Source: Leptospiraceae bacterium
GTDB lineage: Bacteria; Spirochaetota; Leptospiria; Leptospirales; Leptonemataceae
Length of the DNA stretch: 64,000 nt
Reading direction: 5' to 3'
Assembly: GCA_040217195.1 (NCBI GenBank)
Contig: JAVJNR010000010.1
Span: 17,964-81,963, forward strand
Below are positions 1 to 64,000 of this stretch, piece after piece (the stretch's first letter is position 1; every line of letters begins with the position of its first letter). Made by a program: the position numbers and the translations under genes. A model generated the notes under the pieces. It made no database searches and had not been told where the DNA came from. It worked only from the letters and a program-made list of their open reading frames with translations.

Positions 1-633
1 GCTGTCAGAGAGGACTGCCTGCATCTTATCCGGACCTGAATTGATCTGCTGGCTGTGCAGGGATACCTGACAGATGTAGAGGCCGTCTCCGGCATCGATC
101 AGGTTCACCTTTGCCTTGCGGTATTTTGAGCGCCATTCCTGGGCGACCATTTCCTGAGTGACCTTTTCGCTCGTTTCGCCACGGATGTAGGAGAGATCCT
201 TGAGGACCGTATTTTCGGAGATCCCGATTTCCGGTGCAATCTCTCTCACTCTCTTTCGGGTTATTCGGGCCTCCAGGTCCCAGAACTCCGGCGCGATTCT
301 CTCATAGATGCGGTTGCGGATCCTGCGAGTAACCGACTGCCGACCGGTGTTGGATCGAATGAGCTTTCCTATGCTGCTTTTCAGGGGGATATCACGGATC
401 TTTCCGGGGATCCTGATCCATTCGAGCAGTTTGCAGGCCTTGACCCGTTTGTGTCCGGAGATTATATATCCTTCTCGGTTTACGAGAATCGGCTCTTCCA
501 GGCCATCCCGGGCAATGGAAGCGGCCAGATTCTTGATGAATTGTGCACTGGCCTTGAATATGTAATTGTCTGGATGCTCTTTGAGATCGGCGATATCCAG
601 ATCCACGACCTTTTCGGCATGGTGGCTCTTCAA
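1..633 (-). CDS. ParB/Srx N-terminal domain + HTH protein (partial, runs off left edge)
   Basis: Own translation from TTG at 633 (RBS GGGAGG): MKSHHAEKVVDLDIADLKEHPDNY...SIARDGLEEPILVNREGYIISGHKRVKACKLL...VREIAPEIGISENTVLKDL; open to position 1. Confidence 0.8.
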   Translation of the reverse strand, partial: MKSHHAEKVVDLDIADLKEHPDNYIFKASAQFIKNLAASIARDGLEEPILVNREGYIISGHKRVKACKLLEWIRIPGKIRDIPLKSSIGKLIRSNTGRQSVTRRIRNRIYERIAPEFWDLEARITRKRVREIAPEIGISENTVLKDLSYIRGETSEKVTQEMVAQEWRSKYRKAKVNLIDAGDGLYICQVSLHSQQINSGPDKMQAVLSDS

Positions 634-657
634 TGTGTTCTGCCTCCCATACCCGGT

Positions 658-682
658 ATTCTTCTGATTTTTTCGTTTATCG
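658..682 (-). promoter_or_regulatory. Putative phage late promoter (CCGA-N15-AAGAAT)
   Basis: TTGCCCGATA motif on minus strand; 32 nt to an ATG mini-ORF (MGGRTH*) that overlaps the TTG of the ParB-like gene. Confidence 0.5.
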
Positions 683-1009
683 GGCAATGTCTCGACTGGC
701 AATGTTCTTCGCTCCTGATCTGTATAATTCAATCTCCGGGATGGCGTCCTTCCCACGAACCTCCGATCCACCCGCATACTGGATATAGGCGCAGGCTACT
801 TGGCCATGTCCGCAGCAGGCGTTGATTGCTCCGGGAATGTGCCCAATGCAGCCATCAAATCCTTCAGCGGTTCGATTAAGGCCGCAAAATCCGCACGGCC
901 GGGATTGCCATTCATTGGTTGTGAGTGCATCGTTATCGAGGTAGCGATACTGCTCGCCGTCCCAGTAGATTGGGTGGCCTCTAAGCAGCCCATCGCTCCT
1001 AACTGGCAT
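677..1009 (-). CDS. Phage hypothetical protein, Cys-rich (CxxC, CCGHG)
   Basis: ATG 1009, tightly packed in early operon; RPCGFCG...GCIGH...NACCGHG. Confidence 0.65.
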   Translation of the reverse strand: MPVRSDGLLRGHPIYWDGEQYRYLDNDALTTNEWQSRPCGFCGLNRTAEGFDGCIGHIPGAINACCGHGQVACAYIQYAGGSEVRGKDAIPEIELYRSGAKNIASRDIAR

Positions 1010-1301
1010 TGATTCCCCCCGGGTTTTCTCCACTTGAAAGGCCGAGGTCTATCTTTGCCCGGCGCAACATATCGCCCATGTCTTTCGCCCGGGGATCGCG
1101 CTTATTGTCTATGTCCGCACAGGCATCCGCGTGAGCCCAGCCAACTCCGTAGATGACTGCTTTGGCTATCTGCTGCTCCAGCCTATCCAGGCACTCCGTC
1201 GTCGGGTAGATTCCTTCCGGCGAAGGCGTATCGAGCATTTCACTGACGATCCTTGAAAGGTCTCTTCTCCAATCTGTTACACTTAGAGTTTCTTCATTCA
1301 T
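999..1301 (-). CDS. Phage hypothetical protein
   Basis: Operon packing, protein-like composition. Confidence 0.6.
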   Translation of the reverse strand: MNEETLSVTDWRRDLSRIVSEMLDTPSPEGIYPTTECLDRLEQQIAKAVIYGVGWAHADACADIDNKRDPRAKDMGDMLRRAKIDLGLSSGENPGGINAS

Positions 1302-1307
1302 TTCTTT

Positions 1308-1676
1308 TTACCATCCTTTCATTACTAATGGTTCCAGCATGGCTGCCTCTCTATCGAGGCCATGATCCAGAAGCCAGAGCCACTTATCTCGAACCGCAAT
1401 CTGCTTATCATAGCATTGCGGGTTTCCTGGCCATGAGTGCCAGAACCGGTGGAGCGTTGTTATCCATTCGGGATCATAGGCGCAGTAATCCCGATGCGGA
1501 AATCTTCGGGGGAGCAGATGCGCTGAATCGCAGGGCTTCCCGCCGGTCTTTCTGCAGCGGCCCCCGTTCAGCTTCTTGCGTTTCCGCATTGCCCATTCGG
1601 TCTTCATGGAGAGCTTTGCGAACTCCGGGAAGTCCGGGTATATCTCGGCAAGGCGCTGGGAGTGCGTCAGGAGCAT
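1308..1676 (-). CDS. Phage hypothetical protein (possible Cys/His zinc-binding)
   Basis: Overlaps MTase stop; CRKTGGKPCDSAHL...TTLHRFWH. Confidence 0.6.
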   Translation of the reverse strand: MLLTHSQRLAEIYPDFPEFAKLSMKTEWAMRKRKKLNGGRCRKTGGKPCDSAHLLPRRFPHRDYCAYDPEWITTLHRFWHSWPGNPQCYDKQIAVRDKWLWLLDHGLDREAAMLEPLVMKGW

Positions 1677-2494
1677 ACCGGTACCTCTATGCGCTCCATA
1701 AGAGTCTTGATTACTTCGGCGGCCAACGCCGGGACTATGGCATTCCCATAGGCGCGCAATCGTCCCATTCTTGCGCGTATCCCATGAGCCATCGGGCTAA
1801 GCCCGGATTGTATTGGCCTCGGCCTACCAATGGGGAAGGGGATGCGGTCAAATCCGTCCCAGGGGCCAGACCCGCTATCGCAGCCTGTCGTGGGAGCTGG
1901 TCGAGGCGGACTCGGGGGGATCCGTCCGGGTTGACTCCGGCAATGCTCTGCCCCGGGGAGTCTTTCCAGTCCCGTGCTGCCGGTGTTACCCAGCCACCCA
2001 ACAAACCAGAGTCGCTGTCTGATGTGCGGTGCGCCGACGCTACAAGCTGGTAGTACTGTCGCCCCCGTGGAGTAACCTTCGTCTTCCAGTGTATCGAGTA
2101 GATCATCGAGCCAGGAGTCCCGGTCGACTGCAGCGGCAACCTGTTCACCAAAGATGACAGAAGGCCGGAGGGCTCTGACCAAACGAATCCATTGGGGGGC
2201 AAGGTGCCTTTCGTCTCTGATTCCCGCCTGTCTTCCAGCAAGGGAGAACGGCTGACATGGTGGTGATCCGGTAAAGACGGGCCGATCATCCGGCCATCCT
2301 GCCTGTCGGAGGGCAAGGCTCCAGCCTCCGATTCCAGCGAAGAAGTGGTGCTGTCGATACCCGGTAAGGTCGTTTGCTCTGACATCCGCTATGCTCCTAG
2401 TGTCCACGTCGCCGTCGGCTATGAGCCCTTCATCTATGAGATTCCGGAGCCATTGTGCGGCGAAAGGGTCTATTTCATTGTAGTATGCCGTCAT
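1667..2494 (-). CDS. DNA cytosine-5 methyltransferase, large (alpha) subunit
   Basis: Motifs FFAGIGG (I), GSPPCQPFS (IV), GEQV (VI), HIRQRLWFVG (VIII), RLRAYGNAIVP (X); motif IX absent from this frame; start ATG 2494. Confidence 0.9.
   Translation of the reverse strand: MTAYYNEIDPFAAQWLRNLIDEGLIADGDVDTRSIADVRANDLTGYRQHHFFAGIGGWSLALRQAGWPDDRPVFTGSPPCQPFSLAGRQAGIRDERHLAPQWIRLVRALRPSVIFGEQVAAAVDRDSWLDDLLDTLEDEGYSTGATVLPACSVGAPHIRQRLWFVGWLGNTGSTGLERLPGAEHCRSQPGRIPPSPPRPAPTTGCDSGSGPWDGFDRIPFPIGRPRPIQSGLSPMAHGIRARMGRLRAYGNAIVPALAAEVIKTLMERIEVPVCS
1735..2385 (-). CDS. C5 methyltransferase small (beta) subunit in overlapping alternative frame
   Basis: AGGAG 8 nt before ATG 2385; contains WVTPAARDWKD and motif IX-like YNPGLARWLMGYAQEW. 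Confidence 0.7.
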   Translation of the reverse strand: MSEQTTLPGIDSTTSSLESEAGALPSDRQDGRMIGPSLPDHHHVSRSPLLEDRRESETKGTLPPNGFVWSEPSGLLSSLVNRLPLQSTGTPGSMIYSIHWKTKVTPRGRQYYQLVASAHRTSDSDSGLLGGWVTPAARDWKDSPGQSIAGVNPDGSPRVRLDQLPRQAAIAGLAPGTDLTASPSPLVGRGQYNPGLARWLMGYAQEWDDCAPMGMP

Positions 2495-2496
2495 TG

Positions 2497-3330
2497 TTAT
2501 CTCGCATGCACGAAATCGGGGAAAAGATCCTGCTGACCGAGGGCCTTCTGGCAGGCCGGATTCAGCCAGAGGCACTCGATTCTCTCATTTCGCTTGTTGT
2601 CTCTGGTTCGCTTTTCGACTCGCTTCCACCCAGCTCGCTCAAAAGTGATTTCGTAGAGCTTCGATGGATAGCCGCAGAGGACGATCATGGAGAGGCTTTT
2701 TCGGAGCCTGAGAAATAGAATGAAGTGCTCCCAGATGCTCATCATCTCATGTGTGTAGGCTCTTCCGGCCTTGCGGCAGATTCCCAAATAGGGAGGATCG
2801 ACGAAAAAGAGAGTCTCGGGGCTGGAGCACTCCTTGAGGAGCTTGCCATAGTCCTTGCTTTCGATTACCACTCCCCGAAAACGCATTGCAGTCCGGTACA
2901 AGGGCCGAAGGTCTGCAAACATCGAGGCCGGTCGGTATCCGCCGCTGGAGAATACATTTCCATAAGACCGGAATGAGCCACCCGCCCGGTTATTGCTCAT
3001 GTTCATCCAGCAACGGGCATAGAATCGACGGGCTGTTTCCAGTTCGGATTCCGTCGAAGTCCGGGTTATCTCGAATTCGTCACGCGAGTAAGCGGTGAAT
3101 CGAATGGAGCGTATCAGTTCCCGGGGTCGATCCCGGAGCACTCGAAAGAAAGTGCAGAGCTCTCCGTCCACGTCGTTGTAGTATTCAAATCGGGCGCGGT
3201 CCTTTCGCAGAAGCACGGATCCGCCTCCGCCAAAAAGGTCAACATACACCTTGTGCGCCGGGAAGTGCTCGAGGATCCAGTCGGTGAGAAGCCATTTCGA
3301 GCCGTTGTATTTCAGAACGGGTCTTTCCAT
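2497..3330 (-). CDS. DNA adenine methyltransferase (Dam/D12 class)
   Basis: LKYNGSKW, YVDLFGGGGSV, YNDVDG, FFVDPPY. Confidence 0.92.
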   Translation of the reverse strand: MERPVLKYNGSKWLLTDWILEHFPAHKVYVDLFGGGGSVLLRKDRARFEYYNDVDGELCTFFRVLRDRPRELIRSIRFTAYSRDEFEITRTSTESELETARRFYARCWMNMSNNRAGGSFRSYGNVFSSGGYRPASMFADLRPLYRTAMRFRGVVIESKDYGKLLKECSSPETLFFVDPPYLGICRKAGRAYTHEMMSIWEHFILFLRLRKSLSMIVLCGYPSKLYEITFERAGWKRVEKRTRDNKRNERIECLWLNPACQKALGQQDLFPDFVHAR

Positions 3331-3338
3331 GGATCCTC

Positions 3339-4091
3339 TCAGCGTTTAGAAACGATTACCTCGTTTATGGCTTTCCTGGCGGACTCCAGTTTCTGAATGT
3401 CCTCCTGCTTCAGGCCGCCGGTTGCCAGCTTGATGAATTCCCGGGCTGCATAAATGCGGTCTGGTTGTCCCGGATCGAATCCGGCTTCTTTTAGAAGATC
3501 CCAGAGCATCTCAAGCTCCTGGTTTCGGCGTTCAAGGCGGGCTTTGTCTCTTCCAAGGTTTAGTATCTTCTCTGCAGTCTTATAGGCGATGAAGTGGCCG
3601 AGTTCTCGATCGCTCCGCTTTCCATCTTTGAGATCCTGGAAGTAGTCCCTTCGTGCATCACGGCCAGATATGTCTCTGGTTATCTCGCAGCGACACATAA
3701 GGAGATAGCGATACAGGCTGTTCGGGATCGGTCCCTTTCGGTAGACCGCCTTCTTTTTCGTGAAGACTTTCGTTTTCGTGCTGGCTACGGTAAGCAGTCC
3801 TGCTTCCGGAGGCAGTTCGTCCGGTCGGATGATTCCAGGAGGGGCTACAAAATAGAATTCATTGCAATAGTCCAGGTACCCATGCCACTTTGAGTCCCTC
3901 GTGAAATCAGAGCGGGTTACCTTGATTTCGTAGCCGATAGCACTCGGCCTGCTCCAGGACTTTTTCATGGCCCAAGCATCCAGGATAAGCAAGCCGTTAC
4001 CCGTGGGTCCGGTCTTTACCTCATCGACAAAGACATCATCCTTGTGGCGGGAGCGGAGGAGCCGGAGGATTTCGTTCGCGGTGCACTTCAA
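3339..4091 (-). CDS. MmcB-like PD-(D/E)XK nuclease family protein
   Basis: LDAWA...GYEIKVTRSDF..D.KW..YLDYCNEFYFVAPPG..ELPPEAGL. Confidence 0.75.
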   Translation of the reverse strand: MKCTANEILRLLRSRHKDDVFVDEVKTGPTGNGLLILDAWAMKKSWSRPSAIGYEIKVTRSDFTRDSKWHGYLDYCNEFYFVAPPGIIRPDELPPEAGLLTVASTKTKVFTKKKAVYRKGPIPNSLYRYLLMCRCEITRDISGRDARRDYFQDLKDGKRSDRELGHFIAYKTAEKILNLGRDKARLERRNQELEMLWDLLKEAGFDPGQPDRIYAAREFIKLATGGLKQEDIQKLESARKAINEVIVSKR

Positions 4092-4399
4092 TTGCGCACC
4101 TCCCGGCCTCTCTGCTTTTGTCTATGGATAGAGAGCGGCCCAATTTCCTGGCCGGACGAGGCCCTGGCCAACGCCTGGGCCAGTTCATCTCGGCGAAAGG
4201 AAAGAACGTGGTCTCCTTCTACCACAAGGATTACATAGTCGCGGTCGACCACCGTATAACCGTCGCCCTTTAGATGAAGGGAGCCTGCTGACGTGATCGC
4301 TGGTGGCTGATCGACAAATTTGAATAGTGCCGACAAGCGAATTGCATCGGTGATTCTTCTTAGCTCCTTCCGGAACTGGGATTTGTTGGGGAGCTTCAT
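4088..4399 (-). CDS. Phage hypothetical protein
   Basis: ATG 4399 with GGAGG RBS; overlaps both neighbours. Confidence 0.6.
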   Translation of the reverse strand: MKLPNKSQFRKELRRITDAIRLSALFKFVDQPPAITSAGSLHLKGDGYTVVDRDYVILVVEGDHVLSFRRDELAQALARASSGQEIGPLSIHRQKQRGREVRN

Positions 4400-5124
4400 T
4401 TTCGTACCTCCAGAACTTTGAACGATAGCACCCATACCGGAGGATTCTGTGCCCAACCGTATCGTCGCCGCTCCTTCGGGCCACGCCCGTTGTTAAGAAA
4501 ATCCCAGAGGATTCGGAACCTTTCGACTGCTGAAAGAGTCTTGTACTCACCGGTGATGGGAACCGGTCCACAAGTGGAAACGCCTTCGGCAATCGCATCG
4601 GCTTCGGTAATCGAGCAGAGTCGTTCGGCTCTTAAGGCTGTGACCTCCAGCAAGATCCTGGAAGCCCATCGCGGCATGTGAATGGAGGGAACCTGGCCGC
4701 CAAAAATGGCACCGTTGTGACTGGCCAGCCTGCCCCAGGCTTCGCTGGCTTCCTCGGAATTCTCAATAGGGATGAAGGAACCATCGGCCTCATATTGGAC
4801 GCCGTCCAATCCAGACTCCAGCTCCTTGGCGCGGCAATTCTCACGAACCCAGAGGCGGGTTCCGACGTGCCCATAGGGACATCGCTCCAATAGCTCTGCG
4901 TTGGTCAGGTTGTGATACCGGCCCTGTTTATCCTGAATCAGCCAGTCGAATTGCTTGAAATCGCTTTCTCGAATGCTCTTGATTTGTCCCCACCCGGAAA
5001 GTCGATTGATGATCCGGCGGGTAATGGTCTTTCCGTTGCCGGGCGAGTAATACCCGTCCAGAATCCTCCGGACCATGTCTCCGCTGAAGATCATGGGCTT
5101 TTCCTGGACCTTTACGGCGCTCAT
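4396..5124 (-). CDS. Conserved phage protein (ASCH/PUA-like)
   Basis: KPMIFSGDMVRRILDG..KTITRR, CPYG..G.RLWVRE, SIHMPRWASRILLEV..R.ERL..I.E.DA.AEG, W..NP.VWV. Confidence 0.75.
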   Translation of the reverse strand: MSAVKVQEKPMIFSGDMVRRILDGYYSPGNGKTITRRIINRLSGWGQIKSIRESDFKQFDWLIQDKQGRYHNLTNAELLERCPYGHVGTRLWVRENCRAKELESGLDGVQYEADGSFIPIENSEEASEAWGRLASHNGAIFGGQVPSIHMPRWASRILLEVTALRAERLCSITEADAIAEGVSTCGPVPITGEYKTLSAVERFRILWDFLNNGRGPKERRRYGWAQNPPVWVLSFKVLEVRK

Positions 5125-5618
5125 TTTGCGGCCTCCACGGCAAAGAGCTCCGGTTGAGATCGCTTTGATCGATTCAGGTAGGCCTCTGCTTCATCCATAA
5201 GGACCTCAAGAGCCCGGATGCACTTCTGGGGAAGAACCGGACCATCCATGTCGTTTAGGTCCTCTTCGGGGAGGTACGGAGTATTCAGGACCAGTGGACT
5301 GTTGGAGTCGTTCAGTCCTCGCATCGATGTGATGCTGGCTCCCAGGATCTCGTCCTCACCTGCGTAGCCGAAGGTGACTCCACGGATGGAGTGGCGATAG
5401 AATTCGGCTTCCATGTCCTCCGGGTGCAGTTCGCAGATTTCGATAACGGAAGGGATCAATCCCTGGAGGGCCTCCACAAAATCTGGATGTGGTTCATCCA
5501 GGCTGCTCATGGAGTATTCGTCCCAGGCATCCCCGTTTGACTTCTCCCATACCAGGGAAACCCGAAGTGGATCCCCGGTGTATTTGATCTTTCTGAATCT
5601 AATTCTATCTCTGTTCAT
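5121..5618 (-). CDS. Phage hypothetical protein (acidic)
   Basis: ATG 5618 with AGGAG RBS; conserved-looking PHPDF and PLVLNTP. Confidence 0.7.
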   Translation of the reverse strand: MNRDRIRFRKIKYTGDPLRVSLVWEKSNGDAWDEYSMSSLDEPHPDFVEALQGLIPSVIEICELHPEDMEAEFYRHSIRGVTFGYAGEDEILGASITSMRGLNDSNSPLVLNTPYLPEEDLNDMDGPVLPQKCIRALEVLMDEAEAYLNRSKRSQPELFAVEAAK

Positions 5619-5838
5619 TTCGCACTCCTTGATAGGTTGCAAGATGGATCAGTTGTCCATCTTCAGGAACTTGCTCTGGGCGCTGTCGCGTAGCTGCCTC
5701 GATCTGCTTTCCCACTACAATGGCCCACTCGAAGCCCAGGATGTAGCAATGAGCAAGGCGGGCATCGAACTTGATGCTCTCGCTGAGCTCGCTCCCTGAG
5801 TCTTTATCCAGATTTTCGTATTGGGTTCCCATACCCAT
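5605..5838 (-). CDS. Small hypothetical protein
   Basis: Fills the gap in the early operon, overlapping both neighbours. Confidence 0.45.
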   Translation of the reverse strand: MGMGTQYENLDKDSGSELSESIKFDARLAHCYILGFEWAIVVGKQIEAATRQRPEQVPEDGQLIHLATYQGVRNEQR

Positions 5839-6628
5839 CTATCCCGAGACGCTCCATGCGCTCTAACTCTGCATTTATTCGCTGTTCGACCGTAAGCTCC
5901 CGGCTCGTGTTTGAAAGTGCCGGATCATTTTTTCGGGTTCTGCCATAATGGTCCGGATAATTGCTTCTGGATGGTTTTTCCCGTACCAAGCGGCCATTCT
6001 CATGACCTGCGTCCGGATTTTGTCCGGAACGTCTTTTACGAGACCCTGGATCCCGTGCTCGGATAGACCGCTGTTTCTGGAAATCTCCATGGCATACGCC
6101 TTTCGGATGCGTTGCGTTTCCGACTGCCCGTTGTGGGTCTGGGTAGGTTTGGTTTTTGTTGCCTGCATGGCGGGCTCCTAATGCTTCCAGCCTGGGGCCG
6201 GGTGGTGTTGTTTTCCCTGTGCCGTTTTGGGGTGATCTTTTATGTTCCGCACCTCTGGACCGCGATTCATGTTTCGCTGCTCTGGGCCGCGATTCTGGAT
6301 TCTCATGGGCGGTGAGATTCTCACTTCTCTGCGAATCAGTGTGAACTTGGTACAAGTTGCTCCTTCCATATCCGCGTCTCTGTACCGTAATCCAACCAGC
6401 TTGCTTGAGCTGCTGGATCACCTGGCTTATTCTGCGGGTTTTGATTTGCGACTGACCATGATCTTCAAGTCGTTCGGCTATCGCCTCCAGAGTGGGGAAG
6501 CAGACTTTGTCTTTGCCTTGGAAGGAGGCCAATGCCGCATATACCTGCAGTTCCTGCCGGGTCATTTGGGCAATCGCAGCAAGCGGAACCTTTGCCCATA
6601 TTATGCTAATGTTTGGATTGTGACTCAT
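5804..6628 (-). CDS. HTH-domain replication initiator (lytic Rep-like)
   Basis: ELQVYAALASF...CFPTLEAIAERL...ISQVIQQLKQAGWITVQRRGYGRSNLY winged-helix pattern; two 16-bp direct repeats at 6253-6268 and 6280-6295. Confidence 0.75.
   Translation of the reverse strand: MSHNPNISIIWAKVPLAAIAQMTRQELQVYAALASFQGKDKVCFPTLEAIAERLEDHGQSQIKTRRISQVIQQLKQAGWITVQRRGYGRSNLYQVHTDSQRSENLTAHENPESRPRAAKHESRSRGAEHKRSPQNGTGKTTPPGPRLEALGARHAGNKNQTYPDPQRAVGNATHPKGVCHGDFQKQRSIRARDPGSRKRRSGQNPDAGHENGRLVREKPSRSNYPDHYGRTRKNDPALSNTSRELTVEQRINAELERMERLGIDGYGNPIRKSG
5875..6168 (-). CDS. Nested out-of-frame ORF inside initiator gene
   Basis: AGGAG 6 nt before ATG 6168; helical, protein-like sequence while the host frame is low-complexity here. 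Confidence 0.5.
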   Translation of the reverse strand: MQATKTKPTQTHNGQSETQRIRKAYAMEISRNSGLSEHGIQGLVKDVPDKIRTQVMRMAAWYGKNHPEAIIRTIMAEPEKMIRHFQTRAGSLRSNSE

Positions 6629-6635
6629 TGTTACC

Positions 6636-6797
6636 TCACCAGGGATGTATTGCGTAATAAACGGAGAAGATCAGCAAGATGCTGATTCCATAGGATATGA
6701 GCAGGAACCGACGGTTTCGGTGTCGGTCCGCTCTCCGCTTTCTGCTGAGATGCCGCATATCCGATGCGAAGAAGCTGGATCGTATCGTTGCTTCCAT
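6636..6797 (-). CDS. Small membrane protein (53 aa, not in ORF track)
   Basis: MEATIRSSFFASDMRHLSRKRRADRHRNRRFLLISYGISILLIFSVYYAIHPW; GGAG RBS. Confidence 0.6.
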   Translation of the reverse strand: MEATIRSSFFASDMRHLSRKRRADRHRNRRFLLISYGISILLIFSVYYAIHPW

Positions 6798-6798
6798 T

Positions 6799-7095
6799 TC
6801 AGTCTCCCGTGTAATCGTGGCGGCGACCTGAAGGCCGCTCTCTGTTTTCTATCCGGATTGTATAGTCCGGAATCTCTATGACCTTCCCCGAATAGCGCTG
6901 CAGGCGCGTTATGGCGAAGGCCAGGTCTTTCTGTAGCTGAAGGGCCGTTTCTCGGTCTTCGATTGGATGACCGTCCAGAAGTAGCTGGAAGTCCGCGTAC
7001 TGGATCCGTCCTTCGAAGACCTTTCGACCATAATCGGGCGGCTTTGGTGCTACAGAGGTCTCATTGTCTGTTCGATTGATATTCAATGACTCCAT
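6799..7095 (-). CDS. Phage hypothetical protein
   Basis: RBS GGAGGGAGAG; operon packing. Confidence 0.6.
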   Translation of the reverse strand: MESLNINRTDNETSVAPKPPDYGRKVFEGRIQYADFQLLLDGHPIEDRETALQLQKDLAFAITRLQRYSGKVIEIPDYTIRIENRERPSGRRHDYTGD

Positions 7096-7136
7096 TGCTG
7101 TGCTCTCCCTCCAAACGGATGATTGCCGAAAGCGGC

Positions 7137-7967
7137 CTATGCGGCCGCGTCGGCGGAATCGCTGGGGTCGTAATTCTTCTGGATGGTCCAGATTCGGAAG
7201 GCAGAGGAGAATGCGGCCAGAGCCCTGGAGCGATCCTGGTCGGACCAGATCTTGCTGAAGTAGCGTCCAGGTTGGTTCTTGTCCATGACCAGACTGGCCA
7301 CGGCGTCAATCGTCATCATTTCCTGATGCTCCATGGCCTCTGCGTATGCAGACATCTGATAGCACCATTCTTCGTAGAAGTTGGGCTTCGGCTGACCTTT
7401 CTTGTCGTCTTTGACGTACTGGCTCTTTATATCTGCCAGGACGGTTCCTATGCCCGGAATCTCAAGAAGGAGGTCCGCGGTACCCGCATACCCTTCGGTA
7501 ACGACGACCTTTTCGGATGCCAGGATCCTGGCGTCCGTCTCCCGTAGCCATCGCCTGAAAGCGACCACGTGACGAGCCACGGTTCGGAAGTCCGGTGAGA
7601 GTTCTCCGGTTTTTGCGAAGTGTTCGATGGCCGCATGGATCTGCTTTCCGGTGTCCGCTGCGCTGCTGGTCTCGGATTCCATATCCTCAACCACTCGCTT
7701 TGCGAAGTCTTCCGTCGGTTCATCCTTCTTACGGGGGAGGGTAAGGGAAGCCATGATAGCCTGCTCCAGCTTCCAGGACTCCAGGCCAGGTTTTGCTACG
7801 ACCTTTAGCACTGTAGTCACGGAGGGCAGAAGGCCAAGTTTTCGAGCGTCTGCCAGGGTGGTTGGCTTTCGGTCCTTCCGCTTTTTGTCGGCATAGGGAA
7901 CTGTATGCATTGGCTCCCCGTCCCGGGTATACCAGTGTGCGTCACTTTTCCGCTGGATCAGGCTCAT
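7137..7967 (-). CDS. PD-(D/E)XK exonuclease (phage recombination exonuclease)
   Basis: LPSVTTVL, GKQIH..IE, SEKVV...GYAGTADL...LADIKS...QMSAY. Confidence 0.85.
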   Translation of the reverse strand: MSLIQRKSDAHWYTRDGEPMHTVPYADKKRKDRKPTTLADARKLGLLPSVTTVLKVVAKPGLESWKLEQAIMASLTLPRKKDEPTEDFAKRVVEDMESETSSAADTGKQIHAAIEHFAKTGELSPDFRTVARHVVAFRRWLRETDARILASEKVVVTEGYAGTADLLLEIPGIGTVLADIKSQYVKDDKKGQPKPNFYEEWCYQMSAYAEAMEHQEMMTIDAVASLVMDKNQPGRYFSKIWSDQDRSRALAAFSSAFRIWTIQKNYDPSDSADAAA

Positions 7968-8845
7968 TTGGCACCTCCTGCAGGCGCGAATAGCCCCAGA
8001 CCAGGTTCTTCAGAGGGCTCGACTGCACCGGGCTGTTCTTCCTGTTCCTCGGAGTCGCCCGGGCGTTGCACGTTCTCCAGGGCCTGGGTCACCTGTTGGA
8101 TGGCCGAGTCTGCGGCATTTAGCAGGCTCTCCTTTTCGTTTTCCGTAACGATGCCTTCCAGTTTCTGCTCGATGTAGCTTCGGATTCGTTGTAGGCGTTC
8201 CAGATCAAGTTCGCCCATGGCCTCTTCGATACCATTGTTTGCCCTGATGGACGTTTCGGAAGGCTCGGATTGAGGTGCTTCCGGCGCCTCATTAATGGTC
8301 TTTTCCGTACGGCCAGAACCAAAACCTTCGCCGAAATCCATTACCTCTTCGGGAACGTAAAGGCCTTCGGCGACCTCCGGTGCGAGTGCCTTTACACCTT
8401 CGGAAATTACCCGGGCGGATAGCATTTGCCTGGGATACATCTTCCAGTTCTGCTTGTCCGTGAGACCTGCCTTCTGAGCCATCTCCATGGTCCATTTGAT
8501 TGTGATGACATTCCCCTGGCGGTCTGCGAACTCGGCCTCGCATACGCGATCGTCTCTCCGGATCCATCGCACCTGGTTTCCGGCCTTCTTGAAGTCTGCC
8601 AGCATTGTCTGGCTCTTCAATGCCGGTCGCCCCTGGATGATGTCATAACGCTGCACTGCCTTCATCGGGTGCATGCCCGATGCCTGGCAAAGAAGCATCA
8701 ACGCCATGGCCTGAGATTGGTCTTTCATCCCAAACAGGCCAGATTTCACGATTGTGTGGGCCATCTTTTCGAGTTCCGGCAGCGAATACTGCGCCGGAAG
8801 CTCGGGCGACTGGTCCTGTCGCATTGCTATGTCTTTCTCGGACAT
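7964..8845 (-). CDS. RecT/Red-beta-like single-strand annealing protein
   Basis: ATG 8845 with GGAGGGAG RBS; IIQGRPAL, WTMEMAQKAGL...NWKMYPRQMLSAR, GLYVPEE; adjacent to exonuclease. Confidence 0.8.
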   Translation of the reverse strand: MSEKDIAMRQDQSPELPAQYSLPELEKMAHTIVKSGLFGMKDQSQAMALMLLCQASGMHPMKAVQRYDIIQGRPALKSQTMLADFKKAGNQVRWIRRDDRVCEAEFADRQGNVITIKWTMEMAQKAGLTDKQNWKMYPRQMLSARVISEGVKALAPEVAEGLYVPEEVMDFGEGFGSGRTEKTINEAPEAPQSEPSETSIRANNGIEEAMGELDLERLQRIRSYIEQKLEGIVTENEKESLLNAADSAIQQVTQALENVQRPGDSEEQEEQPGAVEPSEEPGLGLFAPAGGAK

Positions 8846-8883
8846 ACACTCCCTCCAAATTCTAAGCTCACGCAGCGGAAACG

Positions 8884-9114
8884 CTACGGTCTGTATGTAT
8901 TGATTAATTGCTGTGATTCTCGAAGATCCGGCTCCAGGCACTTCCAGCACCTGTCGTACTGGTAGAGCTTCACTCCCTTCGCTCCGCACCCTGCGCAATG
9001 GGGCTCTGCAATGGCGGACTCCAGCATATCCTGAAAGCCCGTCCCGCCGCCCGTCGAGGGGGCCGGTGCGATTGCAGGTGGCGCGGTCATTCTTTCAGTG
9101 CTCGTTACGATCAT
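8884..9114 (-). CDS. Small zinc-finger-like protein
   Basis: HCAGC...RCWKC; AGGAGG RBS before ATG 9114. Confidence 0.55.
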   Translation of the reverse strand: MIVTSTERMTAPPAIAPAPSTGGGTGFQDMLESAIAEPHCAGCGAKGVKLYQYDRCWKCLEPDLRESQQLINTYRP

Positions 9115-9457
9115 GGTTTGCCTCCTTTGCCTCGATGACATTGAGCGTTTTGCTTCTGTAGCTCTCCTGATTTTGTAGCGGTAGAATAGGGCATTCGCTT
9201 GCCGGGTCGTGCTCCAGCACCGAATCGATCACTCCGAATCGGACCTGGGCGAGGACCGTTGGGTGGTGGCACTGGATCGAGATATAGGCATCCTGGATGT
9301 GGTGCTCCAGTCGGACATGCGGGCAGTGGTAGCAATGGCTGCAGTCCTCTCGGGCAAGATAGGCGCGAGTCCATCTGTCCAGGGCACCAAGGGCCTTCTC
9401 ATGTGCCTGATCGTGCTGGGTGGCCCGTGCTTTATGCATTGCAGGCCTCCGGTTCAT
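9095..9457 (-). CDS. Phage hypothetical protein (Cys/His-rich)
   Basis: CSHCYHC...CHHP...CPI; operon packing. Confidence 0.55.
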   Translation of the reverse strand: MNRRPAMHKARATQHDQAHEKALGALDRWTRAYLAREDCSHCYHCPHVRLEHHIQDAYISIQCHHPTVLAQVRFGVIDSVLEHDPASECPILPLQNQESYRSKTLNVIEAKEANHDRNEH

Positions 9458-9797
9458 CGTCGCCGTAACGACGCTGGTGGATCGAAACCAGAGATGCGGT
9501 CACGATGTAGAATAGGCCCGGGTGCTTGGACTCCAGCCGTTCCCTGCTGTTATCAAGAACCTGCAGGATGTAGTCCGGGGCGAAAATGCCGATCATGGCC
9601 AGGTATTCCAGCCAGAGTGTTGTGTGCTCTGGTCTGACGACCTGCCCATATCGCTTGATCTCCGGGCGCATGCGTTCTGCCAGAGCAGGGGATAGCTGGA
9701 GACCTGCCTGGTATTCCAGATACAGGGCCGACGAAGCCATGTTCTCTTCTTCAGCTTCCAGGTTTCCTTCAAGCCCAAGCAGGGTCCGGGCACTCAT
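9432..9797 (-). CDS. Phage hypothetical protein
   Basis: ATGA overlap with antirepressor; GGGAGG RBS. Confidence 0.6.
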   Translation of the reverse strand: MSARTLLGLEGNLEAEEENMASSALYLEYQAGLQLSPALAERMRPEIKRYGQVVRPEHTTLWLEYLAMIGIFAPDYILQVLDNSRERLESKHPGLFYIVTASLVSIHQRRYGDDEPEACNA

Positions 9798-10534
9798 AGC
9801 AGGCCCTCCCGTTTTAGGAGTTTTCGTATTCCGTCGACGCCCCGCTGGTAGACTCGGGTTCTATACGTGACCCCGGTTTCACCGTCCTTCTTCGGGTATT
9901 GCTGCTCCACGACTCGGAACCATCCGAGTTCGATATATTGCTGGTAGGGGAGGTTGTCGGACTTCAGGACCTTTTGTCTTCGCAGGAACTGAAAGAGCTT
10001 GTTTGGCCCCATTCCCGGCACCTGAAGATTCTTGGCTACGTCGCCAATGAGAAGGGTGTCTTTGGAATCTATGATGGCATCGTAAAACTCAACCTTCGGT
10101 TGCTGCTGCTCGATCTTACGCTGGAAATCCGCTGCGAGCTGCAGGGCATCGGCGAACGATTGAGGAACCTGATACCCGCCTGTCTTGCGGATCTGAGGGA
10201 GAACTTCGTGGGTCACCCAGCGCTTGAAAGCGCGCGCCTGCGATTTGTTGGAAGATATGATTAACTGGTAGAGTCCCGGCTCATTTATGCAGTTCACCTG
10301 AATCGTCAGACTGGCATTTTGGGGGTGGGTTACTTTTAATAACCCCCTTTCATCCGCATCGAGACGGTCCATTGCCCTGCTAACCTGGGACAGGCCGAGT
10401 GCTTTACAGACATCAGCCGCAACCCACCAGGGCTCACCATCCCGGATTACCAACCGGACAGAATGGCCTCCGAAATCGAAAACCTGCGGTTCTTGCTCAT
10501 GCTGGACCAGTGTTAGAGTCCTTTGACTGCTCAT
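9794..10534 (-). CDS. Phage antirepressor (Bro-N + ANT/KilA-C)
   Basis: GEPWWVAADVCKALG, INEPGLYQLI.SSNK..A..FKRWVTHEVLPQIRKTGGY, PKVEFYD, NLPYQQY. Confidence 0.93.
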   Translation of the reverse strand: MSSQRTLTLVQHEQEPQVFDFGGHSVRLVIRDGEPWWVAADVCKALGLSQVSRAMDRLDADERGLLKVTHPQNASLTIQVNCINEPGLYQLIISSNKSQARAFKRWVTHEVLPQIRKTGGYQVPQSFADALQLAADFQRKIEQQQPKVEFYDAIIDSKDTLLIGDVAKNLQVPGMGPNKLFQFLRRQKVLKSDNLPYQQYIELGWFRVVEQQYPKKDGETGVTYRTRVYQRGVDGIRKLLKREGLL

Positions 10535-10803
10535 CGCGCTACCTCCTGTGGTTGAATAAGGCAGACTGCGATATCGACTCCGTTAGTCCGGGCATGGCCC
10601 TGAACGCAGTCTACAAGCTCCTGGAATTGCTCATCTTCCCAGACTGACGGTGAATCTAACCCGACGATAGGGGTGTTCGGCTTCTCCGGAATGTATTCAA
10701 TCCAGGACCGAGTCGGGTAGTGATGCTCGATGTGATCCCGAATCCCTTCTGGATCCCGGCTCAGGACCGCGTTGGCCAGGTAGAACTCTTCTGCCAGTTT
10801 CAC
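10531..10803 (-). CDS. Phage hypothetical protein
   Basis: GTG 10803 with AAGGAGG RBS. Confidence 0.6.
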   Translation of the reverse strand: MKLAEEFYLANAVLSRDPEGIRDHIEHHYPTRSWIEYIPEKPNTPIVGLDSPSVWEDEQFQELVDCVQGHARTNGVDIAVCLIQPQEVAR

Positions 10804-10851
10804 CGCTCTACCTCCTTGAATTCCATCGAATCGCAATCCGATAGGGGGTGC

Positions 10852-11100
10852 ATGAACGAAGAGATACGTGCTGAAGTTGAAAGACTCCTGAAGGAATGGA
10901 TTACGGATTTACCCAAAAAAGGGGAGGGGCCTCCGGATCGACATGAAGTGCAGACGAAATTCTGGAAGTTCATCATCATTCTGAATCACCGCCTGGTTGA
11001 GCTTTGTCGGGATTCCCCCCAGGATTATATGGACAATATGGATTATTGCATTCGGATGCTGGAGGATGCGCTATTTGATCCCCGGATCCCGGAGGAGTAG
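10852..11100 (+). CDS. Small helical protein, antisense to early operon
   Basis: AGGGGG RBS; MNEEIRAEVERLLKEWITDLPK...; protein-like. Confidence 0.5.
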   Translation: MNEEIRAEVERLLKEWITDLPKKGEGPPDRHEVQTKFWKFIIILNHRLVELCRDSPQDYMDNMDYCIRMLEDALFDPRIPEE

Positions 11101-11212
11101 CTTTCGGACGTAAACCGGCACTGCGGCCCGCAAAGCGGACCTTGTCGATTTCCTCCTGGCTAAGGCCATAGACAGGAGCCAAGCCCTCTAATTTCTTTCT
11201 TGAATCGCTCAC
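10976..11212 (-). CDS. Hypothetical protein
   Basis: GTGA overlap with Cro-like gene; GGAGG RBS. Confidence 0.4.
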   Translation of the reverse strand: MSDSRKKLEGLAPVYGLSQEEIDKVRFAGRSAGLRPKATPPGSGDQIAHPPASECNNPYCPYNPGGNPDKAQPGGDSE

Positions 11213-11466
11213 CGCTCCACCTCCAGGACCTGGATTCCGAGGTCGGACGGAGTGACGCCGAAGTCAGCTTCGAGTGCTCGGATTGCGCGGTAGGTTTCGG
11301 TACCTTTGAATGCGTATTTTGGGCGCCGATAGAAAAGCCTTGTCAGGATTGGATTGCGCAGGTTGTGCTTGCGGCACCATGGCCGAATGGTCCCATGTTC
11401 CCGGATTATTCGGGCCTTGACTTCATTGCCCGAAAGGATTTCTGCTTGTGTTGTATTTTTGCTCAT
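11209..11466 (-). CDS. Cro/Ner-like repressor
   Basis: First gene of leftward operon, divergent from cI-like gene; VKARIIREHGTIRPWCRKHNL. Confidence 0.6.
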   Translation of the reverse strand: MSKNTTQAEILSGNEVKARIIREHGTIRPWCRKHNLRNPILTRLFYRRPKYAFKGTETYRAIRALEADFGVTPSDLGIQVLEVER

Positions 11467-11488
11467 GGTATTACCCCGGTTAGGCCGA

Positions 11489-11556
11489 TGTTGCTTGTAG
11501 GAAACAATAGATGCGCCGAAGCAACAAGTCAAACCAAATGTTGCTCGGAGGAAACA
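11489..11556. promoter_or_regulatory. Genetic switch: three operators TGTTKC-N6-GMAACA with divergent sigma70 promoters
   Basis: Operators at 11489-11506, 11509-11526 (degenerate) and 11539-11556; leftward TTGACT(11532)-N17-TATTGT; rightward TTGCTC(11541)-N17-GAGAAT. Confidence 0.75.
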
Positions 11557-11588
11557 TTTTTTTGAGAATAGATAGCGAAATTCAAGAA

Positions 11589-11957
11589 ATGCTCTTGGAA
11601 AGGACAGGACTGAAGTATATCCAATTGGCTGAGCTACTGGGGTTCAATCGGTCAGTGCTCTCGAAGATTGCCAGCGGCAAGCTGGAGATATCTGCCGAAT
11701 ACAAGATGCGTTGCGTAGAGCGACTCCGCCGACCAGGATACCGTTTCAATATTTTCTGGTTTGAGGATCCTGAGAAGCACCCGTTCTGGGTGCCGGAGGA
11801 CTACTGGCTGAACCAATTCGGACCGGAATTCCAGGTTCTTGCCCAGATGAAGCCTGATTTCATGGAGGCTCTTAAGCGTGTGGCGCGGCTGCCTCCGGAA
11901 AAACAGGAGCGATGGCTCAATATGGCCCGGGACTTGTTCAATCTGGGAGAGGGGTAA
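11589..11957 (+). CDS. CI-like XRE-family HTH repressor
   Basis: GLKYIQLAELLGFNRSVLSKIASGKLEIS; no S24 peptidase domain; start uncertain. Confidence 0.75.
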   Translation: MLLERTGLKYIQLAELLGFNRSVLSKIASGKLEISAEYKMRCVERLRRPGYRFNIFWFEDPEKHPFWVPEDYWLNQFGPEFQVLAQMKPDFMEALKRVARLPPEKQERWLNMARDLFNLGEG

Positions 11958-12100
11958 GCGGAAGAAGAAACCCGTGGCAGGATTGTCCTACGGGTCGGTT
12001 ATAGAAGAATTTGAAAAGTTGTGGAAAACGTGTGTAAACGTTTGTGTAGTGTCTCTCTCGGATCCTACGATGTGCCGATCAGATAAAGAGAGGGCGCTCC

Positions 12101-12256
12101 ATGGACTTGGAAGACTACGCAGGGAAAATGGAACAACTAATGGGATTACTGGAAGAATTGGAGGAGGAAGCCGAAAGGGAATCGGAAAACGGACGGCAAG
12201 CGGAGAGGAGCAAAGGAGTGCTCGAGGTGGCCAGGAGCCTGCTGGGATTGGAGTAG
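12101..12256 (+). CDS. Small acidic protein (51 aa, not in ORF track)
   Basis: GAGAGGG RBS; MDLEDYAGKMEQLMGLLEELEEEAERESENG... Confidence 0.5.
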   Translation: MDLEDYAGKMEQLMGLLEELEEEAERESENGRQAERSKGVLEVARSLLGLE

Positions 12257-12269
12257 ACCGAGCGTTGAG

Positions 12270-13439
12270 CTAAAATAGATCTACCACATTTGCGCCGCCA
12301 TTTTGAGCAATCCGCTCCGTTTTCTGGAATACCTTGGCCCCAATGAGTGAGTCCAAATCCGAATCGGGGAGGCCCATTTTTATGCGAATGAATTCCTTGA
12401 AAGCTTTGTTGCTGCTCTCCAGAAGATCAAAGGCTTGAGGAAGGAAGGTGGGCTCTTCATACGGGACATACTCGTCCCCGGGCTCTGATCGACGGAAACC
12501 CATTCTGGACATCTTCTTGTACAATCCCTGGGCCTCCAGAGAACCGATCAGTTCCAGATCCTTCATCCGGTGGACCACGGCCATCATTGACACCCGCCAT
12601 TCTCGTTTAAGGTCCATGAGGTCTTCCAATCGGGTCCCGAAATACTGAACCCGTTCCGCGAAAGTTTCTGATGGCATCAGCAGTGAGGCTGCAAACATAT
12701 CCGCCTGGCGTTCGATTTCTCGAAAGAGCTTTCTGTTTAGATCCTTTTCCCTTACTCGACGATGCAGAACCATATGTCCGAGTTCGTGGGCAGCATTGAA
12801 ACGGAGTCTCCCAGGCGAGTCCTTGATAGAGTCGAGGAGAATGTATGGACGACCGTCCTTCGGCCAGTAGGAGAAGGCATCGACTGTGTTGGCGATTGCC
12901 ATCTGGGCAACGACGATCCCTGATTTCTCAATCGAGTCGACAAGGTTCAAAATCGGGCTTTCATTGTTGAGACCGAGAATGCGCCGTGCCTGTGCGGCCA
13001 TTGCTTCAATCTCCCTTTTGGAATAGTCTATCCGGGTTCCATCGAACTGTTCCCAGGCCTTGTGGTCAGGAAAGTCTACATGCTCCTCTATTAGGCTAAA
13101 GATTTGCTGGAGCCACTGCACCCGCCTCGTTGCTTGCTTTTTCAGTTTGGCGGGTAGATCTGCCAGACTTCTGAAAAAGATCAGGTCTTTGCCGGGGACA
13201 GGGCCTCGGGGAGAATCATTTTGAAAAAAGTAACGACTGGAGACACCCAGGATTTGGCCGAGTTCGTTGACGTTCAATACAGTAGGCGCGGCCTTTCCCG
13301 TTTCCCATGACTGTACAGCCGTAGGGGAGACGCCGAGACGCCGTCCAATTTCGGCCATTGTTAGCCCCCTGGCTTCTCGAATTGCAGTCAGTCTTTCCCG
13401 AGAAAACTCAGGTCGCACTAGCATCCTCCTCTGCTTCAC
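12270..13439 (-). CDS. XRE HTH + ImmA/IrrE (M78) zinc metallopeptidase (RmrA-like)
   Basis: RLTAIREARGLTMAEIGRRLGVSPTAVQSWETG; RLRFNAAHELGHMVLH; ERQADMFAASLLMP. Confidence 0.92.
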   Translation of the reverse strand: MKQRRMLVRPEFSRERLTAIREARGLTMAEIGRRLGVSPTAVQSWETGKAAPTVLNVNELGQILGVSSRYFFQNDSPRGPVPGKDLIFFRSLADLPAKLKKQATRRVQWLQQIFSLIEEHVDFPDHKAWEQFDGTRIDYSKREIEAMAAQARRILGLNNESPILNLVDSIEKSGIVVAQMAIANTVDAFSYWPKDGRPYILLDSIKDSPGRLRFNAAHELGHMVLHRRVREKDLNRKLFREIERQADMFAASLLMPSETFAERVQYFGTRLEDLMDLKREWRVSMMAVVHRMKDLELIGSLEAQGLYKKMSRMGFRRSEPGDEYVPYEEPTFLPQAFDLLESSNKAFKEFIRIKMGLPDSDLDSLIGAKVFQKTERIAQNGGANVVDLF

Positions 13440-14016
13440 GGGACTTCAGTTTGGGTGCTGGTGTAAGAGTGCTCGGTGCTGCCTCCAAGTAACGGGGGCT
13501 GACTGATTTCGCCGATTGAGTGTGGATACTTACAAACTCTCCGATTTCCAAGTCATAAAGTGAAGGTTCGACGCGAACATGGCCGTTATTCTGGGGGACG
13601 GTATTTAGTACAACAGGTAATAGGCCTTCAAAGTAGATATCATCGGGTCGGAACAAGGGCTCTGCTCGGTGGACGCCGAAAAGCCGGAGGGTCTTATTTC
13701 GGCGGGAAGAGAAATGCAGCATTATTCTAGTTGCCGACCCCTTTCCGTAGACGTAGTTCCATACGTTACCATTTGATGAGTGCTCAATTTTGTAGCCGCC
13801 CGCTTTGAGAACAATTTGGAATGCCTTCTGTGCCCGGTCATGATGTTCTAGCCATATTGCGTTGTACGGTAGATTAGCCTCTCTCCGCTCTTGGGCAGCC
13901 TGTTGCCGATCAAGGTAGATTTGGCTCAAACGCTTCGAAAGCTCTATACAAAGCGTTGGGCCGACATTCTCCTTGATTATCTGTGTGGCTTCGTTGAACG
14001 TGAGAGCGGTCTGCAT
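13408..14016 (-). CDS. Hypothetical protein upstream of XRE-IrrE gene (candidate toxin partner)
   Basis: Overlaps peptidase start; lower GC; start may be TTG 14085. Confidence 0.65.
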   Translation of the reverse strand: MQTALTFNEATQIIKENVGPTLCIELSKRLSQIYLDRQQAAQERREANLPYNAIWLEHHDRAQKAFQIVLKAGGYKIEHSSNGNVWNYVYGKGSATRIMLHFSSRRNKTLRLFGVHRAEPLFRPDDIYFEGLLPVVLNTVPQNNGHVRVEPSLYDLEIGEFVSIHTQSAKSVSPRYLEAAPSTLTPAPKLKSREAEEDASAT

Positions 14017-14160
14017 GGATTCAACCGGAGGATTCCTTCCGAGAATTGCAATTAAAAAATGCGGGAAAATTTCCGAATTTGCCAACTTTGGGGTCTTTTT
14101 CTGGGAGATTCAGGCCAAACCCTTTGATTTCTGGTGGATGTACGCTCCTTATCAATAGAA

Positions 14161-14188
14161 ATGAGACATAATTTGTATTATCGGAAGA
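14161..14188 (-). other. dif-like XerC/D recombination site
   Basis: Minus strand TCTTCCGATAA-TACAAA-TTATGTCTCAT: 11-6-11 architecture with ATAA/TTATGT core. Confidence 0.65.
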
Positions 14189-14307
14189 GATCTATCGAAC
14201 CTGGGACAGTGCCAGTGCATAGCAGGCTCCTGCTACGTACTGCAAAAAGTGCTTGTAGGAGCCCTTTACGAATACACTTTTTGGGTCGAGATTAAAAGGG
14301 GGTTACC

Positions 14308-14571
14308 ATGGGTCGAACGCAACAAGCCAGTGAAGCAACGGAAGGCGCTCCTTCCGCTTTTGTGGACGTATCGAAACGGATTTTTAATACCGTCCCAGAA
14401 ATATTGGCTCAGATTCGTGCGGAGTCCGCGCAGCAAGCCATCAGAAAACTCGAAAAAGACCAAGGCAAGGATCTCGAAGAACTAATCGAAAAGGTCATGA
14501 GCGATCATGAGGCACGAAACCAGGCGTTTGCGAATGCCTTGGAGCGCGCCACATCATCGAAAAAAAAGTGA
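14308..14571 (+). CDS. Small helical hypothetical protein (moron)
   Basis: AAGGGGG RBS; helical composition. Confidence 0.6.
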   Translation: MGRTQQASEATEGAPSAFVDVSKRIFNTVPEILAQIRAESAQQAIRKLEKDQGKDLEELIEKVMSDHEARNQAFANALERATSSKKK

Positions 14572-14574
14572 TTC

Positions 14575-15468
14575 GTGTCCTATATCGTTCTCATCGCGCT
14601 ACCTGGAGTAGTGTTCTTGCTACTAATGCGCTACTTGCGTCCCGATCGGTCCCAGGTCGGATGGGAACACCTGTTGCGGGCAGTTCTCATGGGGGTGTTT
14701 TCAATTTACCTGGCTTTCACCTTCAAAGATATGACGGGAAGTGGGGGCGATTTTCCATGCATTACCAGTGAATGCGTTAGTATCGAAAACCTTCTTCAAG
14801 ACTCCACATTCCAGTCCGCATATGCCTTCTCATTTGCTGTCGCAGTTCTCTTGGCCTTTGCGACAAACATTTCCATATGGTTTCTCCATTTGAGGTGGCC
14901 CTCCCGAATTCTTGTTGGGCTATTTCGTTTCAAGAATATGCCTGGACAGACAGATGATCCTCTGCTCGGGCTCAAACCACATCAACCCTACTTTGTTTCT
15001 TTGCAGGATGGCCAAGTTTATCTTGGGCTATATATCGCCCACACCAGAGATCCGGATGCAGAGGATAGAACTTTGGTCTTTCAGGTCTTCCTAAGTGGGC
15101 GCCGAGTCGATACGCCAAGGTCTTATGTTCGTTATAATTACGTTTCGCCATACACTGCGCACCGGAAGACGTACATTCCCTTTGATTCTATCCTTTCGAT
15201 CAGCGAATTTCGCTTTGATGGATTTATGAATACCGTTACGCGGGGATATAGTGAACTATCGCGCTCGGATATAAGGCGCCTATGGACCAATTTTCTTCAA
15301 TGCGGCTATATGAGGTATGAGGATTTCTTCCCTGAGTCACCAAATTATGTGTTCCGCGATGAACCGCCAATTTCAGACAACTTCTCGAGCCCTGCACGAG
15401 AACCCCCGAGCCGACCTCGTCCGAAAAAGAAATCAGCCATAAAGAAACGATCTACAAAAAGGGAATAG
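14575..15468 (+). CDS. Membrane protein with soluble C-terminal domain (DUF6338-like), moron
   Basis: Three hydrophobic segments, IALPGVVF and FVSLQDGQVYLG; lower GC. Confidence 0.65.
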   Translation: MSYIVLIALPGVVFLLLMRYLRPDRSQVGWEHLLRAVLMGVFSIYLAFTFKDMTGSGGDFPCITSECVSIENLLQDSTFQSAYAFSFAVAVLLAFATNISIWFLHLRWPSRILVGLFRFKNMPGQTDDPLLGLKPHQPYFVSLQDGQVYLGLYIAHTRDPDAEDRTLVFQVFLSGRRVDTPRSYVRYNYVSPYTAHRKTYIPFDSILSISEFRFDGFMNTVTRGYSELSRSDIRRLWTNFLQCGYMRYEDFFPESPNYVFRDEPPISDNFSSPAREPPSRPRPKKKSAIKKRSTKRE

Positions 15469-15574
15469 ACGACCAGAATTACTCTGGAGCTTCCGTGATC
15501 TCGTTTCTATGCTGGTCTGATGGTTCAGCGCGACAAATCTTCCCACGTTGGTGTCAGACTGATAGGATCAGCTG

Positions 15575-15793
15575 TTAGCTCCAGCTCCCTTCCCCTGGTT
15601 GATCCGTGATGGTCGCCGGAGCCCCGGCTGCATGCGCGTCCGTCTGGCCGTTCACCGTTACATTGACCGTTCCGGACTTGATGAACCGCTCTACAATCGC
15701 TGCATATTCGGCGTTGAATTGTTCTACAGTCTCGATATCATCCCGTTTCATTAGAGCATTGAGCTCCGATTCGAAGGTTGCCTTGTCTGCCAT
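15575..15793 (-). CDS. Small virion/baseplate-associated protein
   Basis: GGAGG RBS; follows spike gene. Confidence 0.6.
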   Translation of the reverse strand: MADKATFESELNALMKRDDIETVEQFNAEYAAIVERFIKSGTVNVTVNGQTDAHAAGAPATITDQPGEGSWS

Positions 15794-15807
15794 TTGATCC
15801 TCCAGTC

Positions 15808-16467
15808 CTATGGTCCAACCTGCATGGGCTTCGAAGCCGGGCCAGGGAACGATGCCTTCAGGTGCCCATGCTTGGAAGCTGGCATTTCTTCCGGAGTACC
15901 TTTCTTCCAGGTGACTTCGCCGGTCACATCCAGGTCGCCCTCGATGCGCACCTTGTCCGTTTTGATTGTGATTTCATCGCTGGAGAAATCGATCTTGAAG
16001 ACCGTTTCCGTTCCCTTCTTGATTACATACTCTTCATCCTTGTAGCGGACACTCCAGCCGGAAGGATGAAAGTCCGCAAAGTCTTCGCTGTCTCCGGCTT
16101 CGACGAAGCTACCGGACTCGGGCGTTTTCTCGAATTGCTCCAGATCCTTAGAATGCTTCTCCTGTCCAGGAGTAGGATACCAGTTCACGACCACCGGGTT
16201 TTCAGGGGAACCGCCTACGAAATCGATAAGGACTCTCTGGCCCTCCCGGAACTCTGCCAGTCGGCCCTTTGCCTCTGCGTCTATGACCGATCCCCCCGGG
16301 AGTAATACGTTCTCCAGGTAGTCTCCTGTCAGCGTCTGGACATTGCACCGGAATCGACTCTTCACTTTATCAATGTATCCCCAGAGCGCCGGTGCTCCCC
16401 GGCGGGTCAGTGGAGCGGCGAGCGCCTTGAGGCCGATTCCGATGGGCCTTTCGTCAATCATGCCCAT
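15808..16467 (-). CDS. Baseplate central spike (gpV/gp45-like)
   Basis: OB-like GQRVLIDFVGGSPENPVVV; beta-helix end VRIEGDLDVTGEV; KHGH tip motif. Confidence 0.75.
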   Translation of the reverse strand: MGMIDERPIGIGLKALAAPLTRRGAPALWGYIDKVKSRFRCNVQTLTGDYLENVLLPGGSVIDAEAKGRLAEFREGQRVLIDFVGGSPENPVVVNWYPTPGQEKHSKDLEQFEKTPESGSFVEAGDSEDFADFHPSGWSVRYKDEEYVIKKGTETVFKIDFSSDEITIKTDKVRIEGDLDVTGEVTWKKGTPEEMPASKHGHLKASFPGPASKPMQVGP

Positions 16468-18347
16468 CAGAAGACCTCCAGAAAGAACGTGCGATTGCCG
16501 TTTATGGAGGTGACACCTACCAGATAAACCAGAGAATTCCCATCCTGGCGGATCCCGGTTATTCGCGTAGACCGGATCCGGGGGTCTGCCTCTATCTTCG
16601 CCAGGAGCCGGTCTATGTAACGGTCTTTGAAGAAGTTTTCCTGGACTTCCCCTATCTTTGCGGGGTTGCCAAAATCAGGATACATTGGCAGTCCGCCCTC
16701 CGGCGTATCGATCTGGTCGATCACATTGTTCATCAGTGCTGGCTCACCCTCGACCACATCCAGATCTCCGTTCGCAGCCACGGCGAAATCCCTCTGGTCC
16801 GTAAGTGCCAGGTCTTCCCCGAGCACTCCCCGTTCAATATCGGCATTCGTCGGGCTGGCCGGTTGGGAGGCCCACACCTGGAGGTTATGCCCGTAGGGAA
16901 TTTTAATGGATTCGCTTACGATTCCCTGCCCTCTTCTCTTCCGATTGTATGCCGCAAGTGCGGAACCCAGATCAGGGTCCTGCATGTACTTCTCTGCGAG
17001 CGATTCCCAGGTGTCTCCACCTATGGCTTTGTGGATGATGTACTGATTGTCTGTCGCGGCCTTCTTTATATAGGCCTCCAGATCAATCACCGCTGATTTC
17101 GCCTCCAGCAGTTGCTCATAGTAAGGTATTTCTATCAACGATTCGAAGTTTGATTCCGGGGTTGCCGCATAGGATTCCAGTGGTTGGTTCGGAGAGACGG
17201 TAATCAGTCCGAGTTCATCCATGGCAGCCTGAATCTCCTGGGCCATTTCTCGGAGACGGCGCTGGAACTCGGCTCTCGCAGAATTGGCCTTCTGAATTGC
17301 ATTTTGTTCTTCTGGCTCTTCCCGAAAGCCCCGCCCTACGTTGGCAAACGCTTCGGTGAAGTTGTTGGAAGCCAGACGGCCATCGCTTGAAAAGACTCCC
17401 CGCATCGTATCCCAGGAATTCTGGAGCTCGGTTCCTATCCGGGAAAGGTTCTTGAAGGCACCCGACATTCTGAGGAACCGGCCTGATAGCTCTGTAGGGA
17501 AGTTGACGATGTCCTTCAGATCCTGCATGACCCCGCCGATTCCCGCTTCAATATTTGCATTGAAGTACCTTTCGAGCTTGTTGGGCAGCTCGAAAGCGGT
17601 GTCTTTTTCGTCCTGTATGACGACCAATCCGATTTCCCACTTGTATGTGTTCGTATCCTGAGTGCTTCGAGAAATCTTGAAACCATCGGGCTGCACTACC
17701 ACTTCCACATGGCGCCGTCTTGCGTAATCGTGGAACATTAAAGCAAAGTTGGAGTAGCTGAACGGGTCTTTCTTCTCCTTGAATTTTGTGAGAATTGCAG
17801 CTGCCTGCTTATCCTCCGGTTCATAGAGAATCTTCTCATCCCATACCCCGGACATGATTGCCAGAAAGTCAAAGAACTCCATCTCCCCGGACCGGAGTCC
17901 CCCCATCCCGGGGACCGGAATGACCCTTTCCATGTAACCAACCGAGCGATCGTATAGCTTTTTCGCTGTCCCCGAGTAATCAGTAACGAGCCCCTTTGCA
18001 TCGTCATAGATTGACTTGGCACCTTCAGTAACATCGCCGAATCCCAGGCCTTCCTCTCCATCATCGAAACGATCCAGGAAGGATCCGCCTTCGGAGCCCT
18101 GGGGCGGTCGAGCCAGAAAGTGAATGTGAAACTCGCCTTCCAGGGAAAGTATGTTATTGTCCGGGCCGTAATCCACCGTGGAGGACCCGCGATGACCGAA
18201 GGTGGGCATTGTGCGGACCCGGAACTTGTATTGCTCGGAGTAGCGGACTGGCCCGTTCAATAGGAAATATTCTCCCAGGGTTTCACTGGAAGGCTGTCCG
18301 TTGTCCTTTCGGGACCTGAGTTCGAATGAGAACAGATTCTCGGCCAC
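16467..18347 (-). CDS. Baseplate protein: tube-initiator-like N-terminus, LysM-like segment, gp25-like C-terminus
   Basis: HKAIGGDTWESLAEKYMQDPDLGSALAAYN; GDLDVVEG...TPEGGLPMYPDFG...IEADPRI. Confidence 0.7.
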   Translation of the reverse strand: MAENLFSFELRSRKDNGQPSSETLGEYFLLNGPVRYSEQYKFRVRTMPTFGHRGSSTVDYGPDNNILSLEGEFHIHFLARPPQGSEGGSFLDRFDDGEEGLGFGDVTEGAKSIYDDAKGLVTDYSGTAKKLYDRSVGYMERVIPVPGMGGLRSGEMEFFDFLAIMSGVWDEKILYEPEDKQAAAILTKFKEKKDPFSYSNFALMFHDYARRRHVEVVVQPDGFKISRSTQDTNTYKWEIGLVVIQDEKDTAFELPNKLERYFNANIEAGIGGVMQDLKDIVNFPTELSGRFLRMSGAFKNLSRIGTELQNSWDTMRGVFSSDGRLASNNFTEAFANVGRGFREEPEEQNAIQKANSARAEFQRRLREMAQEIQAAMDELGLITVSPNQPLESYAATPESNFESLIEIPYYEQLLEAKSAVIDLEAYIKKAATDNQYIIHKAIGGDTWESLAEKYMQDPDLGSALAAYNRKRRGQGIVSESIKIPYGHNLQVWASQPASPTNADIERGVLGEDLALTDQRDFAVAANGDLDVVEGEPALMNNVIDQIDTPEGGLPMYPDFGNPAKIGEVQENFFKDRYIDRLLAKIEADPRIRSTRITGIRQDGNSLVYLVGVTSINGNRTFFLEVF

Positions 18348-18353
18348 GGATTG

Positions 18354-18378
18354 AGTCTATAGTTGCAGGCTCCATCGG
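18354..18378 (-). promoter_or_regulatory. Putative late promoter CCGA-N15-TAGACT (leaderless, GTG 18347)
   Basis: 31 nt from CCGA to start codon. Confidence 0.7.
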
Positions 18379-18399
18379 TCCACGCAGCGAGCCGTTTGC

Positions 18400-18425
18400 C
18401 CGATGAAAATATAGCGTATTATTAT
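18400..18425 (+). promoter_or_regulatory. Putative late promoter CCGA-N16-TATTAT
   Basis: TTGCCCGATG, 34 nt before ATG 18434; divergent partner of the 18378 site. Confidence 0.6.
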
Positions 18426-18433
18426 CGGGCGCA

Positions 18434-19582
18434 ATGGCGCTGAGCAGATATATCCCGCGTGCGGACGTAGAATACCGCCAGGCACTCGTCAACTACCTGA
18501 TCTCCAGAGCTTCGCGCCTGTCCAACTTCGGTCCCGGATCCCGCATTGGCTCATTGCTGGAAGGTATCGCCATCGTCCTGGCCCGGGGAGACCGGGAAAC
18601 ACTACAGGGCTTCGAGGCTGAAGCGGTAAATGCCGTCTATGAAGTGTTTGGCTTCCCCCTTCTCCCGGGGCTAAAGGCAACCGGACTGCTCCGCCTGGAG
18701 AAATCCGGACATACCCAGGCAATCAATTATCCGATCTTTACGATCGATCTTTTCGGTCTGCGGTTTGAGACCGTGGAACCTATTACGCTTCCCGTGGGCC
18801 AGAATGTGGTTCTGGTAGAATCCCGGGCCATAGAGCCCGGCGTTTCCGGAAATATTCGCGCCGGGGAGATCGATACCCTGGATGGTCGTGGAACGATATC
18901 CCCTCAGATCGAACCCGGAACCCGGGTTTGGAATCCGGCCCCTTTTGAGGGAGGCACCCAGCTTGAGACGGAGGAATCGCGAGCTGGTCGATTCAGGGAT
19001 TTCATCAACAACCTGGGCCGTAGCACCCTGCGGGGTATATACAATGCGGTCATTTCTATCCCCGGTGTGGCCGGAGCCGTAGTAAACGACAACATCAACC
19101 CTATTTCTCTTCTGCCTCAGACCGGATGGGTCAATGTCTATGTGTCGGATGGAACCTCGAGCCCTCCACAATCGTTGCTTGATGAAGTGAAGAAGGTAGT
19201 CGTTGGCGAACTGCACCATCCAGACTACCTGGGGTATGCGGCGGGTGGGGCCAGAGTCTACGTTGGCTCGGTTGAGGTGACGGCCGTTAATGTATCCTAT
19301 GAATACGTCCTTGTAGAAGGAAGCTCCCTGACAGACCAGGAAGCGGAAGAGAAAATTGAGCAGGCGGCCATCGGATACATCAACTCCCTTCCCATCGGCC
19401 AGGACGTGCTCTTCGAAACTCTTCAGGCCCGGATGCTCACGGCTCATCCAGATATCCTGAGATTGAATCTACTGTCTCCAGGATCAGATGTCGTGATTCA
19501 AGATCAAGACCTGCCACGGATCGGAGGGGTCTCCGGGGGAACCATATCGGGAACGGCGCTGCCCCGGGAGGTCCCCGAGTGA
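18434..19582 (+). CDS. Baseplate J-like wedge protein
   Basis: NFGPGSRIGSLLE, A.EPGVSGNI..G.I, GGTQLETEE, LGRSTLRGI..A..SIPGV. Confidence 0.9.
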   Translation: MALSRYIPRADVEYRQALVNYLISRASRLSNFGPGSRIGSLLEGIAIVLARGDRETLQGFEAEAVNAVYEVFGFPLLPGLKATGLLRLEKSGHTQAINYPIFTIDLFGLRFETVEPITLPVGQNVVLVESRAIEPGVSGNIRAGEIDTLDGRGTISPQIEPGTRVWNPAPFEGGTQLETEESRAGRFRDFINNLGRSTLRGIYNAVISIPGVAGAVVNDNINPISLLPQTGWVNVYVSDGTSSPPQSLLDEVKKVVVGELHHPDYLGYAAGGARVYVGSVEVTAVNVSYEYVLVEGSSLTDQEAEEKIEQAAIGYINSLPIGQDVLFETLQARMLTAHPDILRLNLLSPGSDVVIQDQDLPRIGGVSGGTISGTALPREVPE

Positions 19583-20166
19583 GCGAAATCTTCCAGCTAC
19601 TGCCCTTCTTTAATCAAACCGGTCCCGTGTTTCGGGATCTGGTCGGCGATCCGAACAGGAATGAACTGGATCCGGTCCAGGCAATCAACGATATCAACAA
19701 GGGAGCCATTGAAAACAGTATCGAATGGCACCTCCGCTTCCAACGGCGGGCCGTGCATGAAGTGGATCTTCGGAATGCGCGGGGAATATTTCTACGAAAG
19801 TGGGCAGATATCTATGGGATCCCCCGCCCCCCATCGATGTCGGATGAAGACTTCATCGGCTACATGATTGGTCGCATCCTCTCCGTAAGCTCAGCCCGAC
19901 CGGCACTGGTGAGCATCTTTCCTGAGCCAAAGTATCAGGTCTTCGGCTGCGCACAGGTCGGGGCATTCCTGGATGTTTGTTACTACAATGTGGGTGTTCA
20001 GGACCCCAAGAAGACGAAAGTTCGCATGGCGAGCTCAGTTCTTACGTTCGGCACCAACTCGATCTATGTCTACGTAAAGGATCCGGACCATATCGGCTCC
20101 GAGATTAAGAAGAAATTGTATGATACCCTGGCCGCCGGATTCGCGGTCTACGCAGGAGTCTATTGA
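19579..20166 (+). CDS. Baseplate wedge protein (gpI/gp48-like)
   Basis: ARGIFLRKWADIYGIPR...SDEDF, directly after baseplate J. Confidence 0.7.
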   Translation: MSEIFQLLPFFNQTGPVFRDLVGDPNRNELDPVQAINDINKGAIENSIEWHLRFQRRAVHEVDLRNARGIFLRKWADIYGIPRPPSMSDEDFIGYMIGRILSVSSARPALVSIFPEPKYQVFGCAQVGAFLDVCYYNVGVQDPKKTKVRMASSVLTFGTNSIYVYVKDPDHIGSEIKKKLYDTLAAGFAVYAGVY

Positions 20167-20936
20167 TGACAACGGTGGAAATCCCCTCTCAAGATAATGA
20201 AGTTAAGATCCTCTATGTGGAACCGCTCAGAAGGATTGAGTCTGAGGACATTAACACGGCGACCGGAGTGAACTTCGAGGGTTCTCAGCTTAAAATCGCA
20301 ACCCTGGTTGCAAGAGCGATCATTGGCAAGGATCTAACGGACACTTGCTATCTGGGATTCAAGCCACCTTCATTTACATCTACGGAAATATCCGTTCAGC
20401 GTGGTGTCATTATCACGGAAGAGGCAGTCTTTCAAATAGCCCCGACCACTTTGACGCCGACCCCGGAAGCCCACTATGGCATCTATGAATGCGAATTTGT
20501 GGAAGAGATTGTGGACGAGGAGGCCCGGGACTTCTGGAACGCTGCCACAGAGGAAGCGGATCCTGCCATGAGCCCGACCCGAAAAAGATTCGGGATCAAA
20601 GTCTACGAGAAATACAATACGTCGGCCAGCTACCCGGCTGTCACCCCGGGCCGGTTTGAGCTTTTAAGATATCAAAAGCTGGCCGCATTTCAGGCGATTG
20701 ACGATGTCCAGCTCCAGATCCAGACGGACTTTGATCTGATTACCGTGACCGACAATATTTCCCAGCTTTTCAGCGAACTAACAACGGAAATAGCAGAACG
20801 GCAGTCAGCGGATGATCTGAAAAACTTTATCAGAACAAGCATTCCCGGTCCTCCAGGAAACCAGGTATTTTTCCGGCAGGATGGAAATTATCTCTACTGG
20901 TCTAACGATGGGAGTACCTGGCGCCCTTTCGCATAA
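20166..20936 (+). CDS. Tail fibre/baseplate-attached protein (short form; -1 frameshift extension likely)
   Basis: Position after wedge genes; coiled EIAERQSADD; ends at C CCT TTC slippery site. Confidence 0.7.
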   Translation: MTTVEIPSQDNEVKILYVEPLRRIESEDINTATGVNFEGSQLKIATLVARAIIGKDLTDTCYLGFKPPSFTSTEISVQRGVIITEEAVFQIAPTTLTPTPEAHYGIYECEFVEEIVDEEARDFWNAATEEADPAMSPTRKRFGIKVYEKYNTSASYPAVTPGRFELLRYQKLAAFQAIDDVQLQIQTDFDLITVTDNISQLFSELTTEIAERQSADDLKNFIRTSIPGPPGNQVFFRQDGNYLYWSNDGSTWRPFA

Positions 20937-21457
20937 CGCCCTCGTCTGGCCCGGTGGCGGGCGGGGGCTCCAACGGGCATTGGGAGGGCAATGTCAGCAC
21001 AGCCAGATACGATGTGTTCCCGCAGGGAGCCTATAGCGTCGGCGATCAGTGGTTCGCGGTGGATAGCCAATTCGATGCTGGAGGCTCCTCTGTTCGGTGC
21101 CAGGAAACCGGGTTTGGATACGGAGGGTGCACACTTGGTTGCTGTCCTGGAGGCTCTGCATTGCTCGGGTGTTGCGGAGTTACATTGCCTGATGGAACCT
21201 ATTTCTGCAATACTACGGACGACCCTAACTACCATCCTAATGGTTGGTATTCTGAAATCCGATCGTGTGGCCTCGGATGCGAAAGCAATTTCTATAAGCT
21301 CTGCTACAACCCGGATTGGAAAACGCGCTATAATGTATACGAATATCGTCCTGCCGAGTGGCAGGAACTGAACGGGATCGAATTCGACCCCGCGAATCCT
21401 ATGCACGGATGGGTGTTTCGCTACCAGTCCGTGGTTGATGGCCTTGTTTATTCATAG
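20924..21457 (+). CDS. Cys-rich C-terminal domain reached by -1 ribosomal frameshift
   Basis: -1 frame open from 20906 to 21457; no RBS before GTG 20954; slippery heptamer at 20924-20930. Confidence 0.65.
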   Translation, partial: PFRITPSSGPVAGGGSNGHWEGNVSTARYDVFPQGAYSVGDQWFAVDSQFDAGGSSVRCQETGFGYGGCTLGCCPGGSALLGCCGVTLPDGTYFCNTTDDPNYHPNGWYSEIRSCGLGCESNFYKLCYNPDWKTRYNVYEYRPAEWQELNGIEFDPANPMHGWVFRYQSVVDGLVYS

Positions 21458-21499
21458 GTGTATTTCGATAGCCGGTGATGCCGGGAAAAGGAGAGAAAA

Positions 21500-21820
21500 A
21501 TGAACGAATCACAGATATTTCAATATATGAGCCAGATGGTTTTCAATGCCACGGCCAAGGGCCAGACCCGCGAAAAGGCTCTGGAGCAGGCCGAGGAAAC
21601 CGTTTCCGGCATAGTCGACACATCGAAGAAGCTGGCCTCAGAGCTTGACTCAGAGGAGCTTGGCGAAAGCCAGATATTTCAGTATATGAGCCAACTGGTC
21701 TTCAATGATGTGATGAAGGGCAAGGACAGAGAAACGGCCCTGAAAGATGCAGCCAAAACCGTGAAGGCGATTGCCACGAAGACGAAAGCCCTTGCGGCCA
21801 GAGCCCAGCCGAAAGAATAG
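21500..21820 (+). CDS. Hypothetical protein made of two ~50-aa tandem repeats
   Basis: ESQIFQYMSQMVFN / ESQIFQYMSQLVFN; AAGGAG RBS. Confidence 0.8.
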   Translation: MNESQIFQYMSQMVFNATAKGQTREKALEQAEETVSGIVDTSKKLASELDSEELGESQIFQYMSQLVFNDVMKGKDRETALKDAAKTVKAIATKTKALAARAQPKE

Positions 21821-21822
21821 CA

Positions 21823-22080
21823 ATGGCCTGCGGGAAGTGCGGCAGCTCGGCACCGGTGGTCGCAGCCGAATCCAGAGATTGCCGGAAAAATACAACAGCA
21901 CCCATCCAGGAAGGGTTCAGGGATAGGCGGAATGAACGTCTTGCAATCTGCCTGGAGTGTCCGGCATTGAAGCGATACGTCAAAGTCTCGAAGATGGAAC
22001 AATGCGGACTCTGTGCTTGTTTCGTTCGGGCTAAGACTGCGATTCCATGGGAGAAGTGCCCGGCGGGCTTCTGGGAGTAG
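21823..22080 (+). CDS. Small Cys-rich protein (DUF6171-like)
   Basis: RLAICLECP...QCGLCACFVRAKT....CPAGFW. Confidence 0.7.
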   Translation: MACGKCGSSAPVVAAESRDCRKNTTAPIQEGFRDRRNERLAICLECPALKRYVKVSKMEQCGLCACFVRAKTAIPWEKCPAGFWE

Positions 22081-22083
22081 CTG

Positions 22084-23478
22084 ATGGCGTTTATATCACC
22101 CAGAGTTCGACTTATGGCTTACCGCCCCTTTGATAAGGAGCCAGTGGAGGTGCCTCTGGATCCGATTACAAAGATCAGCTCTAACCGGGGCTTCGGTCCC
22201 GGATCAATCAGTCTGACATTTACTCGTGGCGTGGCCCCGGGAGAAATCCGGAAGGTCATGGATCTCCTGACGGATCAGACCGTGGTCCAACTCCAGGTAA
22301 AGCGCAAGCCGGGGGATGAATGGAGACAATTAAACCTCTGCCATGTCAGTTCCGCGTCGACAACCATTCATGCGAAGGGTGAAGAATCCTGGAGCCCGGA
22401 ACTGGTTACACTGGATGGAAAGCTCCAGAACCAGGTCTATTTCATCTCGTTACCCAACGGAGCAAAGAAGCTGACTCCGGAGGAGGCTGCGGGCTTGCCG
22501 GAGGGGTCATTCCCCAGGGCTTTAATGCAGTTCGGAGAGTCCTTCAAGGGTGGAGTAAAGTCGCTGAAGCGCCTGATTGAGAACTTCTGGGATGAGATCA
22601 TAGTAACGCTCATGAACCCCGAGCAGTATGGCACACGGACCGTGGTTTTCGGAGGGAAACGGCTTGCAGGGCCGGTGGGTTCCGATGATGCGCTGTCGAC
22701 TTTGAAAGTGTTTTCTACTCCATCCTACACCGAGCAGTTCATCTCATTCTTTAGCTTCCTGAATCAGATATCCATTGGAAATAGCCCCAATTTCTACCAG
22801 ATCATCTCAAGTCTGGCCACCGCCCCGCTGTATGAGTGGTTTTTCGATCCACTCCAGGGGAACGGGGTGCTCGACGAGGAAACAAAGTACACGGTCAAGA
22901 ATTCGCAGGGACTATTTATTTTCCGCAAGACCCCCTTTTTCGATTTGTTCGACCAGTCCGGCAAATGGATCGAACCGGCGGAAACAATTAAGGACATCCA
23001 CCAGTTGAATTACGGCCACAAAGACTCGGACATATACACCGGTGTGCATGTTGGGCTTACGGCCTTTGATCTCGGGGCCAATGCAATCGTTTTCAAGCCC
23101 AAATGGTCCGGGCTTCTGGGGGCTACCCATGGCCATCGTCCACTCCAGATAAAGATGGATGGCATTAAACCGGGCGATATGGGACCGGATCAAATTACAG
23201 ACGCACTCTCGAAGATTCAGGACAGGCTATTTACAATATTCTGCGACAGTAAAGTGCCGCGCCGCAATGCCAGCGTCTCGGCGAACTGTACTTTCGATTT
23301 CTTCCGGGTGGGACAGCCCTACAGAATAGAAGCCCCGAAATCCGCAAAGAAGGATTACGGTTCCTATGGCTATGTAACCCAGGTCAAGGACACATTCAGC
23401 ATTCAGGAAGCCGAAGCCTCCAGCAGCGTATCCCTGAAATGGATTGATCGCCTATCCGGAATTCCTTCCGAGTCTTGA
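22084..23478 (+). CDS. Putative baseplate hub protein
   Basis: Size, context, PLYEWFFD...IFRKTPF pattern. Confidence 0.55.
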   Translation: MAFISPRVRLMAYRPFDKEPVEVPLDPITKISSNRGFGPGSISLTFTRGVAPGEIRKVMDLLTDQTVVQLQVKRKPGDEWRQLNLCHVSSASTTIHAKGEESWSPELVTLDGKLQNQVYFISLPNGAKKLTPEEAAGLPEGSFPRALMQFGESFKGGVKSLKRLIENFWDEIIVTLMNPEQYGTRTVVFGGKRLAGPVGSDDALSTLKVFSTPSYTEQFISFFSFLNQISIGNSPNFYQIISSLATAPLYEWFFDPLQGNGVLDEETKYTVKNSQGLFIFRKTPFFDLFDQSGKWIEPAETIKDIHQLNYGHKDSDIYTGVHVGLTAFDLGANAIVFKPKWSGLLGATHGHRPLQIKMDGIKPGDMGPDQITDALSKIQDRLFTIFCDSKVPRRNASVSANCTFDFFRVGQPYRIEAPKSAKKDYGSYGYVTQVKDTFSIQEAEASSSVSLKWIDRLSGIPSES

Positions 23479-23504
23479 CCGATTCCAGAGTTGGAGGGCA
23501 CTCT
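23479..23504 (+). promoter_or_regulatory. Putative late promoter (CCGA...CACTCT)
   Basis: 31 nt before ATG 23510; weaker -10. Confidence 0.45.
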
Positions 23505-23509
23505 AACGG

Positions 23510-23890
23510 ATGCCATACATCGGGCCATATATCCCGGAGGACTACGAGATAGAAGAAATGTTTGCTCAGCTTACCCTTGCCAGAGGGGAAGTCTCATACA
23601 ACGCAACAAACGTTGCCGTTGGAGACGCCCTGCCTAACGATTCGGTTATTGTTGCTCTATGCGTCCGCGTAGAAACGCCCTGGGACGTGCCCGCCAGCAT
23701 GACAATCGGAAACAACAGCGATTCCGACCTCTATGCGGACGCAGATTCAATAGACCTGAATCAAGAGGGGCTCTACATGATCGATGTTTACGGGATTACC
23801 CTTGGCACATCAACAATCAACGCTTACATAAACGCTCCTGGTGCAGTAATCGGTAAGGCTACCGTCTTTGCCGTGGTACGCGTCGGATAA
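23510..23890 (+). CDS. Virion structural protein (beta-rich, possible decoration protein)
   Basis: LPNDSVIV..V.VETPWD..ASMTIG..DSDLY. Confidence 0.6.
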   Translation: MPYIGPYIPEDYEIEEMFAQLTLARGEVSYNATNVAVGDALPNDSVIVALCVRVETPWDVPASMTIGNNSDSDLYADADSIDLNQEGLYMIDVYGITLGTSTINAYINAPGAVIGKATVFAVVRVG

Positions 23891-23903
23891 TCCGGGATCT
23901 TGC

Positions 23904-23928
23904 CCGATAGTAAAAAACCAGCCCAAAT
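23904..23928 (+). promoter_or_regulatory. Putative late promoter CCGA-N15-CCAAAT
   Basis: TTGCCCGATAG, 31 nt before ATG 23935. Confidence 0.65.
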
Positions 23929-23934
23929 GCAGGC

Positions 23935-24801
23935 ATGGAATTTACCCATCCCTGCCATATTATCAAAGCCGAAGAGAATTCCGGACGGCTGAAAGTTCTG
24001 ATTCGAGCCTCCACTGAAGGAGAAGACCGGCACGGCGAGCGTGTCCTAAAGAGCGCGTTTGCAGACCCGGATATGCAACGGTCTTTTTCCAGGGAAGGCT
24101 ACTACGACTACAACCACATAACAGATATTCTGGACAAACAGATGAAAGGTGTCTCCGGCACCGAACTTGTGGAACTGCAGAAGGCCAAAGCAAGGGCGAT
24201 CATTGGATATCCCGATCCCGAGAAGTCGTTGTTCGTCGGGGATGATGGCGTTTATTCCCAGGGGTATCTATTCGCAGACAATGAATACGTCCAGGAAATC
24301 CGCAAGGGTCTTGAATCCGGCTGGTCCGGCTGGGGGGCTTCGATCTCTGGTTTTGCGAGCCCGAGGGACCTGGAAGGCAACACTTTCAAGAAGATGCTCC
24401 TGAAAAAGATCGCAATCGCCCCGCTCCAGGAAGTCATCAATCCGGATACAAGTGTTCAACTGGCCAAGTCCAAACTCGTTCAATTGCTCAAGGGTGGTGA
24501 GGACTACTACACCGAAGAACAGACGGGCGCAACCGACACCTTGCCCGATACAGAAATCCGTGACCAGATAATTCAGGATCTACAGATTCAGGTCGGTCGG
24601 CTCACGCGATTGGTCCTTTCGCAACCATCGATGCAGGAAGCTATCGCTCGAGAAGTGGTGGATGCGATCAAATGCGGCACCCTGCCCCTGCAACACGATC
24701 CCATAGTCAGCTTTTTGACCGATAGCTTTGGCTTTGATACGGATTTAGCCAAGCAAGTCGCAAACGGCGTACTGCTAACAGGTAACTTCGGAGCGGCATA
24801 G
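23935..24801 (+). CDS. Prohead maturation protease
   Basis: ASTEGEDRHGERV, YDYNH, GASISG, IAIAP..VINPDT; precedes scaffold and capsid genes. Confidence 0.8.
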   Translation: MEFTHPCHIIKAEENSGRLKVLIRASTEGEDRHGERVLKSAFADPDMQRSFSREGYYDYNHITDILDKQMKGVSGTELVELQKAKARAIIGYPDPEKSLFVGDDGVYSQGYLFADNEYVQEIRKGLESGWSGWGASISGFASPRDLEGNTFKKMLLKKIAIAPLQEVINPDTSVQLAKSKLVQLLKGGEDYYTEEQTGATDTLPDTEIRDQIIQDLQIQVGRLTRLVLSQPSMQEAIAREVVDAIKCGTLPLQHDPIVSFLTDSFGFDTDLAKQVANGVLLTGNFGAA

Positions 24802-24837
24802 CTCCTGAGAGTCCAGAGAAGAGGAGACACTGAACTT

Positions 24838-25524
24838 ATGAAATGGGCAGAAGAATTAATTAGCAAGATTCAATCATTAAACGTTCGCAAAGCGGATGAT
24901 CCGACCTCCGGCGATAAAGGCGGCGGGTCCATCGAGGACCTGGCAATGCAGGCCGCAAACAAAATGGAAAACGGCGAAATTGAACCGGATGCAGATTCCG
25001 TTAAGGACTTCCTGGTATCTAACGGTGTCGACGAATCTGAGGCCGGAGATTTTGCCAAAGATATCATAGATGCCTATTTCTCCGAGGATGATCCGAAATC
25101 CGGCGAAGGCGACGGGTCCGGGGACAAAGGAGACGTCAACAAGTCAAAGGATCCGACCCAGGATGAAGCCAATTCGGACCAGATCCCCATTCAGAAGTCC
25201 ATGGAGCGAATCGAAGAGGCCCTGAGTGTTCTCGGCTATGGCCTTACTCATATCCTGGACGAGCTGCAGGCAACCCGCAAGGAGAATGCTGTCCTGAAAA
25301 GCCAGGTGGATGAATACCTCGGCAAGCCAGTTCGCAAGAGTACGGTTGAGCAAGTGGCCCCAGGTGCTGGCCAGGAGAGCGGCAGATCCACCTCCGAAAC
25401 AAAGACCCTGATTCTGAAAGGAGTCCAGGCCGGTGAGCTTACCACTGAAGACATGACTGCCTTCGAAGTGGGCCGAGTGCTCACCGACAAAGCAAAGCAA
25501 TACATCAATAAGGCAGGAGCCTGA
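24838..25524 (+). CDS. Capsid scaffold protein
   Basis: Acidic/coiled; between protease and MCP; many xxK[S/A/G] sites. Confidence 0.7.
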   Translation: MKWAEELISKIQSLNVRKADDPTSGDKGGGSIEDLAMQAANKMENGEIEPDADSVKDFLVSNGVDESEAGDFAKDIIDAYFSEDDPKSGEGDGSGDKGDVNKSKDPTQDEANSDQIPIQKSMERIEEALSVLGYGLTHILDELQATRKENAVLKSQVDEYLGKPVRKSTVEQVAPGAGQESGRSTSETKTLILKGVQAGELTTEDMTAFEVGRVLTDKAKQYINKAGA

Positions 25525-25556
25525 TCCCTGAAAGCGCGACAACAGAGAGGATAGAA

Positions 25557-26978
25557 ATGAGAGAACTTAACGAACTACTGGAGATTAAGAAGGCCTTTGA
25601 GGCCAATCCGGGGATTACTGATGTGGCCGAGCTCTTTGACGGCCCGGCGCTCAGTATGCAATACATCGATGGAACCATGTCCTCCATCGTTGCAAGCGAT
25701 GTTGACTTCGCTTTCCTGAACAAGCTACCGAAACGATCGGTGGACCAGACCATTGCCGAATACAACAAAATGAAAAGCCACGGAGACTCTCCGTATCGCA
25801 CTTCTTTCGTTGGGCAATCAGAGGATCCCCACTTCGCTGACGCATACCTGAAAAGAAAGTTCGATGAAATGGCGTATCTTTCGGAAGGGTTCACATACAA
25901 CCGCGTAATTGCCCGAACCAGGAACACAAACGACCCGGAAATGGTATCGTCCACGTCCGCCATGCGCCGGATGCTCACTTCCCTGTCCCGGGGCCTCTGG
26001 AATGGTGACCGTGACGCCCTTTCGGTTGAAATGGACGGAATCGTTAAGAAAGTTTCCTCCCTGGGCTCGGACTTCGTTTACGATTGTCGTGGCCAACTAC
26101 CCGGTGCCGACGTAATCCAGCATTTTGCAGCTCAGATCCGAAGTAGATATTTCGGACTGGCCAACGAATTCCACATGGCCGTCGGTTCCAAAAACCTGTT
26201 TGATCAGGCAGACCTCGGTGATAAGCAGTATATTTTCCTGGATGGCCAGAATACCGGTGCAGGTCTGTATGCCAGCCGAGTTGTGGAGGGCCAGAAGGCT
26301 TCCTTCGCACTGAACAACAAGATTCAGTATGTACCGGATCTCTGGATCGATGAAAGCAATTTCGGCGTTCCAATGGACTATGACCGGTCCACCGACTCCG
26401 TGGTCGAAAAGGCCGTAGGTGAAGCTCCTCCGGATACCCCTGCTCTGGCGGTCGCTGCTCAGGCTCCGTCCGTACCCGGCTCCAAATGGGAGGCTGGAGA
26501 CGTTGGCACCGTAGCATACCGTGTGGCCGCTGTAGGCCCTAAAGGTGCTTCTCAGGCCACAACCTCACAATCCGCCACAGTAGCCGCAAATGGAGCCGTG
26601 GAACTGACCATCACTCCGGCTGCAGGAGGCAACTTCGCAGAGGCATTCCTGATCTTCCGTGAGACAGCTCCTGGCAACGGAGATTTCCGCAAGATTGCCC
26701 GTGTAAAGCGTGCAACCAGCGGTGACACTACCTTTGTGGACGTAAATGAGACGATCCCCGGAACCAGCGTCGGTGTCCTGGGCGACTTCAATAGCCGGTC
26801 CACTTCCGACGAAACCAGAACCATGGTTCTGAGTGAGCTTATGAGCCCGCTCAAAACCACCTTCCCTCCGGGAGTTGGCGGCCTGCGACTGAACGTTGGC
26901 ATGGTGGAGTATTTCACAACCATCCAGCTCTTCGCCGAAGAGAAGTTCGTCGTATTCAAGAACATGCCAGTTATCTAA
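25557..26978 (+). CDS. Major capsid protein
   Basis: 473 aa; IKKAF propeptide-like site; GPALSMQYIDGTM; LWNGD...MDGIVK; followed by terminator. Confidence 0.85.
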   Translation: MRELNELLEIKKAFEANPGITDVAELFDGPALSMQYIDGTMSSIVASDVDFAFLNKLPKRSVDQTIAEYNKMKSHGDSPYRTSFVGQSEDPHFADAYLKRKFDEMAYLSEGFTYNRVIARTRNTNDPEMVSSTSAMRRMLTSLSRGLWNGDRDALSVEMDGIVKKVSSLGSDFVYDCRGQLPGADVIQHFAAQIRSRYFGLANEFHMAVGSKNLFDQADLGDKQYIFLDGQNTGAGLYASRVVEGQKASFALNNKIQYVPDLWIDESNFGVPMDYDRSTDSVVEKAVGEAPPDTPALAVAAQAPSVPGSKWEAGDVGTVAYRVAAVGPKGASQATTSQSATVAANGAVELTITPAAGGNFAEAFLIFRETAPGNGDFRKIARVKRATSGDTTFVDVNETIPGTSVGVLGDFNSRSTSDETRTMVLSELMSPLKTTFPPGVGGLRLNVGMVEYFTTIQLFAEEKFVVFKNMPVI

Positions 26979-27014
26979 TCTTCCCGGCATATCACTCCCA
27001 ACAAGATACCCCCG

Positions 27015-27042
27015 GCCCCGGCAGTTTGCCGGGGCTTTTTTT
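27015..27042 (+). terminator. Rho-independent terminator after MCP
   Basis: GCCCCGGCA-GTT-TGCCGGGGC followed by T7. Confidence 0.9.
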
Positions 27043-27047
27043 GAGCC

Positions 27048-27773
27048 ATGCAACCAATCAACCTACAAAGGCTACTGGATCGCGGCGAATTCCCACAGAC
27101 CGCAAAATACCTGCACAGCCTTACCAGGGCTGCTAAGGCCAAGTATGAGAGCTACATCAGGAACTTCACACCTTCCTGGTGGGGCCGAATGGCACTTTCG
27201 ACCGGGCCGGGTGGCGGTGGAGGCCTATTGATTCGCAAGGTACCCGGTGGACTGGAGATTTACTATGCGAATGCCGGAAAATACAACTACCTCGAAGTGG
27301 TAGAAAAGGGGCGCGGAACCTATGATATGAAACCAGCCCTCCTTAGATCGCCCCGGGCAAGGACGGGGAAGAACGGTCGCTATATCATTATCCCCATGAC
27401 CCGAAACAAAGACGGCTCCGAAGTCAATGAGGAGAATAATACGATCCATAGTGTCGTCCGAAGGACCGGCCACTATATGGATCGAGAAGGAAAGAAGCGG
27501 ATCAAATACGGGAAGGTTGAAGACCGCTCTGGCCGGGGCAATGTATATGCATTCGAGCAAGGGCCGGTGAAATCCGGAGAGATGCAGTACAGCTATGCCA
27601 AGTTCCTGACCGTCTCGGAGAATTCCTCCGGGTGGATTCAAAAACCTATCCAGGGGGCGCGCATAGAACCAGAAATCCAGAAAGAAGTGGATAAGACAGT
27701 CCGGAGGGATCCGCGACTCCAGGAGGCGATCTCCAGGGACGTCGAAAAATTCCTGACCAGGTATTTCCAGTAA
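27048..27773 (+). CDS. Neck/tail completion-type protein
   Basis: YLEVVEKGRGTYDMKPALL...GKNGRYIIIP; context. Confidence 0.55.
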   Translation: MQPINLQRLLDRGEFPQTAKYLHSLTRAAKAKYESYIRNFTPSWWGRMALSTGPGGGGGLLIRKVPGGLEIYYANAGKYNYLEVVEKGRGTYDMKPALLRSPRARTGKNGRYIIIPMTRNKDGSEVNEENNTIHSVVRRTGHYMDREGKKRIKYGKVEDRSGRGNVYAFEQGPVKSGEMQYSYAKFLTVSENSSGWIQKPIQGARIEPEIQKEVDKTVRRDPRLQEAISRDVEKFLTRYFQ

Positions 27774-27796
27774 CCCTCTGTGCGGCACTCAGTTCC

Positions 27797-27821
27797 CCGA
27801 TAGCCTTTTCTATGGCCTACT
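27797..27821 (+). promoter_or_regulatory. Putative late promoter CCGA-N15-CCTACT
   Basis: 32 nt before ATG 27829. Confidence 0.6.
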
Positions 27822-27828
27822 CGGGTGC

Positions 27829-28530
27829 ATGAAAACCATCCAAAAGACTCTGAATTTCATTTTCCAGTGTCTCTGGTTTGCCATCAAGGGATTGATTCCC
27901 AGAAAGATCGGCGCCGGGGACAAGATCATTCATTATGCCCCCAGACTCGTCGTTCAGTTAATACTGTCCTATCTCGTAGGCGGTCCACGTCTCTTCCTGT
28001 TCGGAGATTCGAACAGTGAGGTAATGTCCCGCTTGAAAGTGATGATCGGTTTTGACGTGGTTGCCATTTCTGGCGGTATCGGTGGATCGAGATTGGACCA
28101 ATGGGTCGATTTCTTTGAAACATGGATCGGGAAACTCGTCCTATGGCTTGTTGGCGATGCTGAAACGGTCTGCAATCTTGGCGGCAACAATGCTCTCCAT
28201 CGAAAGATGAAAACGGTTCCGGAATCTGCCCGCGAACTTCATGCGATTCGTCCGGATGCCTGGATCATCTTGATACCGCCTATTCACTTCGATTTCTTTT
28301 CCATTCTGGTTCAACCGAAACAACTCAGAAAGGATATCGAAAAAATCAACAAGGAACTACGCAAAGAGTACAAACCTCGAATTATCGATCCAGAGCCCCT
28401 GGTGGACAAAGACGAGAACGGCGAACCGGATCCAGGTTCACTGAAGGATGCGGTACATTATGCAGACCGGCTTGTCTTTGAGATTCAGACTGTAATCGAG
28501 CTTACTGCCCTGGCCGAAGTGGACCGATAA
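27829..28530 (+). CDS. SGNH/GDSL hydrolase
   Basis: Blocks FLFGDSNS, GIGGS, NLGGNN, DAVHY. Confidence 0.8.
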   Translation: MKTIQKTLNFIFQCLWFAIKGLIPRKIGAGDKIIHYAPRLVVQLILSYLVGGPRLFLFGDSNSEVMSRLKVMIGFDVVAISGGIGGSRLDQWVDFFETWIGKLVLWLVGDAETVCNLGGNNALHRKMKTVPESARELHAIRPDAWIILIPPIHFDFFSILVQPKQLRKDIEKINKELRKEYKPRIIDPEPLVDKDENGEPDPGSLKDAVHYADRLVFEIQTVIELTALAEVDR

Positions 28531-28548
28531 GTCGATTGAACGTAGTAT
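28524..28548 (+). promoter_or_regulatory. Putative late promoter CCGA-N15-TAGTAT
   Basis: 31 nt before ATG 28555; no RBS. Confidence 0.7.
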
Positions 28549-28554
28549 CCGGCC

Positions 28555-31500
28555 ATGCGTCGGAAATTCCTGCAAGTGTTGAAAGAACGGATGGGGGCTG
28601 CCATGGCAGGCCCCCGCTCCAGAGCGCACCTCATTCGCAAGGTCATCACAAACCGGCGGGGCCACAAGCAAACAGTATACGTCAGGCCAGACAAGGCCGG
28701 AAGCCCACCTTCTGCCACTCGAAAACCATCACAGTCTTCATCCTCTGTCGCGGAGGCTCGAAAGGAGTTTCAAAGAGCCGATGCAGAATTCAGTGCAGCG
28801 CTGGAAGAGGCCTATGGCAAGCAAGCGGGAGACAAGCGGTATTCTCCGGGTCCCCATCCACCTGCAGTAGAGGCTGCAAAGAAGAAACGGATGGAGGCCC
28901 AGAAGAAGTGGCATGCGGCACAAGACCAGGCTCGGGCTTCAGGAAAGGATCCTCTATCCGGGGCACCTGTTGAATCCGAGCAGTCAGAAGCCTCAAACAA
29001 AGAGAAGCCGGCGCCGAGTGATGGAGAGGGCAAGACAGCTTCCGATCCCCCGCCAACCGTCCTCTCCTTCGTTGGTCATGATCAGATCCGGGAGCTGTCT
29101 CAGTACACAGACAAGCGCAACTACGATAGAAAGACTATCGATGGCATCAAGGCCAGCATCTTGCGGAATGGTTACAATCCGGCCTTTCCTCTCCAGGTCG
29201 ATACAGACAACGGAACCTACAATATCGTTTCGGGGCACCACCGATTCACAGCGGTAAAGGAACTGGTCAGCGAAGGGAAACTACCGGACAACTTTCAGAT
29301 TCCCGTCATCGTAAAGCAGTATGGAAGCAAAGGCGACCGACTAATGGCGCAAATGTCGGAGAATGTTCGCCGCACTGTCAATCCATTGGATGAGGCCCGG
29401 GCCATCGGAGAGCTAACCGAGATGGGCCACAGTGTTTCAGAAATCGCAGAAAAGACCGGAATGAATCCGGGAACTGTCCGGCGACGCAAAGCATTGACCG
29501 GGCTGCACAGTGACCTTCAAAAGCTGATCGAGAAAAAGGACCGAAGTCTGCCCGTAGGTATCGCGGAAGCGATCGGAACTCATGGCCTGAATCCAGACGG
29601 GTCTAAAAACGCAACCATCCAGAACAAGGCCCACCGATTCTACAATGCCAACCGACATCGTGGATTCGGAGCTGCTGAAGTGATTAGCTACATGCAGGAG
29701 CTCAAGTCGCAGAACTCCGATCAAATGTGGTCCGTAGATGAAACCCGTACGGAAGCCGAGAAGCAGGCCGTCCAGAGCCTCGGTTCAGAAGAAAAGGCAA
29801 AGCGGAACACAGCGCAAATAGACAAGTTCCTGGATAACGTACAGAATTCGTTTCAGCGCCTTCTCGGGGACTCTATTGGCTCTCTAAACGAGTCCACTCT
29901 CAAAGAACTCTCCAACAGCCTCCTGGCCACGGAAGGCGAGTCCGGGTTTCGCTCAAAAATGGATCAGCTATCGACACTGATGAACGACCTGGAGACAGTC
30001 AAGCGTACTCTCGAGCAGAATTTCAATAAGATCAAAGAGGAATCATCGAACCATAGTCTCGCATTCGCCCGATCAATGGCAGTGATTGAAGCCAGCCAGG
30101 ACGCCATTCATGTTCTAAAGTCGGTCCATCGAGAGACAGGGGTAATCGATAAAACCAGATTTCTGGAAGTCCTCAAGGCCAAAGCCAAAGGCAAATCGGC
30201 GAGGAATCGCGCTCACCTCGTGCGCAAGGTAATAACCAACAAGAAGGGTCACAAACAGACAGTATACGTGAATCCCGATGAAACCAACCAGGCTCAGGCG
30301 GAACAAATCGGGGAGTTCACTCTGAAACGCAGAGGGAAATTCATCGATGTCCTCGGGAATCTCTTCAAAGAATCCGGCCTGTACATGGCCTTGAATTCTC
30401 TAACCGGCAAGAAGGGGAAGCCTATCGAAGGAGAAAACGATCAGGGTAGCATTGGTGCTACTTACCCTTACTCAGTCGCTAACTATAAAAAGATCCGGGA
30501 GCAGTTGCTGGGAGTTTCCAGGGGGCCTGCCGACAACCGAGAGCAGGATTTGAGCCCTGCGGATGTCAGGAATATACCGGATGAGATAGAGTCGGAAGTC
30601 AAGGGAGATAAAGCACGATCCCTCTGGAAGCGGGCGTCCGAGCGATTCCCGAACCTGGATGCCGGAACTTTTGTGGATCATCTGGTTGAGTATTTGCTCC
30701 ACCGTGACAAATACGAAGACCTTTTTTCGCAACATAGCCTCTTCCAGGAGCCATCGGAAACTCCGGCGAACTCTGCAAAGGACTCGGGCTCGAAAGGAAC
30801 GGTTAGCACTCCGAACCCAGCACCGTTCCGGAAAGATTTGCTTCGCTTCATCCATGAGCAATGGTCCGAATCGATCCAGAGCGATCCTCGTTCAATAGAG
30901 AAGGCTGAAGCAAGGTATAATGCAGCAGAACGGGACCTTGAAGAGTCCGCCCGGGAAGCCTACGGGAATCGTTCCAGCGACATGCTGGAATACGCAAACT
31001 CCAGGGTGCATCCTCCAGAAGTTCAGGAAGACCTGGATCAACGCAACGAAGCTCGGGTCTCTCTCCTGGAAACAAGGAAGGAGTCTCAGATTCGAGAATC
31101 CCGCATAAGGGCAAGCGTCGAAACAGGTAAAGCACGGGTCGGCGTTAAGACTCAGCATGCAATCAATGAAGAGGTCCGACAGATCCTGAAATCTGTGCCA
31201 CCGGAAAAGATGACCGAGGAGCAGAAGGAACTCCTTCGTCAGTACGAAGGCTGGGGCGGGCAGACCCGAAATGATAAAACGGATTACTCCGGCAAGGGAC
31301 TTCTTTATGAGTTCTATACTCCTGAGAAGGTCGTAAACAAGTCCTGGGAGCTATTGAAGAGATATATCCCCAAAGGGAGCAAGATTCTCGAACCCGCTGC
31401 CGGGACCGGACGATTCGCAGAGGGACGATCAGACTACAGTTTCGACATGCTGGAGGTAGACGGCACATCAAGCCAGATTGCCGGTATTCTGCACCCGGAT

Positions 31501-34500
31501 GCAAATGTCCGGAAGGGTCAATTCGAAGAGCTGTTCCTGGATAATCGGAACCGATCCAAGAAGCAATACGATGGTCCTCTGTACGATGCCGTGGTAACGA
31601 ACCCGCCCTACGGCGAAATGGGAGGAAAATACAAGGCATCCGAAGGTCGAGGCTGGCAGCGCTATGAGGAATACTTCCTCCATCGCTCCCTCGACACCGT
31701 GAAGGAAGGCGGCATAGTTGCCATGGTCGTTCCTTCCAATTTTCTCCGAAAGGGGAAAACCAAAGCAAAGGAGAAGATATTCAACAAAGCAGAACTCCTG
31801 GAAGCCCACCGATTGCCGAATGGCGCTTTTGCCCATACGGACATCGGCACGGATCTGATCATACTTAGAAAGAATACTACAGCGCACAAAGACAATGCGA
31901 TTGCCTTCGGGGATGAATACTTCAAGCGGAACCCGAATCATCTTCACGGAGAAGAGTTTGAGACGACAGATCGCTGGGGCAAGCCAGACCTGCGGACAAA
32001 GGGCAATATAGATACCTTTCTGAATCATAGACCGGCGGCCCCGAAGGAAATGTCAAAAGCCCACAAGGATGCAATCTCCAGGGGATTGATCGGAAACCAG
32101 AACGCAAAGGGGAAGCACAAGGTAGCCAGTTCAAACCGGAAGACGGTTAAGAAGAAAGCCGTCCGAAATGCGACGAGAAAAACGAAGAACACGGCGAGAG
32201 AAAAGCAGAGTCCTCCCCCGAAGCTCCTGAATCAGGCGGAGTTCAACAAGAAATACGGGCTGAACTTCAGCGAGTCGGATGTCGAATTGCTGAAAAGCAC
32301 CAATGCTCTCGGATACATTGACCCCGAGACGCCATTCGATCCGAAGTCGATGTCATTCCACAATGGCGGTGCAATGCCCGACTACCTGTATGCCACTGGC
32401 GATATCTATGAGAAATTGAATCAGCTGGAATCGGACAGAGAAGAGATCATCGAGAAAGGTGGCCTGCAGCTATACCAGAAGCAGCGCCAGATGCTGGAAG
32501 AAGCCATTCCGGAGCAAACCCCGCTGAAGGACGTCGTTCTGGATCCAATCGACCCTTTCTTCAAGACAGTCACCCTGGAAGACGGAAGTTCCCTTCTCGA
32601 CCGGTTCAAGGAATGGGTCGGTGATCTGGACTACGAGACCTTTATGGACTACGCGGCCTCAGCCAGCGACGTTCGGGCCTACTGTGATGCCATACCTGTC
32701 CGGGGCAACAACAAGAGCCTGAATGAGAGGATCCGGCGAGAACGCCGGGAATTGGCAATGAAGCTGGCAGACAGGTTCGTCAAGGAATCCCTGGGTGAGG
32801 CCGAGCAGAGTCAGATCCAGCAGGCCTGGAATGAACGCTTCAACGCCTACGTTCAGGTGGATCCGGCGAAGGTGCCGATTCCGATTGAGGGATTGAATGA
32901 AAAGTTCAAGGGTAAAGACTATGAATTGAGGGATGTCCAGCATCGATTCATTGCAAATTTCCTTTCAAAAGGAATCGGTTGCGCAGCCCACGAGGTGGGG
33001 CTGGGCAAGACCATGACCGGCATTATTGCCACAGTCTCCAATATGCAAATGGGACGGTCGAAGAGGCCTCTGTTCGTGGTCCCAACCTCAGTATTACCCA
33101 ATTGGGAGGCCTCCGTTAAATCGCTTTATCCAAATCTCACGGTGAATACAATCGGCACCCCCGAACTGAATCAAATGACCGAAGGCGGCAAGAAACTCGA
33201 GATCGAAGAAGGGTCGGTGACTGTAATGTCTTACGATGCGTTCCAGAGGATGGGCTTCAGCGAAGAGCGATTCAATGAACTCACAAAAGACCTCCAGGAT
33301 GCTCACAAGCCCTATGCAGAAGAACCGGCCACCAAGCGAGGGAAGGCAAAGAAAGAGGAGGAATATGAAGCCCTGGCATCGAGAGCGAGAACGGGTACGT
33401 ATAATGAAATACTATTCGACGAAGCGGGCTTTGACTCTCTGACCGTGGACGAAGCGCACAACTTCAACAATATCTTTGCTGACGTAAAACAGGAGAAGGA
33501 TCAAGACACCGGGAAGGTCAAGACCCAGGCAAATGAATTCTCCGGTATCATTGGAGGGGCGACGAGCGACCGCGGGCTAAAAATGTGGCTGGCAGCCCAG
33601 CACGTGCTCAAGTCCAACGACAACCGCAATGTGATGATGCTCACAGCCACTCCCTTTACGAACAATCCGCTTCAGGTCTACTCCCTACTCTCCACGATGG
33701 CCAGGGAACGCCTCCAGAAGATGGGGATCTACAACGTAAAGGATTTCGTGGCGGCCTTTGTAGAGACTCAGACCGAAAAGGTACTGGAGCCCAACGGAAA
33801 AATCAAAGAGAAACAGACGGTCCGCCGTTTCAAGAATGCCCATGCCTTTGCCTCGCTAATCAATGAATTCTTCGATCGAAAGACCGGAGAGGATGCGCAT
33901 ATCAAGCGGCCGGACCTGGTAGAGAAGGAGATCGTTCTTCCTTCTAACAGGGAAATGGATCAGATCCGCCAGAGCCTGGAGAACTATTACGATATGGCTT
34001 TCCACCCCGATCCCGATGAGCGAGATCCCTCCGCTGCACTAAGGTCCATGACCATGCAGCAAAACCTGAATATCAGTCCGGCCCTCGTAAACGACTATCA
34101 ATTCAACGATAACCGACAGGATTTCGTCGAACGCAGTCCCAAAATGAAATTTGTGGCCAAATCCGCTGCAGAATACTACAAACGGATGAAGGAAGCCCAG
34201 GGGAATGCTCCGGGCCAGATCATCTTTCTACCCCGAGGGGTTGAGTATTTCAATGAAGTGAAGGCTTACATGGTTTCCCAGGGAATCCCGGAGGATGCCA
34301 TCGAGATCATGACTCCCAAGGAGAAAGGGAAAAAGGCCAGGAGCAAGGAAGCAAAGGCGAAGGGGCAAAGTCGATTCGAAGAAATCAAGTTCGACTTCAA
34401 TGATCCGAATGGCAAAACGAAAATCATAATTGGCTCCGATACGATCCAGGAAGGAGTATCCCTCCAGAAAAATACGGGGGTCATGTATAACTGCAGCCTG

Positions 34501-35337
34501 GCATGGAATCCGACCTCGAACGAACAAAAAAAGGGCCGTGGATGGCGCCAGGGGAACACCCAGGAGCGTTGCCACATGTTCTACCCGGTCATGGAGAACT
34601 CCATCGACACAAAGCTGTACCAGAAGCATGCCGAAAAGGTTTCCCGAATCAACGATATCTTTAAGGCAACTGGATCCCCTTTCATCGAAACCACGGACAT
34701 CAATCCTGATGAGCTGAAATACGAGATCGTGACCGACCCGGAGAAAAAGGCCAGGCTGGTTGCATCGGAAGATGAGACGCAGCGTCTGGCCGCCATCAAG
34801 GATAAGACCACCGACCGGAACATTCTCCTATCAACCCTGAATCGAGCAGAAAATCTGGACCGACGCATTAGGGATGCGGACGAGTCACTGAAGCGGTCGC
34901 AGCGCTGGGCCGAAATGTACGGCAAGAACTCGACCCTTGGCCGCTTCCACGCGGAGGATGTAAACCGCATCAGATCCAGACTCAGTCGATTGAAGCGCGA
35001 CAAAGAAGAGCATGAGACAATGATGCAGCAGAAAGGCCTGACCGTGGAGAAGCTCCGTTCTCAAGCGGAGGCTCTGGAAAAAGAGATCGCTCAAATGAAA
35101 GCAGATTCAACCAAAAAGAAGGAAGAGCTTGAATCAGAACTGGTAGAGCGCTACCGACGAGAAAAAGAAGAGTATGAGAAGAGCCGTCCAAACAAATCCA
35201 TCGACCAGATGGTAGATGAGCATGTCTCAAAGCTGGTTGACTCTTCCCTCGGGAAGTCGGTATACAAGAGCCGAATATACAGGTTGATTCGTGAAGGAAG
35301 AACACATGAACGCAGACATCAAGCAGCAGCTCTTTGA
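28555..35337 (+). CDS. DarB-like polyvalent protein: ParB domain + N6-adenine MTase + SNF2 helicase
   Basis: IVSGHHRF/ENVRR..NPLDEA (ParB); EFYTP, ILEPAAGTGRF, NPPY (MTase); HEVGLGKT, VDEAHNF, LTATP, EGVSLQ, GRGWRQGN (SF2). Confidence 0.9.
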   Translation: MRRKFLQVLKERMGAAMAGPRSRAHLIRKVITNRRGHKQTVYVRPDKAGSPPSATRKPSQSSSSVAEARKEFQRADAEFSAALEEAYGKQAGDKRYSPGPHPPAVEAAKKKRMEAQKKWHAAQDQARASGKDPLSGAPVESEQSEASNKEKPAPSDGEGKTASDPPPTVLSFVGHDQIRELSQYTDKRNYDRKTIDGIKASILRNGYNPAFPLQVDTDNGTYNIVSGHHRFTAVKELVSEGKLPDNFQIPVIVKQYGSKGDRLMAQMSENVRRTVNPLDEARAIGELTEMGHSVSEIAEKTGMNPGTVRRRKALTGLHSDLQKLIEKKDRSLPVGIAEAIGTHGLNPDGSKNATIQNKAHRFYNANRHRGFGAAEVISYMQELKSQNSDQMWSVDETRTEAEKQAVQSLGSEEKAKRNTAQIDKFLDNVQNSFQRLLGDSIGSLNESTLKELSNSLLATEGESGFRSKMDQLSTLMNDLETVKRTLEQNFNKIKEESSNHSLAFARSMAVIEASQDAIHVLKSVHRETGVIDKTRFLEVLKAKAKGKSARNRAHLVRKVITNKKGHKQTVYVNPDETNQAQAEQIGEFTLKRRGKFIDVLGNLFKESGLYMALNSLTGKKGKPIEGENDQGSIGATYPYSVANYKKIREQLLGVSRGPADNREQDLSPADVRNIPDEIESEVKGDKARSLWKRASERFPNLDAGTFVDHLVEYLLHRDKYEDLFSQHSLFQEPSETPANSAKDSGSKGTVSTPNPAPFRKDLLRFIHEQWSESIQSDPRSIEKAEARYNAAERDLEESAREAYGNRSSDMLEYANSRVHPPEVQEDLDQRNEARVSLLETRKESQIRESRIRASVETGKARVGVKTQHAINEEVRQILKSVPPEKMTEEQKELLRQYEGWGGQTRNDKTDYSGKGLLYEFYTPEKVVNKSWELLKRYIPKGSKILEPAAGTGRFAEGRSDYSFDMLEVDGTSSQIAGILHPDANVRKGQFEELFLDNRNRSKKQYDGPLYDAVVTNPPYGEMGGKYKASEGRGWQRYEEYFLHRSLDTVKEGGIVAMVVPSNFLRKGKTKAKEKIFNKAELLEAHRLPNGAFAHTDIGTDLIILRKNTTAHKDNAIAFGDEYFKRNPNHLHGEEFETTDRWGKPDLRTKGNIDTFLNHRPAAPKEMSKAHKDAISRGLIGNQNAKGKHKVASSNRKTVKKKAVRNATRKTKNTAREKQSPPPKLLNQAEFNKKYGLNFSESDVELLKSTNALGYIDPETPFDPKSMSFHNGGAMPDYLYATGDIYEKLNQLESDREEIIEKGGLQLYQKQRQMLEEAIPEQTPLKDVVLDPIDPFFKTVTLEDGSSLLDRFKEWVGDLDYETFMDYAASASDVRAYCDAIPVRGNNKSLNERIRRERRELAMKLADRFVKESLGEAEQSQIQQAWNERFNAYVQVDPAKVPIPIEGLNEKFKGKDYELRDVQHRFIANFLSKGIGCAAHEVGLGKTMTGIIATVSNMQMGRSKRPLFVVPTSVLPNWEASVKSLYPNLTVNTIGTPELNQMTEGGKKLEIEEGSVTVMSYDAFQRMGFSEERFNELTKDLQDAHKPYAEEPATKRGKAKKEEEYEALASRARTGTYNEILFDEAGFDSLTVDEAHNFNNIFADVKQEKDQDTGKVKTQANEFSGIIGGATSDRGLKMWLAAQHVLKSNDNRNVMMLTATPFTNNPLQVYSLLSTMARERLQKMGIYNVKDFVAAFVETQTEKVLEPNGKIKEKQTVRRFKNAHAFASLINEFFDRKTGEDAHIKRPDLVEKEIVLPSNREMDQIRQSLENYYDMAFHPDPDERDPSAALRSMTMQQNLNISPALVNDYQFNDNRQDFVERSPKMKFVAKSAAEYYKRMKEAQGNAPGQIIFLPRGVEYFNEVKAYMVSQGIPEDAIEIMTPKEKGKKARSKEAKAKGQSRFEEIKFDFNDPNGKTKIIIGSDTIQEGVSLQKNTGVMYNCSLAWNPTSNEQKKGRGWRQGNTQERCHMFYPVMENSIDTKLYQKHAEKVSRINDIFKATGSPFIETTDINPDELKYEIVTDPEKKARLVASEDETQRLAAIKDKTTDRNILLSTLNRAENLDRRIRDADESLKRSQRWAEMYGKNSTLGRFHAEDVNRIRSRLSRLKRDKEEHETMMQQKGLTVEKLRSQAEALEKEIAQMKADSTKKKEELESELVERYRREKEEYEKSRPNKSIDQMVDEHVSKLVDSSLGKSVYKSRIYRLIREGRTHERRHQAAAL

Positions 35338-35512
35338 AGCAGTGCAGGTTGATTTCCCACACCTGGCGAGTCTGGGGCCGGATAGGGTCTACGATTCCCT
35401 ATCCGCAATTTGTATGCAGGAGGGGAAGCCAGTAACGGTTGAACAAATGCTCCAATACGCAGTGATTCTGGACAACGACCTGGAGATGGACGATCTACAG
35501 ACCGGAGACTGA
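35306..35512 (+). CDS. Small acidic protein overlapping the end of the DarB-like gene
   Basis: GAAGGA RBS before ATG 35306; MNADIKQQLFEAVQ... Confidence 0.6.
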   Translation: MNADIKQQLFEAVQVDFPHLASLGPDRVYDSLSAICMQEGKPVTVEQMLQYAVILDNDLEMDDLQTGD

Positions 35513-35524
35513 ATCGACAGATGC

Positions 35525-35549
35525 CCGATAGCCGTTTTCCGGCTATAAC
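35525..35549 (+). promoter_or_regulatory. Putative late promoter CCGA-N15-TATAAC
   Basis: TGCCCGATAG, 31 nt before ATG 35556. Confidence 0.75.
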
Positions 35550-35555
35550 GGGTCC

Positions 35556-36974
35556 ATGAATGGCATTCATATTCTCAAGGCGGCCAACAGAGCCCATCTG
35601 GTCCGCAAAGTCATTACGAATAAGAAAGGCCGCCGCCAGACCGTTTACGTAAACCCGGAACAAGAAAAGTCGAAAGAAAAAGGTCGAGGCCAGTCTGGTA
35701 AGGCATCCGAAAAAAAGACCGGTGACAAGGAAGCCGGATCTTCCCGCCCCAACCAGTCTACCCATAACAAAGAATCTCAACCCAGGAACAACGCGCCCGA
35801 GAAGAGCGGACAGAATAAAGAGGGCACCCGGAAGAAACCGAAAGAACGTAAGTACAAAGACCCGGGGGTTAATCAGATATGGGCTCCTGCCGATGTTGAG
35901 GCAGCCAAGGCCCAGGCATTCTACAACATTGTAACCGACCCGGACATAGGTGATCCGATACCCCGCCCGGGTCGCTGGAATGAGGGGATTCCGGAGGGGA
36001 TGCCCTCCGAAACCTGGGAAGAGCACTTCACCGGCCATCCAGATGAAGGTGGAGAGCCTAAAGAAAGTCGTGAGTTTCTTCACAAAGTAATCAAGCAGAG
36101 ATTTCTTGAAGGGAAACCTTCTGTGCCGTCCGGTGAGAAACCGGTTGCAATAATGATGATGGGTGGCCCGGCATCCGGCAAGTCGACCATGGTTAAGTCC
36201 GCTGGCCTGGGTAGTATGGAGGATTTCGTTGTCGCCGATGCTGACGCAGTGAAGAACATGATTCCGGAATATCGCGTCGGTGTGAACAACCGATTGAAGC
36301 AGGCTGCATCAATGGCACATGAGGAATCCAGCTATCTGGTGAAGCAGATCCGGGAAGAGGCGATCAATGCCCGGAAGAATCTGGTTATTGATGGTACCGG
36401 CTCAAAGACCGCTTCCTACGAAAAGAACATCAAGAAGCTTCGGGACCAGGGATACGAAATCCAACTGATGATGGCAGATACCCCGATGGATGTGGCCCTG
36501 GATCGAGCCAAGCAACGTGCAAGAAAAACCGGCAGATATGTTCCGGATGATGTGCTCAAAGATGCCTATGCAGGGATTCCGAACGGGTTCCAGAAGATCG
36601 CAGAGATGGTTGATTCTGCAGCCATCTATGATACAAACGTGAAGCTGGGAGAGCCTTCACGGCTTGTCTATACAAAGACGAATGCCGCTGAAACCATCCA
36701 TGACTCCGAGCACTATTCGAAGTTCCAGAGTAGGATCGGAAAGTCCTGGCTGTTTCAGATCATCAAGTCCAGACTCTCCCGTGAACAACGAATTGCTGTA
36801 ACGAAGGGAGGAGAAGATATGCAGGAGAAGAAGCAAAAGCGAACCGATGACGAGCTACTACAGGCAATGGCCCGCGACGAATGGGACTTCACCGAAGAAG
36901 AAATGAAACGAATTGAGGCCATGGAAGACGTGGCGGACGAAGGGGAAGGAGTGGAAATGGTAGTGGATGACTGA
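35556..36974 (+). CDS. Zeta-toxin-family P-loop kinase with N-terminal shared motif and acidic C-terminal tail
   Basis: MMMGGPASGKST, DADAVKNMIPEY, AHEESS, NLVIDGT, RARKTGRYVP. Confidence 0.88.
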   Translation: MNGIHILKAANRAHLVRKVITNKKGRRQTVYVNPEQEKSKEKGRGQSGKASEKKTGDKEAGSSRPNQSTHNKESQPRNNAPEKSGQNKEGTRKKPKERKYKDPGVNQIWAPADVEAAKAQAFYNIVTDPDIGDPIPRPGRWNEGIPEGMPSETWEEHFTGHPDEGGEPKESREFLHKVIKQRFLEGKPSVPSGEKPVAIMMMGGPASGKSTMVKSAGLGSMEDFVVADADAVKNMIPEYRVGVNNRLKQAASMAHEESSYLVKQIREEAINARKNLVIDGTGSKTASYEKNIKKLRDQGYEIQLMMADTPMDVALDRAKQRARKTGRYVPDDVLKDAYAGIPNGFQKIAEMVDSAAIYDTNVKLGEPSRLVYTKTNAAETIHDSEHYSKFQSRIGKSWLFQIIKSRLSREQRIAVTKGGEDMQEKKQKRTDDELLQAMARDEWDFTEEEMKRIEAMEDVADEGEGVEMVVDD

Positions 36975-37024
36975 ACCCACTGCCATGGATTTATCCGCTT
37001 GAATGATGGAATAGGTTATCCGAC

Positions 37025-38476
37025 ATGTTTGGTCTTGAAAGCCTTATTAACATACTGAAAGCTCGCGGCGCAGCTCTTGGTGAGATCCACCATTGGGCCA
37101 ATGGCGATTATATGAAAACTCCGCAGGGCTGGAAGGAAGTCAAGAAAGACGTCCGGAAGCATCTGGACAAGCTCACAAAACGTATGGCTCCCGCAGACGA
37201 GAAGGCCCGCGAACACCGCTTCGCCATGGAGGACCTGAAGTCCAGGATTGACGGGATCAAGAGCAAACTCAGCGAGCACCCCGATTCAGATTACTACAAA
37301 AATGAGCTCAAAGAGGCGGAGAAGCGGCTGATTTTCCACAGCGTAAAAGCGGAACAGGTTGGAGGACGTGCCCGGCGCCGGGCCGAGGACTACCTGGATA
37401 AGGTTCGCGAGTACCTGAAAGACCATCACGAAACTCACATAAACGCCAAGTATGCCGATGCACTGAGAACGTTGGATGAACGGATGGCTTCACTTGAAGA
37501 AGGTGGGGATCGTCACAATGAAATAATGGAAAAGCATCGAAAGCTGGTAGGCTCTGAATACGAGGATGAGGACGATGCTGAGTCAGCAGCAGAAGATGAG
37601 ATAGAGATCGAAAGGGAGACGATAGAGGAGAAGCAAACAGACCTTCACGACCTGATCTGGGAGAAGGTTGGAAACCGCCATGACCAGATCGATGACCGGT
37701 TGGACAAACTGTTGGAGGACAGTGCAGACGACACGCGGGAAGCGTTTGAAATGCGCCTGGATGACTTCGAGGAAATCAAAGCCCGCTATCCAACCAGCGT
37801 AGACCGGGATCCGGATACTCCGATGAGCAAGGTAAGGGAGAGAATCCGGAAGAATCTCGGTTTTCGCAAAAGGCTGGCCGACAGACTGAACCTGAAATCC
37901 AATCTGGGCCGAATGCTCGCAGTATTCAAAGCCGGAAACCGGCAGGGTCTTGTGAAGAAGGTCATAACCAATCAGGCAGGCCACCGGCAGACGGTCTGGG
38001 TTCGGCCGGACGAAAGCCCCGGCCCTCGCCCCGTAAAAAAGGATAGTGGCCCATCCTCCAAAAAACCCGGTGCAGGCTCAGTAAAGCGCACAATGGCGCC
38101 CCAGCGCGGCGGAATGCCGTCCAAGAAGCCCATGGCGGCAAAACCGCCCGAAGATCATGTTGTTGTCCAGCAGCGGCATGAGGATTTTGAGAAACGAGCA
38201 CGGGAGCAGCGAAAACGCAAAGGACCCAATGCAAGCGTGGAGTCAGCCGATGCTGGCGATATAGTGCAGATTACCAACCCGAAATCCAGAGTACGCAACC
38301 AGATAGGGAAAGTGGTTCAGAAACTGGAGGACGGATTGAAGGTAATGATGGCCAACGGGATTTTCCAGGACTTCACTTTCGATGAACTGGCCTTCGCGAA
38401 GTCCCGGCCGCTCGGATTTCGACCGGATGGACTGCAGATCCTAAAAGCCCGTATCGAAACCCGATCCGAGAATTGA
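37025..38476 (+). CDS. Putative internal head protein (acidic coiled coil, shared motif, KOW-like C-terminus)
   Basis: LKARGAALGEIHHWANGDYMKTPQGW; RQGLVKKVITNQAGHRQTVWVRPD; GDIVQI...IGKVV. Confidence 0.75.
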   Translation: MFGLESLINILKARGAALGEIHHWANGDYMKTPQGWKEVKKDVRKHLDKLTKRMAPADEKAREHRFAMEDLKSRIDGIKSKLSEHPDSDYYKNELKEAEKRLIFHSVKAEQVGGRARRRAEDYLDKVREYLKDHHETHINAKYADALRTLDERMASLEEGGDRHNEIMEKHRKLVGSEYEDEDDAESAAEDEIEIERETIEEKQTDLHDLIWEKVGNRHDQIDDRLDKLLEDSADDTREAFEMRLDDFEEIKARYPTSVDRDPDTPMSKVRERIRKNLGFRKRLADRLNLKSNLGRMLAVFKAGNRQGLVKKVITNQAGHRQTVWVRPDESPGPRPVKKDSGPSSKKPGAGSVKRTMAPQRGGMPSKKPMAAKPPEDHVVVQQRHEDFEKRAREQRKRKGPNASVESADAGDIVQITNPKSRVRNQIGKVVQKLEDGLKVMMANGIFQDFTFDELAFAKSRPLGFRPDGLQILKARIETRSEN

Positions 38477-38498
38477 CATCAAGCAACTGGCAGAAAAG

Positions 38499-38933
38499 TT
38501 ACCCGGCCTTCTGGATTCTTGCCTGGGCCTCCGCCAGGTGTCGCCTGCGCTCCAGAAAGAGCACCGTACCTCGACCATTGTCGATCTCCGCTTTCCGCAT
38601 CTCTGCCGCAGAAAGAGTTTCCCTCAGCACTTCGATCACTTCGGCCAGATATTCCGCCTCCTGGGCTTCCTGCTCCGCCTGAATCTGCCCAGCAATTTCG
38701 GACTGGTGTGCTTCTGCGATCTGGTATGCGTCCTGGCCATGCTCACGTTTGCGGAATCCCTCTTTGAAATCTCGATCCAGGCTATTCTGGATCAGACGCA
38801 CCGCACGTTCTGATTCGGTCATTTTCATAGTCCGTTTCCCGGCTTCATGGATCCGCAAAAAAAGACTTTCGATCTTTTCCCGGAAATATCTACCAGAAAC
38901 TCTAACCCTCGACTTCGTAGTCTCTGCTTTCAT
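38499..38933 (-). CDS. Hypothetical helical protein (moron)
   Basis: ATG 38933 after GAGGTGG; Glu/Ala-rich helix. Confidence 0.6.
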   Translation of the reverse strand: MKAETTKSRVRVSGRYFREKIESLFLRIHEAGKRTMKMTESERAVRLIQNSLDRDFKEGFRKREHGQDAYQIAEAHQSEIAGQIQAEQEAQEAEYLAEVIEVLRETLSAAEMRKAEIDNGRGTVLFLERRRHLAEAQARIQKAG

Positions 38934-39222
38934 ACCTTTCCACCTCACTCGAATCGTACTCGATCCCGGCCCATTTCAAAGACTGGATCATTACGGGAAG
39001 ATTGAGGGCAATGTGCATTACGAGAGCAAACTCCTCACGGTCTGGATTCCTCAGTATATCAATCCTTCGCCGTCCGGTGACCTCAGACACTTCGAAAATC
39101 GCAGAAGCGATCATATGATCGGTGTCCGGATGACTCTTGAGCCATCGATGGTTCTCACCGCTCCAAAACACGCGCTTGGCACAATAATTTCGGAGATGAA
39201 CCAGGTTTCGGCCTTCTGCCAT
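38902..39222 (-). CDS. Hypothetical protein (moron)
   Basis: GGGAGG RBS before ATG 39222; own sigma70 promoter. Confidence 0.65.
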   Translation of the reverse strand: MAEGRNLVHLRNYCAKRVFWSGENHRWLKSHPDTDHMIASAIFEVSEVTGRRRIDILRNPDREEFALVMHIALNLPVMIQSLKWAGIEYDSSEVERYESRDYEVEG

Positions 39223-39241
39223 CGAATCCTCCCACAAAAAT

Positions 39242-39270
39242 AAAATAGGCGAGCCCGAAACGGTTGTCAA
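39242..39270 (-). promoter_or_regulatory. sigma70 promoter TTGACA-N17-TATTTT
   Basis: Direct reading of minus strand. Confidence 0.7.
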
Positions 39271-39279
39271 CAGTAAATT

Positions 39280-39534
39280 TTACACCGCATCCACGGTGCG
39301 AATTTTTTCGGCGATTTGGACCATTGTGGAGGTTCGAAGTTTCCCCTTTCCAGAACCTTCTCCGCGACGAAGGTTCTGGATATATGCATGAGATACACCC
39401 AGACGATCTGCCGCCTCACGGGTCGAGTATGGTTCCAGGTGAAGGGTAATCCATTCTTGCAGGCGAGTCCGCAGAGACTCCAGCTTTCGCTCTGTAGCAT
39501 CCACTTCTTTCAGGATCTTGTCCAGATCATCCAT
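39280..39534 (-). CDS. XRE-type HTH protein
   Basis: STREAADRLGVSHAYIQNLRRG. Confidence 0.75.
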   Translation of the reverse strand: MDDLDKILKEVDATERKLESLRTRLQEWITLHLEPYSTREAADRLGVSHAYIQNLRRGEGSGKGKLRTSTMVQIAEKIRTVDAV

Positions 39535-39541
39535 CGAGACA

Positions 39542-39570
39542 ATTCTAACAATGACAGGGCACTCCGTAAA
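39542..39570 (-). promoter_or_regulatory. sigma70 promoter TTTACG-N17-TAGAAT, leaderless geometry
   Basis: -10 ends 7 nt before ATG 39534. Confidence 0.6.
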
Positions 39571-39610
39571 CAGTCTTTTTTACAGAGCCCTTGGAGAGCT
39601 TCATTCGTGA

Positions 39611-39635
39611 CCGATAATCAGGAAAGACCCACAAT
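39611..39635 (+). promoter_or_regulatory. Putative late promoter CCGA-N15-CACAAT
   Basis: 31 nt before GTG 39642. Confidence 0.7.
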
Positions 39636-39641
39636 CAGAGT

Positions 39642-40418
39642 GTGGCCGATCCCCGCCCAACAATTCTGACCGTTCATATTGCTCCGCCCGAGAATACGGT
39701 GAAGCTCTGGCTCCAGGGCAATTTGCCTCTGACCGGACTTCGAACACGCAACGTAGATGCGCCTGTAATCAATGGCCACCCACTGTTTGTTGAAGGGATT
39801 TCTGAGTCCGGATTCGACCGCAATTTTCCCCGAGTTGGGGTGGAGTGGACCAGAGATATTCGAGAAGACTATATAGGGCACAATTTCCGCCGTTTTAAGC
39901 CTACCGATCGTTTTCGGGCCGCCCTTCATAACTACACTTCCTCCCTTCCACGTGAATCCCGTGCAGCTCCGGAGGCTGCGGCAGAGGAACTCGGTGAAGC
40001 CGACATCGTCGAAACCTGGCTGCACATGGTTCAATCTGAAGTCATCATTGCTGGCTTCACATCCGGAGGTGCAGGGCGCCCTACTCTCCGCATACTCTAT
40101 GAAACGGTCGAATCGCTGATGGCTCCGATGGCCCAGGATATCATGGAGGCATTCCCCGGAGTCAAAGTTGATATCGATGAAACCCATGAGGTGAACATTA
40201 CCTCGAACCAATTCGCAAGCCCCGTCTGGGGATTCGAGATTCCGATCAAACTCCGCCAACCGCGCAGAGTCTTCCGCAAAAAGCCAGCCCACCTCTTCCC
40301 CGATATTACGGGCTTTGATATACACATGGAAGATAGCCGCACGGTTTTCAAGACCCGAGGGCTATTCGACTTCGATGCTGGGTACAGCGTCGTTCAAGGA
40401 GAATCCAATGGCCAGTGA
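39642..40418 (+). CDS. Tail terminator/completion-type protein
   Basis: Immediately upstream of sheath; NFPRVGVE. Confidence 0.55.
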   Translation: MADPRPTILTVHIAPPENTVKLWLQGNLPLTGLRTRNVDAPVINGHPLFVEGISESGFDRNFPRVGVEWTRDIREDYIGHNFRRFKPTDRFRAALHNYTSSLPRESRAAPEAAAEELGEADIVETWLHMVQSEVIIAGFTSGGAGRPTLRILYETVESLMAPMAQDIMEAFPGVKVDIDETHEVNITSNQFASPVWGFEIPIKLRQPRRVFRKKPAHLFPDITGFDIHMEDSRTVFKTRGLFDFDAGYSVVQGESNGQ

Positions 40419-40629
40419 GCAGAAGGCGGAGCAGGCGCAGGACAAACCCAGGGAACCTGCGAAGCAAACAGCGAAGCGGCGCAAATACCCGCCCATGGAG
40501 CAATTCCTGACGGACCTTGAAAAGAAAAAAGGTCCGATCCCGGCCAAAGTAAAGGAAGTATTCCGCGCCCGTTGCGGATCCCGCAAGGACTTCGAAGCCG
40601 TATGGGCCGAACTCTGGAGAGGTAAGTAA
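40408..40629 (+). CDS. Small hypothetical protein before sheath
   Basis: AAGGAG RBS; TAATG coupling to sheath. Confidence 0.6.
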   Translation: MASEQKAEQAQDKPREPAKQTAKRRKYPPMEQFLTDLEKKKGPIPAKVKEVFRARCGSRKDFEAVWAELWRGK

Positions 40630-42404
40630 TGCCAACAAGAACAGTAGAATTTTTAGGACGCGGATTCATTGTTCCAGGATCTTACTCCGCATTCCGCGCC
40701 AAACCACAGTCCGGCGGCATCTCTCCGGACTTCAATACGCAAATACTGATCGGCGAAGCGAACAACGGTTGGAACGCCCTGGATACCAGCCTTCCCATGC
40801 TCAAGCGAGTGATGGAATTCACTTCCTTTGAGGAAGCCAAGCAGGTTCTGGTTTCCGGTCCGCTACTCGATGCCATCAAAGCTGCCTTCTCTCCTTCCAG
40901 GGATAGCAGATTCGCCGGTGGTCCGTTGCTTATTCGAGCACTGAATCTGGCGGTCAATACCAGGGCCTCCGCAAGTCTGGATAACACCGCTGCGTCCCAA
41001 TACTCCGCTAAGTATGTTACTCCCGGTCCCCGGGGCAATGAGTCTCGAATCAGGATCTCGGCTGCAGGCGATTCAGTAGAGGTCGGCGACTCCAATGGCA
41101 TCCAATCTGCTACCGGCCTCGATGCCCAGGATATTACAATCACATACAGCGGAGACGCTACCACAGCAGAGCTTTCCTTTGATGGATCCAACCTTACAAC
41201 AACTCTCACCGGCCAGACCGATGGGACCGAAAACCTTGATATTCCGGTCGATAGCGTTCCAACCCTGGCCGACCTGGCCGTCCGCATCAATTCGATGGCC
41301 GGTTACAATGCCGTTGTCGATAGTTCACCGGATATTCTCACCAGAAACCTGGACCATGTAAGTGGAGTCGATGCCAAGGCCGGGGCAGTGATTAAGGCCC
41401 TGCTCTACCGGCAGGAACAGGTTCTATTCAATCTCGGAAACATTGAGCTGGAGGTTACCGGAGCCAGGGAGCCCCTGGCGGATACGGTAGGATTCATATA
41501 CCTCTCTGGTGGAGCATCGACTGCAGCCCAGCCCACGGACTACACAGATGCAATCGATATGCTGGAGAAGGTTCGAGGCTTCTTCATCAACCTCTGTTCC
41601 ACCAATCAAGGTGCCGGGGCTTATCTCACGGATTTCATCATCAAGTCCAACGGACCGGAAGGAGCCGATGAACGGTTCGGAGGATTCGGAGCCGACCGTA
41701 CCGACGATTTCACTACCCGGTGCGACAACGCAAAGCAGATCAACAGCGAATACATGGTCTACGGCCTTTCCCCGGTAACTGTTCGAGGGGCAGACGGTAT
41801 CACCACAAAGACCTATGATGGATGGCTCCTGGCAGTAATCCACAATGCAATCAAAGCATCCTCAAACATGCGGGAATCCGCCCTCTACAAGGATCTGAAC
41901 ATTGAAGATGCGCCGGAGATCCCTGGAACCGGGGACATCCGCAGAGCCATCCGGTCTGGAGGCCTTGTTGTGGATCGCAAACCGAACAATGGTCCATTCA
42001 AGATCAAATCGGACGTCACCACCTATCAAGCAACAAATCAGATCCTGAACAAAGCATCAACCACATGCACGGCCCTCGCCCTGAACAAGGACCTGCGAGA
42101 ATCTCTTCAGGATGCCTTTCTCGGTGAAGTACCAACGGATCCGGATGCCTTCGGGACAACTCTCACGGATTCAGACATTCGCACTTTCATCGAGCTGAAA
42201 TTCGACCAGGACTACGTCCGGAACTTCGGATGGCTAACCCGTAACGTATATACCGGTCAGCCAGCGTGGAGGCGCGACTTCCTTATCAGGCGCGACGGCA
42301 ACGCAATCTACTTCGAGTTCCCGGACGGGAAGCTCGTCACGTCGCTCGATTACATTTTCAGCCTGCTCAATCTGGACGTTGTCCGGGGGAGCGCGCAATC
42401 ATAA
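40629..42404 (+). CDS. Contractile tail sheath protein
   Basis: 591 aa; IVPGSYS, ILIGEANNG, FEEAKQVL.SGPLLDAI, LSGG, DVTTY. Confidence 0.9.
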   Translation: MPTRTVEFLGRGFIVPGSYSAFRAKPQSGGISPDFNTQILIGEANNGWNALDTSLPMLKRVMEFTSFEEAKQVLVSGPLLDAIKAAFSPSRDSRFAGGPLLIRALNLAVNTRASASLDNTAASQYSAKYVTPGPRGNESRIRISAAGDSVEVGDSNGIQSATGLDAQDITITYSGDATTAELSFDGSNLTTTLTGQTDGTENLDIPVDSVPTLADLAVRINSMAGYNAVVDSSPDILTRNLDHVSGVDAKAGAVIKALLYRQEQVLFNLGNIELEVTGAREPLADTVGFIYLSGGASTAAQPTDYTDAIDMLEKVRGFFINLCSTNQGAGAYLTDFIIKSNGPEGADERFGGFGADRTDDFTTRCDNAKQINSEYMVYGLSPVTVRGADGITTKTYDGWLLAVIHNAIKASSNMRESALYKDLNIEDAPEIPGTGDIRRAIRSGGLVVDRKPNNGPFKIKSDVTTYQATNQILNKASTTCTALALNKDLRESLQDAFLGEVPTDPDAFGTTLTDSDIRTFIELKFDQDYVRNFGWLTRNVYTGQPAWRRDFLIRRDGNAIYFEFPDGKLVTSLDYIFSLLNLDVVRGSAQS

Positions 42405-42432
42405 GGCCCTGTAGCCACTGGAGGAATAATAA

Positions 42433-42867
42433 ATGCCAGCACCCAAACTTGAAAATCCAGAGGTCCTCACTGGCTGTGATGTAACCATCAAGATGAACGG
42501 ATCCCCGGTCGGTTTCGGGAAGAACGTCGACATCGAAGAGAACGTAAACCAGCAACCCGTGGAGGCCATCGGCTACTGGAAGCCACGGGGATTCAAATCG
42601 ACCCGCTGGGATGGCACCCTGTCCATGGAATTTCACATCCTGACCAAAAGGGGGACCGAGGGGGTAATACCGATCGATACCAGTTCCCCAACGGCCGCTT
42701 CCGCAGGCTTCTTCATGGAGTTCAACGAAAAGTCCACGGGAAAGCGTGTGGCAACTGCAATCGGGCATATCAATACCAGGGGATTTAACATCTCCAACAA
42801 TGAACTGTCTGGCCAGCGTTGCCAGTTCGTCCTCCGGGATATCGACTACAAGGAAGGCTATAACTAA
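42433..42867 (+). CDS. Tail tube protein
   Basis: 144 aa after sheath; PVEAIGYW.. Confidence 0.85.
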   Translation: MPAPKLENPEVLTGCDVTIKMNGSPVGFGKNVDIEENVNQQPVEAIGYWKPRGFKSTRWDGTLSMEFHILTKRGTEGVIPIDTSSPTAASAGFFMEFNEKSTGKRVATAIGHINTRGFNISNNELSGQRCQFVLRDIDYKEGYN

Positions 42868-43481
42868 TGCATCAGAACATTCTGAACCCAAAACGTGACT
42901 TCACTATCACCGTCCAGGGCTACACTCTGTTCGGGCTGATCCCGCTGCCCAAAGAAGAGTTGGCCATCGATCTTAATGTATCCCGAAGACTTGAGGGCCA
43001 GCCACTCCAGAGTATCCCGAACCAGACCTATCAATACGTTTTGATGGCAGAAACCCTGAACGTTGCCATCCGAGAAAAACCGGAGGCACTGGCCAATCTA
43101 ACCGACTGGATGGACTTTCCAGACCCGGAATTCGTGACAGAGGCCTATGAGCAATACATCAAGAAGCAGTCCGAGTTCTATGCGGGGTTAAAAAAAAATA
43201 GTGGGGGAGGATCTACAGAAACACCTGTACAACCCGAACGTAATGATGGACCTGTTCATCCTCAACCGGTACAAAACTCTCCCGTCCAGCCAGGGACTGG
43301 ACAACCTGTATCCGGATCAGAAGTGGTTCCTGATCGCGGCGGAGTCCCTGCTGGGGGACATGTCCAGCATAACCAATCGAGCCCAGGCTTCCCTGCGTCT
43401 CCAAATGTTAGAGTCCCTCAAGGATCCCCTGGAAATCCTGCCGAAGGGCATGGCCAGCAGTATCTCCCGGGCGGGAATTGA
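42867..43481 (+). CDS. Tail assembly chaperone (G-like); true 3' end depends on the A9 run at 43190-43198
   Basis: Follows tube; ...FYAGLKK then low-complexity P/Q/G extension. Confidence 0.65.
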   Translation: MHQNILNPKRDFTITVQGYTLFGLIPLPKEELAIDLNVSRRLEGQPLQSIPNQTYQYVLMAETLNVAIREKPEALANLTDWMDFPDPEFVTEAYEQYIKKQSEFYAGLKKNSGGGSTETPVQPERNDGPVHPQPVQNSPVQPGTGQPVSGSEVVPDRGGVPAGGHVQHNQSSPGFPASPNVRVPQGSPGNPAEGHGQQYLPGGN

Positions 43482-43557
43482 TCCCCTCCAGGAGGGCTTG
43501 AATAAGATAGAGCTGCAGAAGGAGGCCCTTCAGAAGCAGCTGAGGGGCGATGATTAG
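43192..43557 (+). CDS. Tail assembly chaperone T-like segment (+1 frame)
   Basis: Protein-like DLFILNRYKTLPS...DQKWFL; frame opens right after TAA at 43189, within the A9 run. Confidence 0.6.
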   Translation, partial: KKIVGEDLQKHLYNPNVMMDLFILNRYKTLPSSQGLDNLYPDQKWFLIAAESLLGDMSSITNRAQASLRLQMLESLKDPLEILPKGMASSISRAGIDPLQEGLNKIELQKEALQKQLRGDD

Positions 43558-43635
43558 TTTCAGTTGCTTGGTTTCAGAAGCCGGTAATGCTGTTTCATCA
43601 ATCCAGACAAGCGCATGGATGAATGCCGAGATTGA

Positions 43636-44316
43636 TTAGGGATTAGAAATCCTCTCCAGATCCTTCGCGATTTCCTGCTGAGTGGAGTATTTGTCTGCGC
43701 GGATTCGATCGATTACATCAGTAACAGTCGCAGGCTCGTTTCTTTCCTTCTCATTCTCGGGATCACTCGCCTTGCCAGACGGCACACTTTCAAGGGACAA
43801 AATCTTGGCTTTCAGTATATGGGCATCTTCCTTGTTGATTACCTCTATCTTGTCCAGGTCTACTTCAAGAACTTCTATCGTAGCTTGCAGGACCGAATCG
43901 TCATCCCTTGCGGCCCATTCCTCTAATCTCATCTGAACAGACCGAGGTGTGCGTTCAGATGCAGAAAAACGATCTGGGAAGAAAGTACTATAGCTTGTTT
44001 CTGCTTCCACATACCAGCCGAAGGCATCATCGCACCTCAAAACCAACCCGCCGCTACCGGAATAATGGAAAGGATTTGCCTTAGTTGATTTGATTTGAAT
44101 CCCCGGCCGGAGCAATTCAGAAAAGGCTTTATTGGCTTGCTTCGCGACCTCTGCTGCCCGTAATTTGAGCCCTTCGCCGGATAGATCGCGCTTCTCTTCC
44201 ATGATCGGGGCAAGGACCGAACAAATTCGGTCTGTAGTCAGCACTTCTGGTCGCTGGGCCAGAATCGAGGATCCCGATACACAGAGTGCCAGAAAGACAT
44301 TTGCTACAACTCGCAT
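43636..44316 (-). CDS. Secreted/periplasmic protein with signal peptide (moron)
   Basis: MRVVANVFLALCVSGSSILA|Q; GGAG RBS; lower GC. Confidence 0.65.
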   Translation of the reverse strand: MRVVANVFLALCVSGSSILAQRPEVLTTDRICSVLAPIMEEKRDLSGEGLKLRAAEVAKQANKAFSELLRPGIQIKSTKANPFHYSGSGGLVLRCDDAFGWYVEAETSYSTFFPDRFSASERTPRSVQMRLEEWAARDDDSVLQATIEVLEVDLDKIEVINKEDAHILKAKILSLESVPSGKASDPENEKERNEPATVTDVIDRIRADKYSTQQEIAKDLERISNP

Positions 44317-44373
44317 GCGTTGATACTCTCCGGAATCCTTTGTATTTCAACCATTTTGTCATGCGCCAGACAA

Positions 44374-46098
44374 CTATCCCAGAAAATCTGCCAGACCATC
44401 ACCCACGTCCTTGATAGTTTCCGTCAGCTTATCCATTCCTTTAATGGCACCATCTATGCTCTTAAACAGTGTTCCTTGAATTTCCTGAATCCCCTTAGCA
44501 ATGGGTTCCAAATTGCCGTCCATCGACTCCATGATTTTCAGAAGTTGCTTTTGAGAGTCATGGGCGATCTGCATTGCTCTTTTGGCCGTATCACTCCTCT
44601 CATAGGCCATATCAGTTTCATTTTTCAGCTTCAAAGGACTTAAACTATGGGTTTTAATGGAAGCGCTCCCTGCGGGCCGCCTCTTTGAAAAATCGACGTT
44701 CGCACCCTCCCCTACAGAGGTCGTGATCTGGGAGTTCCGCATCAACATGCCCCAGGAAAAATCATTTGCTGCGAAGTTACGCCGCTTGAAATTCTGAAGA
44801 ATCTTCCGGTTTTGGTCATTACCGATACCCTGCTCAGCCTGCCGGTATGCTTCAAGGGGGTCCATTCCGGATGCCAGAAGCCTCGAGAGAACGAGGGAGC
44901 CCAAGGGTCCACCCTTATCTGCAGCTCGAACGGACTTGTCGACCGCCTTAGCAATTTCCAATCCTCTACTTGCTGTGCTTCCATTCCTCGACTGGGTGGA
45001 GGACATCTGGGCAGCCAGACCGAGGAAATTCTTCATCTCGGTCTTATCCATGGTGCCGTATCCCTGATCGCGCATCCCTTTGGTATGACCGGCAATCTCC
45101 TGGAGGTATTCTCCCTGGCGAAGGTTTTGTACATTAGCGGCCTTCATGTACCTCACGAACTCCATGGTCTTCATGTCCATGCCACCATAGCGAATCTTTC
45201 CCAAAGCGCTGGCTGCCTCCGAGGCTCCCATCCCCTGGGACGCTGCGAATTTCAGTATGTCATCATCACCGGTACCCTTATTGGAAACCTTGTATCCTCT
45301 TCGCATTCCCGATTGTTTCAGAAATTCAAGGTTGGCCATACCTACTTCCGGATGGTTAAAAAGGCCTCCGCTATAATGAGTAAATCCTATCGCACGATAA
45401 GACTGCTGCTGGGACATCAATACATTGGAGTATTTCTCGCCCATGGCCGAAATGGCCTTCATCAAGGCACCGGCTATTGCGAAAACAATGCCAATATAAG
45501 GGGCCGCTTTCCCCATCCCGGACATGGTTCCGCCAGGATTGCCCGGTCCCCCGGAACCTGTCCCAGAGCCACTGCCAGACCCGCTTCCGCCAAGCCCTCG
45601 GGCATTTCGAAAGACGGCGTTCTGAACAAATAACCGCTGGATGGGCTTGTTCTTCTTGTCGTTTTTTTCGCCAAAGAGGCGGCCGAACATACCGCCTCCG
45701 GCGTTCGCTGCACTCTGCAGGGCATCGGTGCCACCACCGCCGCCTTCCGATTCCCCTCCCCTGTTGTCCTTGTCTTTGTCCCGGCGGAACATGTCCCGGG
45801 TACGCTTCAGCGCATCGATCTTGTCTTTTGCGGCATTGTAGAATCCACCTCTAAGGAACTCTTCTTCGCCGGACTGCGCCTGCTGGGCGGCCTGCTGTGC
45901 ATTCTGATAGACTTCCCGCTTTTTTTGCTCTTGCCGCTTCTCCTCCATGCGGCGGCGCTGCACAGCGGCATAGGATTGAGGCCCTGCCTGGCCGGCGTCG
46001 ACTGCCGTCTTAATGGGTTGACCGGCCTGCTTTCGGAACTTCTCGACCTGCTGCCTGGCCTGTCTATCGTCCAGGTCGAGTTTTACATTGATAGGCAT
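44374..46098 (-). CDS. Tape measure protein (574 aa, inverted relative to tail operon)
   Basis: MPINVKLDLDD start after late promoter; Ala/Gly/Met-rich helical with a hydrophobic segment. Confidence 0.7.
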   Translation of the reverse strand: MPINVKLDLDDRQARQQVEKFRKQAGQPIKTAVDAGQAGPQSYAAVQRRRMEEKRQEQKKREVYQNAQQAAQQAQSGEEEFLRGGFYNAAKDKIDALKRTRDMFRRDKDKDNRGGESEGGGGGTDALQSAANAGGGMFGRLFGEKNDKKNKPIQRLFVQNAVFRNARGLGGSGSGSGSGTGSGGPGNPGGTMSGMGKAAPYIGIVFAIAGALMKAISAMGEKYSNVLMSQQQSYRAIGFTHYSGGLFNHPEVGMANLEFLKQSGMRRGYKVSNKGTGDDDILKFAASQGMGASEAASALGKIRYGGMDMKTMEFVRYMKAANVQNLRQGEYLQEIAGHTKGMRDQGYGTMDKTEMKNFLGLAAQMSSTQSRNGSTASRGLEIAKAVDKSVRAADKGGPLGSLVLSRLLASGMDPLEAYRQAEQGIGNDQNRKILQNFKRRNFAANDFSWGMLMRNSQITTSVGEGANVDFSKRRPAGSASIKTHSLSPLKLKNETDMAYERSDTAKRAMQIAHDSQKQLLKIMESMDGNLEPIAKGIQEIQGTLFKSIDGAIKGMDKLTETIKDVGDGLADFLG

Positions 46099-46103
46099 AC
46101 CTG

Positions 46104-46128
46104 ATCCTATTGGTGGATCAAACTTCGG
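46104..46128 (-). promoter_or_regulatory. Putative late promoter CCGA-N15-TAGGAT
   Basis: 30 nt before ATG 46098. Confidence 0.7.
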
Positions 46129-46139
46129 TCCAGCCTTGT

Positions 46140-46164
46140 CCGATAGCCCTCTTCCAGGGATACT
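46140..46164 (+). promoter_or_regulatory. Putative late promoter CCGA-N15-GATACT
   Basis: 31 nt before ATG 46171. Confidence 0.7.
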
Positions 46165-46170
46165 CCAGCC

Positions 46171-46557
46171 ATGGAAACACACCGCATTATTGTGGAGACT
46201 CTGGCCCGCAGCGAATCGCAGAAAGAACGTTCTATTCTCCCGAAGATCGAGCTGGAGGCCCAGACTCAGGAACCACAGCACCTTACCTACTGGATCAATG
46301 ACCAGGATAACCTGGTAAACATCCCGATCATTCCTTCCACGCTAAACTACCTGATTATCCGAGCCACCTATACCCAGGATGATACGCAAGCTGGAGTCCA
46401 GGCCGGTGACCTTGCGCCTTTCCACGTCCGGGTGGATGGCGACACCCAGGATCGGGCGCGCAAAGGCCTGTATGTTCTGACTGGAGATGTGACGAGTCTG
46501 GAAGTCGGCACCCCTGTAACCAACGGCAAAGTTGAACTCAAAGTACTGATGGGCTAA
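46171..46557 (+). CDS. Virion structural hypothetical protein
   Basis: Late promoter; beta-rich. Confidence 0.65.
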   Translation: METHRIIVETLARSESQKERSILPKIELEAQTQEPQHLTYWINDQDNLVNIPIIPSTLNYLIIRATYTQDDTQAGVQAGDLAPFHVRVDGDTQDRARKGLYVLTGDVTSLEVGTPVTNGKVELKVLMG

Positions 46558-46563
46558 CTGTAG

Positions 46564-47739
46564 ATGCTTCGGGAGAGTCGATTCACACTTTCCGGGCTTG
46601 CTTCCCTGGTCCGCTTCGGGAAAGGCGGGAAGGCTATCCGCTCCACCTCGGAAGGGTTGGAGGCTCGGACCAATGACGATTCTGCGCTGGAACGGTTCCG
46701 TGGGGCTGACCCGGCACTACCCCAGGATCTCGTCCCCCTGGGCTATGCAGATAATCGATACGCGAACAGGGTAAACCCGGCCACCGGGGCAAAGCTCATT
46801 CGGACGAACCAGGCAGGCTCTTCCATCGAAGAAACCGGTATAGCAGTCGATGATGACGGCAACGTAACGATCCCCGGCAACCTGTTTGTGGAAGGCACTC
46901 AGACCCAGATCGATACCAGCACTCTCCAGGTTGAGGATAAGAACATTGAGATTGCGAGGAACGCCACCACGGATGCAGAAGCGGACGGTGGTGGCATTGA
47001 TCTAATAGGCAACGTAAAGAAATGGATCCGGTGGATACTATCGAGAGATGCCTGGGTTTTCTCCGAAAACATCGATCTGGAATCGGGAAAAGAATTTCGG
47101 ATCGATGGAGTAGAACTCTTTGATACAAAGTCCACAGACGATCTACAGGAAGGGTCGACAAACAAGTACTTCACCGACGGCATTGCAGACACCTGGCTGA
47201 ACAACCGAAGCTCCGACGATATCCCGGAAGGATCGACCAATCTATTCTTCACAGATACCAACGCAGCCAACTGGTTTGCGGCGCGCACTGCGGACGAACT
47301 GGCCGAAGGATCGATCAATCTCTACTTCAACAAATACCGGGTGAATGGAATCTTCCTGGTGGTGGACATGGTCGGCCACGGTTTTTCGAAAAATGACATC
47401 CTGGTAAAAGACCCGGTCACCGAAACCTTTGTACTGGCGGACTGCACGGATCCCCTGCGGACACTTCCGGCCGGAATAGTTGCGGCCGTCGTGAGTCCAG
47501 ACCAATTCGTTCTACTGACCTACGGCTGGCTCCAGGGAGATCCCGGCGACTACTCCTTTACCGGACGGGCCTATCTTGATGGGAGCACTCCCGGCGCCAT
47601 TTCCGACACGGAACCGGCGACGGAAACCAGTGTAATCCTCGGCCAGATTGATTCCAACGGTGTCTTCCTGTTCCGGCCCCGGATAGACTACGGTACGGCC
47701 AATGACTTCATAACTGAATTCGAGAACGGGCTGAACTGA
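46564..47739 (+). CDS. Tail fibre-like protein
   Basis: GNVTIPGNLFVEGTQTQIDTSTLQVEDKNI; three TDDLxEGSxNxYFT repeats. Confidence 0.75.
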   Translation: MLRESRFTLSGLASLVRFGKGGKAIRSTSEGLEARTNDDSALERFRGADPALPQDLVPLGYADNRYANRVNPATGAKLIRTNQAGSSIEETGIAVDDDGNVTIPGNLFVEGTQTQIDTSTLQVEDKNIEIARNATTDAEADGGGIDLIGNVKKWIRWILSRDAWVFSENIDLESGKEFRIDGVELFDTKSTDDLQEGSTNKYFTDGIADTWLNNRSSDDIPEGSTNLFFTDTNAANWFAARTADELAEGSINLYFNKYRVNGIFLVVDMVGHGFSKNDILVKDPVTETFVLADCTDPLRTLPAGIVAAVVSPDQFVLLTYGWLQGDPGDYSFTGRAYLDGSTPGAISDTEPATETSVILGQIDSNGVFLFRPRIDYGTANDFITEFENGLN

Positions 47740-48341
47740 TGAAGGAATTCCAGAAAATCGCAGCACGTCTCCGTGCGGAGTTCAATTCAATCCGCGCTCT
47801 GTTCGGGAGTTCCAATGGTCTGGCCACCCTGGATGGCTCGGGACATCTCCCGGATACCCAGCTTTCACTGGCTGGCAAGTCTACGGATGATCTTGCCGAA
47901 GGAAGCAATCTATACTTCACCGACGCCCGAGCAACTGACGCCGTTTCCGGAGCGCTATCGGCAAAACAGGACACCTCGGAGAAAGGCCAGCCAAACGGAT
48001 ATGCGTCACTGGACGGATCCGGCCAAGTGCCATCCGCCCAGCTCCCGGCGGAGACAACAGATCATGTACACCAGGATCCGGCCAGCGATCAGACATGGTA
48101 TTCCGTTCCCTCGCCGGGAACATATTTGATCGTCCTGTTCGCCGAAATTGCGGCAGGGGCCTCGCACGAACTGGCCATAAACAATAACACCGCCCCCGTA
48201 TTCTCAAAGAGCAATGGCACTGGTTCTGGCCCCCTGCCCTTCACATTTACAACGGTCCAGGCTATATCCGACGCCACCAACGCGCTCTATATCAATTCTG
48301 CCAATAGCAACATGATGCTGACGGCCATCAAACTGGCATAG
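47739..48341 (+). CDS. Short tail fibre protein (paralog of 48359-49204 N-terminus)
   Basis: NGLATLDGSG, STDDLAEGSNLYFTDARA, EKGQPNGYASLD. Confidence 0.75.
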   Translation: MKEFQKIAARLRAEFNSIRALFGSSNGLATLDGSGHLPDTQLSLAGKSTDDLAEGSNLYFTDARATDAVSGALSAKQDTSEKGQPNGYASLDGSGQVPSAQLPAETTDHVHQDPASDQTWYSVPSPGTYLIVLFAEIAAGASHELAINNNTAPVFSKSNGTGSGPLPFTFTTVQAISDATNALYINSANSNMMLTAIKLA

Positions 48342-48358
48342 GGAAGTGAAACTATACG

Positions 48359-49204
48359 ATGAATGAGCTGAAGCGCATAGCAGGCAGGATACGCGATGAG
48401 TTCAATGCTCTCCGGACCACCTTCGGCCAGGCGAACGGCGTTGCCACGTTGAATGCCTCCGGAAAGCTTCCTGACTCCCAACTCTCCCTTTCCGGCAAGA
48501 CTACGGATGCCCTGGCGGAAGGATCCACCAATCGCTATTTCACGGATGCCCGTGCCCAAAACGCGCTGGCCACTTCCCTGGCGGCCAAGCAGGACATCTC
48601 AGAGAAAGGGGCTGCCAATGGGTATGCTTCCCTGGACAGCTCTGGGACCGTTCCGTTAGCGCAGCTCCCGGCGGCGGCCACCAACAGCCGTGTCGGGGAA
48701 ATTGGAATATTTATTACATCGACGCCGCCACAGGGAGTGGTCTACTTCAACCGGGCGAGCTTATCCCGGACCTCCTATTCAGACCTCTGGGCCTGGGTCC
48801 AGAACCATCCGGAACTATATGATGATACGGGATCCGACAAACAGAAGTTCGGACCCGGTGATGACAGCACTACATTCGATTTACCGGACTGGAAAGGGAT
48901 CGGAGTCCGTGGAGCGGGTACTTCGTCCGCTTTTCAAAAGGCAAACGGCAACTACTACGATGGAGGCAATCTGCTCGACGTACTCCTCGATGGCCTGAAG
49001 GACCACAGGCACTATGTGAGTGGATACGTTTACTATGGGAACTCCACTTTCTGGATCTATTATTCAGGCACCGGCCACCCAAATGAGGCAGTAACACAGA
49101 CCTACACTGCCGGGCCTGCGAGCAACAGTTCAGGCGATCCGCGGTCCACCGACGAGAACCGTGGAGTCACGGTCGCGATCCACTGGGGGATTCGTTATGA
49201 ATAG
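48359..49204 (+). CDS. Tail fibre protein with collar domain
   Basis: VGEIGIF....PPQG...LSRTSYSDLW...GDDSTTFDLPDWKG..RG; DHRH; ENRGVTVAIHWGIRY. Confidence 0.88.
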   Translation: MNELKRIAGRIRDEFNALRTTFGQANGVATLNASGKLPDSQLSLSGKTTDALAEGSTNRYFTDARAQNALATSLAAKQDISEKGAANGYASLDSSGTVPLAQLPAAATNSRVGEIGIFITSTPPQGVVYFNRASLSRTSYSDLWAWVQNHPELYDDTGSDKQKFGPGDDSTTFDLPDWKGIGVRGAGTSSAFQKANGNYYDGGNLLDVLLDGLKDHRHYVSGYVYYGNSTFWIYYSGTGHPNEAVTQTYTAGPASNSSGDPRSTDENRGVTVAIHWGIRYE

Positions 49205-49922
49205 AGCACTGGTTTTCGACCCCGACACAGGAGAGTTCCTTCGTTATGAAACGGCAATACCGGATCAAAAGAATCCGGGTGAGTTTCTACTTCCACCGCA
49301 TAGCGTCCTGGAATCCGGCCTATCAATACCGGAAAGCGGCCCAAACGAAACCTTAATTCTTCAGAGTGGATCCGTTCTGGCTGTCCCTGATTTCAGAGGT
49401 CTGGATTATTACAATAAATCAACGGGCGCAAAAGTAGAACTGGAACTGGGACAGAGCCCGGATTCTACAATGACCAGCGTGGTCCCCGGGGAATTCGAAA
49501 CAGGCCCCTGGATCGAAGAAGAATCCAGGTGGACCGTCGACTCCAACAAGCTGGCGGAAGCAAAGTCCAACTTGATCTCGAAGCTTGAAGCTATTCGGCA
49601 ATTCAAGGAATTCACTTACCGCTCCACGGTCACCGTCCACTCGATAGACTGGGATTCCGGAGAGAAATACCTTCGAAACCTTGAAAGGGCCATCTCATTG
49701 TACTCCACCCACCCGGTTTCCGCTTGGTTGGATAGTAGCAACAACCCGCACCCGGTGCCGGGCGTAGCCTACCTCGAGGCAATCCGGGATGCAGTCGACC
49801 TCGATACCTTTCAGGCCGGACAGACTCTATACAGTGTGAAATGGACAAAGCGAGATGAAGTCAACTCGCTGGGACCGGAAGGCGTGAAGAACTACAACGC
49901 GGAATCCGGATGGCCCTGGTAA
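49197..49922 (+). CDS. Tail fibre assembly chaperone (DUF4376-like C-terminus)
   Basis: FDPDTGEFL...LLPPHS...VPDFRG..YY; WLDSSN. Confidence 0.75.
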   Translation: MNRALVFDPDTGEFLRYETAIPDQKNPGEFLLPPHSVLESGLSIPESGPNETLILQSGSVLAVPDFRGLDYYNKSTGAKVELELGQSPDSTMTSVVPGEFETGPWIEEESRWTVDSNKLAEAKSNLISKLEAIRQFKEFTYRSTVTVHSIDWDSGEKYLRNLERAISLYSTHPVSAWLDSSNNPHPVPGVAYLEAIRDAVDLDTFQAGQTLYSVKWTKRDEVNSLGPEGVKNYNAESGWPW

Positions 49923-49928
49923 GCTGCG

Positions 49929-51560
49929 TCAGCCCCAGTCCCCTTCCGGGGCATTCTCTTCCTTGGAAGGGTCATAGTCCTCGAAATCGAATTCCTGTTG
50001 CTCCGAGGCTTCTGGCGGCATCCCCATGTCGCCCTCTGCGCCACCGGCAAGATTCTGCACAAGCTGAGCTCCAGACTGACTCCAGTTTGTATCCAGGACA
50101 AAGGCTCCGGCGTACTTCACCTGCTCGAAGTCTTCATCGGACAGGTCATAGATTTTTCGGAGCGCCTCCCCGACTGTCGGCATATCCCTTCGGCTCCGAA
50201 CTTCATCCATCAACTCTATGGACTTAACCAGTTTCTCGTCCCTTTCGAGCCGCTTATCTTCATCTTCCTTCTCAACTCCATTGAAGACGAAAACCAGTGG
50301 TTCGTACCTGTCCACAGTCTCCATTATATCGTTGCATACGTCTGCAAAATAGGATAGCATCGACTTCTTTGCCCTGGTCATTGCGGCATCTATCCGCCCA
50401 TCCATGGACCCTTCAGACAGTCCCTGGCTACCCATCAAACGCAGGCCGAGCTCCGCTTGGTCCATTCCATGGGCGGCCAGGGTAAAGGTCGTGACCCATT
50501 GCATCAGCTTTTCGAATGCCATGTCGCTCAGGGTATTGAGGTTGGTGAACTTGAGGTCCTGGGCCTCGGACGTAATCAAGGGGATCCGGTGATTGTTATT
50601 GTTTCCCGAAAACATGTTCTCCCATTGCACCTGGAGATCATCCAGTACTTCCTGGGGCATGTTTCCGGGAAGGTAGAGGAATCCGGGAGGCGGATTGTTC
50701 GAGAACCGATCGCGGTTGAACTTCAAGGCATTCATAGTGGCGATGATTTCCATTACGGAGACCTCCGCTGGAGACAACCCCGAGTTTCGGTACCGAACAT
50801 CGCTAAGTTCATTCTGGTGCCGCACAATGATCTCTTCATCTGTGAAGGTTTCGACCACTGTATTGTTCACGATCTGCACCCAGCGGATCCGTGGGTCATT
50901 CTTGTATCCGGACTCAGTTGTGGGGTAGATAGTTGCGGGGTCCAGATATTTGACTTCGACAACCTGACCCCTCCGATTACGGACCAGGTAGAAGGCCACA
51001 CTGTCGATGGCTAAAGTATCCCGGATCATGAACTGGAAGACGGCATGAAACCGATCCCGGTTCTGCCAGCCCTCCACCTTATCGCCCATGAACTCGAAGA
51101 ATTTTCTGGCATCCCGGATAAGCTCCTTGTCCCCATCCCCCGGGGATTTGTCCGGATCTTGCAGGTCGAAGTCGAACCCCTCCTTTTCTCGGAATGGCCG
51201 ACCGAATTGACCCAGGTCATCAATTCGAACCTTGTGGATGGCACCGACCAGAGTATTTGAATAGGATAGTTTCCGGAGGTCATTGAAAGAGGGGCGGTCA
51301 GGATTGCGGAGCCGGATTCCCTGGTTGATCAGGCTTTGCTCTTCGGATGTAAAGACCGGTTTTCTCTCTTCTTGTTCTCTCGATTGGACACCGTGGAACA
51401 TGGACTTCGCCAGGGCGTACATCCTTGAGTCCTTGAATTCTCGGATATCCTCCCGGGCACGCTGGGCCTGGGACTGTCGATTCCGGGCTGCCCGGAGTCT
51501 CTTCTGGAGGTTCTTTTCGTAGTTCGGGCCTCTGGGTCGACCGGGCTTTCCGTTTGCCAT
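49929..51560 (-). CDS. Portal protein
   Basis: DTLAID, YLDPATI, GLSPAE, FSNNPPPGFL, DMAFEK, GMDQAELG, DEVRSRRDMP. Confidence 0.9.
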   Translation of the reverse strand: MANGKPGRPRGPNYEKNLQKRLRAARNRQSQAQRAREDIREFKDSRMYALAKSMFHGVQSREQEERKPVFTSEEQSLINQGIRLRNPDRPSFNDLRKLSYSNTLVGAIHKVRIDDLGQFGRPFREKEGFDFDLQDPDKSPGDGDKELIRDARKFFEFMGDKVEGWQNRDRFHAVFQFMIRDTLAIDSVAFYLVRNRRGQVVEVKYLDPATIYPTTESGYKNDPRIRWVQIVNNTVVETFTDEEIIVRHQNELSDVRYRNSGLSPAEVSVMEIIATMNALKFNRDRFSNNPPPGFLYLPGNMPQEVLDDLQVQWENMFSGNNNNHRIPLITSEAQDLKFTNLNTLSDMAFEKLMQWVTTFTLAAHGMDQAELGLRLMGSQGLSEGSMDGRIDAAMTRAKKSMLSYFADVCNDIMETVDRYEPLVFVFNGVEKEDEDKRLERDEKLVKSIELMDEVRSRRDMPTVGEALRKIYDLSDEDFEQVKYAGAFVLDTNWSQSGAQLVQNLAGGAEGDMGMPPEASEQQEFDFEDYDPSKEENAPEGDWG

Positions 51561-51567
51561 GGCTCGA

Positions 51568-51592
51568 ACAGTAGCAGAATGCGGGCCATCGG
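51568..51592 (-). promoter_or_regulatory. Putative late promoter CCGA-N15-TACTGT
   Basis: 32 nt before portal ATG 51560. Confidence 0.7.
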
Positions 51593-51661
51593 AGAACCGA
51601 CAGGGTATTTTTACCGGGTTTTTCCAGGTTTTTTCCGGGGAAAAATATCTGAAATATCTGA

Positions 51662-51686
51662 CCGATTGCCCGTGGACTGCTATGGT
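51662..51686 (+). promoter_or_regulatory. Putative late promoter CCGA-N15-TATGGT
   Basis: 31 nt before ATG 51693. Confidence 0.7.
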
Positions 51687-51692
51687 CCGGAC

Positions 51693-51974
51693 ATGCGCAA
51701 GACCCTACCCAATATCGCAGACATCGAACGGAAATCATTGGAGAACCACTTCTCCCTGCCCCCTGGGGACGCCCTTTTTCAGGATCCGAAAAAGGTATTT
51801 ATTGTCACCGCTATCGAAGCGGGGGCCGGGTGGACGCTTACCTATGACTGCATCAGCGGGAAGAGCGGTACTCGTTCCGGGAGCGGAAACAGGGAGTTCC
51901 ACCACCCGGTCACCGCCGCGCACTTCACAGACACAACCGGCGTGGACCGGATTGTAGGATTCTACCTGGGTTGA
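51693..51974 (+). CDS. Small virion hypothetical protein
   Basis: Start refined by promoter geometry: MRKTLPNIADIERK... Confidence 0.6.
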   Translation: MRKTLPNIADIERKSLENHFSLPPGDALFQDPKKVFIVTAIEAGAGWTLTYDCISGKSGTRSGSGNREFHHPVTAAHFTDTTGVDRIVGFYLG

Positions 51975-51987
51975 ATCCCCGCATTGC

Positions 51988-52012
51988 CCGAAATCATAGC
52001 GCTCGATAGGAT
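51988..52012 (+). promoter_or_regulatory. Putative late promoter CCGA-N15-TAGGAT
   Basis: TTGCCCGAAA, 30 nt before ATG 52018. Confidence 0.7.
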
Positions 52013-52017
52013 TGGAT

Positions 52018-52908
52018 ATGGCTAACTGGCAGGGAGAGTTCAACGATCAGTCCCAGGACTATGAGTACCGGGATCTGGGGATGCGCCTGTCACCGGGAGA
52101 GGATCCCCCTCCCCGCTGGGGCTGCCTCCTGCATCCCGACGAACTCCGAAGAGTCATTTTCGTTGGCAACAGCCTGCTCGTAACCGTAAACGGGGAACAG
52201 CTCACCAACTACCAGCTGAAGAACTGGCTGGACCATAATGTTCGGGTTCTCCAGGAAAGACTCCAGTTCGATATCTACCCCCGCCTCTGGAGATCCAGGC
52301 CGGTTCGCAACATCAATCATCGGGAGATCGAGCCCTATGCCGAATGGGACGATTTCTATATGTTCGACGGCAACCAGCACGATAAGAATTTCTTCGTGAA
52401 GCTCAGGCGCCGTCCCCTGGCCAGACTTCATAATTGGGAAGTGAAGAGTCCCTTCACCGGAGAAACGCTGATCAATCTGACCGACTATGCTCTCATCAAC
52501 TACCGCCGGGGGACCATGCGGGCCGCTCTCTTTAACACCGGATCCTATGCCGGATACAGCGGGATGCCCATTGCCCAATGGCGGTTCGGAACAGGCAGGC
52601 ATGCGGCCGCGCATTTCATCGATTACACAACGGGCTATGACCACGCGGATCGGGTGCCCCGAGAACTGAAAGAATTACTGATCAACCGCATGACTATCGA
52701 TGTAATGAGCGCCTACGGGGATGGGATCGTCGGTGGCCTGGCCAATTCCAGTGTCTCTGTCGGCTCGCTATCTGAATCCATCGGCACCACCATGTCAGCA
52801 ACCAGCGCCTACTATGGTGCCAGGATTGCCGAAAAGCAGAAGTGGGAAGAAAACTGGTTCAAGACTCGCGCCCACGCCTATTCAGGAGTCGGTTTCAAAG
52901 TCCTCTGA
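52018..52908 (+). CDS. Head-tail adaptor/neck protein
   Basis: IDYTTGY....VPRELKELL; SVSVGSLSES; YYGARI. Confidence 0.7.
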   Translation: MANWQGEFNDQSQDYEYRDLGMRLSPGEDPPPRWGCLLHPDELRRVIFVGNSLLVTVNGEQLTNYQLKNWLDHNVRVLQERLQFDIYPRLWRSRPVRNINHREIEPYAEWDDFYMFDGNQHDKNFFVKLRRRPLARLHNWEVKSPFTGETLINLTDYALINYRRGTMRAALFNTGSYAGYSGMPIAQWRFGTGRHAAAHFIDYTTGYDHADRVPRELKELLINRMTIDVMSAYGDGIVGGLANSSVSVGSLSESIGTTMSATSAYYGARIAEKQKWEENWFKTRAHAYSGVGFKVL

Positions 52909-52914
52909 CGTTGC

Positions 52915-52939
52915 CCGATACACAGTTCCCTGCAATGGT
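52915..52939 (+). promoter_or_regulatory. Putative late promoter CCGA-N15-AATGGT (lysis operon)
   Basis: TTGCCCGATA, 30 nt before ATG 52945. Confidence 0.65.
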
Positions 52940-52944
52940 GAAGC

Positions 52945-53514
52945 ATGCCCGCAGCAGGCCTCCCATTAAACTTCGCCGGATTGCTCCCGGAAGCCTCCTG
53001 GATTTTCTGGACTACCCTGATTACAGCCTTCGCAACAGGCTTCTGGAGATTATCTATATGGGGAGCCCTCCGAAAGACTGAAAAAGAAATCCTTCCAAAA
53101 GTAGAGAAGGTCAGGGCTGACCTTACAGACAAGATCACGGAGTCCGAAGATCGGACGGAAAAGCGCATCAACAACCTCGAAGAGCATAGCTCAGCGTCCG
53201 TAAAGGAACTGAACGATAAACGTGAACGCCTTGAGCGTGAACTGGAAACGCGCCTCGATAGCATGCGCGAACACTCCCTGAACCTCCACCATTCCCTGGA
53301 AATCGACAACGCAAAACTCCGTCAGCAGATGGAGGGCCTTCAAAGCTATTCCAATCAAATCATGGGCCGCATCGATGAAGTCGAGCGCCGTATGGAGGAC
53401 CGGGTCGGTCGTTCTGAAAAGGCCATACTCCAGAAACTGGAAGATGACCAGAAGCATTTCCACGACGGCCTTTCGGAGCTAAAGAAAGAGATCAGATCCT
53501 GGAGGAACCAATGA
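52945..53514 (+). CDS. Membrane-anchored coiled-coil protein (lysis operon)
   Basis: One N-terminal TM, long coiled coil. Confidence 0.7.
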   Translation: MPAAGLPLNFAGLLPEASWIFWTTLITAFATGFWRLSIWGALRKTEKEILPKVEKVRADLTDKITESEDRTEKRINNLEEHSSASVKELNDKRERLERELETRLDSMREHSLNLHHSLEIDNAKLRQQMEGLQSYSNQIMGRIDEVERRMEDRVGRSEKAILQKLEDDQKHFHDGLSELKKEIRSWRNQ

Positions 53515-53726
53515 GCATCGGAATGAAACTACTGGCAGACCTGGTCGCAAGCCGGTTTGGCCCCTATATCATCATCTTCGCACTACTTCTTCTCATAGTG
53601 GGCGGCTGGCGCGGATACGCCTGCGCGTCTCAAGCAATCAATTCTCCGGAGGAACCAAATGAAGTTCAGGATGCTATCATCCCTGCTCCTGGCGACTATG
53701 ATCGTCTTAAACTGCCAGAGCAGTGA
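53511..53726 (+). CDS. Putative i-spanin (inner-membrane anchored)
   Basis: Single TM; overlaps downstream lipoprotein ORF. Confidence 0.5.
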   Translation: MSIGMKLLADLVASRFGPYIIIFALLLLIVGGWRGYACASQAINSPEEPNEVQDAIIPAPGDYDRLKLPEQ

Positions 53727-54024
53727 AAATCAGATTCGGGAAACCAGGGACTCCTATTGCTCGGACATTCAGATCCCCGATGCAGCCAGGGTCCGGCCAG
53801 GGCAACGGCTGCAGAACTCCCATTACAATGCCCTGGTAGATCACTGCGCCGATCTGGCCCGGTGCCTCCGGTACGAGCAATGCGTAAGAAAGATCACTGA
53901 ATGGGAGCGCGACTGCCAGACCGAAAGAGTCCGCGCCCTGGAAGACCAATGGCTCCCCGGAGCCTTTACCCCCCGCTTTAAGTGCGGGATCCCAAAACCG
54001 CTCTGCGGACTGGAGGAAGACTGA
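53659..54024 (+). CDS. Putative o-spanin lipoprotein
   Basis: MKFRMLSSLLLATMIVLN|C spirochaete-type lipobox; GGAGG RBS; Cys-rich. Confidence 0.6.
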   Translation: MKFRMLSSLLLATMIVLNCQSSENQIRETRDSYCSDIQIPDAARVRPGQRLQNSHYNALVDHCADLARCLRYEQCVRKITEWERDCQTERVRALEDQWLPGAFTPRFKCGIPKPLCGLEED

Positions 54025-54326
54025 TGGTAGAACAAACCCTGATACAACAAATCCTGAACCTGATCGACCTGAAAGCAGTGATCGGTATAGTCCTGATCTG
54101 CTACTGGCTATTTGACCACTCCCCGAAGATCATCCGGAAGAACTTCCGTTATCCCGGTGCGAAGACCTACGGTACCATGATTGTAGCGGTCATTGTGTCC
54201 GTGGCTTCCTACTGGATCGATCCTTCCCGTCCGGAGGCCAACGTATTGTCCTACTTCCTGGCCACCAGCTTCTATGAGGCCATCATCAAGCGAATTAAAG
54301 GCAATTTCCAGGGACCGGAAGTATGA
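54024..54326 (+). CDS. Holin
   Basis: 100 aa, 2-3 TM segments, directly before endolysin. Confidence 0.65.
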   Translation: MVEQTLIQQILNLIDLKAVIGIVLICYWLFDHSPKIIRKNFRYPGAKTYGTMIVAVIVSVASYWIDPSRPEANVLSYFLATSFYEAIIKRIKGNFQGPEV

Positions 54327-55102
54327 GTCAGTCGGTACTGAGCAGAGGGGCAGAGGCCGCCGTGGAGACAATCACAGAAACGCTCCACAAGCAATGGAAA
54401 GAGTCCATAGTGGAGATGCCCTGGGATGAGCGGGCCTACTACCAGGAGCACTATCCAAAGGACCAGCTATTCCTCCATCACACGGATGGTCGAACTTCCG
54501 CCGCCGCCAGTGCCCGCTACCTGGAAGGATCTTCTATCCAGACCCGGGTGAACGGAGACAGCCGGGGCCAGCACTACTCCGTCGGAGTCGCCTGGTGGCT
54601 GGATCGTGATGGCACGACCATCAAGACATTCGATGACCGATGCTGGGCGCACCACAACGGCACGGGGCGCAGAGGAGCCCGCAGATCCATTGCCATCGAG
54701 CTCGAGAACCTGGGCATCATCACTGAGCGGGACGGCAGCTTCTACAATCGATATGGTGAACAGATCACAGAGGAGCAGTATCCAATCTATGAGCATCCAG
54801 AGCCCTGGAGGGGTAGCCGCTTCTATGAAGCCTACACGGATACCCAGGTGGACAGTCTGATTCTACTGATGGATGATATCTTGCGGCGCCATCCAGGGAT
54901 CCCCCGAAGAATCCCGCAGAACTTCTTTCCAGAAGTTCCCCTCACCCGCACCCAGCTTGCCCGATTCAAAGGCATTCTGGCTCACACATTCACGGTCGGA
55001 TACATTCCGAAACGCTACGCCAAATATGATGTGAGCATTGCCCTTCGGCCGCACATGGATCGTATATGCAGGGCACTGAAGCTGCAACGAGTGAGGATCT
55101 AA
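54323..55102 (+). CDS. Endolysin, N-acetylmuramoyl-L-alanine amidase (Amidase_2)
   Basis: LFLHHT, WAHHNG, SIAIELENLG, YTDTQVDSL, GILAH, KYDVS. Confidence 0.88.
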   Translation: MSQSVLSRGAEAAVETITETLHKQWKESIVEMPWDERAYYQEHYPKDQLFLHHTDGRTSAAASARYLEGSSIQTRVNGDSRGQHYSVGVAWWLDRDGTTIKTFDDRCWAHHNGTGRRGARRSIAIELENLGIITERDGSFYNRYGEQITEEQYPIYEHPEPWRGSRFYEAYTDTQVDSLILLMDDILRRHPGIPRRIPQNFFPEVPLTRTQLARFKGILAHTFTVGYIPKRYAKYDVSIALRPHMDRICRALKLQRVRI

Positions 55103-55164
55103 ACAATACCCCACATCCGTTTAGCCTTGCACCACCCTGAGGCGATCCGATCCCGAGAAACGGA

Positions 55165-55193
55165 TTGACATTTTCCGCCCTGGACAATATAAT
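55165..55193 (+). promoter_or_regulatory. Perfect sigma70 promoter TTGACA-N17-TATAAT with no downstream ORF
   Basis: TTGACA 55165-55170, TATAAT 55188-55193. Confidence 0.85.
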
Positions 55194-55199
55194 AGTGGT

Positions 55200-55245
55200 G
55201 AACCACTGAAAGCGCGAATGCGCTGTAGGTGGTGTTTCTTTATTT
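55200..55245 (+). ncRNA. Putative small structured RNA associated with DUF3800 gene
   Basis: ACCACU-GAA-AGCGC-GAAU-GCGCU-GUA-GGUGGU hairpin with GAA/GUA loop-E-type internal loop, then U-rich tail. Confidence 0.6.
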
Positions 55246-56025
55246 GGGGTAGACTACAATTCCAAACCGATCCGTTTTCGATGCCTTTAGGTTCAATACC
55301 GGCTCGAGCCTCCTCAACCACCGATCCAATCGTGCAGAGTTGACCAAAGGAGGGATTCTTCCAGCCAAATTACCAACTCCCAATTGCAAAAGCTTATGCA
55401 TATAAACAATGTAGGCCGCGCAATCGCACGCTTGTAGAAAGTAGCTTTCCCCGGAGTCCTTCGGCAGGGGATCTTCGAGGAGCCTTGTAATCTTTCTGTT
55501 GACTGCTCCACCGAAATGCGACGGCACGAAATTTACTCTCTGAATCCGGCGGCTCGTTGACCTCATTTTTCCGACTCGACCTTCATCGGTTATGACCAAG
55601 AACTTCGCCGTTGGGTCCCTATTGCTGAGGTCATTTTCCATCCTCTGAATTGAATAGCTGAGTGCGCTGTCTAAGACACCATAATCGCCCCTCTGGATAG
55701 CGTGCTTGTTTATCACCACGTTCACTATCCGTACGTCCAATCGGGATATTTCATTAACAAAAGCTTCAATAATGGCGACGCGCTGGCGGCCCGATAGACT
55801 CAGGCTCCTGTAATCCCCCTTATTAAGGAGAAGCTCTTTCGTGTGAATCTCCCATTTCAAGGGAAACTTGTATTTTTTCGTCAGCCTTTGCCGGAAACTA
55901 CGCAGTCGCTCATATTCTTGCTGCCACATGGCCATATGCACCATGATTCCGGATAGGACGAACAATGGAGATGAAAATTGCGGATAGCCATCGTCACCCG
56001 ACTCATCGTAGTATACAAGATACAT
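55240..56025 (-). CDS. DUF3800 domain protein (RNase H-like acidic triad)
   Basis: MYLVYYDESG, FVLSG, EIH, VITDEG, DS..SYFLQACDCAAY; lower GC. Confidence 0.85.
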   Translation of the reverse strand: MYLVYYDESGDDGYPQFSSPLFVLSGIMVHMAMWQQEYERLRSFRQRLTKKYKFPLKWEIHTKELLLNKGDYRSLSLSGRQRVAIIEAFVNEISRLDVRIVNVVINKHAIQRGDYGVLDSALSYSIQRMENDLSNRDPTAKFLVITDEGRVGKMRSTSRRIQRVNFVPSHFGGAVNRKITRLLEDPLPKDSGESYFLQACDCAAYIVYMHKLLQLGVGNLAGRIPPLVNSARLDRWLRRLEPVLNLKASKTDRFGIVVYPK

Positions 56026-56106
56026 GGAACCAATTCGACTTCCTGGGCAACGGAATGCAAATAGAATGCAAAAGAACGGCCACCGAACGGCGACACAATT
56101 ACAGTG

Positions 56107-56880
56107 TTAGCTGCTTCGCAGTTTACGAATGATTCGATCCAACTCTTCCACAGCTACCTGGCGATCCGCCTTTGAAAGCTTTTCCAGCTCTTTCTCGAAC
56201 TTGGACAATGTACTGAATGCGCTCTGACTCTTTTTCCGGTCCTGGGCCAGAACCTTCTTTGCCGCCTGGATATCCTTCCGCTCCACCCTGCCCTTTGCCA
56301 GTTTTGCTGCTTCATCGTAGAGGTTCTTATAGCGCTGAAGCATCCTGGGCTGAATCCCGGTCTTTTCTACGAGTTCATCGAGGTGATAGTTCTGACCCCG
56401 CTTTCGGCTGAAGTAATCGGGGTATGTGTCGGCCAGCAGGAGCACTTTGCCTTCCACATCATTCTTCTTTGCGGTGATGTTGTCGCCACCCAGGGCCAGC
56501 AGCTCTTCCTCCTTTGAGAGCTTTCTGGTAACGTAACGGACCGGGACTTTTTCATCTCCGCGCTCTATAGCGATTTCTTTCCGAACGTGGCCACCGAGAA
56601 TCTTGCCCCCGGCCTGCCAGTTATTTGGATCGTCTGGGAGAAAAATGATCGGCTCCAGGATCCCGGACAGATCGATGGAGGCCTTTACCTCGGCTTTTTT
56701 CTTGGGATCGTTGGAGAAGTACCGGTAGTTGTCTTCATGATCCCGGAGCAGATTAGGAGAGAGCTCCCGGACCGGAGACAGAAATTTCTCCTCGATAGAA
56801 AACGACATTGTGTCGTTTTCCTGGAGCCCCCGGCGCTTTAGTCCGCCCGAGATATTGCCTCTGAGAGTCTTCTTGCTCAC
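56107..56880 (-). CDS. parB: ParB-like partition protein
   Basis: SIDLSGILEPII...ILGGHVR...VPV; GTGA-coupled to parA. Confidence 0.8.
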   Translation of the reverse strand: MSKKTLRGNISGGLKRRGLQENDTMSFSIEEKFLSPVRELSPNLLRDHEDNYRYFSNDPKKKAEVKASIDLSGILEPIIFLPDDPNNWQAGGKILGGHVRKEIAIERGDEKVPVRYVTRKLSKEEELLALGGDNITAKKNDVEGKVLLLADTYPDYFSRKRGQNYHLDELVEKTGIQPRMLQRYKNLYDEAAKLAKGRVERKDIQAAKKVLAQDRKKSQSAFSTLSKFEKELEKLSKADRQVAVEELDRIIRKLRSS

Positions 56881-57596
56881 GACAACTCCTTACTCAGCCT
56901 GTGAAACTGCTCTTCCGAATCGGATCCAGAGGGCAGGGGACGGCCCCGACCCAGGGCTGTTTTCACCACCCCTTTACGGAGAATCGATGCCCTTGAGAAC
57001 TCCACTTCCCCGTCCATATCCTGGCGCAGTTTTTCATCCTCAGACCCGGAGACGATAGAAGGCACCACAAGCAGCCTCTGGGATCCCCCGCTCTTCCGGG
57101 CTTTCGCCACCTCATCAATAAGCATCCCAACTCCCTGGACCGCCCATCGATCATAGGTCATTGGAGAGAGGACAATATCTGCCATGTTGATTGCCTGGCG
57201 GAATTCATAGGATAGCCCTGGAGGAGAATCCACAATCGCATAATCGTATTCCAGGCACCGCACTTCTTTAGCAATCCGCAGCATTGCTCCCGGGTCCCCT
57301 GCCATTTCAATCCCGGCCCGATGCAGATGCAGGGTAGATGGGATACAGTCGATCCCGAAACCTGTCTCCCAGATGAGCTCGCGTGGGTCCGCAGCCTCCG
57401 TCAATAGCTGCAGAGCTCCCCGCCGGTCGAGCTGGTCAATATCCGTATCCCGCAGAAGGAAATCGGTGGCGCTGGCCTGGGGATCCAGATCCAGGAAAAC
57501 GACATTGTGTCGTTTTCTCAATTCGAGTGCCAGGTGGATACTGATGGCCGTCTTTCCCACGCCGCCTTTCAGGGATGACAGAATAATGATTTTCAC
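56877..57596 (-). CDS. parA: ParA family ATPase
   Basis: SLKGGVGKT, LDLDPQASAT, YAIVDSPP. Confidence 0.93.
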   Translation of the reverse strand: MKIIILSSLKGGVGKTAISIHLALELRKRHNVVFLDLDPQASATDFLLRDTDIDQLDRRGALQLLTEAADPRELIWETGFGIDCIPSTLHLHRAGIEMAGDPGAMLRIAKEVRCLEYDYAIVDSPPGLSYEFRQAINMADIVLSPMTYDRWAVQGVGMLIDEVAKARKSGGSQRLLVVPSIVSGSEDEKLRQDMDGEVEFSRASILRKGVVKTALGRGRPLPSGSDSEEQFHRLSKELS

Positions 57597-57649
57597 AGGC
57601 GGAACGTCCTCGACGCAAACTCACCGGTCAATTCATTCTACACGGAAAG

Positions 57650-57862
57650 ATGGATAGCGAAAGAAAAATGGATCCGGACCTCCGGGAAACCACCATTACC
57701 GAGATCAAACTGGCCGCGAAGGCCATGGGGATGGACCTTCTTACGGAATGGAGCCCTGAAGAAAAAGAGAGGTTACTCAGCAACCTCGACGAATTGCCAG
57801 ACCATACGCTTATCATGGCTCACCAATGGCTCTTACCTGACCACTGGACCGGGCATAACTAA
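57650..57862 (+). CDS. Small hypothetical protein
   Basis: Protein-like helical ORF divergent from parA. Confidence 0.5.
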   Translation: MDSERKMDPDLRETTITEIKLAAKAMGMDLLTEWSPEEKERLLSNLDELPDHTLIMAHQWLLPDHWTGHN

Positions 57863-58231
57863 CTGCCTGGAGCCAGGCACCCATGAATTGCCTTCGAGGT
57901 CCTCTGACTTCGACTACCTGGGACCAGGCAGTTTTTTTCTTGACCGCCATGTACTTAGCCAGTACACGTTTACCCAGAGCAACGCTAACCTGTGTTGCCC
58001 GGGTTACCAGGCGGGGCAGGGGGGTCAGAGCCCCTCTCCGCATTCCCTTCCTCTCCCCAATACGCCCGCCCCGATTTTATGTCGCATTTAAACTTGACGG
58101 ACTATTATGTCTCATTAGGGTGCGTACTGGCTACACCTCTCTGACCCGCTTTGCGGAAGGTTTAGCCACCCGGGCACGAAGCCCTCAACATTGATTATCC
58201 GGACCCTGCGATAACAGGGGAGGGGGAAGGT

Positions 58232-58867
58232 ATGCTTGCACGACAGAAGATAGTCGGGCCGGGGCAGCTTGTGCCCGCAGAGCCTGGCCAAAAGCCACAA
58301 AAGAAACCGCGAGGGAAGAAAGGCCCCCGAATGAGCCTGCTTCGCCGAATTGAAAGACTTAGCCATCATAACGTTCAGCGATTCTCTGGATGGTGTTTTG
58401 CGGGAAACGATACCCTGGCAGCGGACTATGACGTAGAACCCAGGACTATTCGCCGCTGGTTCCGCCAACTCGAAAATGAGAAGCTCATTGAGACAAAAAT
58501 CGTTGGCAACATCCGCCTGAGCCGGGCGACAAAGCGTGGCCTCGGAGCCCTGGCAGACGAGGGAGGGGCGGACAAATTGACCCCGGACATCCCCGAGAAG
58601 ACCACTTCCTTGTCCGGAGAGGCGGACATTGAGTCCGTGTCCGGCGGACAAATAGCTCATAGAGGAGGACATTCGGCCCCCGTACATAGTACCGATCTCT
58701 CTACCGAGTACGTACTGGCGGCGCTTCGGAAGAAACTGAGTCCCGGTTCATACGAACAAGCTTCCCAAGCCTATGTTGCTGCAGCTGACGGAAAAGTGAT
58801 CTTTCTGCATCTCCCAAATTACCTTGAAGAGATCCTCCGGTCATTTTTCGATGCTGAATTTATTTAG
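58232..58867 (+). CDS. HTH replication initiator (plasmid-state Rep)
   Basis: GWCFAGNDTLAADYDVEPRTIRRWFRQLENEKLI; GGGGAGGGG RBS; next to parAB. Confidence 0.75.
   Translation: MLARQKIVGPGQLVPAEPGQKPQKKPRGKKGPRMSLLRRIERLSHHNVQRFSGWCFAGNDTLAADYDVEPRTIRRWFRQLENEKLIETKIVGNIRLSRATKRGLGALADEGGADKLTPDIPEKTTSLSGEADIESVSGGQIAHRGGHSAPVHSTDLSTEYVLAALRKKLSPGSYEQASQAYVAAADGKVIFLHLPNYLEEILRSFFDAEFI
58567..58673. repeat. Iteron-like GG(C/A)GGACA repeats inside rep (putative origin)
   Basis: GGCGGACAAAT at 58567 and 58643, GGCGGACATT 58621, GGAGGACATT 58664, CCGGACAT 58583, inverted TGTCCGG at 58611 and 58638. Confidence 0.6.
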
Positions 58868-58882
58868 GGCGGATGCAGGCGA

Positions 58883-59629
58883 CTATCTTCCGACGAATGC
58901 ACCAAGCCCAGCAGATACCAAGGTGAAGAGGCTAAACCCGCCGATGAAAGCAATTACGGACGGTTGGCTATCCACGTGAACATCATGGGCCTCCTGAAGC
59001 ATGTCTTCGATGGCGCCCACGGCCAGTAGGCCGGATACGACTGCCAGGCCGCCCGCCTTTATTTGCCCCGGGGCACCGCGAAGAAGAAAGTATGCAGCCA
59101 CAGCGGCCCCAACAACGTAGACGAAGAATGAAACGGAAAGAGATATTCGGCGAGCCCTGACAATACCTTTACTGCGGAAGTTTGCAGCCGCTGCGTACCC
59201 TTCCGGCACGTCTGCGAGCACCTGGCCGGCAGATAGAACTAGGGCCCACTTCAAAGAAACGGAGGCACCCGTGCCCGTCATCAGCCCGTCGCTCATAAGG
59301 TCGATGGCTACGGCGGCATAAATCATCCACATGCGTCTGTTCCCTGCACCATCACTTGTGCCTTGTAGGCGTTTGACTATGGAATCCAGTGCTATGTAGC
59401 TTAAGCCACCTATGGCAAAGGCAAGCGCAACCCACCAGCCCGCGATTTGCTCAAGAGCACCTGGTATGAGTTCCACGGCTACGATTGCGATAACGATACC
59501 CGACGCCGCGTGAAGAGCCCAATTCAGAGACCGAGCTGAGGGAGCCCTTGCTTCTGCGGCGAGGGCTCCGAGAAAGTTGCCGGCACCGGGCAACAAGGAT
59601 AGCAGGATTACAGTAAAGATATCTTCCAT
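58883..59629 (-). CDS. ZIP family metal transporter
   Basis: Multi-TM; AVAIDLMSDGL, QVLADVPEG, EDMLQEAH. Confidence 0.85.
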   Translation of the reverse strand: MEDIFTVILLSLLPGAGNFLGALAAEARAPSARSLNWALHAASGIVIAIVAVELIPGALEQIAGWWVALAFAIGGLSYIALDSIVKRLQGTSDGAGNRRMWMIYAAVAIDLMSDGLMTGTGASVSLKWALVLSAGQVLADVPEGYAAAANFRSKGIVRARRISLSVSFFVYVVGAAVAAYFLLRGAPGQIKAGGLAVVSGLLAVGAIEDMLQEAHDVHVDSQPSVIAFIGGFSLFTLVSAGLGAFVGR

Positions 59630-59931
59630 GGATACTCTTGGTAAATACAAATGAGTCTGAATAGTGGTGACAACCATTATAAAGATAGAAGCGACCGAGT
59701 CATATCTATAAAAAGTCGAATCTCCTAAATACTAAAATCTATCTTCAAAATGCGCCCGTCTGCAATCCGAAAATTACCGTTTTCGCCTCGAAACGAAGGC
59801 GATATGTTAGTTCTGCCTGTCGGGTGCAGGCGCTCGGCACGGTTCTAAGCCTTAATTCGATCCGGGGACTCCACATTCAACGGTTTACAAAATAATGTTG
59901 ACAGCCCCTGGCAAAACGTTGCGATTGATAT

Positions 59932-60348
59932 GTGCGCGGACTAACCCACAGGACAGCAGTGCTTTCATTGCTTGTATTTCTGGGAATAGTAATTGGGCCT
60001 CCGATCTTCTGTCATCAAGGATGGAGCGGCTCCGAACTGCAGGCAACAACTTTGGCTGCTGGCTCTTTTGCCACCGAGGCATCCAGATCTGAAACACAGC
60101 AGCACTGGCATACAGCATTCTCGCACTGTCGGTCCGAATGCGGGCCTCCTGAATCAGCATTGAGCCATTTCGCAGAAGGGGGCTCCCTGTTTTTCGCGCC
60201 TTTTCCGGACTTTTTGTCCTGCCCGGCGGTGCCAGAAATCTTGCTTCCTTCGAGTCGATACTACCTGGTGTCGCATTCGGATGATCGCCAGGTGGCCATC
60301 ATCCGTGATATAGCTCTTCCTTTGTCCAACGCCCCCCCCGCCTCCTGA
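59932..60348 (+). CDS. Hypothetical exported protein upstream of efflux operon (CzcI-like position)
   Basis: N-terminal hydrophobic segment, His/Cys, C-terminal APP. Confidence 0.4.
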   Translation: MRGLTHRTAVLSLLVFLGIVIGPPIFCHQGWSGSELQATTLAAGSFATEASRSETQQHWHTAFSHCRSECGPPESALSHFAEGGSLFFAPFPDFLSCPAVPEILLPSSRYYLVSHSDDRQVAIIRDIALPLSNAPPAS

Positions 60349-60376
60349 AGATAGTCAATCTTTAAAGGAGGAAACA

Positions 60377-61684
60377 ATGAAACAGTACTACTTGTATGCT
60401 GGCTGGCTGGCCTTGCTGCTGGTTCCAGCCATGCATTCCATCGATGCAGAGGAGCCCGAAACCGCTTCTGTGGAGGCTACAAACTCCCTGGAGCTACAGG
60501 AATGCAGCTTGAACGGCCCTGCCGATGTTCTACGATGCGTAAAGAAGAATGACCCTGACGTGCGAAAAGCACGGTCCCAATTGCAACAAAGAATCTCGGC
60601 CATAGAAACTGCGGAGCAACGGCCCAACCCTGAGCTGGAAGCCGAGGCAGACCTCAGTTCGCCCAGGTCCTACACCCTGGAATACAGACACATAATAGAG
60701 CTGGGCAATCGGCGAGAACTCCGCACGAATGTGGCTCAGGGCCGACAGCGAGAAGCAGCGCTTCAAGTGGAACTATCGCTGCAAAATGCAGTGATGCGAA
60801 CAGCCATCGCTCTATACCGCCTCAAACAACTGCGGGAGGAAGAGGTCTTTCTTCGTGAAGCCCGAAATGCCTTCAATACAGCCATCGGGCGGCTTTACCG
60901 ATTACCTTCCAGAAGCGCAAATCAGCAGGCAAGTTTGTTTAGTTACGTTCTGGCAAGAAATAGCATTGAACAGCAGCGGGTTCGAATGGATACGGAGCGA
61001 GAGTCCATTCGCGCAGATCTCGAACGATGGACCGGTCAGCGCATTTCGGATGCTGCACTCACGGCCATTGCAGCCGAGCATCCAAAAAACTGGCCGGAAA
61101 TGCCCGATGAATATTCAAAATCGGTGGAACTGGCTCTGGCTAAAGAAGGCGTCGCACGTTCTGCTGCCAATCTCAGGCTCCAGGAAAGCAGGAAGTGGCC
61201 GGACCTGGGTATTGGCCCACGCTTTTCCTACAGCCCAAATGAATCGGGCCCTCTGGATTTTGGTTCATCTGAAGGACGATGGAATGCAGGAGTTTCTTTT
61301 TCTGTCACGCTTCCACTCTACAATCAATATGAAGGACAGGAGAAAGAAGCTCGAGCCCGGAAAAAATCCGAAGAGATTCAACGACAGACAACCGAGCTTT
61401 CCCTGGAAAGCGAATACCGTTCCATGGCACGATCCTATGCTGTTCTCGTCAATGGCTTCAAACGTACTGCATCGCCGGAATCGATGGCCGGCCAGAGGTA
61501 TGCCATACTCGGGTACTTGAGTCGAGGGCTGGTGAGTCCGCCCATGCTTGTTGAGTACCATCGAACGTATGCGGACTATCTGCATCAATATCATACAACC
61601 CAGCTTCAGGCATTGCGCTTGCTCTGGAGAGGGTATGCTCTATCAGGGAGGGTTTTAGACGATGACGTTATCCGTAGTATTTGA
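60377..61684 (+). CDS. TolC-family outer membrane efflux protein (CzcC-like)
   Basis: Signal peptide; QRPNPEL, IELGNRR, WPDLGIG, SVTLPLYN; AAGGAGG RBS. Confidence 0.88.
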   Translation: MKQYYLYAGWLALLLVPAMHSIDAEEPETASVEATNSLELQECSLNGPADVLRCVKKNDPDVRKARSQLQQRISAIETAEQRPNPELEAEADLSSPRSYTLEYRHIIELGNRRELRTNVAQGRQREAALQVELSLQNAVMRTAIALYRLKQLREEEVFLREARNAFNTAIGRLYRLPSRSANQQASLFSYVLARNSIEQQRVRMDTERESIRADLERWTGQRISDAALTAIAAEHPKNWPEMPDEYSKSVELALAKEGVARSAANLRLQESRKWPDLGIGPRFSYSPNESGPLDFGSSEGRWNAGVSFSVTLPLYNQYEGQEKEARARKKSEEIQRQTTELSLESEYRSMARSYAVLVNGFKRTASPESMAGQRYAILGYLSRGLVSPPMLVEYHRTYADYLHQYHTTQLQALRLLWRGYALSGRVLDDDVIRSI

Positions 61685-62315
61685 CCTATCCAGGGGAAGA
61701 AGGGCCCTACCGGGCCTGGAAAGCTCAAAAATAAGATTCTGCCTGGCGGGCTGCATGCTCACCTTGCTCTCCTTTTGTGGCGAGTCGCCGGAACACGCCA
61801 ATGCGAATTCTCAGTCCGGTCATTCGGAGAGCCATGCTGAGGAAGGCACTCACGATCATGGAGCGCCGGAGGAATCCGACTCACAACATTCAGAGGAAAG
61901 TAGTTCAAACCATACACACAATGAAACGGATTCCTCCGGTTCAAACCAGAATGCAGGGCCGCAGTACGCCGTCTTGAAGGCGAATCAAGAAAAAGGTATC
62001 CAGCTATCCGAGCAATCGCTGAAGATTTGTGGGATTCGTTTTGCAGCCCCCGGGAAGTATAAGGGTAATTTTCCTGCTTCGAGCCTGGTTCATGTGTCCG
62101 GGCTGCAGCTGGTATATGTAAGAAACGGAGATTGGATCTTTCCGGTGAATCTGGGCAACTCCACTCATTCGCAGAGCGCAGAGGAAATCCCTTCGTTGCG
62201 AAAAGCGGCGGCTGTGGACTGGGATCAGTCCGAACTTGCTGTAGAAAATGTGGATATAATCCATCTGGCTCTTCTGGAAGCTTTTGGCGCTTCGGGATCC
62301 GGTCATGGACACTGA
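61662..62315 (+). CDS. His-rich short periplasmic adaptor-like protein (CzcB position)
   Basis: Lipobox-like LLSFC, His-rich linker, GIQLSEQ, C-terminal GHGH. Confidence 0.6.
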   Translation: MTLSVVFDLSRGRRALPGLESSKIRFCLAGCMLTLLSFCGESPEHANANSQSGHSESHAEEGTHDHGAPEESDSQHSEESSSNHTHNETDSSGSNQNAGPQYAVLKANQEKGIQLSEQSLKICGIRFAAPGKYKGNFPASSLVHVSGLQLVYVRNGDWIFPVNLGNSTHSQSAEEIPSLRKAAAVDWDQSELAVENVDIIHLALLEAFGASGSGHGH

Positions 62316-62353
62316 TTCTATCCATCCAGACCGACGATTCAGCAGGAAATTCT

Positions 62354-64000
62354 ATGTTTGATAAAATACTAAAGTACTCCGTTTACAACCCCGGCGCTGC
62401 CTTCGGGCTGGCCCTATTGCTCATTGGTGGCGCATTCTACTCTTATCAGGTTATTCCAATCGATGCCGTGCCTGATATCACCAATGTACAGGTGCAGGTG
62501 ATGACTCGGGCCGAAAGCCTCGACGGGGAAACCATTGAAGCGAATATTACGTATCCAATTGAAAGTGCTATGGGCGCTGTTCCCAATGTACAGGAGATCC
62601 GTTCGGTTACCCGCTTCGGGCTCTCTGTAGTCACGGTGATCTTCGAAGAAGGCACGGACATCTATCTGGCAAGACAACTTGTGGGCGAGCAGCTGGCCAC
62701 CCTGGATCTACAGGATGCACAGCCCCGCCTCGGGCCCATCGCTACCGGCCTGGGGGAAATCTATCATTACTCCATCGAAGTAAAGGAGCCCGCCACCGAT
62801 CCGAAGAAGAGGCTGGAACAATTAATGCGACTGAGGACCATCCAGGAATGGGAGGTTAAACGCAGATTGCTTGCGGTTCAGGGCGTGGCCGAGGTAAATA
62901 CAATCGGAGGGTATGAAGAGATATACTTTGTACAACCGGATCCCGTGAAAATGTCTCGATACGGGATTCAGTTCGATGATCTGAAGCTTGCTCTACAGCG
63001 TAGCAATCGCATCGCCGGAGGTGGATACATCCAGCAAACGGCGAATCAGCTCATTCTTCAGGGAGACGGACTCATCCGCAATCCAGAAGAAATCGAGTCC
63101 TTGCCGTTGAAGCAACTTCCGGATCTGACAACACTTCGCGTGGGTGACGTGGCCTCGGTGGGCAAAGATAAGGAAATCCGCACCGGAGCTGCAGTGGTCA
63201 ACGGACAAGAGAGGGTGCTGGGGACGGTATTTATGCTTCTGGGAGAAAACAGCCGCACTGTCTCTTCCCGGGTAGACGAACGAGTCAACGAAATTCGTAA
63301 GACCCTTCCAGAGGACGTGGAGATCAAAACACTCTACAACCGATCCTATCTTGTGGATGGCACCATTGAGACGGTGCAGGAGAACCTGGTCTTCGGCGCG
63401 CTGCTGGTGGTGGTGGTTCTGCTACTTCTTACCGGGAATTTTCGGGCTGCGATCATCGCTTCGGCCGTAATACCGCTGTCTATGGCGGCTACATTGATTT
63501 CTATGTATGTCACCGGCGTTTCAGCGAATCTCATGAGCCTGGGGGCCCTGGACTTCGGTATTATAATCGACGGCGCAGTTATCGTAATCGATCAATGCGT
63601 GCACAGTGTGCAATCACGTGCCTCCACCGAAGGCAGGACTCTAAGTCGATCCGAAATCAAATCTGCCGTTGCAGAGGCTTCTATCCAGATTCGCCGGGCT
63701 GCCGGATTCGGTCAGATTATAATCCTGGTTGTTTTTCTGCCTATTTTTGCGCTTACTGGTATTGAAGGTAAAATGTTTCGCCCGATGGCCGCCGCGTTTT
63801 GCTTTGCTCTATTTGCAGCGTTCATTCTTGCTTTTACCGTGGTCCCTGCACTGGCCGGTACTTTTTTGCGCGGGCATGCGCCCAGGGAAGGTATGTCCCT
63901 TTTTGGTTTTCTGGACCGGGGATACAGTTACCTGCTTTCGCGGGCTCTACAAAAAAGAACCCTGATCGTGGGGCTTTCCCTTTTGCTGCTCGTTTTAGGC
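62354..64000 (+). CDS. czcA: CzcA/CusA heavy-metal RND efflux pump (partial, runs off right edge)
   Basis: Own translation: MFDKILKYSV...IPIDAVPDITNVQVQV...RSVTRFGLSVVTVIF...GPIATGLGEIY...ANLMSLGALDFGIIIDG...EGKMFRPMA. Confidence 0.92.
   Translation, partial: MFDKILKYSVYNPGAAFGLALLLIGGAFYSYQVIPIDAVPDITNVQVQVMTRAESLDGETIEANITYPIESAMGAVPNVQEIRSVTRFGLSVVTVIFEEGTDIYLARQLVGEQLATLDLQDAQPRLGPIATGLGEIYHYSIEVKEPATDPKKRLEQLMRLRTIQEWEVKRRLLAVQGVAEVNTIGGYEEIYFVQPDPVKMSRYGIQFDDLKLALQRSNRIAGGGYIQQTANQLILQGDGLIRNPEEIESLPLKQLPDLTTLRVGDVASVGKDKEIRTGAAVVNGQERVLGTVFMLLGENSRTVSSRVDERVNEIRKTLPEDVEIKTLYNRSYLVDGTIETVQENLVFGALLVVVVLLLLTGNFRAAIIASAVIPLSMAATLISMYVTGVSANLMSLGALDFGIIIDGAVIVIDQCVHSVQSRASTEGRTLSRSEIKSAVAEASIQIRRAAGFGQIIILVVFLPIFALTGIEGKMFRPMAAAFCFALFAAFILAFTVVPALAGTFLRGHAPREGMSLFGFLDRGYSYLLSRALQKRTLIVGLSLLLLVLG

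Follow-up and report, generated by a model that had tools for sequence, protein, structure and literature searches.

Tag A, a basic peptide recurring at the likely mature starts of putative head-cargo modules in an LE1-like phage-plasmid

Capsid and putative cargo genes of the phage

The window, the whole stretch of 64,000 nucleotides analysed here, belongs to an LE1-like circular phage-plasmid of a spirochaete, in which capsid genes lie beside modules bearing a short peptide that we call tag A. A predicted prohead protease of the assemblin/gp21 fold (23935..24801, + strand; PHROG 1028, E 6.7e-6) is followed by an acidic 228-aa protein (24838..25524, + strand; net charge -19), a putative scaffold from its place between the protease and capsid genes, and by a SPO1/Herelle-like major capsid protein (25557..26978, + strand; PHROG 752, E 3e-97). 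The protease model aligns with VZV protease at Z 10.3 and with T4 gp21 at Z 10.0 (rmsd 3.0-3.2 over 120-127 residues). A Foldseek search with the same model gave nothing at E 0.001, although herpes proteases ranked first. H61 and S136 are invariant in 23 homologues, and we infer that they are catalytic.

All three proteins carry the word [ILVF]-x-Lys, likely cut after the Lys (slash in the examples below) and termed the K-word. It occurs after residue 11 of the protease and, where the protease domain ends, as LAK/S (178) and LLK/G (186), seven times in the putative scaffold, and as IKK/A at 25584-25595 in the capsid protein. The capsid IKK/AF aligns to VVK/SF of PDB 5LII, and the chain of PDB 9ROW is 24 residues shorter and begins at that Ser; both entries are of phage 812. 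The capsid protein of phage A511 is cut at K23/S24. K-words number 13 in the protease and scaffold against 2.2 expected (0/2000 shuffles) and 25 in the three cargo proteins against 12.6 (1/2000), with no enrichment in 20 non-virion proteins (16 vs 14.2) or 15 tail proteins (17 vs 13.6); these narrow patterns were picked after the sequences had been seen, and broad patterns over whole proteins were hardly enriched (1.15 for K).

Behind the capsid genes lie three putative cargo genes with polyvalent-protein domains. The contig also encodes a terminase-like protein (read by eye) and, on the - strand at 49929..51560, a portal protein (PF04860, PHROG 12) that is without tag in this phage, so that the cargo is encoded among the virion genes of a portal-terminase phage. 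The largest cargo protein, a candidate polyprotein of 2260 aa (28555..35337, + strand), consists of a leader, tag A copy 1, a ParB-like domain, a joint, tag A copy 2, an N6-adenine methyltransferase (MTase) with an SNF2-type helicase, and a tail at LGK/S. The ParB-like domain (residues 186-329, with GHHRF at 227) lies at 29110..29541 on the + strand (PHROG 1033, E 1e-20), and the joint, with the likely cut words VLK/S (522) and VLK/A (541), at 30112..30180, + strand. The MTase (residues 919-1120, with NPPY) and helicase (1456-2000) form a DarB-like dyad at 31309..34554, + strand, with their motifs present (PHROG 10089, DarB-like, E 1.4e-67). The initial annotation had one tag copy precede a ParB module and the other an MTase-helicase module, and these domain calls hold.

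The 472-aa Zeta/PezT-like protein (35556..36974, + strand; PF06414, E 6.8e-33; PezT, E 5.9e-6) has a leader ending in ILK/A, tag A copy 3, a P-loop kinase domain homologous to PezT (the Zeta domain, residues 182-359), K-words at 396, 404 and 417, and an acidic 55-aa tail of net charge -14. Upstream of it, a 73-aa acidic ORF (35291..35512, + strand) matches no family and is probably not a simple Zeta antitoxin, being retained in a relative that has no Zeta at this place. The third cargo protein, of 483 aa (37025..38476, + strand), has two modules. ILK/A leads to tag C and a helical module, and VFK/A leads to tag A copy 4 and a small barrel-like module that ends at FAK/S. An ESM Atlas search with residues 13-302 of this protein gave no usable match.

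Module borders in the cargo proteins coincide with gene borders in relatives. In LalZ and G049 the second module of the 483-aa protein has a gene to itself, and LE1 encodes the ParB module and the MTase-helicase module in two different genes. From sequence, the three tag-bearing proteins look like internal head cargo, the VLKA, ILKA and VFKA words are likely sites of the phage's own prohead protease, and the cargo proteins are likely polyproteins that this protease cuts into modules.

Tag A within and beyond this phage

Tag A is a basic peptide of 24 residues, predicted to form a hairpin, at the starts of four unrelated protein modules. Copies 1 and 2 (28621..28692 and 30208..30279) are in the 2260-aa protein, copy 3 (35589..35660) in the Zeta-like protein and copy 4 (37940..38011) in the 483-aa protein. 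The initial annotation had placed four copies at these positions; all translate there on the + strand, and an HMM of the four, run against the six-frame translation of the 4.6-Mb genome, found those four alone at 66-71 bits, the next match scoring 11.8. The copies are 62-88% identical in amino acids, pairwise. It had also been claimed that their DNA differs mostly at synonymous sites, which is true of codon differences over the six pairs (71/110 synonymous), whereas only 75/159 base differences fall within synonymous codons. Synonymous positions are saturated between copies, and tag A as a DNA-level repeat or recent duplication was rejected on the codon comparison. Among kin, tag A is 98-100% conserved, as against 83-99% for the next 60 residues. 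A chromosomal housekeeping motif was likewise rejected: tag A is present in 7/61 related genomes, and those checked have it on phage-like contigs.

Three copies had been described as lying shortly after VLKA, ILKA or VFKA, and we confirmed gaps of 3-10 residues between VLK/A (541), ILK/A (8) and VFK/A (302) and the start of the tag. Copy 1 has no canonical K-word upstream. Other hairpins also occupy the slot after the likely cut, with at least three unrelated basic or aromatic motifs found there. Tags A, C and D are found on this phage contig, tag C at 37079..37132 (+ strand) being a different recurrent motif common to LE1 gp25 (twice) and P0079. Elsewhere tags are mixed as A and B in P0038, A and C in P0079, and A and D in P0051.

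The initial annotation had proposed a profile search and a list of fused domains. The tag A profile matches 604 protein clusters, and the fusions include portals and many unrelated enzymes, with ART-PolyVal, InPase, PBECR, RadC, LPD1 and RelA/SpoT among the domains of other carriers. With the K-word excluded from the profile, a K-word lies within 14 residues upstream in 99/135 internal copies (null mean 14.9, maximum 26 in 2000 draws) and downstream, as a control, in 1/135. Over 186 copies, 119 have a likely cut 2-14 residues upstream, 6-9 residues in 95 of them; 29 are the start of leaderless proteins, some encoded between terminase and portal genes; and 16 have no word ahead and are not at Met1. 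Each module that would be released bears a single copy, invariably at its N-terminus and with a Lys/Glu/Pro-rich stretch behind it. Five to six copies per phage are found in L008, L014 and L028, and L008 has five leaderless tagged mini-proteins.

Tag A scores 40-58 bits on portal fusions. The word ahead of it is [LF]xE/[SA] on lambda-type portals (23 vs 6.7) and F[AS][DE] (FA/D) on Mu-type portals (10 vs 2.0), in counts that leave out the site adjoining the tag and come from fusions that are kin (31-38% identical). E-word counts are slightly high, too, in the cargo of the window (11 vs 4.3) and in the Mu fusions (8 vs 3.3), and hhalign did not confirm an E-type protease (E 0.43). On these portal fusions the preceding word changes and tag A itself is constant. 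Three capsid families accompany tag A, which is found next to, or fused to, members of three portal families, and host groups, tails and portals vary among its carriers. No virion genes were identified in 5/19 tag A loci. Of 13 loci retrieved with the lambda-portal alignment one (L035) carries tag A, in two copies, and loci sought for two portal fusions were not found.

The model of tag A is an amphipathic basic beta-hairpin (pLDDT 85.6), with a mean net charge of +5.5 over 185 copies, invariant Leu and Lys and alternating hydrophobic residues. Pfam gave two single-member matches for 27 tag copies and no family, the best match of a PDB profile search had E 0.2, and the ESM Atlas gave no usable match. 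A fold search with the hairpin found 1/48,161 chains at Z 2.1, a result compatible with a new or a known fold. By tblastn, tag A had no match in cultured phages and plasmids, and a tagged mini-protein had chance matches only. The parts searched of the genomes of Thermus phage Cumys, Pseudomonas phage Touem01 and LE1 lack the tag, and in sequenced relatives only diverged forms were seen (LbrZ, E 0.0011; LalZ, by eye). We found no description of tag A in the literature searched, which excluded most subscription journals and in which short motifs are hard to find.

A proposed retained handle and its rivals

Our main reading, to which we assign a probability of about 0.45, is that released head-cargo modules each keep tag A as a handle for binding polyanions or DNA. 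Precursors would in all likelihood enter the prohead through short hydrophobic leaders ending in a K-word, through a hairpin gripping the acidic scaffold, or both. With similar confidence, from homology, the assemblin-fold protease would then cut the capsid protein, the scaffold, itself and the cargo at K-words, giving a ParB-like module, an MTase-helicase, a Zeta-like kinase and the two modules of the 483-aa protein. There is perhaps an even chance that, once the scaffold is gone, the hairpin binds packaged DNA, so that the module is retained, exits with the genome and stays on DNA in the new host. The initial annotation had proposed a portable tag, capsid- or DNA-targeting, that loads unrelated enzymes. 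Portability, cargo-like gene context and cargo-like domains are borne out. The DNA option is favored because tag A would stay with the module after the cut, persists on portal fusions, for which an address would be superfluous, and spans three capsid and three portal families, and these same observations tell against capsid targeting. With three capsid families, three portal families and at least three unrelated motifs in the slot, a universal partner is also more economical than a capsid receptor. A handle for DNA alone cannot account for leaderless tagged proteins, which have to get into a prohead that still contains no DNA. The invariant Leu and Lys and the alternation of hydrophobic residues are equally compatible with a protein interface, and copy 1 and the 16/186 copies without a cut word also sit uneasily with a handle.

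One rival is assembly of the tags with each other. Hairpins might pair edge to edge into an internal core, nucleated by portal-fused copies and joined by tagged cargo, that is ejected as a body. This would fit independence from capsid and portal family, the leaderless tagged proteins, the portal fusions, the five to six tags per phage in L008, L014 and L028, and the amphipathic hairpin model. We nonetheless consider it unlikely, as unrelated tags are mixed within single phages and single proteins and a net charge of +5.5 opposes self-association without a polyanion. Slightly less credible still is a specific address, in which cargo would be loaded through binding of the peptide itself to capsid protein, portal or scaffold. 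Its fusion to many unrelated enzymes, and the leaderless starts, some between terminase and portal genes, speak for an address; yet the tag would remain after the cut, unlike the T4 signal, which is removed (PMC9026906); portal fusions still carry it at 40-58 bits; it spans unrelated capsid and portal families; and in LE1 the orthologous modules have another motif together with a homologous capsid protein.

The single N-terminal copy per module, followed by its Lys/Glu/Pro-rich stretch, would suit an export signal read by the portal or tail channel, or a motif that docks on a host target. Both are improbable: hosts, tails and portals differ among carriers, and it is difficult to think of one conserved host target that enzymes so unlike each other would have in common. 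Finally, the tight spacing to the cut word (6-9 residues in 95/119) could mean that the tag is a mere protease exosite or a functionless, hitch-hiking remnant of gene fusion. We regard this as very improbable, because the K-words of capsid, scaffold and protease have no tag, the tag persists where the word changes or is missing, and synonymous saturation is accompanied by near-complete conservation in kin.

Comparison with known systems and wider meaning

Phage polyvalent proteins have been described as multi-enzyme chains in virion-gene context, with portal fusions and proposed processing into units (PMC5512222, Iyer et al. 2017). The proteins here are alike in carrying several unrelated effector domains per chain (MTase-SF2, ParB) in a virion-gene setting. 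That paper proposes built-in MPTase peptidases, whereas module borders here carry the head-protease word; no MPTase peptidase was matched here by Pfam at E 0.01, in proteins with unassigned stretches. Tag A, as a marker of module starts, also suggests that polyvalent proteins of this class are divided by the head protease rather than by a peptidase of their own. The available part of that paper describes no short retained motif of the tag A kind.

In T4, the capsid-targeting sequence (CTS) is an N-terminal propeptide cut off by gp21, a short portable signal on unrelated internal proteins (PMC9026906). Tag A is likewise portable on unrelated, putatively internal proteins, in a phage with a protease of the same fold. 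Unlike the CTS, it follows the likely cut and stays, with Lys instead of Glu at P1; the analogue of the CTS here would be the short leader ending in a K-word. In P1, with its Dar system of DarA, DarB, DdrB and Hdf, DarB and the ParB module go into the head, are in part processed by the prohead protease and leave together with the DNA, and DarA-Hdf, which binds DNA by a basic face and leaves with it, loads cargo on the capsid wall (PMC12810830, in the part available, which describes no peptide common to the cargo). Like P1, this plasmid-prophage has a DarB-like MTase-helicase (PHROG 10089, E 1.4e-67) and a ParB module; no DarA or Hdf was matched among 78 window ORFs. SPN3US gp245 cuts head and ejection proteins at A-x-E, propeptides being cleared and most head proteins uncut, and the accessible text of PMC10052503 gives no common retained motif; here too head and ejection proteins appear cut at a three-residue word. 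With most head proteins left uncut there, not every such word should be taken for a site.

The capsid protein and its K-word at the mature start resemble SPO1/Herelle Lys-Ser maturation (families PHROG 752 and 1028). That cut is established for the capsid protein, and the literature searched yielded no case of it on polyproteins that keep a tag. Leptospira phage LE1 and LE1-like phage-plasmids have a capsid protein 32-41% identical, the same K-words, and the same ParB and MTase-helicase modules, though in LE1 these are encoded separately and carry tags B and C. In the portions available, PMC6078989 reports proteomes for LE3/LE4 only and PMC12886913 does not mention capsid cutting.

Knowledge of how phages select, retain and eject internal enzymes comes largely from T4 and P1. 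Found at the likely mature starts of putative cargo modules in phages with unrelated heads, tag A predicts cut positions and fragment sizes, and it singles out several hundred protein clusters that have no annotation as possible injected effectors. Cultured phage LE1, with the same words and sister tags, offers a test system. Doubtful as a generality, but worth stating, is that tailed phages share a two-part cargo grammar of a lineage-specific protease word and an exchangeable retained hairpin handle. Tag A would be one of a small set of such handles moving between unrelated capsids, portals and proteases, alone sufficing to load, hold and co-eject any enzyme by scaffold-to-DNA transfer. If true, such a grammar would make head cargo predictable from sequence and would offer a capsid-independent loading tool.

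The phage-plasmid and its tagged proteins

Contig C9, of which the window is a part, is an LE1-like phage-plasmid 81,963 bases long with a 141-base terminal overlap. Its GC content is 53.1%, compared with 48-49% in the other nine contigs, and Pfam and PHROG profiles identify ParA/ParB together with a head module and a contractile tail. Across the 40 records listed out of 71, the capsid protein shows 32-41% identity to those of LE1-like Leptospira phages and 22-27% to those of SPO1-like, Thermus and Pseudomonas phages. MAGs titled Spirochaetaceae or Leptonemataceae hold near-identical loci. The baseplate, tape-measure-like and portal genes (PHROG; window 15808-18347, 44374-46281 and 49929-51560) run in the opposite direction from the rest of the structural genes, and in LalZ, an LE1-like phage, the portal and baseplate genes are likewise oriented against their neighbours. 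Pfam also identifies two more DNA methyltransferases, of C5 and D12 class, along with an HTH-IrrE protein and a DUF3800 gene (window 1667-3330, 12270-13439 and 55240-56025). The circular element also carries a metal-resistance-like block (G000:C9:1-9577, outside the window, and window 58883-62315) with a ZIP transporter and an outer-membrane efflux protein (Pfam), as well as what we take by eye to be an RND pump, a MerR-like regulator and mercuric-reductase-like genes.

Translation bore out the four copies of a 24-residue basic peptide (tag A) that the initial annotation had placed in a 2260-aa polyprotein (two copies), a Zeta-like kinase and a 483-aa protein, and an HMM search found tag A nowhere else in the source genome. 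The domain calls for these proteins also hold with Pfam and PHROG, and key motifs are present. The DNA of the copies had been said to differ mostly at synonymous sites, which is true by codon (71 of 105 same-residue codon pairs differ) but not by base (75 of 159 differences fall in synonymous codons). Each tag is 98-100% conserved in three or four close relatives, and the next 60 residues are 83-99% conserved. In one relative (L019:8348-15130) the 2260-aa gene is broken after codon 328, in the same frame region, by either an assembly error or a natural split. A 73-aa acidic ORF (window 35291-35512) overlaps the 3' end of this gene and is 59% identical in the related genome G001, where the Zeta gene is absent at that place.

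A lysine word and the predicted head protease

The word [ILVF]-x-K-[ASG] (K-word) occurs 13 times in the protease and scaffold, where 2.2 would be expected (0 of 2000 shuffles); the three cargo proteins hold 25, where 12.6 would be expected (1 of 2000). In the capsid protein as a whole, and in sets of 15 tail and 20 non-virion proteins, its frequency is that of the background. IKK|AF of the capsid protein (the bar marks the presumed cut point) aligns with VVK|SF in the 463 residues of PDB 5LII, which we take to be phage 812. The 439-residue chain of 9ROW begins at the Ser of VVK|SF, as a deposited sequence rather than a cut measured here, and the A511 capsid protein is reportedly cut at K23/S24. 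The gene upstream of the scaffold has a predicted fold like VZV protease (Z 10.3) and T4 gp21 (Z 10.0), and the source record of one homologue calls it an XkdF-domain protein. LE1 has separate genes for the ParB and MTase-helicase modules, and LalZ and the related genome G049 have a stand-alone gene for what is residues 303-459 of the 483-aa protein. From the enrichment, the capsid alignment, the protease fold and the match of module to gene borders, we infer that the K-word is a head-protease site.

The leader before copy 1 (window 28555-28620) is kept in relatives though Glu or Asp follows its Lys; conserved without a proper P1' residue, it fits a T4-like address. At the end of the Zeta-like kinase, behind three K-words, is an acidic tail of 55 residues (net charge -14; window 36798-36974), which could be a built-in inhibitor taken off in the head.

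Other motifs, lettered here for convenience, occupy the slot after the K-word, and B, C and D rest on 4, 5 and 2 distinct examples. Motif B is common to the ParB and MTase-helicase genes of LE1, after their K|G, C is found both in LE1 gp25 and where the 483-aa protein of the window begins, and D occurs in a C9 gene outside the window; tag A is mixed with B, C or D in three proteins. The tag-D gene (G000:C9:13512-11770, minus strand) lies downstream of terminase and of a gene that looks MuF-like by eye; its 556-aa product, in which the tag follows a K-word, is a further cargo candidate.

Distribution of the tag and its preceding words

At E 0.001, a 27-row tag profile with the K-word left out matched 604 of 1.84 billion representatives. 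The best 150 of the 604, with 41 further matches, comprise 169 distinct proteins, 163 of which hold 186 unique copies: 119 at most 14 residues after a K-word, 29 at most 15 residues from Met1 and 38 neither. Internal copies have a K-word in the 14 residues upstream in 99 of 135 cases, compared with 1 in the downstream control and a null mean of 14.9 (maximum 26 in 2000) that overstates independence, as there are relatives among the copies. Pfam scans of 38 and 55 tag-carrying proteins and 34 locus proteins left most of these without a family; the others include RelA/SpoT, SAM lyase, Zeta, topoisomerase IB, lysozyme, NUDIX, MTase-SNF2 and Strawberry-notch helicase enzymes, along with ART-PolyVal, InPase, PBECR1/3, RadC and LPD1.

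Outside the window's kin, 46 copies in 19 loci, mostly drawn from a viral collection, follow a K-word (34), Met (8), a Glu word (2) or none of these (2). Portal, terminase, capsid, protease or tail genes accompany them in 13 loci by BLAST or profile and in one more by eye; five show none. Capsids alongside the tag are SPO1-like (loci L013, L032), PF05065 (L030) or PF25209 (L035), and 7 of 61 related genomes, the source included, carry it. At L008:4135-7675 and 12933-13391, five leaderless proteins begin with Met plus tag A, four of them between terminase and portal, and two small neighbouring proteins have part of a tag-like stretch at their end.

Of the 38 remaining copies, pattern matching puts 19 after a Glu word (one, P0082, judged spurious), three come after F-A-D, and 16 have no class. 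Five of the Glu cases are fusions in which a lambda-type portal comes first; in all three Phe cases the leading part is a Mu-type portal. With the tag-adjacent site excluded, nine proteins of the Glu class (Pfam matches a portal in five, three align to those and one was assigned by eye) hold 23 [LF]xE[SA] words against 6.7 expected (K-words, 9 against 9.7), and the three with Mu portals contain 10 F[AS][DE] against 2.0 (K-words, 5 against 5.5), with patterns that were chosen after the data were seen and that, made broad across whole proteins, give little enrichment. In L035 the tag follows LTE|A on the portal and recurs in the next, ART-bearing gene, and in L034 Glu words occur in the capsid gene and in a protease-like gene, a candidate protease only.

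A proposed role of the tag in the head

The tagged proteins are probably protease-processed head cargo (roughly 85%). The tag lies on the retained side of the presumed cut, with one copy per module, survives on portal fusions and is indifferent to capsid type, features that together suggest a partner found in every head. DNA would be the simplest such partner, with the acidic scaffold (net charge -19) as a stand-in before packaging; the mean net charge of the tag is +5.5 (185 copies). That the tag is a DNA-binding handle on head cargo, with this stand-in, is a tentative reading to which we give slightly less than an even chance.

An AlphaFold model gives the tag a helical turn and a hairpin with strands 6-11 and 17-22 (pLDDT 85.6, pTM 0.39), and neither a profile search nor a fold search of the hairpin matched it in the PDB. 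Its hydrophobic face, like the leaderless tagged proteins, also favours a loading role, in which the tag would either bring in cargo by self-assembly, which we consider unlikely, or serve as a specific loading address, which seems a little less likely again.

Known comparison systems are polyvalent proteins (PMC5512222), the T4 signal (PMC9026906), P1 Dar (PMC12810830) and SPN3US processing (PMC10052503). No description of this peptide was found in the literature searched, and the supplements of the polyvalent-protein paper, outside that search, may list such motifs. The tag is a real and widespread motif, new to the literature searched, inside a known kind of system.

Gene 43 of Thermus phage Cumys (L059:21423-26276) encodes a 1600-aa helicase adjoining the head protease, and it starts with LAK|A and then a Gly/Trp-rich motif of yet another kind. 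Cumys is in culture, where the grammar of word and tag could be tested.
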